The translations under genes were made by a program, and so were the position numbers. A stretch of 64,000 nucleotides of DNA from contig JBHGNT010000001.1 of NCBI GenBank assembly GCA_043228905.1, positions 4,650,001 to 4,714,000 on the forward strand, read 5' to 3'. The notes beneath the pieces are model-generated. The model was not told the origin of the DNA, did no database searches, and was given only the letters and a program-made list of their open reading frames with translations. The stretch comes from Azolla caroliniana. Its lineage: Eukaryota; Plantae; Polypodiophyta. Positions 1-64,000 of the stretch are shown piece by piece. Each line of letters starts with the position of its first letter. Position 1 is the stretch's first letter.

Positions 1-56
1 AATTGATCAGAAGAAAATATTACGAGTGGCTTTCAAGATGCAATTAAACAAATCAC

Positions 57-3000
57 CTGACCCATTTGACCAAAGCCTATAATGACAACAGGTTCATTCA
101 CCTCAAATGTCTCTGTAATTGAAACCTGCTTTACATTAACCAAACCATGCCAAATGAAATCCCAATTCAGATGGTACCCTTTTTTAAGTAATATTATCTG
201 GAAGATGAGATGTGTACATTTGTCTGTGGTATATCAAACCGTGTTTCAATAAATCCTGCCAATTTTTGACCCACTTCATTCAAAAATGGTGTCAATGACA
301 TTGACAGAACAACGACAATGATCAATAATCTGTTCAGCTCCAAAGGCAAGACTCCTAACCTGAAGGAAGATATTGTAATTATTCTCTTTGAATGAATCAA
401 AATTTCACCCTCATAGAAGTCAAATTATAAATGAAGAAATGACGAACCTGTTGGCAAGAGAAAACACAACAAATGCAAACTCTCCACCTTGAGAGAGTAG
501 AAGCCCTATTCGTACACTTTCTGGTAGTGTGAGGCCAACAAAGGGTCCAACAGTCGTGATGATTGCGGTCTTTATTGCTATTAACCCCCCAAGAAGTGTC
601 AACACATTTGGCCACTCCCGTATTAACAGCTGGTTTACAAAGTTTATACTGGTTAAGTTTTTATTCCTGATCATTCAAATTACTTAGTTGTTAAAATTTC
701 AAAACCTCAATATCAATGGAAGTGCCAGTTGTGACAAAAAATAACCCAAGGAGTAAGCCCCTGAAAGGCCGAATTTCTGCTTCAATTTGGGTTCGATAAT
801 TAGTTTCTGCTAGAAGTGCACCAGCAAGAAAAGCTCCAAGCTGTTTCAATGCATAAATGATTCAAAAATTAGATGCAGGATGCTCCACATCTACAGTTTT
901 CCTTATTTTTTGTGATATACATATAGACCATTGGGACTTGGATTGTAGCCTACTGTTGGAAGCGAAAACAAAATGACAAAGATGCTAATAACTACACTAA
1001 AAAGTACCTGACACACGGTCTGTATTAAAACTGCAACAAAACTTAACCAGAAGACATACTCACCGTATCACTAAATCCAAGCTTCTGAGTAATTAGTGAT
1101 GTACCAGTTACAGTCAAGAGACATAGAGCATTGAAAGCTTCTGAGCTCCTGGATTCAGCCACAACCTATAGATATTCCATTAACCACAACCTATTTAGAA
1201 ACTTAAATTTGGATTGTATAACAGAGGAATATTCTGGTAAATTTGGAAAACTCAAATGTGGTGTTGTAAATAGCCAACAAATTAGGGGGTATTTTGGTGT
1301 TTTGCCCTATTCTTTAGTACAGTTTGTGCATCTATTCAGGCTAAATGACACCCCCGAAATGTCACCTCAAATATACGGCGCAGAAATACTTGACCACCAA
1401 AAGAAAGAATTCCCAGCCCACCAAGAGCTTTGAGGCTCTCAGCAGCAAGTAGTGGCCATACACTTTCCTTTCCAAGTGTCTGAATCAACATCAACAGAAG
1501 AAAATGTCAGATAACAAAGAACTTCCATGACAATTGAGAGAAACATATGCAGGAGAAGCATTGTCATATACCCCACTTTCGAGTATTGGTAAAATGACCA
1601 ACAATGGAACTACAGCAATATCCTGCGGGTTAAATCAAAGTATAGCATGAATTCCTATAGCTTATCAGCAGTATCACAAGTTCTATATTAAGAGAATAAT
1701 ACGAAGTGGACCTGAAAAAGAAGTATTCCCAGTGTTGCTGAACCAAAACGGGTAGGGAGTTCTCCTTTTTCTGCAAGAAGCTGAAGCATTCAAAATAGAC
1801 AAGTTAGCAAGTCCCAAACAAGCAAACCCCCTGACGCAGCAAAAATATTCTTGCTTTACACATTCAATTTTACAAGAAAGTTAGCACCAATAAATTTCCA
1901 TCATCATTAGATTGTCCCACTATACAATATTTGGTCTATAACCCAACTTTACATGACTTTGGACTTTCCCTTTTCATCATTCAATTTGTCTTCACTGGTT
2001 TTCTTTCATTACAAGATACATCTGAACCACCCAGTGCATCCTCCAAGAGGGATGATCATTTCCAATCCTATCATGTTAACTCATTATCAATAATGGGTTC
2101 TTCCTATTCATTTTTAGTGAACACATTTCTGAAGACAATCTTGTGCTAATCTAAGTAAAACAGACACGCCAACTGCTAAAATGTAACATGGTTCCTTTTA
2201 TTGCAAAGAATTGGGGAGATCATGCTGCCTGCAACCCATGATATGATGAGCCATCAATGTTTATACCACTTTCAGGGGAATTGAAACATCCACTGGGTGA
2301 ATGAATTCGTTGCATATCCACACATTAATTACAGGGCTAGTTGTAATACTGACGCAGCTTAACACCAATTTTATGATATCATAAAAATGAAAGGAGGTTC
2401 ATTTTAATAGGAATCCAGTAACTCAGTGTAGAAACGTCATCAATGTTATCCTGTCAATCCAACAATAAGAACTTGGCTTCTTCCTAACTATCTGTTTGTA
2501 AAGGAGTCAAGGAACTCAACAGGATACACAAATGTTAGTCACATGACTACTGCATGATTCTCCATGGATCTCACACAAACAAGAAACAAGGCAAATGTTG
2601 TAATGTAATGTCAACTTTCAAGACATTCTCTTGGGCTAATCTCAAGTCAACCAGTCACTCCAACCCATAGAATGCAACAAGGTTTATTTTATTGCATTCT
2701 GACACTATTCTACGAACACGGCAACTTGATTGACATTACATATTTATATGTCTTGACAAGTTGGAACATACATGGCATTTGTAAAACTTATATGCAGAAT
2801 CAGAGTTCTATCAAAGTATTGTGGTCTGCAAAGCATGTTGACTAGATTCCAATATATGACTCCCTTCTCCACATGCCGCAAGCTTCTGATAATAGAATAG
2901 ATGGCATTATAAATTGTGGTAAATGGAATGAGCGCATCCAACTTCTGGATTCCAAACTCTGAACAGGAGGAGAATATGCAGCATCTTAATCATGTGTATT

Positions 3001-6000
3001 CTCGCAGGGAGACTTTGAGCATATCTAACATGTGGCTGCAAACAAGAGACTGCCACTCAATGTGTAAATCAAAAGTATGTGAATGAAGAAACGAGATATC
3101 AGATAGGAGCCTAGGTGAAAAAGAACATGAAAGATCTCGTCAAAGAACTTTGCTGGCTAGGTAGAAATGGGTCACAATCGCCATAGAAGCACATGGCACT
3201 CTAAACTAAAACAATTCTCCTAGCCCATATTTGGGAAGAGCCTTAAGGTAAAGATCTTGTGGAGAACATCTCAGTCTGCATCACAGGTTCTATAGCCTCC
3301 AAGCCCCACTGTGCTTAGGAAGAACCAATGTGCCCAACCACTCGTACCCTGGCCCAATCCATCAAAGCCAGGGTTAGTCTCTATGTAGCATCCAGGGTTG
3401 AATCTGAGAGGTTGGTCTCTATTTAGCATCCAGTAAGATGTAGTATACCATGCATATAAAGTAATACCTGGTTAGGAACAAACTATCGACCAACAAGTGA
3501 GAAATGTATAGAGGACTATATGAAATATCCACAGATAGTAATCATGATGGATGCCGGGTGTGAAGTTCCAATACACAAAGTCTTCTTGAAATCCACAAGT
3601 AAAATAGTCATTGGCTGGCCTGGATCTTTAACATGTGCAATAGCTTCGTACAAACAAAATGCAGTATCCAAAATACAACAATCTTGGGGATAAAACTTGT
3701 CTCATCATATGGAACTTGCTACTTCATTCGATGGAGACAGAGAATATTTCCCATCACTGTGCCAACCTTAAAAATGAGGGCCGTTACTAATTAAATGTTT
3801 GCAACCCAACCTATATTGCCTTACTGATTTTCCCACGATTTCTGGAGATGCAAGCACAGTACCATTATCATTCACCACATCACTCACTGTGATGATATGG
3901 AATAACAGATACTTTGTATACAACATATATGCCTAGGATTGTACCTGTCTTTAGTTTCTCTTATAGAGCATACACAACATTATTTAGCCCATTTATTTCA
4001 TTATACATACAATCATTCTTCGTGTGACAAACCTGCAAAACAAAGGCTGAAGATGACATTGAGAGTGCAGCTCCAATAACTACTGCTTCATCTATTGTCC
4101 GAATATTTACCTGGATACCATTTTGCCAGTTAGTTGAGTATATAGTAATTCCAATTTCCATCATTCTACTATTTAGCTAATTTATACAGAATGAGTATAA
4201 ATCATTGAGAGACCACTCAATATCTAAAATTTGAGTATTCAAGAAAGAAACGGCCTGCCTTCTTGAGAGGGGAGTTATACCAAATCGGGTCTCGAATGAA
4301 ATAGAAACTCTAGAATTTTTGTCCCAATAGCACCATTTGGTGGAAGCTCAAATGCCGTAAATGCTAAAGTAGAAAGCAAAACCTGGTAAAATCATAAAAC
4401 AAGTAGCAATTCTGATATTCCAAAACAGTTAGATAATGATCCTCCAATATGGAAATATCCTTTTAAACTTCCAATATTCCTACAGAATGAACACTGTTAA
4501 AAAATTGAATGAAAACAAACCTGTGCTAGGCCCATACCAAAAGCAAACTTTGCAAGTGCTTTTAACCGTGCTAATGATAACTCCAAGCCCATCTCAAACA
4601 ACTGGAAAGATCCAATTTTTGGTAAACAGAATCAGAATTCTTCTTGATGTTGATATTATAACTTCTTAATTCTAATTAATTAATTAAAAAGTTTTTAATA
4701 TTGTTATCAAGAACAAATAAAAGTTTACTTATTGCAAAATGACCATGATAAAGATACTAATAACCATCAGATCTTTACCTTACTAGCTGAATGAGCCAGC
4801 AACCTTTGATAGTGTAAAAATGTACACTTTGTTTTAAGCTAAGTCAGGCACACATTGTGCAACCCATGAGCCATGGAACATAAACCTTAAATTGGCTGCA
4901 GAATGTTAATTCCTAGAGCTGAAATTACTGCACTTATTTGGTCTCTAATTCCAGCACTTTTTGTAGCCATGTCACTCCCAACCAGAGTCAGCCATACATA
5001 ATATAAGCCCCTGATACCATATTATCCCATGGACATCGTGTGGCCACTGTAACCTACATCCTTGGATTTCTCAGCTAAGGTCACCTTACATAGCCAAGTT
5101 CAAGATAGAACCTTTACCTCTCCATGCCTTCATTCCATTATGAGCATGAGGCAAAAGGTTCTTTACTGGAACACTTTTGTCGTCTCAGTTATTAGGTTTG
5201 TGGTAACTAACCCAATCCTTGCAGCCCTGCCTTGCATTGACTGAGTTAAAACATTGCTCTGGCTTCACAACTGCATTTCTAATACTTATAGAAAGACAGT
5301 AGGATATCCTATGTTTGATGAAGGTAGCCGTTCCTGGAAAATTGCAAAAACAGATGCTATCACAGAAACGATTCTCGGTGTTTCTGTCTGTCAAAGATTT
5401 ATGATTGTACTAGATATAGTGTGTTTTCTTTATTGTTTTCAAAATTTTAATGGATTAGTACAAATTGGAACTGCTCCCAAATTATGCACTTCTTGTAAGC
5501 CGACAAGTGCACAACATTTTAGCTTTCCTTATTCTCATTTTACTCCAAAAGACAACCCGTTAAAGGCTTACAAAGTAATCAGTTCCAACTAGATTGCTCA
5601 TAGCGTATTACTTTACAAAACATGATTGTTTTGAGCGGAGAGAAATCTCAAGTTATCAAGTATCTACTCAACCTGTACAATGAAGAGCCCATGATTTTTA
5701 AGAAGTACACCAATATCCTTGAACTCTCAAAATATTTCCAGCATGCAGTTACTCTATAATTTTAACACATTGCAATCACATACTCACAAGAAAAAGAATG
5801 CCTAATTCGGATAAGGCTTTGACATCAACAATGTTTCGAATCAAGCCCAGCTGGTTGAGAACAACACCAGTCAAAAAGAAACCCAAGATCTGCCAAAAGA
5901 AAGATATGTTTGGTGCTTGAGTAATGCATGAATCATATATAACATCAATATCACGAGTGGTGCAAAATACAAATAATAGGTCAGCATACCGGGCTGGCTT

Positions 6001-6337
6001 TAATAGCCTTGAATGTTGGTACAACAAAAACTGTTGCTGCTAAAAATGTTAGAGTATCTAGACCCAAATCATTAATAACATCCAATCCTGCTGCTATGCT
6101 TACTTCAGCTCTCGGGATTAAGGGTAATCTCTGATCTGATATGAACAAATTGCATTTTTTTGCTCTGTACTTGTACATCCACGCTTGTAATCTGGGGTCT
6201 GCAGTTCCGTGTTTGAAATCCATAAATCGACTTTGTTCAAAACACGTTGACTTTTTGTGTTTGATACGGAAGTGGCATTGCGGTCTTGAGTGTAAACAAG
6301 TAGAAATCAAGGATTTATGTGGCCTTCCATTATAAGC
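57..6337 (-). CDS. KEA3: K+ efflux antiporter 3 (thylakoid CPA2 K+/H+ antiporter); partial, 3' exons lie left of the window and the first exon is uncertain
   Basis: Phase-consistent GT-AG exons (5'->3'): 6337-5990, 5889-5788, 4601-4521, 4382-4281, 4110-4033, 1780-1712, 1622-1572, 1479-1366, 1165-1064, 840-706, 629-448, 359-218, 125-57. They give DVINDLGLDTLTFL..KASPILGFFLTGVVLNQLGLIRN..LFEMGLELSLARLKALAKFAFGMG..FELPPNGAIGTKILEFLFHSRPDL..QDIAVVPLLVILP..SQGGEFAFVVFSLANRLGVLP..EPVVIIGFGQMGQ, which I recognise as the KEA3 transmembrane domain plus the start of the KTN domain. A candidate upstream exon ends at ~7135 (..ICGE|GT, phase 0). Confidence 0.95.
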
Positions 6338-8576
6338 CTGAAATAAATACAAAGAAGACTAAGTTTAAAGACCAAGACAATCAGATAGCAAGGAATTTTT
6401 AAGTCAGATCCAGACCTCAATGTTAAGTACTATCAGTAATCTAGAAAACAGTAAGTGTAATGACTCATTGAATGGATTTTCATAAAGATACAAATTATCT
6501 TACAGAATTTGCAGGGTGACCCTTTTTTTCAAAATTCAGGTGAGCTATATAACTGTAAATCGTCAGTTCTGCATATGACACTAAAAATAATAGCACAATG
6601 AATTTATGTACTAAAGTTAATCAATGCTTGAAGCGTATATAGGTCGATATCCTCTATTGAAATCTTTTTATGGAAGTTCACCAAGACTGATGTTTATATT
6701 TTTCGTAAGTTTTTCCTTTCTAGGAAGCATCTCAGGATTACCTCATTAGGTGAGTTCCAAATGAAAACCTATGATTGTGAGAATTTGGGGTTTATGAATA
6801 AAGGAATAGAGGTGCATTTGTAAGCCAGGACGTGAGCTTTCTTGCTGTATATAAATCACAGGCATAAAAGACAAGGATCAGAACAATTATGGCTGTTTGT
6901 TTGCATTCTCTTTAGAGAAAGATACATATATATTACTGTAAAAGGTATACATCAAACCACTAGATGCAAAGTGTGTCAAGGCCTTGTCTCTATGACCTGT
7001 GTATAGAGCTGTGTATCAAACAGTTGTCTATATAAGAGAAGTTTGAGATGTGCCTGTGAAGCATCCTATAGATTGGAAAGAGAGTAAAACAACTCCATCC
7101 AGATTGACAGTAAGGACTCTCAGATGGAAAATACCTCTCCACAAATAATATTCTGCAGGCAGTGAGACTTATATATGCACCAACTGTTAAGAATACAGTG
7201 GAAAACAGATATCGTCCCAACGGTATCACTGCTGGTGTGAATTATACAAAGGTAGCATAAATAAGACTCTGGTTGTATATTACAGCCACAACCATGGACT
7301 GATATATTTGTAGAGTGCAATGTTTGCAGATTATCAACAGTTTGCATCACAGACCGAAACATTACAGCAGTGAAGTCAAACATATCCTTCTTCGAGAGGA
7401 TGCTACTACCATTCTGGAAAATTTGAAAGAGAAAAGGGACCTTCCTTAATAATATGATAATTGCAATTTTTGGCCTTGGAGAAGTGATTTGTTATAGTGT
7501 GAGGTAAAAGAAGTCCATAACTTCTTCGTGTGATCTTCAAATTGAGAGTCTAGCGATTCTGCAATCGTCTCATCGAGATCTTTCAAATAAATGTCATGTT
7601 AAAACATTCTAATTACCATTTTCTCAATCTAAAACTAAAGATATCATCATTGACTTTTGTTACACAGCTCCTTTTACTCCCATAATTGACCCTATTAAAT
7701 ATATAAGGTAGGTATACCAAAAAACATATTTCACTAATGGAGCTCATAATGTTCATCGAAGTATTACAAAGAGAACATTAAAAATGAGGGTGCAAGAGAT
7801 GACTACCAGGAGTATATTGCCATTGGGGGATGTGAAACCGGATGCTTCTAGTGATGAGGAAGCTCTTGAATTTCCTACCATAGCTATCAAAATATGGTCA
7901 CAACGAGCTCACAGCAATAAATATACCATACAGCACAGTCCAAACTAAGAACTTTCTTCCTCTGCTCAGTGATTAATAAACAAATCTCCACCTAAGCTGC
8001 AAGAAATGAGTGATTGGTTATCCTCTAAAAACTCTTTTGTTGATGGGTCTTCAGAAAGCTCTTTCTTAATGACGGATTCTCTACATCACATGCCCTTCCA
8101 ATAACGGGTTCTTTGCAATACATATTGCTCCATTGACGGTTCAAACAGTTCTGTTATGTACGCAACACATACTTTTCCATTGATGGATCCTCTGCAATAC
8201 ATGATCTTCTTCCATTGATGGAATCCATGTAAAACATGCTATTGTCGATGATGGGTTACCTTCCAGAAGCGTCTTTATAGAACTGATGGGTCGTCTTCAA
8301 GGAGCTCTATAATACTGTGTCTCGACACGTGATCTTTCAATCTCTGCTTGAAACCTATAGCTCTTGTTTTGAGCTAATACCAGGGAAGACACATGGGTTT
8401 CAATCGTTCATCTGGATTCTTTTTCTTCTCGCGTTTTCTTCCTCGTTATCCAAAATCTGCACAAGGGACGCTTTTCTGAGCTGACTGGGCAGATCAATGG
8501 GCGAGTTAGTGGTGCATCCATTCTCCACGTTTGCAAAGTCGCGTGTGGTCTGTTTCTCATCCCCTGTTTCTGCTGG

Positions 8577-8750
8577 ATATACATACATTATACATACATT
8601 ATACATACATACATACATACATACATACATACATTATACATATTTTATACATACATACATACATTATACATACATTATACATACATACATACATACATAC
8701 ATACATACATTATACATACATTATACATACATACATACATACATACATAT
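8577..8750. repeat. Compound (TACA)n/(TACAT-TA) microsatellite
   Basis: Direct reading: atacatacattatacatacat... It ends about 10 bp from the LTR edge. Confidence 0.95.
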
Positions 8751-8760
8751 ATCATCATAT

Positions 8761-9004
8761 TGTGAAATGCTCTCAAGAATAGCCCCCCTTTTCATTATGT
8801 CTCAAGTTACATTTTATAGACTCTCTCTTAGCGTGGAGGGTGTTCTCCCGCTCCAATTAGCTCTACTAATTATGGGGCTTGGTGGGGGCCTAGTTTGGGT
8901 GTGGTGCATGAGGCTTGGTAGGGGCCTAATTTGGGTGTGGTCTATGTGTGGTGCATGGGGCTTGGTAGGGGCCTAATCTAGGTGTGGTCCATGTGACCAC
9001 CACA
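8761..9004 (-). repeat. 3' LTR
   Basis: Matches 13264-13507 except at 8849 (C vs T) and 8997 (C vs G); TATAAAA on the minus strand at ~8812-8818; three internal G-rich subrepeats. Confidence 0.97.
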
Positions 9005-9026
9005 ATTCCCCCTTGTAAAAAAAAAA
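9005..9026 (-). promoter_or_regulatory. Polypurine tract with upstream U-tract
   Basis: Minus strand reads TAA-C-T10-AC-AAGGGGGAAT then the TG of the 3' LTR. Confidence 0.8.
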
Positions 9027-9027
9027 G

Positions 9028-12000
9028 TTACTGTGCAGTCGAAGCGCGACAAGGCGTGGACGACGGTTCCAGACGGGGGGATGACACGGGCGTGGGCGTA
9101 GGCATGAGTGTGGGCGGGGGCGGTGGTAGTTGATGGAAGGGCTTCATGCGAGACTGGTGAGCAAAGGTAGAGCGGTTGTTGGAGGCGCGGCGGAGCAGGT
9201 ATGTAGTGTCACGTATCTGCTTTTGAACTTCGAAGGGACCGATCCATCGGTGCATGAGCGATTCGCTGAGACCGCGACGACGGATGGGGAAGTAGACGAG
9301 GACTTTGTCACCGACGTGGTATTGATGATCGACACGGCCTATATCGTGTTGTCGTTTTTGGCGTAGTTGTGCCTGGTGCAGGTTGCTCGTGATGGCTTTG
9401 CGGAGGAGGGGCTGGAGTTGTTGTAGGTGGGACCACCAAGACACTGCGTCAGCGTGGAGTCGTGTGGTTGGTTGCGGGACTGCCACTTCTGGGGGTAAGC
9501 GCGGGTCCCTTCCGTAAAGGGCCCGAAATGGGCTAATGCGGGTAGAGGCTTGCACAGTTGTGTTGTAGGCATGCGTAACGAAGGGCAAGATTCGGTCCCA
9601 GGTTGAGTGCAGCGGATCGATGTAGGCTGAGATTTGTTGTTTTAAGGTTCGATTGAGGCGCTCCGTCAACCCATTCGTTTGCGGATGGTAGGGTGACGTG
9701 AATAACTGGGGTGAAACGAGGCGTAGGAGCTCACCGTTGAACTGGGGTCCTCAATCGGACAAGATTTGGAGTGGGCAACCGTGGGGGAAGATGATTTTCT
9801 CCAATAGTTTGGAGGCGATGGTCATAGCCTTTGCATCTGGGATAGCGGCCGTCTCAGCCCAACGCGTCAAGTACTCGGTGATGACGAGGATGAATTCGTT
9901 CCCTCCTTGTGACTCGGGAAAGGGGCCCATAATGTCCCATCCGACGATTTCAAATGGAGCTTGAACTTGTATCGGATGTAAGAGGCCTTGAGCCACTTGA
10001 GGTGATTTGATGGCCTGACATAAGTTGCATGCTTTGATGTAGGAGGCGACCTCGTGGCGTAGCCCAGGCCAATAGAATTTGCGACGAATTTTGTCGAGCA
10101 CCTTATGAAAACCCAAGTGGCCGGACAACGGGTGATTGTGGAAGAAACGAAGGTAAGACTGGCGTAGTTGCTCAAGCACGTAGACTCGGGGTTCTTTGCC
10201 TACTTGACAAAAAAGTAGGACATTATCCTGGATCATGAATTGCTTGGTGAGTGATGATGTTGGTTCAACTCGTAGGCGGTGGCAGATATCTTGGATTTGT
10301 TTGTCGTGTTGTTGCATGTTGGCCATTTGGGACGAGGATATGGGGAAATCGATTGTGTTGGAGGTGATCTGGTTCGCCTGAAAGGATATGCGGGATAATC
10401 CATCGGCGACGATGTTTTGTGGACCATGGCGATAGCGCAGAGTGAATGTGTAATCCTGTAGCGCCAAAACCCAACGAAGTAAGCGGCCGGGTGGATGAGC
10501 CTTCTTTATGAGGGAGAGCAATGGTTGATGGTCTGTTTCGACTGATGTATTTGATCCGTGAAGGTATGGGTGGAAACGATGGAATGCCCAGACGATGGCG
10601 AGGAACTCTTTTTCAGTTGTCGAGTAATTTTGTTCGGCTTTGGTAAGTGACCGACTGATGTAGGCAATCGGGCGGAGTTGGTCGTTGTCGTCGGATTGGA
10701 GCAGGACCGCACCAAGGCCGACATTGGAGGCATCCGTCTGCAGATGGAAAGGCTTTGTGAAATCAGGGTGGGCCAGGAGGTCAGAGGCTTGGAGTGTTCT
10801 CTTGAGCTGCAGGAAGCTGGATTCGCAGGCTTCGGTCCACAGGAAGGGTGCGTCTTTTTGTAGGAGCGCGCGTAGTGGGGCTGACAGGTCGGCTAGCCAT
10901 GGGATGAAACGAAGAGAGAACGTGAGGAGGCCGAGGAAGTGTTGAAGCTGCTTGACTGTGGTGGGGCGTGGGAATTTTTGGACTGCTTCTGTCTTCTCCG
11001 GGTCCATTTGTATTCCGTCGAAGGAGATGACGTACCCAAGGAAGCGGAGGCACGTACTACCCCATCGGCACTTCTTCCATTGCAGCTGCAATCGATAGCG
11101 TTGAACACAAGTTAGGACCTCCCGAAGGACTTGAAGGTGTTCTGCCCAAGTGCTTGTATGTACCAGAATATCGTCTAGATAGACGATAACGACACGGCGG
11201 GTGATGAGATCATCGAAGATGGCATTAGCCATTCGTTGGAATGTGCTCCCCGCATCAGATAGGCCAAAGGGCATCCGTGTGAACTGAAAAATGCCTTTCC
11301 TAGTGCGGAATGCAGTTTTGTGGGCATCGTGAGGATTCATCGGGATCTGCCAATATCCCGAGGCTAGATCGAGGGAGGTGAAGTACTTTGATTTGCCAAG
11401 CTGGTCGAGGAGGTCATCGATACGAGGGAGATGGTATCGGTCATGGGTGGTGACATGGTTCAATTGTCGGAAGTCGACACAAAAGCGGTAAGAACCATCC
11501 CCTTTCTTTACCATGTGTGGCTCCGAGATCCACTCGCTCTTGGAAGGTGTGATAATCCCTTGTTGGAGCATAGTTTTGACGGCGTTGTCGATGCGCTCGT
11601 GGTCGAGAGGCGAGCGACGTCGGGGAGCTGCGTTGATGGGGCGGGCGTTGCCTGTAGGAATCGTGTGGTGAATCGGAAAACGGACTGAGGGAGGTTTTAC
11701 AGGCGGTGTAGACAACGAGGGAAAGGTGGCGAGGAGCCGTCTGATGTCGTTGATGCGCTCCGCCGGTGATATCAGGTACTGTGTGTTGCTGATGTGGGTG
11801 GTATCCCGCGGAGTAGTGAAGAGCGCGATCGGAATGTGATTTGGGAGGATGAGTTGTTGTGCGGAGAAATCGAGACAGGCTCGACTATGGAGGAACCAAT
11901 CACATCCCAAGGTGATTGGGAACAACTGGCGCGGGAGGACGTAGAAATGATGGTGGATCTGGGCGGAACTAATGGTGAGCATGCACCTGACTTGCATATG

Positions 12001-12237
12001 TGAGTGGTACACCCGTTGTTGGTCGCCGAAGAGGATTTTAATGGGCGGTGCGTGGCTCGTGGGAAGTTGTAATTGGGTGACTAAATCTGCGCTGATGGAA
12101 GAGATGCTGCTACCGGAGTCGAGGAGAACTTCTTGGGTCGTGTGCTGGAGGCGGGCGATTGTGGTACAAACGGGCGAAGTTGATGAAGTGGAGGCGTGGA
12201 CGTGCGGGGGCGGCTCTCCCTGCGGCACCCCGCGCAT
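9028..12237 (-). pseudogene. pol: pol polyprotein (protease, RT, RNase H, integrase with GPY/F) with an in-frame TGA at 9753-9751
   Basis: LLDSGS protease; FCVDFRQLN..LPRIDDLLDQL..LDLASGYWQI..MPFGL..YLDD RT; TDASNVGLGAVLLQ..NYSTTEKEFLAIVWA..TDHQPL RNase H; H..H..CNLC zinc finger; WDIMGPFP..ILSD*GPQF..YHPQTNGLTERLN core; WIGPFEV motif. ORFs 9751-12237 and 9028-9669 are in the same frame. Confidence 0.95.
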
Positions 12238-13187
12238 TAGTTTTCCGGGAGCTCAGAGAGGGAGGCAGCGTCAGCTAATTGGACGTTCTGCTTCTGTTGG
12301 TGATTCTGCCACTTTCGGCAGTGACGCCGAATGTGGCCATAGTTGTTGCAGTAGAAACATTTGGGGCGTCCCTGGCTGTCTCGTTCGGGCAATGCACGCT
12401 TGGCACGTAATTGCGCGTTCTGGATGTCGATGTCCATGGGAGTGACGGCTGGTATAGTGTTTGTATGATCATGACTGAGATTACCTGGTGTGTGCATGTC
12501 GTGCGCGTCTGCAGCTTCGATGTGTTGGGCAGTGAGGATGGCTTCGTGTAGTGTCGTCGGGCCTTGATCGCGTACACGGCGGTGGAGGTCATGTCGTATA
12601 CGCGGCCAGAAAAAAAACAACTTCATGTCCTCCGACATGTTGGCGTCAGCCCGACGTAGGATCTGCACAAAACGAACCGCGAACTGGGTGATGGGTTCGC
12701 GTGGTTGTTGGGTAATTGACTCAAGTTGTTGTAGGGCCGTCTGGCGGGAGTCTTGATGAGCAAAATTCCGAATCATGGCTGCCCGTAATAGATCCCAGTC
12801 ATTGCGTGTCTCTTCGGGTTGTTGTACAAGCCATGTTGCCGCGATATTCTCGAGGAGTGTCTTCATCTCCATTGCCTTCCGAGGGTGTGGCCACTGGTGG
12901 TAACTGGCCACCATTTCGAAATGATCCAGCCAAGAGAGGACGTCTTCCGATGGTAGGCCGGAGAACGGTTTTGGGCGAACTCGAGAGTCCGGGAGATTTT
13001 GTTGTGGCTCGGATCGTGCTGAAAGAAAGGACAACATGGCTTGGTTAGTATGGTTAACTTGTAAAATGATGTTGGACAGAGCTTGAACCAGTTGGTCGAT
13101 TGGCGATGTGGGCTGGTGTCCTTGATTGTGTTGTAGGAATTCCGGATTCATCGAGTTTGCGTTGCCGTCGTTGTTGTCGTGTTGCAT
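12237..13187 (-). CDS. gag: Gag with CCHC zinc knuckle
   Basis: PKPFSGLPSEDVLSWLDHFE capsid-type motif, PMDID, and CFYCNNYGHIRRHC (CX2CX4HX4C). The first ATG after the PBS is at 13187; the ORF-track start at 13298 lies inside the LTR. Confidence 0.92.
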   Translation of the reverse strand: MQHDNNDGNANSMNPEFLQHNQGHQPTSPIDQLVQALSNIILQVNHTNQAMLSFLSARSEPQQNLPDSRVRPKPFSGLPSEDVLSWLDHFEMVASYHQWPHPRKAMEMKTLLENIAATWLVQQPEETRNDWDLLRAAMIRNFAHQDSRQTALQQLESITQQPREPITQFAVRFVQILRRADANMSEDMKLFFFWPRIRHDLHRRVRDQGPTTLHEAILTAQHIEAADAHDMHTPGNLSHDHTNTIPAVTPMDIDIQNAQLRAKRALPERDSQGRPKCFYCNNYGHIRRHCRKWQNHQQKQNVQLADAASLSELPEN

Positions 13188-13228
13188 CGTGGCGGGCGTT
13201 GTTGGGGTCGTGAGTTGGGGTGGCTTGG

Positions 13229-13244
13229 CCCGTCTTCTCCACCA
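13229..13244 (-). promoter_or_regulatory. Primer binding site, tRNA-Ala-like
   Basis: TGGTGGAGAAGACGGG begins 3 nt after the inner ..TTTCACA copy. TGGTGGAGA is complementary to the ..UCUCCACCA 3' end typical of eukaryotic tRNA-Ala. Confidence 0.7.
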
Positions 13245-13263
13245 AGATGTGAAATGCTCAAGA

Positions 13264-13507
13264 TGTGAAATGCTCTCAAGAATAGCCCCCCTTTTCATTA
13301 TGTCTCAAGTTACATTTTATAGACTCTCTCTTAGCGTGGAGGGTGTTCTCCTGCTCCAATTAGCTCTACTAATTATGGGGCTTGGTGGGGGCCTAGTTTG
13401 GGTGTGGTGCATGAGGCTTGGTAGGGGCCTAATTTGGGTGTGGTCTATGTGTGGTGCATGGGGCTTGGTAGGGGCCTAATCTAGGTGTGGTCCATGTGAG
13501 CACCACA
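13264..13507 (-). repeat. 5' LTR
   Basis: 244 bp, TG..CA ends, adjacent to PBS and gag. Confidence 0.97.
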
Positions 13508-14174
13508 ATATCGCCCACATACCCAAACACAATAATACACAATATGTACATACAACCAAAAATGGCCAAATTTACAGAATTAGCCCCTCCCCCCTAGGCC
13601 TCACTCTTTGATGGCATTATGCATAGCTCCCCAATGCCTCATTCTCCATGCATAGCATCACACACAAGCCAGATCTCACGATAATCGCGACCATTATGCT
13701 CATTCCCTCGTGAAAGCAGCGCGCTAATATATCCATGGGTTTTGCTCGTTATATTCCTGTCGTTGCGGCGATTTGAAGGATCATAACTCTCGTTTCGTAG
13801 GTACAAACAAATTAGATCATTGACTCGGCGATCTCGTTGTCGCAACATGAATGAAAAACAATCCTACGGTACACTTACTGAAATATGTCCCATGTTTTTG
13901 GTAAGCTCCAACATTTGCAAGACAAAGATGATTCAAGAGGTTTGGATTAACTCCCCCAAAAAAGAGGGGGCAAATTTGAGGAAATGGTTTAGATTTGAGA
14001 TATATCTAAGTGGAATTCGTTACATGTAAAATTTACATGATCAATAATGCCTCCCACATTGACGTCTTCCTCTAGCTTGTGCAATGGAGTTGGGTTGAGC
14101 TTAAATAGTGAGCCAGAACATATATTAAGGATTTGGAAAGAAAGAAATAACATCATTGTTATTTAATTAAATGC

Positions 14175-15230
14175 ATGAAGGTATCATTTGCTTATGAGAG
14201 ATATGTAGATTTTTGCATCAAGACAATCAATCGAGAACTTGAGCATATATATAGAAGAGTTTTAGTAGATCCTGATACGATCAAAGTACTGCCCGATTGG
14301 CATATGTGTACTCATGAAAACACATGGCTACGTAAGGTCAGTTGGGACCCTTTGCAATGGACATGGTGTGATCCCTACGCGGGGCAAGGAAGCAAACCCA
14401 TCCCTTTCTTCCAATTCACAATTAGATTGGGTCATCACATTCTAGCTGCTCAAGCCGCCTGAGAACCGGTTGTTGCGAAGGTTTGGCACACATTTCAAGT
14501 TCCCTCCGCAATAATCACCAAGTTTTGGCAGAAAATTTGGAAACAACAACACGCGAGGCAAATTACCAATTTCCAAGTCCCTACTGGTGGGAGCATGCCA
14601 ATGTGAGAACCTTAGCTCTCCTAATTGTGTAGAGTGCCCACATGCAGTAGAATCATATACAACACGCTCTGTGGGACTGCCCAACGTCCCATCGAATATG
14701 GCGGGGGGTTGGCCGCTTGTTGCAATTATGCCAGGTGCAAGGTTCAATCAAGTGGGGAAATATATGTTTGCTATCATGGCAAGTTGCAATTGGCCGATAC
14801 GAGCATCAGGAGGAGGGGATGACTTTGGTGATAAAAGCATAAGGGGTCCTTCTCTCCTCCAGCGACAATGTCCACTCTATTCCTCTTAATGACAAATCTC
14901 AAGAGGTGTTGGAATTGGTCAACCCAATAACCCTTTGGATTCTATGGAAACAACGATGTAGGTGAGTCTTCTCCAACCAAACCGCCCATCCAACAAGGTT
15001 ACTACAAGAGATATGGAGTGAAATTGTAGCCACTTTGAAGAGCCAATATGATGGCCTTAAGGGCAGCTCCGAGGGAGTTGAAAGACAATGCATAGTCTTC
15101 ATCCAACAATGGTCGTCCTCTCCCTTTCTTGAGTCAATGGGCATCCACATAAGATGGAACAATCGCATCCCTTTTAGGGATTTGTACATAATCGTCTCAT
15201 TTGTAAAATTTTATAACTAATGGAAGGAGT
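14175..15230 (+). mobile_element. 5'-truncated, degenerate LINE (L1-type) ORF2 C-terminus
   Basis: Frameshifted reading FWQKIWK...NCVECPHAVES/IQHALWDCPTSHRIW (zf-RVT CCHC-like) followed by TLWILWKQRC, with stops and frameshifts. Confidence 0.8.
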
Positions 15231-16771
15231 TTTTTTTTGGATATATATATATATATATAAGAGTTTTGAGGTGTACATGCATCACATATTTCTCCAACAA
15301 AGATCTATGTAAGTTTCACTGCTTTCATACAGTTCTCATTGAAATCACTATGGACCATTCTAGTGCATATAGCTGGCAAATTAGAATCATTGTCGTAAAT
15401 CACATGTCAACTTGGCATTAAAGTCATTACCCTCCATTTCAACTGTCAAATCACTTAACCTAACATTCAATTTCCAACGTTAGTTTCTTTCTATCCTCAA
15501 GAAGCCAATTTAACGTGAAAAGAGAAATCATAACTTCAATCTTAGTTGTATATGACCATGGAAATAAAGATGTGAGGATTGATATAATGAATGCAATATC
15601 AAACACGTTGATAGAGATATAATTAATAACAAACTTAAGTTACTAAGCACAAAACTTACGACTACATGTCTGTACTAGCATAAACTTGAATTGATCGATT
15701 TGTAAGATAAAATTGATTGATAACACTTACTGTTCCATTTCAACATTATCTACTTTTTCAACTCTTTCTCCATAACGTGCTTTCAACAACATAAGCAACA
15801 TTTCTCATTCAAGCTAGTAGGTGCATTCTAATGTGTTATGTGTATAGTGTATCGGAGGTGAATGGTGTTGTAGCCGTTTGTTAGTTAAATATCTTTCATT
15901 GAGATATAAAGCACATTTTTTATCACATAATGTCTTATATTATTGATGATGATATATACAATACAAGGGAAAGTTTCTAGAAGTATGCCTATAATAATAG
16001 CTTAATTAATGAGAAATTGTATGCCTAAAATAATGTCATGCATGTCCATTGTTATTTTTTCTTGAATTAGGATGTGAGACTCATTGCATTTTAGAAAAGG
16101 ATGCATGTGCAATTGTTTAAAAATTTCGGAGACTATCTTTAGAAGATATATGTTTGCATTGTGCTTTCACCATAATGTCTTGTTGTTAATCATGCCAAAT
16201 CATCAAAGGATAGTCAGATTTGATTGTTTAGAAAAGTGTACACTTGCAAGTGTTTATGGGGGGGGGATTGTATTGCAAACATGTGCTATAAGTGCTTGTC
16301 ATTTTAGTTCTTAAATGTTGATAGACTTTTTCAGAAAGCTCTTCGCACATTCTCACCCAAACTTTAAAGACAACTTTCTATTTATTATATGAAAGCAAGG
16401 TCTCTATATCAACAACATATTACAATTTATGACCCAAACTTCATAGTATTAAAAAAACCAACTTTCTATTGCTTATATGAAAGTAAGGTGTCTATATAAA
16501 CTAATATCACAAAACTGGGGTCTTCATGCTCGAAGTGTGCATTGGTTTGTGATAATGGAAATCAACTTACTAAGACAACTTTGGATTATGGATTTCAATA
16601 TTATATTTTCTTTGAAATATAGGTCATATATCATCTAACAACAATCTACTATTACTATGTGCTTAATTTGTATGTTGATTGTTATTTGCATACCTTTTTT
16701 GGGAATACCACATTATCCCTTCTTAGTTATGGTAGGTAACAAAACTAGCCATTGTATGTTTGGATGAACAC

Positions 16772-17173
16772 TAACAATCGACAACGGTTCGGTTCGGTTT
16801 GAGAGGGTCCAAACCGAACCAAACCACAAAACCGTTATTTTTTTTTTTTCCAAACCGTTAAACATGGTTTCAGTTTTCAACATAGGTGAAAATTTTAATT
16901 TTTTAAAATTTATAAAATTTCATTATTTTAAATTTTTAAGATGTTCTTAAAATGTGAGAATAAGGTCTAAAAATAAAAAGATTGTTTAAAAACAATTTTT
17001 ACAATTTTTTATAAATTTTATAAATTTTTTTAAACTTTAAAAATAAAAAATAAAAATAGAAACCATTAAACTGTTTTTACCGCGGTTTATGGCTGTTAAA
17101 ACCGAACCGTTAAACTGTTAAGCTGCGGTTTCGCAATTCGGTTCTGTTCAAACCGAACCACTGCCTATTGTTA
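16772..17173. mobile_element. hAT-type MITE, copy 1
   Basis: TIRs TAACAATCGACAACGGTTCGG / CCGAACCACTGCCTATTGTTA; 8-bp TSD ATGAACAC (16764-16771) vs ATGGACAC (17174-17181); many subterminal AACCG/CGGTT motifs; AT-rich core. Confidence 0.85.
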
Positions 17174-17210
17174 ATGGACACTAGTTCACAATAATGTGGT
17201 GCCAGTTTTT

Positions 17211-17438
17211 ATTTGCACTAACATCCTAGTAAGCTGGACTTTAATGCAACATTTGAGTGGTTATTGCATTTGGATTGCTCCTTTGAAGCTTAACTACATC
17301 ACAAAATATTCTACCCAAGTAACAATTTGCACTAACATCCTAGTAAGCTGGACTTTAATGCAACATTTGAGTGGTTATTGCATTTGGATTGCTCCTTTGA
17401 AGCTTAACTACATCACAAAATATTCTACCCAAGTAACA
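17211..17438. repeat. Perfect 114-bp tandem duplication
   Basis: 17211-17324 equals 17325-17438, with ATT microhomology at the junction. Confidence 0.95.
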
Positions 17439-18231
17439 ATTACTACATGATCATGTCAACATTCATTGTGATTGATAAAACACATCATGGAAAGGGGTTT
17501 TGAAGTCTCAAAGGGTATGTATTTCAAGGGTAGTGAAACATATATGTATAAACCACATGCTAGAAAATCACAATATACAATGTCCTTATAAGAAACTACT
17601 TGGGATTTGCTGAGAGAATGTTTTACAAATTTATGAAGACATGCATGGGTATCTTACTCACCTCCTATCCTATGAAGCTTCTATCAATGTCACTCATGTG
17701 TGAACGTTCACATGCTTATGTTTTGAGCACAAACAACAATGTGTGCTCCTATGGAATTAGCGTGACCCAAATTATCATGAACCCATGCCTCTATTATGAC
17801 GAAATTTCATGTCCAAAAGTAATATCATCTTCAATTCTTGTTTATTGCCAAGATACTTAGGGGTTATTGGTAGCAATATTGACGCGGACATTCGCACAAC
17901 ACAACATTGGATTCACCATATACCCTATCGAAGGAAGGGATACGTACCTCAAATGTTCTTAAACAAGTATGTCCGTCGTTCCAAGGTTTTAAAGCCTTAA
18001 GACATTTTCATCTTTGGTTGTAATTTAATATTAACACTCTTCCGCTCCCACCTCATAGGCCATGTCCATGCAACCTCACTTCCCAAAGTAGAATATAATC
18101 TCTTTTTGGTCCCATAAATGTCCAAGAAATTCTATGGATTCCAATATGGTTGTCTTCTTATTTTCCCTCTGTCAAAGTGTGCTTTCTACACCAAAAAAAA
18201 ACCAAGAACATAATGCATCCATTTGAAATAT

Positions 18232-21200
18232 TTACATTTCCACAATGGCACGCCCTAGTATTTCCCCTTTCTCCAATGCTTCATAGCATTGATTTGCCTC
18301 TTCTAAGGTTCGTTTTTCCGTAACCGTGGATAAAAGGTCTAGTGATCCCATCTCAACAAGTCCGAGAATATTTGGGAGGTCTTGTCGAGCTCTAGCTCCA
18401 TATGATCCAATAATCCGCACCTTATCACAGTGTCAAAGACAACATTATAAGATAACACACTCCCAACTATAACAAGGCAAGCCACTCTAGGCTCAAAAAA
18501 GATTAATTGCATATTATATTCAGTTAATAAAATAGAGCCAAGGACCACAATTGTCTTACCTGTCTCCTCACAAGTCTAGTCATGTCCACGTGTGCTGTCA
18601 CACCGAACGGTGCGAGCCCAATGATCACGGCTCTACCCCCATCTCGTATTGCTAAAGTAGCCTGAACAAATGTTTGGGGAAGACCCAACGCTTCAATGGC
18701 AATATCTACACCTCTGCCTTCAGTGATCTCCTGAATTACCAATACATAAGCAATCGACCAAGTCATTCACTTGGATTAATGACCCTTTGTGTGAAGACAA
18801 ATTCAACATTTTCGATTCTTGGGTAGAAAAATCTATTCTAGCTTTGGTGGTACTAGCCATTGACCTATCAGCTATAGTTTGATAGATTGTCAACTTCCTA
18901 CCCTGTCTCAATTGCCACAAGTTGCAATCAACCCCCCCAACAACAAAAAATAATGATGATGATGGTGGGTAATCATTGACCTTTATCCTCTCAGGAACAT
19001 TTTCCTTTAACCCGTTCACCGTATGAGTTGCCCCTAGTTCTTTTGCCTTCTCTAGCTTTTTGTCACTGATATCAACTGCAATCACTTTCCTTCCGCCAAA
19101 GGCTCGAGCAATCTGTAAGCAACTAGAATTGTGAAAAAAGACAGTATAAGAACCATTTTCTTGAAGGAATTGTTATTCCGCTCGGCTATATTGGCATAAC
19201 TTCAAAAGAACCTCTAATAAAATTCTACCATTCAAACCTAAGAAATTCACATCTATCAAGAACACACGCCATACACCTACAAAAGCAAATTCACACCTTC
19301 ACTACCACTCAACTACTACAATCACAGATGACTTAGCAACTATCCCCAATTCGCCTAATTAAAACATGAACACCTATCACTAACTTAAACAAAATCAATT
19401 AGAGCTAGTTCAGATGAGCACAATCACAGATACAGCTGAACCCAATCAGCAAATTTATGTTGAATATACACAGCCCTATCATCGATACCTATCTCTGTTT
19501 TTGTATAATACTAGAACTCTTTAGCTTAAGTTTTATTTTATTTTATTTTATTTTATTTTATTTTATTTTTACTTTCGATGAATGGGTAAATACCCCATTT
19601 TGTTGTAAACCAATTGTCTCATGGGCCAATTTTGGTTTTAGAAGATATTAATATATCTTTCTTTCTTTATTTCTTTCTATCACATACACAAGTATTAACA
19701 TTAGTTCTATGAGCACAAACATTGAAAAAAACAGTGACCCGCTGCACCTGTAATTGTTTACCACACCTATCACGACAATTCATGTAAACGTATTAAAACT
19801 AGTTCACATAGGTACAAACAACTGGATAAACTCATTAACCAACCACACTAAGATTCAATTGGCACATTCACACCTATCATTATCACACAAAAACCCATCA
19901 GGACTGGTTTGCATGAGCTCAAATACCTGCACATTCACATCTATCACTACTGCACAAATCTATTAGAACTAGTTCACTTAAGCACAAATACACTGTACAT
20001 TCACATGTATCCCTATAACACACACAAACATATTAGAAATTATTTATATGGGCACAAACACAGATAAACATGTAATTATCTGCACCTGGACCCAACGCCA
20101 CCAGTGCCAATGACAGCAACAGTCTCTCCAGCCCGCATGTCCGCTGCATTCTTTATTGCACCATAGGCCGTGAAAACGGCACACCCAAGGATAGCAGACT
20201 CTGAGAAGGGTGCTACCTCGGGAATAACTGCAAGCCCATTGGAGGGAACAATACAGTACTCTGCAAGGCCTCCCATACTATACATATGTATCGGTTTTCC
20301 TATAAAGATTATAAGCCATTAAAATTTTAGTTGATTTGGGAATGGATTTTGCTGATACTGTTCCTAGCATATCTTCAGGGATGAACTCAAGTTTTGTCTT
20401 CCTCAAAAACTTATCCTTGACAATGTGAAAGGTTTTCATAGAACTAAAGGTGGTCTCCAGGGTCTTTCTCAATAAAGCTTTTGAAATCACAGGTAAGGTT
20501 TTCAAAAGCCTGAAGAAGCCTTCAGGAGAGTATAGAGATATAAACTTTTCATGATACCATCCTACCAGTCTTATGAAGAAAAAGTCGTGTTTCTCCATCG
20601 TACAGTGTGCCTTTTCCTCGGCTATAATGAAAGAATGTTTCGCACAAATCTTCCTGACCCTGGACATCCACAAATACTTTTAGGGTAGCGAGGAAACAGG
20701 AGCTTCCAAATAACCATAGAGCCATTAAGAGAGCAGAAAAGAAACATGATCTTACTTTTATACAATAAAAGCAGCCACCACATGGCATTATAAATGCTCC
20801 GACAACACGTGACCCAATTGGAAGCCTACACAATAACGACATTTTGTATTAGCCAAGATCAGATCCTTTGAATGCACTTATCAGCTTTTATCACACTTTG
20901 TTATCACCTTTTCACAGTGGCAGCATCTGTCAGAGGCCCATGTTCCACAACCTCGCCTGTTACTTCATGGCCTAAAACAGCCGGCATCGGAAATGGCTGA
21001 TCCTTCTTTATTATATGAAGATCTGAGTGACAGACTCCACATGCTGTACACATTAGAATTACATTGTTATGGGCAGTACTTTTGTGTTCTCACAATTTCC
21101 AGATTATTTTACAAAAAACATAGAAAGGTAATGTACATGAAAAGCAAAGACATACATTCTGGTACATGAGTTAGTCTCAATCACCAAATTTGGTCACTTG

Positions 21201-22554
21201 AAATAATTCTATTAGCCTGATAAAACCAAATCAGCAAAAGCAAACTGGAGGTATACAGCATCCATATTCGATCAACGAATCCATCAAGAAAAAAAAGGCA
21301 CCATGATATATACAGAAAAAATTACATGTTTCATCAGTGAATCCATTCAAAAAACCAGCACAAAGAAGGTAGGATAAAACAACTCCATTAGCCTGTCAAC
21401 TCTGGATCAGCGGAAAAAAAATGTATACAGCATACAGATTCAATTGATGAATCCATCGAGAAAGAAATGCACAATGATTTAACAAAATAATAAGTCTGGA
21501 TCAGAGAAAATAAAGATGTGTACAGGAAATAAAAATATCTGATCAATGATTCAATCGAGAAAAATCTCACGATGATTCAACATATCAATCAATGAATAGC
21601 TCAAAACACATATATTCAGCCCATCAACTAATGAATCAAACAAATAAAAAAGAATATTCCATTTACTTCAAATTTTCATAAGAATTTATCCCAATCAAAA
21701 TAAAAAAAAGACACATAATCATTCGATCAGCCCCCGTTCAAAGAATGAGAAAAGGGAAAATCACAGATTTTGCCTATTGATGAATCCATCCAATGAACAG
21801 TAGAAAGATTCGACCATCCAATGGGATGGAAAGAGATTTCAATCATCCAAACAATTCAAATAAATAAATCATATAAATTTATTCGATCAATGAAACAAAC
21901 AAAAAAATATATTTTTTAATGGCAGTAGGGTCCATCAAAAAAATTTGCACAATGATTTCATAAATCAAATGAGAAAACAAAAATAGATTGAATTCAGTCA
22001 AACCCATCAATGAATTAAACATACAAAAAGAAAAACCACAGGCTTAGAATCAGGCCCATCAAACGAAAAAACATACAAAACTTAGAATCAAACCCATCAA
22101 TGAATCAAACAAAAGAAAAACAATCAAAATCAAACCCACTAATGAATCAAATCAAATACAAACAAATATCAAATTATTTTAAGAAAATATAAAATTGGAT
22201 ACTAGAAACTAACATACCTCTCGTTTTGATGAGAACTTCACCTACTTTCGGGCGAGGCATCTGAAGTTCTTCAATAGACATGGGTCTCCCAGGCTCCCAG
22301 AAGACAGCAGCTTTCATGGTGGAAGGAAGACTGCCCATCAGATAATCCTTTGCACCTATATGGTCATCTTTGGAGGCAGAGCTAATATTGGAGCTAACTT
22401 TAGAGACCACCCCATCACTACTACTCTGTGTATCACCATTGCCAGTAGTAGTACTGCAAAGGGATCTAGTGAATGCATTGAAGTTCTTCGAAAAAAGAAA
22501 CTTCTTCCTAATGATACGATCTGTTCCAATCACTCTAGCAGTCGCCATGGACAC
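18232..22554 (-). CDS. Zinc-dependent MDR alcohol dehydrogenase/oxidoreductase, likely organelle-targeted (resembles Arabidopsis At5g63620/HER2)
   Basis: Exons 22554-22218, 21043-20908, 20825-20756, 20659-20566, 20299-20086, 19122-18981, 18730-18560, 18420-18232, all phase-consistent. Motifs: CGVCHSD, GHEVTG, structural Zn CGGCFYC..C, GCAVFT, Rossmann GTGGVG. Arg/Ser-rich N-terminal extension. Confidence 0.93.
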
Positions 22555-22561
22555 AAAGGAG

Positions 22562-22565
<4 letters not shown>

Positions 22566-22616
<51 letters not shown>
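22566..22616. repeat. (CT)n/(GA)n microsatellite in the ADH 5' UTR
   Basis: About 25 CT units just upstream of the ATG. Confidence 0.95.
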
Positions 22617-22623
<7 letters not shown>

Positions 22624-24258
22624 CTTTCGTTCTCTCTCAACTCTGATGTTTCTCTGTGAGTGATATTGTTGTGTGGATCTACCGAGCAGCCATGAATGTA
22701 GCACAAGCCATGGCTATTTATAAAAGTGTGTGCTTTTCTGAAAGAAACAGAGACATAATAAGGATAGAGACAAAGGATCTTGTGCATACGTGTTATGTAT
22801 ATATAATATACATATACGTAATACAATACATACATTCATTCATTCAAATTCGTACATGGAAATCTCCCAAAATGCCCCTGCGTTTGCGTTTGCGTTTTTG
22901 TCACGAGCCAAGAAGACACACAATTAATTCTCTTCCATTAAAAAGTAGTTTCAGAAAATTCTCAAAAATACCCACGTCCATAATCCCATGCCCCATTTCT
23001 AATGTGGCCATCATATATAAGTGAAGTGGCCTAATGCATATGAGCGGGGCCCACACTTCATCGAGTCAAACTGCAAGGGGTTATTTTATGCACCTCCTTA
23101 ATTTATAGATCATGACGAACGTTAGACATCACAATGCCTTTATTCTATAAACATAAGAAATCATGTATCGCAAGAGATTGCGGAAAACCTCGAGATAGAT
23201 TATATAGATAGTCGTATTGAAATTCGTCAAACGATAAGAGTATGTGGGGTGGGATGGATTAATGAACTAGTGTGGAATTCATTGTCAACTTTGACATTTA
23301 GAATGATATCGACAATGCTAGAAATTAGCAATGAACGAATAGAGACTTTGAAAAAACGAGCGATGAGTTGAACTAGTTGTTTTGCGAGGGAATTAATGAT
23401 TCCTATATGGGTTTTGTGTGAGTGGATGTGATAATACAATGGGGGAGATTTAGTTTTGCATGCCATGCTTCATGGAGAAATCATCTGCTCCATCCATTCT
23501 AGAATTGAAATCAGCTAGCCAACAATACGTGATGAGTTTGTTAACAAACAACAAAGTTCTTTGAACTTTGAACTTCCCTACCACACTTGGTTTGATCTTC
23601 ATGTTTGCTATAGAGAAAGAGTGAGTGAAATGCCTTTGTACCTAACATGATTGAGTGAACACAAAAATTCACTCATAACTAGGTTGGTTGTCTTCTCAAT
23701 TAGCATCATCAACAATATCATAAACTAGAACGCAATAACCGTAATGCAACCATTTCATAATGTTACATATATATGGTAAGGGAGAGAGAAAATTGCGAGA
23801 TTTGCATTTTGAAAGCATTAGCATATAATCACAACAAGTTCGAATATTAACACACCACAACAAGTTTGATATATTAACACACCCAATATTGCATATATAT
23901 AAATGAATTTGCAAGAACTTTATTGTTTACGGGGGATTTGGATTGCCTCGATCACACTTTGAAACGGGGTTTGGAGTTCTTGATGTACAAAATAAAAAAA
24001 GCCCTAATATTTAGGGCTCTAAAGAAGAGGCATTAGTTAAAACGGTAGATGTAAGTTCAGGGAATCTTGGTGTTGCTAATCGACAGAGATGTTATGGAGC
24101 GGAGGAGATGCAAATATGTATGTGCATTTGGTGGAGGCATAATGTCCATCATTTTCTCGGGGCATTATGCCCCCTCACCAAGGACATTCCAAATGCCTCT
24201 CTGGGCCGGGCCATCTCCTGGTATCCCTCCTCCTTTCATTATGTATACTACTACCACA

Positions 24259-24289
<31 letters not shown>

Positions 24290-24291
<2 letters not shown>

Positions 24292-24516
24292 TGTCATGTA
24301 TGTACATATGTTCCTACATATGCCCTTTATGAAAGTGGGTCTATGGACACATACATACATACACACACATATCATGTATGTGACATACATATGTTTCTAT
24401 ATACATATGCCCCCTATGAAAGTGGGTCTATGTACACACACATACACACACACACAAGTGATGTATGTACATATGTTCCTACATATGCTCCCTATGAAAG
24501 TGGGTCTATGTACACA

Positions 24517-24547
<31 letters not shown>
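24290..24547. repeat. Three-copy ~80-87 bp tandem repeat with CA/TACA microsatellite linkers
   Basis: Core CATATGCYCYYTATGAAAGTGGGTCTATGKACAC; GAAAGTGGGT at 24331, 24418 and 24496. Confidence 0.9.
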
Positions 24548-24548
<1 letters not shown>

Positions 24549-24752
24549 GAGTTTGGTGGCTTTTTCACAGGAAATCGGAAGTCCAGAGAGAGAGAGAGAG
24601 AGAATTTATTCTGTGTGCAGGATTCCCCGGATCCACACACACACAGAAGAAAAAGAAGAAGAAGAAGAAGAAGGAGAAGGAGAAGGAGAAGGAGAAGGAG
24701 AAGGAGAAGAATAAGCCCTTATCTTTCTCTGATACAGGAATTTAAGAAAGCA

Positions 24753-27700
24753 ATGGCACCTCAAATCACCTCCAAGACAAGCACAATGACAAGCACAATC
24801 ACCACAATTAATGGCAATGCTTCAAATGCCCCCGTCCTCACCAGCGCGTTGTATGTGTGGGGCTACAATGACAGAGGACAGACGGCATCCAGCCCACACG
24901 TGCGCAAGTGCCTCCGGATCCCAAAGCCTGTTTCTCCCTCCCTCTTCCGCTCACATCAAAATCAAAATCAAAATCAACACCAACACCAACCTAAATCTGA
25001 ATATGTCACTTCTGCGAACAACTACACCAACAATATCAGAATGCTTGACATTGCTTGTGGTCTCCAACATACTGCCACGGTCACCTCCGATGGCTCCTTG
25101 TTCACATGGGGTAGGCAAAACTTACTCTTTTCTCTTTTTCTGAAGGGAGAAAACCCCAGATACCCCTCTCCCCCCTCAAATAAACTGATTTTTTCTTATT
25201 GCCTTGTATGCACTTACGTTTTGGTATTTCCTCAATCGCTCCCTATGCCCCTTTGTCAACTTCTAAAAGAGAAAAATAAGAGAATTAATTAACCTCACAT
25301 TTAATTTCTCAAAATACCTCATATAATTGAGGGAAAGGGAATTAATTGACCAAATTCTAGGAAAATTGTCAACGGTATTTGGGTGAAGGACGAAAATAAA
25401 GGGGCATCTGGGGAAATAAAGAAAGCTAGGAGGTATCTGGGAGTTTCCCTTTTCTCTAATCCTCTTTTTTTGTTTGATGCTTTTTCGTTTCCCTTTTCAT
25501 ACCCAAATATGTTTTTTTCCTCCTATATTGATTGTCGTGGTGGTGGTGTGTATTTTATTTTTGTATTTATTTCTAGGTGAATTTTAGGGTGATTAAGTAA
25601 TGGAATGCATTTCTCAAACAATTTGAATATGTCATGACATAGATTCTGCAATATTTTTGAATCTGATATGGATCATCTGATCCAGAAGGCTATTTCTGCA
25701 ATGCAGAATTGGGAATGACCATATGGGATTTGTATGTGTGGATTTTGAATAGTTGTTATCCATAAAATCCACTAGAAGTTTCTTTTGTTGGATATGATGG
25801 GTTTTCGCAAGACACACTTTGCATGCAGAAAAGTACCACTATCAAAGGGATATATGCACACAAATTGTATAAGAAAATGATGTTATTTTTTTCATGAAAA
25901 ATCCACAGGTAATGTTTCTGATATAGGCCATGAATAGATGTGGTACAAAGTTTTTATAGTATTGGTACATAATGAACTATTATTCAAGATTTTGAAGGAG
26001 ACCTATTGTTTTAATAATTGGTTCTTGAGTGTTTTTGCCGTTCAAAGAGTTGGCACATTCTTATTTTATACACTTTGTTTTTGGGCATTGTTAACTTTAG
26101 GCCACAAAGCCTATTTCTGCATGATCAATCTTTCAACCTCGGAATCTGAAAACTTTTTCCTTAGTATTCACTAAATTTAGGAACTTTATCAGAGATTGAA
26201 TACAGCATTAATAATTCATCTGATATGTAAGGAAAGACATGGACCAAATAGGGTTTTGAACGATTAAGCACACCAGAAATATTTTTCTTGGACTGTCGAT
26301 TAAATATAACTGCCTGCAAATTAGAGGGTGTTTTACTGTCTATTTGTCCACATCTTCACACTTAACTTGGAATGGTGTAGAGGGTTATCTTCAGCAATGC
26401 TCATTTGGAAGGCAACGTTGGAATTGATGCTGCAGTAGCAATATATTCTAAATTGGTATGCCGACTACAAAATTTTGTTGTCATCATAATCTTTATTTTT
26501 CTTGCAACTGATTAGAGCTTAAGGGGGTAATCTTATAGCAATGAGAAATGTAATAAGACATGAAAAAAAATACTGAGAATTCAGTATGGATGGTACACCC
26601 TTTGAGTTGCGCATCATTGTTTATGCAAAAACTTCCAGCCATGACATCTATATTTTTGCAATTGTTATTGATTAGGCAATGGTTCATTCTAGTCATTCTA
26701 TTGACTAAGCTATAGTCCATAGTTGATTTTGCCATTTCCGGAATATTAATGAACTGCATCCTGTTACTTTAGTGTGCATTTGTGAAGATCGTTTGGGTAG
26801 TCTTAAATTATGCAGTCATTTAGTTTGCTCAACACGTGGTTAATCATGATGGTTTAATAGCTGGCAAAGTGGAGTCTCCAGATGTGACAACCCTACCTGT
26901 AGTCCAAGTCTCAAGTAGTTATGAAGCCCATCAAGGTCTTGTGCCTTGTGAGTTCCCTTTATGTATTGTATTAAAAGAGAACCAAATATATATTAATATA
27001 GAGGTCAAAATGGACTGCAAGTCCAAAACAGAGATTACATCTTAAAATTTTGTTCTCACCTTTGAGAACAAACCCTATTATTATCTCTTAAGAGGCCAAA
27101 ATGGTCTAGGAGACCATAAGAGAGATTATATCTCAAAATTTTGTTGCGGATTGGAGAACAACAATCCTTAATATCATCTCAGAGAATTAGATAAGTAAAC
27201 ACAAGGCCCTAGGAGCTCTGACAAGAATTAGAGATAAAAGCAAAAATGATTGACTTTTGGAAAAGGAGATGATGAAGCTTTCATACTTTTGAAATTAAGA
27301 TAAGCCAGCATATATTTAAACCCTTTGAGTAAGATTTCCATGGCTGGTAAAATGATCACTTGGGTGTTACAATGTCCTGCAGCTGATCCTATTTCGATGA
27401 CATTCAATCATTAGGGGGGAATTATCATTGTGACCTAATTCTCCCCTTGTTTTTATATTTCGAAGCACTTGTGTAAAACATAACATGAATGCATTTTGAC
27501 TGGGTAAACCAGCCTGTTACAATGCTCCCTTCTGAAGAAGAATGGATCACAAAGTAGTCTAAAAGGGCTATGTAGTCACTATCTTTAACTTCTCGATACT
27601 ACCAGTCTGATTTTTTTATTGGGAGGAGTGGTGGCTGCTGTATTAATTAACTGAGGTTATCGATTTTTTTTTTGTTTCTCCTGTATAGTATATATGCTTC

Positions 27701-30700
27701 CCGAAGGTAAATATAATGTCTGAATTTTCCAGATGCAAGAAATCATGTGTGTCTGATCAAATGCTTCTACAGGTTCAAATGAATTTGGTCAGCTTGGTGA
27801 TGGAACTGAGGATGGTTGTGTTGAACCAAAGAGAGTTGAAGCATTAGATCAGGAGTTTGTAAAGTCTGTTGCATGTGGCGCGAATTGCACTGCAGCCATT
27901 GCTCGACCTCGAAAGGTGTCTCAAGGTGATTCTCCGACTACAAGACTTTGGGTTTGGGGTCAAAATCAGGTAACAAATATTCTCTGTAACTGGTCTCTCC
28001 AGAGACCAGAATTTGTTTCGTAATAGGGTTTGTGCCTTGTAGATGGAGGGGAAGTGCATAATGTTTTCTATTTAATTTTTTTCAGGGATCAAACTATCCT
28101 CAAGTCTTTTACGGTGCTTTTCCTCAAACCTTGGTATGTGAAATAACGTTCAGCTTCGAATAGATGTCATACTGCTGCTACACATTTCGTTACATGTGGT
28201 ATCTTTGGCGTGAATAAATGACATGTTGCTTGTATTTTATTGGTAATGTAAAACATGCTGTCGTTGAATGAAACATATTCAAACTAGTACTGTATCAATT
28301 TACGACTCTTTTTCATGTTATGCACAGACGAGCAAACATTGTAAGAATCTCTTTTTTGGCCTCTTAAAAGACGTTAATATAATTTTCTTTCTTTCTATGA
28401 AAACAACATCATATACTTTTATGTTTGATGACTTTCTAGATTGGAATATCTCTTCATTGAGCATTTCATTTTCAATTAGACCCCTTATTAGATACCAACC
28501 TCTTTCAACAAGTAATCACTTGTCCTTTGAGTTTTATATCCTACTCTTAAAATTCACGAGAAGTTTCTCATTTCTCTTGCAGTTGAGTATTACCTCGCTT
28601 GGTAGGAGAGTCTATGCCTAATTATTTTATTGCCATAGTGCGCTCTCCACACATGATCTTTCAGAAAATGAACACACATAAGGTCAGAACAAACCACGGA
28701 AAAGTATAAAAATATAATTTTTTTCAAAATTAAACAATTTCCGTAGTTCCAATGTGTCAAAGAGTGAATGCTGAATTAAGACAGGCATAATACCAACCAT
28801 AGGTTTATGGAGCTAGACACCAAAATCATGCAACTTCATAGACTCTTGCTATCATTCATATGTTAATTCATGGAAATTTCTCACAGTTAATTTGTTAGGT
28901 GGTGCAATTCATGTTGAATGTGCGTGACCAAGTGTCAGTGCGAAAACTACAAAATTATTGCCATTCTCATTTCAGAGTCCAATCTCAGTTTTTTGTCTTC
29001 TTGGTTGCTCCTCTTGTCTCTCACATAGTATCACTGCTCTTTCGTGGTATTTATTAAAGTTCCTATTGGAAAGCGCTTGAAGCTGTTATTATAACCAGTG
29101 TGTTATTGTCTTGTTCTCACTTACAAAGATTGAATTCTATCATTAGAAGTTTGAGCACATGCCCGACTACTTAAAATTTGAATTTTTAACTGCTTATTGT
29201 GGTTAAACAGGCAGTGATTCAGGTAGCTTGTGGAGCATCGCATGTTGCAGCACTCTCTGAGCTGGGAACAATGCAATGCTGGGGTAATATGACTGATTAT
29301 AGCACTTGTATACACATGCAAATATATCAACCTATGAAAATATGAATTTTATTATGTTAATATTTCAAGTTTCTCAAACTATTGATCAGATTGCTTTTTA
29401 ATGTGTTTTTTCGTAGGTTATAATGAGTATGGTCAATTGGGTAGAGGTTTCAGCTGTGAAGGACGTCAAGAAGCTCGTATTGTTAACAAATTTGTTAAGT
29501 TTCTAGATGAGCCTCCAGAAGATGTTCAAATAAGTCAAATAGCATGTGGAGATAATCATACAGCTGCAGTTTCTTTATCGGGGGATGTGTAAGTTAATAT
29601 TGTCAAGATTTATATGCAAAACTTTGATCAGTTTCCAGCAGGCAGTTTAATAATGCATTGCTGGAATGGGATATGTAAATATCATTTTATTTGCTGCAAT
29701 CAATTATCGTTAAATCCATGAAATTACATCTAATTTTCTTGAGTTCTGTTACCACTTCTGTTGCTTTACGCACATCAAAATCTTTGCAGCAGAAACTTCT
29801 AGAAAGAAGAACTGTCCACCGTTTCTTATTGTGGTTATTTGGAGGCTACATTGAATATTCAGAATATTCCTCCCATATAATAATTATTTCTTAGAAATTG
29901 TAGTGAGTGTAATGATCTCGGGTGTTTTGTCTTTTTTTAGGTTGTGACTATTTTTTTTATGTGCTGAGTATTTGATTTTTTTTTGCAAGATTTCTAAAGT
30001 TCTGTTCACATTACAATTGCAATTTTTAAATTAATTTGCAATTTACAGACATCTTATGTATGTTCATAAATGTTTGAGTTTCCTATGGTTGGTTTGAAAT
30101 TGTTGTATTTTTTAGGCATAGCAAAAGAGGATAGTGCTATTATGTGATGCAAATTTTGCTAAGAATTTAATTTGTCCTTGAATCACCATGCAGTGACTCT
30201 ACCATGTAATGATTTTTGATGATTTGTCTTCTTTCTCCTACCGTCCCACATATTAACGTCTATCCTTACTTATTGTCTCTTTTGTCTCCTACTAATCATT
30301 AGGGCTGGCTTTACATCTTGTTGGTAATGTTAATCAGCGATATGCATTCTTATTCCCCTCTTTGTTTCGCAATAATTGAAGCATTCATTCCTTTTGCTCT
30401 GTACAGGTACACATGGGGTTTAGGTCACATGGGGCAGCTCGGACATCGCACCTTGCAATCTCCTCAGAAAGAAGTTCTACCAAGAAGAGTAGTTGGTCTT
30501 GAAGGTGTGAAAATCAGGGACATTGCATGTGGAGGCGTCCATACATGTGCATTGTCAGAATCTGGAGCTCTATATATGTGGGGTGGTGGTCAAGCTGGAC
30601 AGTTAGGGATAGGCCCACAATCCGACTCATTCTCTTGCTATTCAAATGATCTAAGCTTATTTTCACGTCACCTCCCTACGCTTCTTGTTCCACGTGGTGT

Positions 30701-31861
30701 TCAACTAGTGACCTGTGGGCAATGTCACACTCTGGCTGCAATGAGCGATGGACGTGTGCTTGGATGGGGCTATAATAGTTGTGGTCAGGCGGCCACTGGA
30801 AAGTCTCCATATGCATGGTACCCGTCCCCTATAGATTGGTAAGTGCCATTGCATAGCATCAATGATATACGAATATATATTATGTAATGGAGAAAAACTC
30901 CAACATACCTCACATTTGCCACATTTACGAGAGCCCTAGGCTCTTAAAATTTACCAGAATGCACCTCCCTTGGCTTTTAAAAGTTGTTCAAAATGCCCCT
31001 CCAATTTCGTTATAGACAATTTGCAGTGGTTAATTGGACACACAAAATTCAAATTTACCCATCTAAGCAAATTAAATAACGGAGAAACACCAGCATACCC
31101 TGTCATTTTGCACATTTACTAGCATAGCCCGAGGCACTTGAAATTTACTGGAATGCACCTCCCATGTCTCCAATTTCGTTATAACTAGTTTACTAGGTAG
31201 GAAAAAGTGTTTGTTTGGGGTATATTGGTATTTTTCTTCTGTATAATAAAAGGTTAAACCAGACAAGAAGAACCCTAACTTCGTTGGGTATATTTACCGT
31301 AATACCTCCAAGTTTTAGAAAATGACTAGAATGTGCCTCTGCACAACCAATATGACTACAACAGACAGCTATTCTGGTATCATCTGTAAACATAGGGGTA
31401 TTCTTGTTGGTAAATATTCAACAAGTTCTGGGGAGTTCTTGGTGTTTTGGCCCTATACTGAAACCTTGATGATGAAGAGGGACGGGGTGCGTTTCCAGCA
31501 TAAACGCCAAGGTATCACAAGATCAATGTTGATGACAGGTGTGTAGGAGAAGTGCGGCGACTGGCAGCAGGAGGTGGCCATTCAGCTGTTCTGACACAAG
31601 CTTGTTCATTGAAAGAACTTTGTGAGCTTAAGCTTGCTGAAACAGTGACTCCTGAGAATTGTTTGAAAATCGAAGAAATTGCCGCACGAAATCATGCTGA
31701 CACTCTGGTGCGATTCTGCGAACAAGTCAGGTTTGGTTTTTAAAATCCTTTTTCTTTTTCCTTTTGTTAGTTAACAAGGTTTTATTTTTTTATCTGTATT
31801 TCTGCTCATTTTGTTTTATGCCAGGTCTTATGCACTAGTGGGAGGGGATGAATATGATTGA
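24753..31861 (+). CDS. RCC1-repeat beta-propeller (UVR8-like family) protein with C-terminal helical tail
   Basis: Exons 24753-25110, 27773-27969, 28086-28133, 29211-29283, 29417-29588, 30407-30838, 31539-31730, 31825-31861, all phase-consistent. Repeated WGxNxxGQLG and IACGxxHT motifs. It lacks the UVR8 GWRHT triad, so it is not UVR8 itself. Confidence 0.93.
25144..25450. mobile_element. Non-autonomous MULE-like MITE in RCC1 intron 1
   Basis: TIRs AGGGAGAAAACCCCAGATACC / GGTATCTGGGAGTTTCCCT; 9-bp flanks TTTTTCTGA vs TTTCTCTAA (7/9 identical). Confidence 0.6.
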
Positions 31862-33178
31862 TGCTCCTCCTTTATTCTTATATGTTGTACTCTTTGTAGA
31901 AAAACTTACCATATTTGGGTAGAAATTTGAAACTACACTTAAGCATGATTTGGTTTATCGATAATTTGCACATTGCAATGTATATAGAAAGGAAAAAGAA
32001 AAACATTTTTCACATGGACCTTGGTGAACATAAAATTAAAAAAAAGGCTCCTGATGTACTACTTTAACAAAGCTAATTTTGTTTGGATTTTGTTGTGCAT
32101 TTCAATTTGCACTATAAGCTTTTCACGCTATTTACTTGAGAATAATAACATTTAATGTCTCAGTAGGCAGGATTTCTTCTGTATAGTTGGTGTATCAAAA
32201 GTTATTTTTGGTTCTGCCCAAGTTCGCTCCTATGGGAAAAATATTACTTAATGAAGTTAATACTATTCTTTCTCAACACCTTTGCAACAACTCTTCTTAG
32301 ATAATGTTCTTTTACTATAATTTTTATGTTGACAATGTAAAGTTGTACAAGAAGTATAAGAAACATTTTGACACAGATAAATCTCATGACTATCTTGTGT
32401 TTCTTGTTACTGTTGCTTGCCCACCATCATCATATGAAGGAAAATATTTAGTCATCATGGTTATATGTTGTGTAGTTATTCTTCATGTGTGGTGCCCTAA
32501 TTATCTATTGCCTTATGGAGCATTATGATCTTTTGAATAAATTAAGAAACAATGAACATAACAATGGCAGATTAAGAAACACATCTTCATCAATTTAACT
32601 GATCACCTTACTTATCATCCATGTACACAACAGTGACACAATAAGAAACAGAGCCTTAATCCACGTACAAATTAGAACATTAAGAAGTTGGATATAACAA
32701 ATTTAACATAACTTAGTGACATAAAGAAGTATTGCTTAAATCCATGTACAAACCATGCACTAATAAAAAGGAAAGTTCATGTAACAGACTAGAAATTAGA
32801 TGTTGGGCAACATAATTTGACTTGATTTAACCACAACAGACTGTACATATTTTCATCAGTCACCATAACCAATTTGAGGTCAGACTATGGCTAAGGTGAC
32901 TGACAACCCCTAACTTTAAAAACCGATTTATCATTGGCTTCTGGCTAATGTGACTTAAACCACTCCCAACTAGTGGCGTACCTAAGTTAGTTATGCATTT
33001 TCTTTTTGTATTTTTGTTGCATCTTTGGGAACTAAAAGGATGAAAAATTACATGAAAACAAAGTGATGAAAATTCTTCTATACAGTGCTAGATATATGTG
33101 CAGACGAAACTGAAAAGGAGTCTAGAAAGTAGCCAAGAGAGGCGAAAATGTCTATGTCAAAGTATCAACAACAGGTTT

Positions 33179-34344
33179 TCATCGAGGTTGATGAATTGTT
33201 TTGCTGCACAGTGCAGATTTCTGTGGCCGGAGTATAGGTTTTGGAGGAGGTAAAGGTTTCGAATACATCTCTTCTTGTTTCTTCTTCTTCTTCGGCTTCA
33301 AATGGCTCAGCACCATGTCTATTTTCTCTGTACCTGCTCACAAGTAAACACGTAAGTTAGTTACAGGTTGGATCTAAAAAAACGAAACAAACCGAAAGAA
33401 TACCACATACTGAAAGATAACTATAAGCCCAGAGTTCTTGTTTATTTCCATACACATCGTTGAGGTTCCATTGTTACCCTACAGGATTGATCCTGACCCT
33501 GACCATCTAATTGAAATAGAGTTAGATCGGCTCACGCTGACCATCTAATTGTTCTGTAGGTGGATTGATCACTAGCATTTGGGGACGTAACCACAAAATA
33601 GGGATATTTGGGGCAAAAAAAAAGTTTTTCAAGGGGGAGAGAAATCGCATGTGCAAGAGATACAGAAAAACCTAGTTCTCGAATGATTGAAAAATCAGGA
33701 TTTGCGAGAGAAAGATTCTAAATTTCAGCGAAACCCTATATTATAGGGCAGATGTGCTGATAAAAATACCAGATCTAACCTCATATATCCTAAAACGAAC
33801 ACGAAACTGGAAGCGTAAAGCAAACTATGTCGACGTTTTCAACACAACCTAATTTAGGAGGTACAAGAGAAAGCTTACATATCTCATTAAGAGACTAAAC
33901 CCTGATTCACCGAATAGACCGATGTGGGAAGGTGCAGAAAACGCAGCTAAACCAAATTCAGAAAATGAACATAGAAAACTGTATATTATACTCACTTGAG
34001 AAAGGAGGCATATTTTCTGAGTCCAGCTGAAACTTATTAAATTCCATAGCTAAATCGACATCGACCACGACTTCGACCTCAGCAGATCCATGATCAAATC
34101 CGTCGTTTTCACTTTTCTTCGTCATTGGATGATGCTGAAGAAGAAATTGGTCAGGATCGGTTAAGCAATACTCGTGAAGCCAATACTCACGGAAGGCGGG
34201 ACAGGTGTGAACGAGGCACCACCACTCAGGTGAGAAATCCTCGGCAGCAAGGAAGGCGGCAGGGACGAAGAGAGGTGCATTAGGGTTGAGGGTTAGGGTT
34301 TCTCTTTTCATGGACGCAGGAATGGACGTAGCCAGAGCAGCCAT
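33179..34344 (-). CDS. ERD15: ERD15/CID-like PAM2-motif (PABP-interacting) protein
   Basis: Exon 1 34344-33996 ([13 protein letters not shown]2 motif; [18 protein letters not shown]) splices in phase 1 to exon 2 33333-33179, which ends in the family-typical IHQPR*. Confidence 0.9.
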
Positions 34345-34605
34345 AGCCACCGTGTAGGTTTTTGTAGGATGGGATGGAGGGAGTCTAGGGTAAAGGGTTA
34401 TGGGTTGTCTTCAGGAAGAGGGTGTGCAGTGTGAAAGAAAGAAGAAGAGGTGGGGTTATGGAAGAGGGGGGGGGGGGGGGGGGGAAAGAGAGAAATAGAA
34501 GAAGGAAAATTAGGGTTTAGTTATCTGTGAGGAAGGAGGGAAAGGAAGAGGTGTGGAGAAGTAGCAGAGTAAACAAGGAAACTACATATATATATATCAA
34601 AGAAC

Positions 34606-34637
<32 letters not shown>

Positions 34638-36451
34638 CATAAAGACTACTACTAGTACTAGGCACACACACGAAAAGCTGATGGCCACCGCCCATCGGCC
34701 TTATTTGTCCTCCCCTCTCGTCCGATCCGCCCATTTGCCCCTCTCATCAATGAATGAATGCCCTTCCTTGCGCGGCCATATAAAATGCCGATCTATATAT
34801 GCTACTTTCGTTCCTATGTTGTGTTCCAGATAGACCCCTGAATCTCTTGTCACGATACATTGTTGCTGTAAATCAAACAAACGGCCTCGCCTGCCTACCT
34901 GCCTGAGTGTGGTCCGGTGTCGTCTTGTCCACATGGGGCTTGCCAGCCTGAGAGCCGTGTGATTAAGACTCATCAAAAGCTCCTTTTTTGTGGGCCATAT
35001 GAATGAAAAGCGGATGAGCATTAGTGGGGAAAAGGAAGGTGAAATGATGTGGCAAACAAATATCTTGGCGTTGGTATTGAGGCACTTTGCAAGATCATGT
35101 TCCAACTTTAATATTTTTTACACAACGGGGGCTTGAGCATATGACCTATTGAATCATCTCTTTTATTCTTGAGTGTGGCCGGACATGTGGGCATTAGAGT
35201 GGGTGTAAACAATGGGCAACATAAATCCTTATGTTTTCATAATAGCAACTTGCAACCTTCATGCTACCGAGATGGTGTGCACATGTTCCAATTGTAGGCA
35301 CGGGTTCAAGTACTTGCTACAAGGCTCGTTGTGAGGGCATCCTTTGGAGTCTCTCGAGATTTTTTTCATTGCTTGTGAAAATAGAACTAGCTAGGTTTAG
35401 ACTTTGTTTTGTTAGCGATGTATTAGGACAAATGGCATTTTTTTGAAGGTCTTTGTTGTAGATCCTTGAAATCTCTTGTATTTAGTATGTATTGTAATTA
35501 ACTGCTAAGTTAATTTGGTCTTCATGTATAGAAAAAAGGATTATAAAGAAGTTATTGGTCTTTTAATCCTCCGATCTTTGCATCGGATATTTCATGTATA
35601 GAAAAAGAATGAGGAAGTTTTTTGTTATCCATGTACTCAATTGTTTCTCTTGAAAAAGCATACAATTTTCATTAAAGCAAACAAACATGTGGCTTTATCT
35701 TAAATATCTAACACCATGAGCAACACCGCCATTGAAAAGTACATGTAGTAAGTCTTGGTTGTCCTATAAACGTGCCAATAGTCGAGACATCAATACAAAT
35801 AAGGGGCAAGAACTAAAGCGCGTGGGAAACAAACCACCACCTCTGAAGACCCAAAATTTCACATCAGTGAATTCAACAAGTGAGTGTAACCCATATTTAA
35901 ACCCTTACAAGCATCTCTTTTACATTTTGCTCCACGGAAGTGAGTGCCATTTTGGTGATCAGTGATGTTTAAAGTGACACAATATAATTTCCTATTCCTT
36001 GGTACCCTTTTTATGCTAGTCATACATTTATGAGGATAACGATTGCTCCCCCCCCCCCCCCCCCCCCTTCCTATAACTTAAGCTATGATAATACCGCCCC
36101 TAACTTTCTTGAAGTTGCATAAACTAAAGCAACTTTTCAAAACCATTGTTTACAATTATCCATCATCAACAACAACATTCTTCCTAAGACTATGTTAATA
36201 GTAGGGCATTCATGATCTTCACAATGATTTACCATGGAGAATGTGGCGTGGACACATTTTTGAGACCTAAGGGGTTCTGGGTGGACAAAAGTGCCTATGA
36301 TAATGTATCTTGATAATTGTCTCTCTTTTTGTGGTTGTTGCCTTGGTGGTTTACACCATAGCATCAAAGTCATAAAATTGAGAGAACCCAGGTTTCATCT
36401 TTGCCATGGGCGAGGCCCCCTCATAGATTGCAATTTGTCTCCGGTGGATGT

Positions 36452-36509
<58 letters not shown>

Positions 36510-36665
36510 TCAATATGCTCTTATTTAGAACAGATCCAATTATGGTTTTCTATTTTTTTGGTTAATATTACTAGAGGGCAACGTTAATGCGAGATGAAAA
36601 GAGTAAATTTCAAGGCAATCAAATGAACCACCAATCCAATATTTCTATTCTTCTCTAGTGAGTTG

Positions 36666-36904
36666 AACTTGCAATATTGAATAAAGCATACTATCACTTC
36701 ATCTATTGAATATCCTTTGCATTTTTAATGAGAGATGGCATCTATAGCTAAGCACCTTATGGCCATCACCCTTGACTTCATCTAAAACTTGCAATATTGA
36801 ATAAAGCATACTATCATTTCATCTATTGAATATCCTTTGCATTTTAATGGGAGATGGCATGTATAACTAAGCACCTTATGGCCATCACCCTTGACTTGAT
36901 CTAA
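36666..36904. repeat. ~120-bp tandem duplication, slightly diverged
   Basis: AACTTGCAATATTGAATAAAGCATAC... starts at 36666 and 36786, with a few substitutions and a 1-bp indel. Confidence 0.92.
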
Positions 36905-37235
36905 AAATGAAAGACAAAGAGTTTAAAACATTGTCCTACTTCACATGGCCTTGTACAACCAACAAATGAAGGACCTCACATGGCCTTGTGCAACATTGAC
37001 TTTGTGCTTGTCTCAGTTTTTAGAGTTCTACTTACAATATTCATGTTGGTAATCGCCTTTATCTTCTTAGATGTTATTTTAATTCCACTGTTTTACAACT
37101 AGCCAAGGATCCTTGAGGTATCATTCATTTCTTTGGAAAAATCAGGCACAAACAAGAATGTTAATCATGATCATCATAACACAGTCATTGGCAAGAATGT
37201 TAATCATGATCATTATAACACAGACATCTGAGGAA

Positions 37236-40200
37236 CTATCGCCCCTTGTGTAGATCTTCTGATGAGGCAACAGATCTTGAGAAGTAGTCAAGAGAAGTAG
37301 GAAATGTTCTTGAAGAGTCGATAGAAAATGAGGCATTTACATCGAAAGTAGCTAGTGTAGACGACTCTTCACCACCACTCCGAGAAATGTTGATTAAATG
37401 CCTATCACTCTTGGAAGTAAAAGAGGGTCTCTCGTCATTTATCGAGTACTCTCCAATTCGTTGTATGGTTTTCAACGACTGTACAACCTCCCCCATAGTT
37501 GGCCTTCGATCTACTTCAGGAGCAACACAAGACATTGCTATTGATGCCACTAGAGCAAAATCTTCGATTGGATATTGATTTGCAAGCCTAGGGTCGACAA
37601 GCTCACTCAATCTTTCACTATCTCCAAGGATAGGTAGAGCCTGCCAAATTTAACACACAAATGTGGGCAGTGTTATACGATGAAAGGAAATTCACCAAAA
37701 TAAACCACCATCATATTTCATGAACCCAAAACACCCCTAGATTTATTCAAAGTATCCCTCTCCATAATTTTTCTTCCACCTTGGGTAAATTTGAGAAATT
37801 ACATTAGAAAGAAAATTATTTGGGAGACAATGTCATTCCTACGAGCATTTTGGGAATTTCATGAAAAATGAGCAGTACTTGTGGTCATCCATAAAATACA
37901 AAGAGCAAACAGTTATGCAATATAGGAATATACCCATGTAACAAGGTTTTCTTGGCCAAAGGGTTGTGACATATCAACAGATTTTCTTCCAGAAAGAAGT
38001 TCAAGCAATACAACTCCATAGCTATATACATCACTTTTGACCAGCAAATGTCCAGTCATGGCATATTCCGGAGCTACATACCTACATATCCAAGAGTTAA
38101 CACTCAAATTTGTTTTTGGAAATATAAATTCAATGGGTCAAACACCAACATACCCCAAAAGCTTCCACAATTTACCAGAATACCTCTTTGTAGTACTAGC
38201 ATTTTTTAATTACATTGGGGCCTTTAGGCAAATAAAGATAAAAATATCAAGGAGATATCAGAGTTTTTTTCAGCATACATTTACGAGAATATTCTTTGTA
38301 GTACTAGTATTTTTATTATTACAGAGGAGTATTTGGGAAAATAAAGTTTAAAACCTCAAGGGAATGTTGGAGTTTTTTTCACAATAATAAAAGGACAACC
38401 ATAGTGTTAAGGATGCATACTATCTCTAAAACAATGATGATAGTAGTATCCACAGGGGGAACATGACATGTGTGTTAAGTAAGATGCAAATAAAAAAGAC
38501 TAACCCAAAGGTTCCCATGACTTGAGTGGAAACATAAGTTTGTTGACCCTCGGGAGCTTGCTTTGCCAAGCCAAAATCCGAAACTTTCGCATTGAACTCA
38601 TCATCCAACAATATGTTGGATGCTTTAAAATCGCGATGAATCACAGGAGGTTGTGAATCCTCGTGGAGGTATGCAAGGCCCCGTGCAGCATCCAATGCAA
38701 TCTTCATTCTCACATCCCAACTCAAGGGTTCATGCAAACCTCGGGAACCTGTCATGAATGAAAATTTTATTTACACAACTGTTTCATTCATTACTGGATG
38801 CGACTAACAAATTGTCATGGATGAAACTTGTACACCAAGAAACTATGTTCAGATATTTTAGGGTTTTTTTAAGACACACTTCACAATTTATTCCTCCAAT
38901 CAACTCAGTATTCACCTGAAGCCCAAGAAGATGCACATTTTCCATTTCACAGAAGACTCATCTCTCCTACAAACTTTAAATATGAGAGAAAATTAATTGA
39001 AGCACTCACCATGAAGCCATGATTCAAGATTTCCATTAGGAATCAGCTCATAACAGAGTAATTGTTGATGTGAGTCGGGGCTTGTGAAATAGCCAATCAA
39101 CTTCACAAGGTTACGATGATGGAGTCGACTGAGCATTTCAACTTCAACCATGAATTCATGGCCGCCACCTTGACTTCCAGCATTGAGCTTCTTGATAGCA
39201 ACTGGAGTTCCATCTTTAAGGACACCTTGATACACACGACCAAAACCACCTTCACCTAGTACACTTTTTAGTTCGAAATTATTTGTCCCATCTCGCAATT
39301 CATCGAAAGTGAAGACACGAGTGGCAAATGATCTAACTTCAAATGGACGCGTAACAGCTTCTTTGGAAATGTCCACATGCATCGAAACTTCGAAAAAGGA
39401 ACAAAAAGAGGGAAAAAGAAGAAGGGATTATTTAGATGTGTTGCTCACATAAACCACAAAAAACAATAGTAAATCACATAAAAATGCAGGCCAGGAACGA
39501 ATGGATCTATTACTGGAGTGGCATGGTTCAAGAGTTCCACTCGTGTGCCCATTTGCTCAAGGGATGAATGCCAAAACATGGCCTTTACATTCATCAAAAT
39601 AATGGCTACAATAAGCACAAAACTAGGACTATTTTAGAGAGCCTTGACAATTCCATTCCTTTCTAAGAGAGAACTACAAGATAATCTGTCATGTGTTATT
39701 CATAACCTAACTGAAGTAGTTAATCATTATGTTTTCATATTAGACGTGCTACATACCATTTTTTCTTCTCTTCTCAGCTTTATAATGTGAAAAAAATCTA
39801 CAAAGCAGGATGGCGACTGCTGCAACTGCAATAACTGCAGCAATACCAGCTATCATTAAAATATACCATGAGTGGTGGCGTTTACTCATAAAATGCTTGT
39901 TGTCAACTTGAGGAAGTATCTGCGGTAGGGGTAAGCTTGGTATCACTATACTTGGGGGTTGAACAGCTGACAAATCAACAAACAAAATAGCAATAAGTCA
40001 GTTGCTAAGGAGATGCAACACAAATTGAATAATGGCATTTAATATTCTAAAAGAAGTGGAAACACATACCAAACGGTAAGGGAAGCCCATCATATTGGAA
40101 TTGCACAAGCGTATAGTTTCCAAACAACGTGCTATTGAATCTGATTTTGCCTTGTTCTAGATTGATTTTCACAGTTTCAGCTTGCTGCATTGAGAATCTA

Positions 40201-41656
40201 ACAGTGTTCAGGGGTCCAATAATAATTCTCAAAGAAAGGTTTGACCCATTAAACTCAAATGCTGTGATCTCAATTTGAATGGTATTAAAACCCAGCTGCG
40301 ATGCCAATTCTTGTTGGAACAATCCAGTCCAGTTCAGAAAGCTTGGGGAAGCATAATCTATATGTAGCTCCAATTTTATCGGATATACACAATCACAGCT
40401 ATCATATGAAAACCCAGGTCTTGGCACCATATTTTTTGCACAACAGCCTATGCAAAATAAACGAGAACAGTTAAATACAAGAGCTTACTATTTGATAGAA
40501 AAGTAAGAGATGGGGAGGTTTGTGAAAAAGAGGAGAGGAACTGCAAAGTACTGGTAATTGCATCGAAAATAAACTGCAAAAAGTGTGAAAATTATTCTTT
40601 CCAAATTAATTTGTTCTGGATTCCTATTTCAGATGCAATAATATATACATCATTAATGTGTTCAATTAACTTTCCATATATGTGCTAGAAACCTTTATAA
40701 TGGGAAATCTGAGGATTTTCAAATTCACATCTAATGGCCAACAATTTAGCTGGTCTCCAAAACTCATACATAGCGGTTAGTTTAATAGCATCATATGCCA
40801 GTCTGCTTTCTAATATCGAGAGTCTATGAGGCTAGGCTTCCCAAACTACATGCTGAAAATTTGCTTCAATGTGTGTTTCTATGACTATGTAAAGCTTCCC
40901 AACACTTCAAAGTACTAGCCATTACTGTCCTTGAATGCAGCCTCAATACTTATTGCATATCCTTTGACCCAGAATACTTGAGTTCTCAAGTGTGATGAGA
41001 AAATATTGCAGACTCTCTTTCTCATATGATTATTATTCCGACCAAGCGCAGGCATCCAGATGAAAGATCATTTAGTTCAAGAACTAAAATTGAAGTGAAC
41101 ATTTACCAACCAGATGCCGATTATATAAGATAGAAAGGAAAAGGGAATTCATACTACCTGAGGATTTTGTCATCACTGGAGCATCTAAAGATGTCCAAGT
41201 GCTATTTGATGCAGAAGTAGTGACAGAAGGAAGTGGTGTTGTTCTCGACTCTAAAGGCACTTGTGGTGGTAATGAATGTTTTGTAGAGGGAGGTTCTTCT
41301 GCTTCGAATATCCGGACTGATGAAAACGAAGACTTAAAAGAACTATCTTCTAATAGAGACCTATACAAACGGATCCGTGGAAGAAATCTTCTCACATTCA
41401 ATTGCTTAGTTCTTGTGATTTCTTGCTTGACAGTAATCACTGATTTTTCAGAACTTCCTGGGGGAAAACTCTTGCTGAGATGTTTTGGCGACGATGATGA
41501 ATCTAGCATCTCTGCATATGTGGAAGATGCAACCAGCATTACAGAATGAGGTTTTTGCTGTCCATTACTAAGTTTAAAGTAAGCCGGAGCACATATACAA
41601 AGCAGAAGTCCAAGGACATTGACACACTCGAGAAATCCTTTGAATTTCCTCCACAT
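37236..41656 (-). CDS. Receptor-like Ser/Thr kinase, ALE2/At4g02010-like (extensin-like RLK clade)
   Basis: Exons 41656-41158, 40447-40070, 39966-39757, 39360-39010, 38748-38505, 38081-37934, 37640-37236. Signal peptide, S/P-rich ectodomain, CC..CDCVYP motif, TM helix, [41 protein letters not shown]-terminal SEDLHKGR. Confidence 0.94.
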
Positions 41657-44522
41657 TGTCCTTTTATCCTACGATTATAATAGTCGCAAGTGTAAGGTTC
41701 ATACTTGTAATGTGTAACAAATCAGCCAGTCATTGACACCAATACACTTCAGAAATCAGTTAGAAATCATCCGCACACTCTTTATGCTCAACTATAGCTC
41801 AGCTGGATACATTATCTATAGCATTTTGATCAGTTAAGGTGGTTATAATATATCATCGAGAGTAATCTATGAATATATACTGTAATCTAGAGCAGTCAAA
41901 CACTCCCTTTGATAGATCTATGGCCGTTCCCACAGTGTTTTACTGTGTCAGTCTGCATTTTTGTACCACTTCATGTTTCCATCTTGAGGAATAACAGACA
42001 TCTCTCTATCTGCAGTCTCAATACTTTGGATCATGAGAGGATTGACAAACTTCACACAACCTTCTACAACCTCTTACACAAGCATTGAAAGTTCGTTCAT
42101 CCATTAGCCCTTCAATAGCCCTTATCAAAGCTTTGGGAATTTCAACCATTCAGCTGTCTCTAGCTGCTAACATACTTTGTAAAGCCATTCATTCATCCTT
42201 CTACAACCTCTAATAAAGCTTGACAAAACAGCTCACTAGAGGGAAAAGAGGCCAAAAACAGATGAACAAAGGGCCATTGTAAACATAGATAGCAAAACAG
42301 GAAGTTTCTCTTGGGAGAAACAAAAGGAAGAAAAAGAAAAACAGCTCTGCTTCTATATTCTCGCTGTAAAAACAGCTCAAAATTAAAGCTGCTAAACCAG
42401 TGGAGAGAAATTTTATTGATAAGTTTTTTTAAACCTTTAATTTCACTGTTTCATCAATTATCATCATCTCCGATACGTTTTATTTCTGTTTATTTCTGCT
42501 TTCCTAACATAAAAGGAAACCAAAAAGAGAGAAATTGAAGGTACACAGTTAAAACACTAAAAGTAGTTGTCTTTCATGATCTATATTTCTTTACCATCAT
42601 CTCTCATCATCACATCATCTCTCTCATAGTCATCCTCTTTAGGCCCTTTCTGTCTCTCATCATCATCATCATCATCATTGTGATCATCTCTCTCATCATA
42701 ATTATGTGTCTTTGCCACAGAGGGCAGGACAATGTCTGTTTCCACTGCCCTTGCAGAGCGCCCCATTTCTGTCTCTCTATATCTACATATCTGTCTCTAG
42801 AATCTATAGAGACCCCATCTTCGGATCTCCCTCTTCGTCTCTCTCTCTAGAATCAACAGAAAACCCATCCCTCTCTCTCTCTCTCTCTCTCTCTTTGGAA
42901 TTTACAGAAAGCCTGTCCCTCTCTCACGAGTCTCCATCTCTCTGTGGAGTGGAATCTACAGAGAACCCATCTCTCTCTTCCTCTGTTTCATGTGAGTGTG
43001 TGTATTGCTTACACCTGCTTTTGCTTTTTGCTTTTTGCTTTTATAAGTATAGAAGTGGGGGGTAATCTCATTTGACAATCAGAAATCTCAAACAAAGCCA
43101 AGGGGAAGATGGGCTATTTGTTGGCGACCGGGAAGCCACGGGAAGAATTGTTGGATCGATGAACGAACCCCCCTGATGCCCATTTGTTGCTCCGTTGCCG
43201 AGAAGGATGCTCTTCCTGGGACAATTTCCTCCCTGCCCAGACCCTGACCCTGACCTAGGACCCTGAAGAGCCTCATAGCATGTTGAGAAAAGAGACCTAT
43301 CCATATATGGGAATAAGGGCTTAGGACTCGATGGTTTTTTAGTAAAAGAAAAGTGGGTTGACGATTTAAGGAATGTGTTTGTTTGATGTGCCACAAAATT
43401 ATTGGCTAGAATACAAAAATACTCATACCAAACAATTGTTATTCTATCGAGGCCCGAGATTACACCAAGTATGATGGAAACGTACAATTTTGTTTGGCTA
43501 TTCTATCGTTGAGGTGAAACACGACAAAACGATAGTAATGTATGAAATGCCCTATACTTGTGTCATGATGATCGAGGTATTCATGAAGCCTTGTCTAGTT
43601 GAAGGTCGTGTAGTGGGATGGGTTTACAAATATTTTCAAGTAATTTCTTGAATAAAAATGAAGGTTTGGGAGGTTTTTGCTCATCAAAGTGGAAGCAAAA
43701 TGTGGTTATGAGCAGACAAGTAAGATGGCATGTCTACAAACTATAGAAGGGAAAATAAAGGTGGTTAGCCTAACAAGCTATAAGGTTGGGAATAAAGTGG
43801 AAAGGCCTAAATAATGTTGAGAAAGCGCATGCAAGGTCGGGAATAAAGTGAACAAGTTTGGATCCCATTGGTAATATAAAGACACTAGTGTAGTAACACT
43901 CGTAATGCGGGGAAGTATTGTTGTCCCTTCAATAATGATTGAAATCCATGTGTTGCATGATGATGGATTTATCCTTTTGGCCACAACTAATGTTATGGGT
44001 TATCAAAATGCTTCATTTTAGCACTACACAACATTTGGCAAGGTGTGTATGATATAAATGGCAGTGTTCAAATCGTGTTTGAAACACTTTGGATACTCTT
44101 GTATACACTATAGTAGCATGGATGTGATTTTTTTTTATCTTTACAAGAAAGCGAAAGAAGTCAAGATAAAGGGTACAAGTTTGGATGTCTACATGCACGT
44201 TTAGGGTTGGTGCTATTTTCACCCATGTATCCACTTTCATACAGTCAATGGTCATTTGCATCCGTGTCAAGCATGCGATTTTTTTGGAAAGATGCCAGTT
44301 GCCCTGTCACTCCACGTCTGGATGCCAACCTATCCCCAGTGTACTTATGCCATATAGAAAGAAAGTCATATCCTCGATTTCCTTTTGCATCTAGTGAATC
44401 ATATTGTTTTCTCTTGGCTCTCAACATGTGACAAGATGTCGTATCATCTTCACATTGTTGCACATGTTTCTATTGGTATCATGTGAACCCAAGATTAGAG
44501 TATGTATACTCTCTTATGGAAA

Positions 44523-44572
<50 letters not shown>

Positions 44573-47462
44573 CTTATGAAAAAAAAGGAGAGAAATATAA
44601 AAAGAAATTTGTTGGCATCTTTGCATCATTGAGACATAAACAACTTTAATTTATTCATGAATGTGCATGAGCTAGAGACAATAGAGAGAGGGGGGAGGGA
44701 GTCAATGATTAATGCCTCACTGATTCATCAACCTCGTTTAAATAGTCTATAGAATAAAATGTTGTTACATTGCACAATGTAAGATGAGAATTATTGGCAA
44801 ACCTAGAGGTGCCTAGTAACAACAAAGGAGAAGTGAGCATTGCTATCTAATGTATCTATAAACAAATGGTAATAAAATGTTTCACCACTTCATGTGTAAA
44901 TAAGATATGAATTTCGCATCATACAATATGCCATTGCATTGCTATTGTGGTGTGATCCAGTTTAAGTGTAGAATTTTACAAATGCACAATAGTACAAAGC
45001 TTAGACTGTTATTGCATAAAGGTCTTATGCATTGATGTTTACTATTTCCAATGGTCATATTTCTCAAGTTTAGTGGCTATTGCCATTTGATTGACACTCA
45101 CACCCTAAAAAATATGCTTACAAAAACATTGCTTTTGCATAAAGCTCTCCATGAATTTTCAGTTTGATGCTTACTGATAAAAATAAACATGCTAAATAGT
45201 TTGAATTAATCAATCTAAATACGCATAAGACTCATGACCCTAAAAAATTCCTAATCTATATGAGTCCCAATCATATTTAGTAATATTAAGAATAATACGC
45301 TAATTAGCTACGGATATTGATAATCATATACTTCAAAATATAGCATTTACCTTATTTGTATCATTACATGAATTAAGGTATTATCATCAACATATTTTTG
45401 AAAATCTCCCTCATTAATACAGAAAAACATGTATCATGCTAGCATAAATTGCGTCGAAACCTCATAAAGGAAACATTACATCAATTTCTAGCTTTCGACT
45501 TACAAGAGGAAGATGAACCAATTGGTTTGAAGCATGTACTACCTTTTTGAGTTAATACACCTCTTGGATGGCATAATAAGTGCTAGATGTTTTTTTCCCG
45601 TTGGGTTTTTACTCTTTAGTACGGGTTTGCTTCGTACCAATTCATGTTTTTTTCACTATGTACTTTTGTTTCGTGAATTTTATGGCTGGCCATGGTTATC
45701 ATTATTTCTAGGAGTACTTGACATTGATTAGAATTGCATTTTAGAAAGGAGCCTTCCATGTTTTCGGTTTTTTGTAAGCATTGCATTTTAAAGGACCTTG
45801 TATTATTTTTCACTCCCGTGTTGTGGAAAAAGAGTTGTAAAAGGGAGAGGAAAGGTTCTTCGGTACGTTGGAAAATAAAGACATGTATGCGTGCATACGC
45901 TAAACTTGTCACATGACCTACGCCATTAAAACTTTGCACCAAAAAAGTACCTAATCTACTCATCCAATAAAGGATGTTATTTATTTTATATCTAATCAAG
46001 AGATGCATATTGTAGACAATATATAATTACATCCTCCATGTCACAATCTTGGCAATTGTAATCCTCTCCAAATAGCTTTGTCCATTTCCCATTCTCTATC
46101 TTCAACAGTGTGAGGCCATGTGCAAAGGCCGATGGGAGCAATCAACGTATCCACGTGTTAAGTTACCCTTGGCTAAAATACTGCAATCCAAATAACTCTT
46201 TGAGTTAACTTTCTTTGCTCGAAATAATTCTCATCCCTACAAAGTATCAACAAGGATATTTTATATTTGGTATCCCAATGTTTTATTACAAAGTGTCACA
46301 TAGTGCTTGCTAAGGTTATATATCTACTTCTCCATTTCTCTCACTCTCACGATCATAAGCATAACACAACACAAAATGTCATTCCGTTAGAGACTGTTTA
46401 GCTTAAAATAGTGCTCTTACCAACAAGTACACATGTCACATGAGCATATTAACATCATGCATTATGGAGCTTGAAGAATATGACACCTCCATATATGCTA
46501 ATCCTTTATCTCACTCTCACGATCATAAGCATAACACAACACAAAACGTCATTCCATTAGACTCCTTAGCTTAAAATAGTACTCTAACAACAAGTAAGCA
46601 ACTAAGTAACAAGTACGTACTAGAGAAGCCCCTCTCATGAAAAAAGCAGGCCATGTATATACACCCTCTTTCAATGCTACATTGAAAATAGTACGTACTC
46701 CATAAGGATAGTAAGCCATATTTTCTAATTCCAAATGACAATTAATACATTCATAGGGAATCTCAATCTTGACCATCAGTAGTGCGTTCTACTATAATGT
46801 TTTTGAGTTATTGATACTCCCTTGGCACGCAATCAGAAGTTTCGGAAAATCTATAAATTATTTCCTAAAAGCATCCAATTAATTAACAAACATTTTAAAG
46901 AGAGCTCGTGAGAGTGGACGCCCTTGCTTATGATTTACATATAACAAAGATATGACAAATGCCTGAAAATTTACAAGTAAATAAATATTTACTATTCACT
47001 TGGTGTTTGGAGTGATTTCATGTCTTCAAAGATGAGGTGCTCACGTGGCACGAAATCAGATGGTTGGTTCAAGGAATCTTGTACTTCACATTTGAAACAA
47101 CTTCCTTCCATTACAACTTGAAGAGTGACTGGTTGATCAATGGTGCTACAATGTTTTTCCAAAACCTGCTTGTTCATATGCCCTCTTTCTTCTCCATTTG
47201 AACCCATAGGCATTCAAATAGCATTGCCACAAGACAGCTGACTATGATTATCCTATTGTTCAGATTATTGTATAGATATTTTTTTGTGATGTGTATATAT
47301 GAGAGCTAATACACTTTATTCTCATTTGCACGTACAACCCATCAACCAAGTATACAAAATTACAAATCATATACTGAATGATACAAACCTTTTTACAAGC
47401 CAAAAAGTATGTATGCACCACCACAATCACATTAAGCAATAAAGAAGTGTCATTTGCCGTTG

Positions 47463-50400
47463 CTACATCAACACCTTTGATAACTTTTCCTCAGTTGTTG
47501 GACCAAGTATTTCATTTGCTCTCTTCAATGGTACATGGAAATACCGTCCAACAGAATCCTAAAAATTAATAATAAGAATGGTTGTGCTACACTGACCAAA
47601 AACATAACAATAAATCATATTTTAAGTTCTGTATATGAAAGCTTGGATTACCCTCATGACAAGTCCAAGTTTTTGCATTTTTTGAATAGCATCCTCAACT
47701 TCAAAATCGCATTTTTCTCCGAATTCCTCCATCATCAGCTGCTCACATCGAATGTCGAGATCCTATATGTATAGAACAAAAAGATAAAAAGGAATGAATA
47801 TGTCAACAACGATAAATAAAAGCTATTTTGCAAAAACACAACTCATTGTTTCCACAGTGCACTATTTTCAAAATATACCTCTGTTTTCATGAAAATCCCA
47901 AAACACTCATATGTCATGGGAGCTCTCTCATAGAACTGCCAAGCTGGTTCTAGTATCGTTTACAGAGTTTGCACCTGAAGGATATTCTACTTCATGTTGG
48001 TATGTGCAAATGATATCTACATCCTTTTCTATGCGAACAAACTACGACACATCTCCTTAAGACAGCCATTAGAAAAGTGAATTTCCACACTATTTGGTAT
48101 ACTTCCAGGTTCTGAGCCACAAACACTTCCAGAACCACCCTAATCATCCTAACGCTGATTCCTCAAAATTTGTTCCTTTCTTCTGTACATACCCTTTCAT
48201 ATGGATCCATCTGACTTAGTCTTTCAGACCCACTTTGTCCTATTGACGTTCTTGCCTGGTCTATCAAGTAAATCCCAACATTGTTTAATGGAAATATTCT
48301 TCAAGTCAGACTCCACAGCCTTTATACATTTAGGATCTTCCATTGCCTCTACCATGCTTGCTCCTCTCTTCTCCTTGACCTTCTCAAACCTGCTACCTGA
48401 TCTTCAATCAACATGCCCAATCCATCGTTGTGGAGCCAATACTTCCAGTCAAGCCATGGCCTTCCATCTTGAGCCGAATCCAATTTCTTAGGGCTCATCA
48501 CATCCTCAAGATGATCTTCATCTCAAGTTTGGATCTTTGATTCCCTCTTCACCAAACTCAGCTCATTTACTTCTTAAATAATAACTGCCATGAATGTGAG
48601 ATCGACATATTGATCCACTGCATACTTCTCTGTGCTTACTCTTCTATTCTCCTTGACCTTCTTAAACCTTTCATTTGATCTTAAATCAACAAGCCCAATC
48701 CATTGTTGTGGGGCCAATCCTCCACTCAAGATACGATCTTCCATTTTGAGCCAAATCAGATTCCTCAGGGCTCACTGAATTCTCAATACGATCTTCATCT
48801 CCAGTTATAATGCTTGCACGTGTTTCTCCAGTTCATGGTGTATCGTCCTTTTAAAGTCGCCAATCTCCTATCCAAGGTATGTGGATAATCAAATTCCACA
48901 TCTCAACTGAGTATCATCCTCCTCCTAGCTGGATTATAGAATTTGTAGGCCTCGAACCTTAGATCCAGAGCCATCTCTTTTCACTCACTGTTATAAAGAA
49001 ATTGGGGTGCATGAATCCTCATCGCTCGACTATTAGCATCTTCTAGTGGACTTTGCCTTACATCCAACAAATTGTATGTGCAGTGCACAAGAATTCCTTT
49101 TTGCTGCTTCTTCCAATGCAGTGGTCATTACAGAAATCTTATCTATTGGTCCCTTTTTTACTTTCTAGCTACCCCTATCCAAGTTGCATTTTCTTTCATT
49201 TATTCCAGACATCCTCAACGTGAGCTTTTGCACCTCTAGCTACATCTGCCCATGTTTTATATTTCCTTCACTACCTTGTCTTTTACAATGGAGGTGCATT
49301 ACCTCCTGACAATTCTTTAGATCAAGATTAGTTCATTGCGACTTTAATTATATGTCTGCATTCAGAGATTTTGTTATGTTCTTATGTAATTCTTTCTTCA
49401 AAAGAGCATATAGTTCTGTTTTTTTCTTTTCCCACACTTGTAGCATCATGTCTTCCATTTCTTCATTCAAGAAAATTTCTGTATTAGACCTTATACAATT
49501 GATCTCCTCACTAATCAATTGTCTCAATACATCAACTGTATCCTTGTTTGCATTTTACAGTACATACATTTTTATATCATGAATCCATAGAACACTTCTC
49601 AAGGGTAGCCTCGTCCACATTGGTTAACTCAATTAGTAAGGCATAGCACTATTAGTTGGTTCACTTTGTTCTCTAGGTCATTGGTTCCAACCTGGCATGA
49701 CCAAAAATCATCCCCATGGATATTAATGCATCATGATTATAGATCTACCTCTCTTTACAAGTCTCTAGATCCTAACCTTCATTAGTTGTCCAAATCAAAT
49801 TCTCTGGGATTTAGACATTTTCTTGTGGATAACAAGAAATTTAATACCATACAGATTAACCCAATACAGCAAAGAGTATTGTATGCCAACTGCAGTTGGA
49901 TCTTCCCAATATTAAGGCTATACAGATTAACTATGATGAGGATATAAAGAGATTTGATATGATAACAATTAACCTAGTGGAATAAAAATGAACTCTGCTG
50001 AGCACAATTAGGCCTTAACATGTATCAGGCTGCAGAGAGGAATGCATCAAAGACATCACCTCAGAGGAAAAAGCGGGAATAATCTCAGCAAACAAACAAA
50101 ATTAATGTAGCAAAAGCAGCACAAATATTAATGCAGTAGATATTAAGGCAAAGCATTAACCCAGCAGATACATTAACAGATTGATACAAGAAAGAGATGG
50201 GTATTGCAGATATTTTGTGAAAAATAACAGGTATTTCAGGTCTTTGTCCTACAAGCCACAGGTGAACAGTTCAACACCTGCCCCTTCCTCCACTTCAACA
50301 AGTCACAACCATTTTTTAATAAGTGACTTTACTGTATTTACTACATACATAATCAAGATCCCACATACCTCCTTTGTGGCTTTTCCTTGAGATATGAGCA

Positions 50401-53400
50401 CAAAATAAGCGAGTATTACTTCTTTAACCTACACACCAAAAAACAATTCAGTTCATTGGTTTGAATAAAAAAAGTAGTTACACAATTTGATATCAATCCT
50501 TAGCACACAATAAATCCAGAGCTCTACAATCTCCGCAAAAAAGGAAGAAACATGCAATTTCTATTCCAACTTCCAAGGTAGCATGAGGCAGTAAGCACCT
50601 CTTGTTGTATCACATCATCACACATATGAAGAAGTGTTCCCCTCCCAGTATCAAGCTGCTTGTCATACATGGATCGCGTTATTAGATTTTGATACTCGAT
50701 GAAGTTTTGCTGAAAACTGTCAAATATTTTTGGTTGAAATTTATCAAAGTGCCCCCATAATAAGTAATACATACAAGACTGCCAACCCAACAAACATTTT
50801 TTGTAGTAAGGATGGAATTTTACTTACGATAAAAAGATCTTCACACAATAACCAATTATAGCTCCAAGTATTGCAATAACTACCCAAAAGTCGGCCTTTG
50901 GCATTTCCAGAGAAGTCAAAAGCGTAACCTATTCATCATAGTATGTTGTGCACTAATATAAGCACAAAGATTGCATAAAGGATATTAAATTTCAAGAGTC
51001 ACTTACCAGTCCAATGCCTGCTGATACCATTAGCTTTGTCCAATCCATTGGTGTTAATCCAGGATTTTTTTTCTCTGGCTGTCATAGCACAACTATAGAT
51101 TTGTTATCCATAATGATGACAGCTTCACCTTTAGTTTGACCACTACAGTGATTAAACTGTACTAACCAGCACAAGCTCCATGTCAGCCATTGGAATGTGC
51201 CGGAACTGCTTAATATGAATTGCTCTATCGCCATATTTAGATATATCATTACGAGGTGTAGCTCGCCTTGAATATAATGCAGCATACTTAGAACTATTGT
51301 TAACATGAACGTAGTCCAAATGATAAGAAACCAAGAAAATGCACTTATCTTAGTACCTATACACAAGAATCATTCTCTCAAAGGTAGGTTCTTGGACAGT
51401 AGTTTTACTCATGAAATTCTTCAAACTACGAGGAAAAAGAAAAGGTAAGCATCAGACAACACAATTTATATACATCAGTGTCAAATAACATTCATAATTT
51501 TCCCAACTTTTTTAGTTTTCCAATATAACTTTTTATATTGGTGCCAATTATCATGTTGTACACAATAATAATATTGAGACACAAAAAAAGACATAGATAT
51601 AAAGTACCCTTAACATTTGCAAGTAAAATATCTAAAGCCACCTTAATTCCAGGTTTTGAATCCGTATACGCTCAACATATAAATCCTTTTCTTTGTCAGT
51701 TACACTTTCATCTGGAATTGAATCAAGTATTCTTTTCATTGTAGTGCTATGAAGGGTTGATTCTTTCTTGGAAATAAACTTTCGCAACCTGAGTACCATG
51801 ATCAATTGAAGAAATAAGATTACAAAGCACCCTAGACTTAGGACACTCATAAATAGGAGAGAACACACACTTGAATATTCACCCCACCTTCCCTTCGATA
51901 GAAAGAAGTCCCACAAGCGCCCAATCAAAGAATCAATCTTCTCAGCAAAGAAGAATCCCGTTGTCTGGTCAAAACCAATACCTTGACGAAAAAGAGCATA
52001 CTGCAGAACATAGAACATCTCATAAAGAACATTGACATTTGTTTAATACAGAATTCCCCAAAAGTGCAGAAACAACTTACTCTCAATATTAAACAGCTAG
52101 TAACGACCATATTTCAAAACATTCAACTCTTGATAGTAAAGTTCATAGTATCTCCCGATGGAAAGATCCCCAACTTGGGCTCATTTCAAGATGGAGAGGT
52201 CTCCAAATCAACTCTTGTGCTGGGCGATATTGGCATCAATTCATGATAACAAGTGTGGCAGGGCCATGGCCTACATGCACGACAAATTGCCATCATAACT
52301 TGTTTCAGATGTTGCACCTACCTATTTCGCCTTTGATTGAATTGTATGAGGAGGTTCTGATAGTTTCTTGCTAACACAGTGTTGCGGCCATAGTGTTCTC
52401 CTTTGCAACATCCTCTCTATGCTAGCAAGAACAGTACCAAACATCAATGGTCTTCGTATTCTAATACCTTGTAAAATGGACCAAATCTTTGTTCAAAGAG
52501 GCAATGGTATATCCAATTATTTCATAAAAATTAGCATTGATAAATACACGTGCTCCTCTAGTTTCTCTAGTCATGCTATCCCTAACCACATGGCCCTTGA
52601 CCAACTAAGTGCACATAAGGAATTTGCATCTGGACTTGTAGTTGAACCACCTGCGTCCATTCCTTCTCTATGTCTTCGCATCATTTTGGAGAGGCTTGGG
52701 TATGATATAAGTAGCAATCGGCAGCGGTTCCAAACTGTGAAACCGCGGCTTAATGGCTTAACAGTTTAAACAGTTCAGGTTCAGGTTCAGGTTTTTGTAA
52801 GCGTATCGGCTCGGTTTGGGGGTTAACAGCTCAGTTTGAGCCTTTATCAGCTTAATGCTTTCCAGTTTAACAGTTTGAAACCGTGGTTTAAACGGTTTGA
52901 CAGTTTAGGATCGAGGCTTTTAATCCCAATTTTGAATTTTAAGAAAAATCTTTAAATTTTAAAAATCTTAAATTTTAAAATTAAAATGTGAAATTTTGAA
53001 TTTTGACCTAACTTGAAAACTGGAACCAAACCGTGAAACCGCAGTTTTAATGGTTTAAAGGTTTGAAAATATCTAAAACCATTTGGTTTGAGCTTGAAGT
53101 TTCTGTAATAGTTCAGTTTAAATGGTTTCGTGGTTCAGCTCGGTTTAAGTTTCAATTTTTTTAAATGGTTTGGCTTTAAACAGTTTGCGTTTGACATTGA
53201 ACTGAACCGAACCATTGCTGATTGTTAGATACAAATTACAAAGATAACCTATTGTGTGACATGGTTCAAGTACTCCCAAAAGCCTAAAACTCAGTTTCAG
53301 ATTATATTGGTTGGGCTTCAGAGGGTGCTCAAGAAAATGTGCAAGAAATCATTAAAACATTTAGTATTAACCATCCATGCACTCACACATAATAATCGAT

Positions 53401-56400
53401 AACAATTCGGTTTTGTTTAGTTCGATTTGGGGGAGCCTCAAACTAAAACCATTTCAAACGGAACTGCTTAAAGATTTTGAAACTTAGACTGAACAAAACC
53501 AAACCGTTAAAACTTTAAACCAATATTGTTTAAAGCAAGTGGTTTGAGGGATTTTCAAACTCAAACCAAACGGTTAGAAAGAAAGATATATTAACGTCTT
53601 CTAAGCGCCCAAAATGGCCTATAAGACCAAACAAGAGATTACATCGTAAGTGTTGTCTCGTCTTTGAGAGCAACAAATCAAAATAAAATAAAAATAAATA
53701 TTACTCAGTAAATATAAAAGTAAATAAGATATACAACCCATTAAGCCACAACTTTGCGGTTCAGTTTCCGCTCAAACCAAAATTTGAAAAGGATTATTCT
53801 TTTTAAAACTTTAAAGAAATATTAGGGTTCAAAGTTAAAACTTCATAATGCATCTTACATATTATATCATTTATAAAGTTGATATATGTATATATAATCA
53901 TATTTCAAAGACATTCTTCAAAATAGTTAAGACGTTTAACCATGCTTTGAGGCTGGATAAACCACAAACCATTGAGCTGATAGAGGCTCAAATAAAAGTG
54001 ACCAGTTAAGCCACAATTTCGTGGTTCAGTGTTGCTCAAACTGAACCGTTACCAATTCCTACTCACACATCTTCATAGCAAAGGGCGGATTTTGGGAGTG
54101 AATAGTTAAGTGTTTACTATGAATCATAATGTAGTTTTTTATTTTGATTAACCCGACACTTTTTTAAAATTTATCATTACAATTATGACTTATCTCTCTT
54201 CTACCATTACTATACCATCATAAACCCTCCAGGTTAACATATGACAAATTTGTGTCCCATAGAACGACCTCTATGACTAATTCAAGAAATATTTGGCCAT
54301 GGTGAATCACCTTCAGATGGAGAAAGGCTGAACACATCTTTCATGTATATAGGTACGTAGGTATTTCATACATGCTAGCACATGTATGGAAAACCTACAT
54401 ACCTATATACATGAAATTGTCTATGCAATTGAGAAAATATGTTACATGATCACACACTTTAGTTTATCTATATATGCATATTGCCTTAATATATAGTAAA
54501 GGCAAGAAATAGTAATCTTGAAAAAAGTTAATTAGAAAAAATGCCTGTAACATCCGATCAGCAAGGAATATGAAACAATTTACCTGATTCGCGAACTCCG
54601 GAAGACACTCCATATTATTTTCAGCAAAGAATTTGGAGAAAAGTTTGTTATCCAGCTGCAATTCTAAACACAATTATATGACGTTGTGATCGGCAAATTA
54701 TAGCTATGATGTATGGCAAAACAATTACCTTCGTAGTATCCACTGCAATTGGTAAATTTAGCAGGTATTGTCCCGAGTTTGCTATCGCCACTTCATCATC
54801 GCTCAAAATCTTGTAGTTACTTTTTTTCATAATCTTATACCAAACCACATCATTAATTGCTCAGAATTTTTTGGTTATTCTCCTCAGCACTTGATAAAGA
54901 GAAACACATTATGCCTCCAAAAAAACCAAAGGGGACATGGAGAACTATCGATGGACCATGCATGAAAGCTAAGGGACATTTTTCCTTGGTTGAAATATTG
55001 ATATATGTGGAGCAATTATCCATGAAGACAAGAACCATGAGCAACATGTTTCTTTTAGTGCACACAGACACTTCTAAGTATAAGCCCGTAATGAAACACG
55101 TAAAAATAAACTTCAAAATGGAAAGGCTGTATATACACTTCACCTATGCTAGAAACACTAATATTGACAGGACCAGTGGCAAAAGAAAGAATACGTAGGT
55201 AAGGTGTTTCTTGCGACTGGCAAGATAACTGGATCAGGCCACAATGCAAAAGAGGGAATAGTATCAGCTAGTCAAATGTCACACAACTATGAAGTATTAC
55301 AGAACATCGACTCAGTCATGGGCTGAACAACAGATAAGAGATTTGTGGGATAAGCACAGACTCGAATTCAGCACTACTGATCATCTTGTTTGTCTGTGGT
55401 TCATAAGTGTATGGTTGTTGTTCAGAAGAATTCAAAAAGTCTTTCAACATAATCCCAAGGCCATATTACCAATAAAATACAGGCAATTGGCCAATCGTCT
55501 TTTTGGCCTGTTTCAAGAGCATCAGACTATAACGGCCAACAACGCCTAAGATTAATCTTGCTAGAGAATTGGGATGCAGTGGCATAAGGAGATTAATACA
55601 AGACATGAGAACATTTACTAATCCACCCCAAACGACTCTCACACGGCGTCTTCAGCCTACAGCATAGTTAGGAATCCGAACACAATAATCCAAACTATTT
55701 ACATTAGACCAGCCAACAGCACTTTTCTGAAACGAAGACACATCAATTGCTTCATTCATTATTTTCTCAGTCTACTATAACTTTTAGCACTGATAAGAAT
55801 CTAACGCATAGGTGTCTCTTAATACTGCTTCATGTTTTCAACGTCTGTTTCTTTAATGATTCCTCAATCATACAGTCTAAATAATCAACAAAAAAACTCA
55901 TATCTAAGAACTCACAAATTTACATGCACACACAGATTTTATTGTGTTACAACTCATTCAAACACATCACAACAGAACATCCGTTGTTTCACTTTTAATG
56001 CACTATAATAGCAGCACATGGTGCTAACTAACCTTGAAAAGATGCATAAGAAACTTCTGCTCCAAGGTATCTACCCGTTCAGGTGAGAGTTTTTGTTGTT
56101 CCAATTTCTGGGCACCCGATATGGGATCGAATAGAGAATACAGTTGCTGAATCAAAATACAATTGAACGCTTCCTTTTAGGATTTTAACAAACCCAAAAA
56201 ATCATTCATTAAAACAAACTATAACACATCATACCATTAGCTCTTCAAATTCTGGATGGTACCAGGCACGGATTGTTGCATCGATGCGCTTGCAGAGCAT
56301 TAAAAATTCTTCTCTATCAGAATCGAGCTCTGAATGAACATACATACAGGAAAAGCATATGGATTCAAAACATGGAGAAGTACAATAAACCCAAGGTAAA

Positions 56401-57251
56401 TATATTAATTATTATCAGAGTTAAGAACGAAAAACAGAAGAGACTGCATTGAAGCAAGCATACAATATCATCAGCTACAACCAGGGCTTCACGCATACAA
56501 TAAAGGATGAAATGCAAGGACTTAAAACAGGAGGAACTACATTGAATGCTACAAAACATACCCATTATCATTGGTAGAAGTGCTGAAAAACAGGTGAAAA
56601 TACAATGCATAACAATGTACAGCGATATAACTATTGGGAAGCATCAATAATCATCGGCTAAACTAAAAAAACGAAATTGGGATGCATGCAAACATTGAAA
56701 ACAGGGCAGCAAATACAAATAAAACATAGCCAATGATTGACGTTTAGCTAGAATTGATTGAGAAAAATACATTCAAGAATGTGTAAAAGAATACGTAAAG
56801 TGGAAGGGCTGAAAACATGGGGGCAACAGAAACTAATCTTTATATACCAATTACCATCAGAGTAATTATTAAAAGAAGCCTAGTATAAAAAAATTAGCAA
56901 AATATGCATAATAATCTCATTAGATTTATATTAATAATCAATGATTCATACAACAATGCATTAGAAATGCAAGGATACCAAGCTACATATACTAAAATCA
57001 TCGACGTAAGGATATATGAAGAAGGAGAAATTTTTACAGAAAAAGAAATCGGCAGATTACGGGACTGGAATTACAACTAAAAAATACCAGTTATCATGAA
57101 TGTAAAAAACTGAAAAATAGCGGAAATCGAACACTTTACCAATATCATCAGCTAAACCCATGATCAATTTGGGTTTCATGGTCATTATTACGGACTCTCT
57201 CTCGATCCTCATTATCTCCTTCTTCTTCTTCTCTTTATTTCTCCCAGCCAT
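47463..57251 (-). CDS. DUF3754 family protein (At3g19340-like)
   Basis: 15 phase-consistent exons: 57251-57140, 56329-56235, 56146-56033, 54833-54729, 54655-54584, 52000-51888, 51788-51642, 51425-51357, 51266-51167, 51078-51007, 50928-50828, 50716-50599, 50428-50369, 47762-47652, 47558-47463. Motifs: [81 protein letters not shown]. Confidence 0.93.
52712..53227. mobile_element. hAT-type MITE, copy 2 (DUF3754 intron 5)
   Basis: TIRs TAGCAATCGGCAGCGGTTC / GAACCATTGCTGATTGTTA; flanks GATATAAG vs GATACAAA (6/8); AACCG/CGGTT subterminal motifs. Confidence 0.8.
53390..54061. mobile_element. hAT-type MITE, copy 3 (DUF3754 intron 5)
   Basis: Perfect 8-bp TSD CTCACACA (53382-53389, 54062-54069); degenerate TIRs TAATAATCGATAACAATT / AACCGTTACCAATTCCTA. 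Confidence 0.8.
54339..54416. repeat. 78-bp near-perfect inverted repeat (hairpin)
   Basis: TTTCATGTATATAGGTACGTAGGTATTTCATACATG-CTAGCA-CATGTATGGAAAACCTACATACCTATATACATGAAA; 36-bp arms with 3 mismatches. Confidence 0.9.
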
Positions 57252-58068
57252 TGCTCTGCAATACCTAAATGCAGAAACACAGAGAAAGAGAGAAATAGAA
57301 AGAAAGAAAGAAAGAGATCTATCTGTATTTTACAGAGTTGTTCAGAGCTTCTGCTACGAAAAGAAAAGAAGGTCAACAAGAAGAAGCAAAAACCACAAAG
57401 ATTCTTTTCTTCACATTTTCCATGGATTGGGAGTGCAGCTTAACTAAAGTGTAACCATGGTCAAGTTTGGAATATGATTGCTTTGGCCTTTCCTCACATC
57501 CTTCATTGTTTTGGATTGCAGTTAGTTTAACTTAACCATGGTTAAGTGTAAGGTGGTTTATTCTTCACCATTTCCCGGCCTGGAGTTTAAACCCCCCCCT
57601 TGCTCAATTGTGCATCTACACCGTTCATCGATCACATTGTACAGTTCGTTCCACTTAACCACGGCTAATTCTAGGATGTTTGAATCATGATCTAAAGTGT
57701 TGTTCATATCCAGAGAGACAGATTGGTATGATCTATTGACACCAATTTATCAAGATGTGACTCCAGTTTAGTACACTTTTTCCTTGATGCCACTCAACTT
57801 TCCCACAATTTACCCATGTATCCATATGTGGTTTATGTGCTTACTTTTTCCTTTCTTGTGTTTTTAATTTCTACTCATCTGTGTTTTTGAAATGTTTATT
57901 TGCTATTTGACAAAGACCCCCAACCAAACCATGTGATTTAGAGAAGACAAGTTTTTGACCAAGATTGGTGGTGATCTTTTAGAAGTGCTCTTTTCCTTAT
58001 CCATGACCCATCCGTTACACCTAGTACCTACCTCTAGGAGCACGAATGGCCTATGCATGCATGACATT

Positions 58069-58530
58069 TGTTAGAGCTAGCTACTCATGTAAGCATATAT
58101 GATAAGGATATAATATAGAAATAGATGAGAGAGGAGAGAGAAAAAGAAGGGTGTTGATCCACCCGACCACACCCCCAAGCGAAGGGATTGAGATGGACTT
58201 GAGCCTCGATCGGCATCCCATACCACCACCGTGGCGTCGAGTCGTACTTGGTACTGGTGCGCTTGCTACAAGAGTTGATCCACCACGACGACATAGTCTC
58301 AACGTAGTCGATAATCTCTCAAATGAGGGTAGCTAGGCCTCATATTTATAGCTAGACCTAAGGCCCCCAAGCAAGTTCACACTTGGCCTTAATGGGTTGT
58401 CTCAATCCCAAGTATTAAAAGTAACCCCTCTCTTCTTTACACGCATGTTTAACCCTCACACTTTATCCACGTATATAGAATACTATGGTACAATCTTACC
58501 ACAGGATATTATATGGTCATGCTCGTAACA
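58069..58530 (-). mobile_element. Solo LTR (462 bp) of a different LTR family
   Basis: TGTTAGAGC...GCTCGTAACA terminal inverted repeat; perfect 5-bp TSD ACATT (58064-58068, 58531-58535); CTATAAATA TATA box on the minus strand at ~58343-58351. Confidence 0.88.
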
Positions 58531-59174
58531 ACATTAATCTTCATGCCATACTCCATACTAATTGTATGTCCTAGTGAATGAATACTCATATTAAATAGCA
58601 CAATCAAACTACACAATAGAACTACTCATAATATTAGTTAATTGTTAATTAATGTGTAGGCTGATATGCAAGTTGCCTTGTTGCTTTTCCTTAATCATTC
58701 ATTGATTGATTTTGTCGGTACAAGAGTTATTTGTCAATACTACATAACAATTGGGATATTTGATATTTGGAAAAAAACTTTGAAATGTCCCTTTCTAGGT
58801 TTTCAAATATCTCCATGAATGTTCATTTCCTAGTCAACCCCCAAAAGAGAGAAAAGGGGGATGAAGATGGAAATTCTAAAGTTTTGGCCATGTTAATATT
58901 TGTTTTTTTTTTCTCTATAAAAAATACCCTCCATTGGTATTAAAATTAAAGTGGCCAAAGGCAATATACAAATAATCTATAATATTTTCCATCTCAACAA
59001 GTATAGATCATCAAAGAAAGAACCAAGGGTAAGTGTTGTCATTTGGCAAGATACCTTATTGCCTCATTTGATCAAAGCATTTTAGTGCCTCGTCATGAAC
59101 ATCGTGTTCTATAAAGACCAAAGTGTTACCAACAAGAGGTTCTATACGAAGACCTTTTAGCATTACTTCACTAT

Positions 59175-59335
59175 GTATTGGCCTTTTGCCACCATACATG
59201 AGAACCCACATGCTTTTAAGACACAAACCATAGTTATAGAATCTAGAGATGCACCTTCTTCTTGCATTTGATCAAAAAATTCAATGGCCTCTTCACTATG
59301 TTCACATTCAGCATATGCTGCTATGATTGTGCCAC
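59175..59335 (-). pseudogene. PLS-class PPR gene fragment
   Basis: IIAAYAECEHSEEAIEFFDQMQEEGASLDSITMVCVLKACG..KGQ is one P motif plus the start of an L motif; no flanking repeats in frame. Confidence 0.75.
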
Positions 59336-62300
59336 CAATTATGCCAACAGAGCGCAAGTTTGAGTTCGCTAAAACATATTTGATTGTTGAACATATATAT
59401 GTATTCATCTATCTTGCTCCTTGTTGATCATTCTCATTCACTCCCAATGTCTCAATACTTAGCTACATACATGTTCATGTTTCCATTTCCTCATCAACTA
59501 TTTGCGTCCCCTGGGTTTGCATTCTTATCTCACCCAACATTCATATATGTGTCCTCTTGATGCCAAATTATGTTCATTTGGGTGGGTTTTTTTTTCCAAA
59601 TAACATTTGGGTGGTTTTGACAACATGCATAGTTGAGAATAGGCATTGATTGTGCCCAATGTAGATGGCAAGCTCATTCCCACTCAATGATGTCTTGTCC
59701 ATCATTTGATACATGCCACAACACATTTTGATTCACGTTTTGATTCATTGTATATAATTAGTTTCATAATTAACAACAAAGGCATGGGAATTGAGGTGAG
59801 AATGAATCAAAATGTCTTACTATCTTATTGGTTACTAGACTTTATCAACGTATTCCCAAATCAAGATGGTAGTGCCTTCATTGATTTTCAAGCCTTGGAT
59901 CAAGGATAAGTTGGGTAGTGTTAAGAGGTTGTGTGACATGGAAACAAGAGAAGGAGAACACACAACTATTCTATATTCTTGTGTATTTTGAGCGGTTTAA
60001 TAGTATTTTAAGTTGCAGTCATTAAACATGTTCATATGTATATAAAAATATGTAGTATGGAAAATATATTAGGCCCACACTTACATTCAATGAACATGCT
60101 ATGCATGACACAATTTATAACAAAAAAAGGCATGTATATCATAACTAAGTTAGACATGTATTCTCCAACTGACTTTGCTAGGTCGGCAAAGCAAATGATG
60201 AAAGTTGTTAAAACGCGTGAGGATTCTCAAAATTATCTCCTTCATTATGCTCATTTGAATGTGTTTTGTATTTTGTTTGTGTAATTAGCGCTATTTCTTA
60301 CACACCCTCTTTTATATTTTGTCAAGGTGTTAGTTTGATGATTTGTCTTGCACCTTGTGCATACGAGTACACGTATATCATCAAGTGGCATTTGATTCTC
60401 GTTCAAGATGAAACGTGTTAATTTTTTTCCTCGAAAGAGATACGCTTTAGTATTATAAAATAAGAAATATAAAAGTTGTGTTGGATAAAGGAGTATACCA
60501 ACCGACTCCATTGTGCTTTTCAACACAAATAGTTGAGTAAATCTTTGAAGAAGTTTAAGGCAATTCCATACCTTGGTATTGTTGTCCCATGTACATTGTG
60601 AATGCTATTATGAAAATGGGAATAATTTGTATGTGCATTGGCCTCTCGCAATCCTACACAAAATCCACATGATTAGATGTCATCAAAATTGTCGATTGAG
60701 AAAGTCGACTTGTGTCATTTGGACCATTGATTTTAGCATGCGACAATGACAATTTAGGTTATTGGACTCGAGCAAAAATGTTGTTGGTTCATCAGGTAAG
60801 TAATCAAATTTCGTATCTATAGATTACATTAGGGGTAATGCTACTTCAATTCCTCATCTTTAAAACCCTTCTACATATACTTTTTCAAACTTACAAGCTT
60901 CTCCACCCCTTAGTATACTTCATATACCATTATTTCTAAGGGCTTCCAAACTTCTTTGCTTTTTAGATACAAAATGATTGGTTGCTCACTAACCTATTCG
61001 ACCCTATTCACGTTGATACAATGGAGGAATTTAATATTGGGATCAATCCAAGTCCTTTGGATATTTTCTCACAACCCATTCATTGGTCACTTGATGGCAT
61101 GGATAGGTTGTACTTGAGAAAATGCACTCCTCAACAAAATATGTCAAAAGCACTTGATAAGGATTTGGGGTGACAACATGGATGAATAGAGTTGTGCTAT
61201 GTCAGAAGGATTTCACAAACCCTCTCTAAAGAAAATTCAACCGGTTGATAACTCCCAACTATTTATTATATGATACATGTATATTTTTGATCGGTAGAGT
61301 TGGAGTCAATGCCTATAATTGGATTGGTGGAATACACACAATGTCCAATTTTATCAAAGAGAAAGAAGACTAGTGTACACATTGTACTAAACCTAAATTC
61401 ACTCTCTTTTAAGAAAATTTATTGTGCCTTAGATTACCTTAGTGTCATAAACTACCATATAATATATTGATATTATTAATTGTTTTATGGTTTGACTTAT
61501 TATTTTATTGGACCAAATACCAAAGGAAAAGGCTCTCAGTTGGGCCAACGTTGACACCTGGAAGAGACAATAACTAGTGTAGTTGTGAATGGGATTAGAT
61601 ACAACAAGATTCCAATTGTAACACATTTGACAAATCCAAAAGGTGTTTAGATGATCCAGTGAAACTTATTTGCTCATCGCACAAAAAACCTCTCAATGGG
61701 AAATGTAGGTTGGGGTGACGAGGATTCAAAGTTGCATCTCACTTTAAGAAGTGGGAGGTTGGGAACAATGCAAGTCCACAGAAAAGCATGCATATGTTCC
61801 TACCACATCATTCCCCCTAGAGTTTAAGTAGACTACTAGTTGTTCGTATGCACCCTAGATCATTTGGTGTATGTTCAATAGTGAGCAATGTGTTAAATAA
61901 GAAAGCAAAGATATTAGAATAGTTATTGGACAAATATATTCCCAATTATTATAGTATGCTTTGCTAGTAGCCTCTATTTATCAAATGCTTACAAAGCATA
62001 TATTTTCATACTAACTAATGTGTGGGCGATGATTCTATGAAGCCTCTACATATAAAAATGGCATGCTAACAATGGTCCATGGCCAAATATAGGGACCATG
62101 TAAAGTAAGTGTTGGATCACAAAAATATTCAATGAATGAAGTTAGCATCCACCCTTGCAAACTAGTTCCTAACATTGTGCGCCATGCTTGTAATCACATG
62201 CCACCTTGGGCATTTTCAATCTCACTTACAAGGCAAAGATGCATTGATTCGTAGATTCATCTAGAATATCCCTAGAAGACTATCACAATGTATATGATGA

Positions 62301-63351
62301 CTTAGATATAGATTGCTTCAAGTGTTTGTAGGAGGTTCCACCAAAGTACTTAAATGTTTTTAAAAGATGGAGTCATACCAAGGTACATTGGTTATGATGA
62401 CTTTGATATACATATTCAACTAGTGGAATAGGCATATAATGTATAATAGTCTCAATACACGAATTATTGGTATCATCGTCACAAACTTGTGAGGACATGT
62501 ATACACCCATTTCATGGGATGCATCGTACTCCCAAAAAACTTTCTTGCAAATCATTGGGATCTTAGTTTCTTTCTTAGACAACGAACTGTTTTCTGCTAA
62601 TTGGTGTGAATTTAATGCAATGTAATATTCTTGACATTGAAATCTCTACTTACATTTAAAGACGAAGAATATTTGTGCATGTATTATTAGTAATCTTAAA
62701 TTTGGTGTATATCACAAAAATATTCTTGATGTTGATATCTCGATCTAGGGGTTCATCAAGGTAGATAATATTTATTTTTGTGTAGAATTTGCAATGTAAA
62801 TATCTGACCTTTACATATCAAGATGTATAAATGTTAAGACTTGTATGCTTTGACAACATGAACACTGGCATAGGCAAGAGAACAATACAATTGGAGGATG
62901 GAGAGATAGATAGTGAGAGAGAGTTATAGCGCATATCATTTGGAAGTGCTTGTAAGATATTTGGAAGTACATGAACCATTGTTATTTGAGGCCTCAACAA
63001 TGGGTTTTTTCTTAATATGTTCAAAATGGTCTAAATGACGAGCTAGAGACATTGTTCCAATTTTTTATGATATTGGGGTTGCAACACAATTGAATATATG
63101 TGTAATGTTTCCATGTTTGATAGTAGACAAGGGGTGAAAGCATATATGAGGAAGTTGAATCACATTTTTTATGTGGAATTTCTAGATGTTAGAGCATGTG
63201 GGGATCATCTCCTCAAGTGCATAATATTCAAGGTTGCTAATGGTTTTACAAGATGTCCATCTCCCTACCTACGTAGAGAGAGGAGACTAATAAGTTGCAA
63301 CAAGTGGATGTTACATATAACCAATATAATTGAGTGCTTTTACGAGAGAGA

Positions 63352-63405
63352 GTAGCTCAGTTGGTAAGGTTGTGGTCATGGGTTCAACCCCTACATTCCA
63401 CGGTG
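63352..63405 (+). other. tRNA-derived (SINE-head-like) remnant
   Basis: A-box TAGCTCAGTTGG and B-box-like GGTTCAACCCC lie too close together for a cloverleaf; no anticodon arm or acceptor stem. Confidence 0.4.
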
Positions 63406-64000
63406 GTATCTAGTGAATTAAGAGATATATAAGAAGTATATAATAACGAGGTAAGGAAGTTAGGTTTCAAACCCACAACACAATGCTTGTAGTGCTAACA
63501 ACTTACCAGTAGGGTAAGGTAATTACAATAAATAAATAAATGAGAGAGAGAGAGAGAGCGAGCGAGCTTAGCAAGTTGGGGTGAGAAAATATGTTGTAAA
63601 GTTAAAGAACTTCTTTTGTTGACATTGCCAGAGAAGTAACGAAATATAAACCATGAAGAGAGAGAACTTTGCAAGGACACATATAATCATACTCGAGATT
63701 TGAATAGGTGTAGAGGGTGGGATTAAGTTCGTAGTCGTAGTAGTATTTAGATCCGTAGAAGAGTTCTATATCTTGTTGTAAGTTAGTAGGCATGGTGGTG
63801 TTTTTTTTCTTTCATACGGAAGCCAAACAAGCTAGAAGGTAATGATCCTTGTATACTTACTACATGTAAATGATTGGGGGAATTCAATCGGTTATGAACA
63901 ACAAAAATATAGAAATTTTGGGCCAATCTTTAAAAAATTCCCAATATTTGGCTAATTTTTTGCATATAATGCATTTACTTCTATAAAATTATTTAAAACC

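What the first reader, a model, noticed from the sequence alone, without database searches (positions are those of the whole stretch)
8757..13511. Compact, GC-rich Gypsy element with a 4-bp ATAT TSD and tRNA-Ala PBS: candidate undescribed lineage or horizontal transfer
Seen: only 4,747 bp; 244-bp LTRs with 2 differences; flanks share ATAT but not a 5-mer (CATAT vs ATATC); PBS starts TGGTGGAGA; no chromodomain, extra aRH domain or env (pol stops 23 nt before the LTR); gag and pol in different frames; the body is visibly richer in GC and CpG than the flanking host DNA. Established: plant chromoviruses and Athila/Tat usually make 5-bp TSDs, and Athila/Tat elements are much longer. 4-bp TSDs, ATAT targets (Drosophila 17.6/297) and frameshifted gag-pol are familiar from metazoan Metaviridae. 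The Gag PxxFSG..EDVxxWLxxFE and RNase H signatures also look animal/fungal-like to me. Inference: either a little-known non-seed-plant clade (compare Phygy/Selgy) or a recent invader from outside plants.
Basis: partly seen in the sequence, partly recalled or inferred. Interest (0 to 1): 0.8.

Follow-up and report, generated by a model that had tools for sequence, protein, structure and literature searches.

The report
Fern retrotransposon lineage targeting ATAT
This is a young, broken copy of a compact jumping gene from an old lineage of fern retrotransposons that inserts mainly at ATAT and likely makes its enzymes by a -1 ribosomal frameshift; it has the same build as the spikemoss group Selgy and is not a recent invader from animals.

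Summary
The element is real: 4,747 bp, 244-bp LTRs with 2 differences. An empty allele in another sample proves the 4-bp ATAT duplication.

Length, 4-bp TSD, tRNA-Ala PBS, overlapping gag/pol and no extra domain are the published profile of Selgy (Selaginella). Membership is untested: I could not obtain a Selgy sequence.

Recent horizontal transfer is not supported. At least 8 sister families (58-82% Pol identity, silent sites near saturation, GC 43-55%) form one clade, with named relatives only in Adiantum and Ceratopteris. AU tests reject grouping with chromoviruses or the sampled animal elements, but not with Athila.

Two traits go beyond the papers I read. First, ATAT targeting is strong (14 of 15 listed junction contigs; background 1%). 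Second, a slippery heptamer (GGGAAAC/GGAAAAC) and a covarying hairpin are conserved at the gag-pol junction, predicting -1 frameshifting. An ancient non-plant origin stays open.

The parts
8757..8760 (.). Target-site duplication ATAT, left copy, at the end of a (TACA)n microsatellite
   Evidence: empty allele with a single ATAT in run X3
8761..9004 (-). 3' LTR, 244 bp, TG..CA, with a TATA-like motif 58 nt before its end
9006..9014 (-). Polypurine tract AAGGGGGAA, preceded by a T run
   Evidence: similar tracts in sister families
9028..12246 (-). pol (protease, RT, RNase H, integrase with zinc finger, core and SH3-like end), in the -1 frame to gag; interrupted in this copy
   Evidence: uninterrupted 1,093-aa relative P0001
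9751..9753 (-). In-frame stop in the integrase core of this copy; a 15-bp deletion lies near 9712
12204..12233 (-). Predicted hairpin starting 6-7 nt after the slippery site
   Evidence: not significant in this copy alone (z -0.87), supported across families
12240..12246 (-). Slippery heptamer G GAA AAC at the end of gag (G GGA AAC in most sister families); the gag stop follows at 12237-12239
12237..13187 (-). gag, 316 aa from the likely ATG: Retrotrans_gag/Ty3_capsid and one CCHC-like knuckle
13236..13244 (-). Primer-binding site TGGTGGAGA (tRNA-Ala by recall)
   Evidence: TGG(T/C)GGAG just after an LTR-end CA in 19 of 40 clade loci
13248..13263 (-). 16-bp repeat of the LTR end between the 5' LTR and the PBS; other copies end at either CA
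13264..13507 (-). 5' LTR, 244 bp
13508..13511 (.). Target-site duplication ATAT, right copy

Best explanation
The window holds a recent, now broken insertion of a compact Gypsy retrotransposon from a many-family lineage found in ferns, likely inherited vertically and likely the fern counterpart of Selgy. Shown: domain order, PBS and PPT, the -1 gag/pol overlap, the 4-bp ATAT duplication at this site, the insertion polymorphism and an ATAT bias at other junctions. Inferred mechanism: the 5' LTR drives one RNA; most ribosomes stop after Gag, and some slip back one base at G GGA AAC / G GAA AAC in front of a hairpin to make Gag-Pol. A host tRNA-Ala primes the minus strand, the PPT primes the plus strand, and the integrase makes a 4-bp staggered cut centred on the ATAT palindrome. 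This copy cannot make a whole integrase.
For: Selgy profile matches on 5 of 5 structural traits. The clade has support 100 in all three Pol trees and holds 8 groups under 85% RT-RH identity. Families differ at 61-77% of fourfold sites with 58-82% protein identity (21 pairs). All named hits among the 120 listed of 146 Gag hits are Adiantum capillus-veneris, A. nelumboides or Ceratopteris richardii (47-59%); the A. nelumboides RT-RH piece P0008 is 62-68% identical to 5 families. pol is in -1 in 14 of 15 junctions called. Heptamer in 24 junctions: GGGAAAC 18, GGAAAAC 5, GGGAAAT 1. Hairpin: 73% of cells paired, 17 double changes against 6.3 +/- 2.0, 0 of 500 shuffles; z <= -2 in 7 of 14 families. 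ATAT in 14 of 15 listed junction contigs at one end and 4 of 4 5' flanks of loci, against 1.0% background. AU tests reject grouping with chromoviruses (p 0.006) and two animal groups (p 0.002, 1e-10).
Against: No Selaginella sequence appeared among named hits of three protein searches, so Selgy kinship rests on structure alone, which PMC6317226 itself calls weak for classification. That paper reports variable TSD sequences for all lineages but Phygy, unlike the ATAT bias here. In the free trees the nearest relatives are unnamed environmental elements, not the Athila-like reference. RNAalifold gave no consensus hairpin; the structure was chosen after seeing the sequences, with two registers tried after one mis-typed attempt; 7 of 14 hairpins, this copy's included, are not significant alone. 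The protein pattern used to find junctions partly fixes the heptamer. Only 2 of 5 3' flanks in loci are exact ATAT (others ATAC, ATAG, ATTA), and 16 loose-end rows were not shown.
Confidence: 0.62

Rival explanations
1. The clade is a separate, undescribed Gypsy lineage that only resembles Selgy, and it entered an early fern or vascular plant by an ancient transfer from a non-plant eukaryote.
For: Its sister is P0010 (unnamed, 51%, support 100/99), inside a group of unnamed environmental elements (95/98; 99). ATAT targets and -1 frameshifts are documented in Drosophila Gypsy elements (PMC3276498; PMC5009743). PMC6317226 leaves the relation of plant non-chromoviruses to non-plant lineages open.
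Against: Five traits match Selgy. Grouping with the Athila-like reference is not rejected (p 0.135; with P0010, p 0.227). No named non-plant element lies inside the 10-row or 13-row group. The hosts of the unnamed neighbours are unknown and could be plants.
Confidence: 0.27
2. The clade is one of the aRH-less Tat lineages (Z1 or Z2) reported from ferns and other non-flowering land plants.
For: PMC10508981 reports Tat Z1 and Z2, without aRH and with an undegraded native RNase H, in most non-flowering land-plant groups. The AU test does not reject a link to the Athila-like reference.
Against: The Athila-like reference sits on a long separate branch in the free trees, and no Tat-named protein ranked among the hits. 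Described Tat/Athila elements are much longer (means 9-15 kb). No Z1/Z2 sequence was available.
Confidence: 0.07
3. This GC-rich family is a recent horizontal invader from an animal or fungus.
For: Internal GC 53% and CpG o/e about 1.0 in a 37% GC, CpG-poor host; 4-bp ATAT as in the Drosophila 297/412 groups.
Against: Sister families in the same assemblies span GC 43-55% and CpG o/e 0.66-1.06; silent sites are near saturation; relatives occur in three named ferns; the best hit outside the clade is 52%; the LTR has lost CG and CHG sites, which suggests a long history under plant-type methylation (inference).
Confidence: 0.03
4. For Pol synthesis only: Pol is made by stop-restart at the overlapping TAATG at the end of gag rather than by frameshifting.
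For: In this family the gag stop overlaps an in-frame pol ATG.
Against: The ATG is not conserved (first Met at +139 in L016, +163 in L011, +214 in L015), while the heptamer and hairpin are.
Confidence: 0.08

Closest known systems
Selgy (non-chromovirus Ty3/gypsy of Selaginella moellendorffii; PMC6317226, passages, section 8, Additional file 5)
   Same: 4.4-6.7 kb, 4-bp TSD, tRNA-Ala PBS, gag and pol in overlapping frames, no chromodomain, aRH or extra ORF.
   Different: Described as specific to a spikemoss; no target-sequence preference and no frameshift signal reported; sequence kinship untested here.
Phygy (Physcomitrella; same paper)
   Same: Non-chromovirus, 4-bp TSD with a sequence preference, no extra domain.
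   Different: Mean 8.6 kb, tRNA-Trp PBS, NCGN target.
Drosophila 297/Transpac (Idefix clade) and 412/mdg1 groups (PMC3276498, passages)
   Same: 4-bp TSD with an ATAT core; -1 gag-pol is common in animal elements (PMC5009743, passages).
   Different: No insect reference was in my trees; the sampled animal elements are rejected as sisters; no env here.
Tat Z1/Z2 (PMC10508981, parts 1-2 of 3)
   Same: Non-chromovirus, no aRH, present in non-flowering land plants.
   Different: Defined as nested in Tat; the free trees here do not join the Athila-like reference; untested directly.
Yeast Ty3 (PDB 7q5b, 4ol8)
   Same: Best solved-structure match (E 2.5e-135); same domain order and recoded Gag-Pol.
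   Different: Ty3 uses a +1 shift, a tRNA-Met primer and targeting of Pol III genes (recalled).

Membership tests
Ty3/Gypsy superfamily | Order GAG-PR-RT-RH-INT between LTRs with PBS and PPT | tested here: met
Selgy | Clusters with Selgy RT-RH-INT (the primary definition) | not testable with these tools
   No Selaginella-named hit; the paper's FASTA and element table could not be read
Selgy | Length 4.4-6.7 kb | tested here: met
   4,747 bp; sister units about 4.7-4.9 kb; range
Selgy | 4-bp TSD | tested here: met
   Empty allele with a single ATAT; length shown for this one site only
Selgy | tRNA-Ala PBS | tested here: inconclusive
   Motif conserved in 19 of 40 loci; tRNA identity recalled; no tRNA gene in the window
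Selgy | gag and pol in overlapping frames, no extra domain | tested here: met
Phygy | 7.7-10 kb, tRNA-Trp PBS, NCGN target | tested here: not met
Chromovirus | Chromodomain and clustering with Tekay/Chlamyvir-type elements | tested here: not met
   No chromodomain; AU p 0.006 against three chromovirus references
Athila/Tat (OTA) | Large size, mostly 5-bp TSD, aRH (Tat) or extra ORFs | tested here: not met
Athila/Tat (OTA), including Tat Z1/Z2 | Phylogenetic nesting | tested here: inconclusive
   One long-branch Athila-like reference (labelled from recalled motifs): not joined in free trees, not rejected by AU (p 0.135, 0.227)
Insect errantiviruses (17.6/297/Idefix) | env ORF | tested here: not met
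   23 nt between pol and the LTR
Insect errantiviruses (17.6/297/Idefix) | Phylogenetic clustering | not tested
   No named insect reference among the sequences fetched

The most novel reading that the evidence does not exclude
An undescribed third plant branch of Ty3/Gypsy, outside chromoviruses, Athila/Tat, Phygy and Selgy, that entered an early fern from a non-plant eukaryote and kept two animal-style habits: a sequence-reading integrase that targets ATAT and a canonical -1 frameshift signal.
Probability: 0.2. Interest if true: 0.68.

Novelty: new variant of a known kind. Interest (0 to 1): 0.42.

Why it matters
Plant LTR retrotransposon classification under-represents non-flowering plants (PMC11358816, passage), and Selgy was described from one spikemoss. 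A young multi-family lineage in ferns makes three things testable. First, whether Selgy is an old vascular-plant lineage lost in seed plants. Second, how a plant integrase reads a target sequence, a trait PMC6317226 reports only for Phygy. Third, whether plant retrotransposons use canonical -1 frameshifting; a 2016 review of a 2003 survey lists only +1 cases for plants. ATAT targeting also places copies beside microsatellites near genes, as here.

Tried and rejected
No whole genome is held for this window, so copies could not be tabulated directly. Viral contigs: 45 pattern matches, no relative. Cluster look-ups for 20 proteins named no organism beyond A. nelumboides. The search with the sister P0010 found no close named relative. 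The representative search was dominated by long multi-copy proteins. The ESM Atlas gave generic Gag clusters, uninformative on origin. RNAalifold found no consensus structure, and my first structure string was mis-registered. No RNA holder was listed, which says nothing on expression. Read depth is about 100-fold or more above the flanks in three runs, but the tool warns that this is no copy number. The sigma-70 scan does not apply to a eukaryote. PMC10886601 (Helenus) was irrelevant. The Gag tree is the quick tree, since the careful search did not finish; it separates the metagenome families from the Adiantum/Ceratopteris ones only weakly (81). Literature searches for this lineage in ferns found no description. 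A newer REXdb release exists by my recall and could not be checked.
Full report
Observation. The element lies on the minus strand at 8761-13507 (4,747 bp), with 244-bp LTRs that differ at 2 sites, ATAT on both flanks, a PBS TGGTGGAGA, a polypurine tract, and pol ending 23 nt before the 3' LTR. Pfam finds Gag, protease, RT, RNase H and integrase, and no chromodomain, second RNase H or env. The interior has GC 0.534 and CpG o/e 1.03 against 0.37 and 0.34-0.44 in the flanks. It differs from these two loci at 4.2-4.6% of sites, with about 40 of some 200 changes being CpG transitions. Uninterrupted Pol exists in the family (P0001, 1,093 aa, 98% over RT-RH).

Target site. A contig of run X3 joins the left-flank microsatellite to the right flank through one ATAT. 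The duplication is therefore 4 bp, and the insertion is absent from at least one allele in that sample. Among the host junctions listed at one end of the element in four runs, 14 of 15 contigs continue with ATAT and one with ATAC; 16 further rows were not shown, and contigs in different runs can be the same site. At the other end the listed flanks end in ATAT (two consensus rows of 2 contigs each) or ATAC (1 contig). In the metagenome loci, 4 of 4 5' flanks are ATAT; the five 3' flanks are ATAT, ATAT, ATAC, ATAG and ATTA. These loci are collapsed assemblies, so they give half-sites, not paired TSDs. ATAT makes up 1.0% of host 4-mers.

The lineage. The RT-RH search gave P0001 at 98%, six unnamed clusters at 65-69%, an Adiantum nelumboides protein at 63%, then a gap to 52% or less (120 of 3,570 hits listed). 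A metagenome scan gave 79 loci, 40 of which I treated as clade members. A PBS motif follows an LTR-end CA in 19 of these 40; most others lack that end. Units are about 4.7-4.9 kb. A Gag profile search returned 146 hits; every named one among the 120 listed is from Adiantum capillus-veneris, A. nelumboides or Ceratopteris richardii, at 47-59%. One Adiantum Gag ends in the same motif as this family's Gag, at the place of the slippery site. Families are 58-82% identical in Pol and differ at 61-77% of fourfold sites (21 pairs), so the radiation is old. GC ranges from 43% to 55% and CpG o/e from 0.66 to 1.06 among families, so GC richness is a family trait, not a mark of foreign origin. The LTR has 1 CG against 14.0 expected and 1 CHG against 11.5; CG is depleted at p < 0.05 in 10 of 13 LTRs and CHG in 6 of 13. 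I read this as long residence under plant-type methylation (inference). The host is likely a fern: this rests on the named relatives and on unchecked earlier notes; I did not test it with host genes.

Phylogeny. Three Pol trees (215 rows FastTree; 59 rows mixture model; 24 rows with bootstrap) give the clade support 100. The unnamed P0010 is its sister (98; 98; 100/99), within a group of unnamed environmental elements. AU tests on the 24-row set reject grouping with three chromovirus references (p 0.006), with the Cordylochernes pair (p 0.002) and with the Amblyomma/Trichuris/Schistosoma group (p 1e-10), but not with the one Athila-like reference (p 0.135; with P0010, 0.227). The Athila-like and Tekay-like labels are mine, from recalled motifs. 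No Selgy, Phygy, Tat or insect reference was available, and rows under 85% coverage or over 85% identity to a kept row were dropped before the first tree (331 to 215).

Gag-Pol expression. pol is in the -1 frame in 14 of 15 junctions called. At the end of gag, 24 junctions (the window and 23 of 40 loci) have GGGAAAC (18), GGAAAAC (5) or GGGAAAT (1) in the X XXY YYZ register. The protein pattern used to find them fixes part of this, but not the choice among synonymous codons. G_GGA_AAC is among the most shift-prone -1 heptamers (PMC5009743, passage). A hairpin starts 6-7 nt downstream. In 14 sequences 73% of cells pair, with 17 double-sided changes against 6.3 +/- 2.0 in shuffles; a second register gave 68% and 13. 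Seven of 14 fold at z <= -2; this copy does not (z -0.87). RNAalifold gave no consensus, and the structure was drawn from these sequences, so the support is moderate. Stop-restart at this family's TAATG is a weaker rival, as the ATG is not conserved.

Comparison. Additional file 5 of PMC6317226 (read whole) lists Selgy with a 4-bp TSD (96%), mean 5,044 bp, tRNA-Ala PBS (90%), overlapping gag/pol (65%) and no extra domain. The main text (passages; section 8) calls it species-specific and says only Phygy has a TSD sequence preference. The element therefore works like Selgy; membership is untested, because that paper's element table and FASTA could not be read and may hold Selgy TSD sequences that bear on the ATAT claim. 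Selgy-classified domains are also reported from a liverwort (PMC12885004, passage). Tat Z1/Z2 lack aRH and occur in non-flowering plants (PMC10508981, parts 1-2 of 3). ATAT targets are known in the Drosophila 297 and 412 groups (PMC3276498, passages). Passages of PMC2864245, PMC6786969, PMC12786077, PMC13469084, PMC9033089, PMC12541382 and PMC11358816 describe no such fern lineage; nine searches found none. The library lacks most subscription papers.

Verdict. A real, young, broken copy of an old fern lineage with Selgy's build. Recent transfer is unlikely (0.03). The fern counterpart of Selgy is the best reading (0.62); a separate lineage of ancient foreign origin stays possible (0.27). The ATAT targeting and the conserved -1 frameshift signal are what is new. 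Interest 0.42.

Noticed in passing
window 36-6358 (minus strand) and 8400-8760: Exons of a cation/H+ antiporter (Pfam Na_H_Exchanger at 423-861; KEA3-like by my recall) lie downstream of the element on the same strand. If its first exon is near 8410-8560 (a guess), the polymorphic 3' LTR with its TATA-like motif sits about 250 bp upstream and could affect the gene.
   Followed up: partly
window 13248-13263: A 16-bp repeat of the LTR end precedes the PBS but is absent from this copy's 3' LTR; other copies end at either CA. Slippage or alternative end processing; unexplained.
   Followed up: partly
window 8761-9004 and 13264-13507: The LTR is 50% GC yet almost free of CG and CHG sites, while the coding interior keeps CpG at the expected level; possibly escape from silencing of the promoter.
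   Followed up: partly
L005 and L007: These contigs show head-to-tail units sharing one LTR; they may be tandem insertions or collapsed assembly.
   Followed up: no
L038, L039, L044, L056, L069: Distant elements outside the fern clade, several with gag and pol in one frame, also carry a TGGTGGAGA PBS, so this primer choice is not diagnostic.
   Followed up: partly
window 18232-22614, 24498-30842, 33958-34410: Host genes: a zinc-binding dehydrogenase, an RCC1-repeat protein and a PAM2-motif protein.
   Followed up: no
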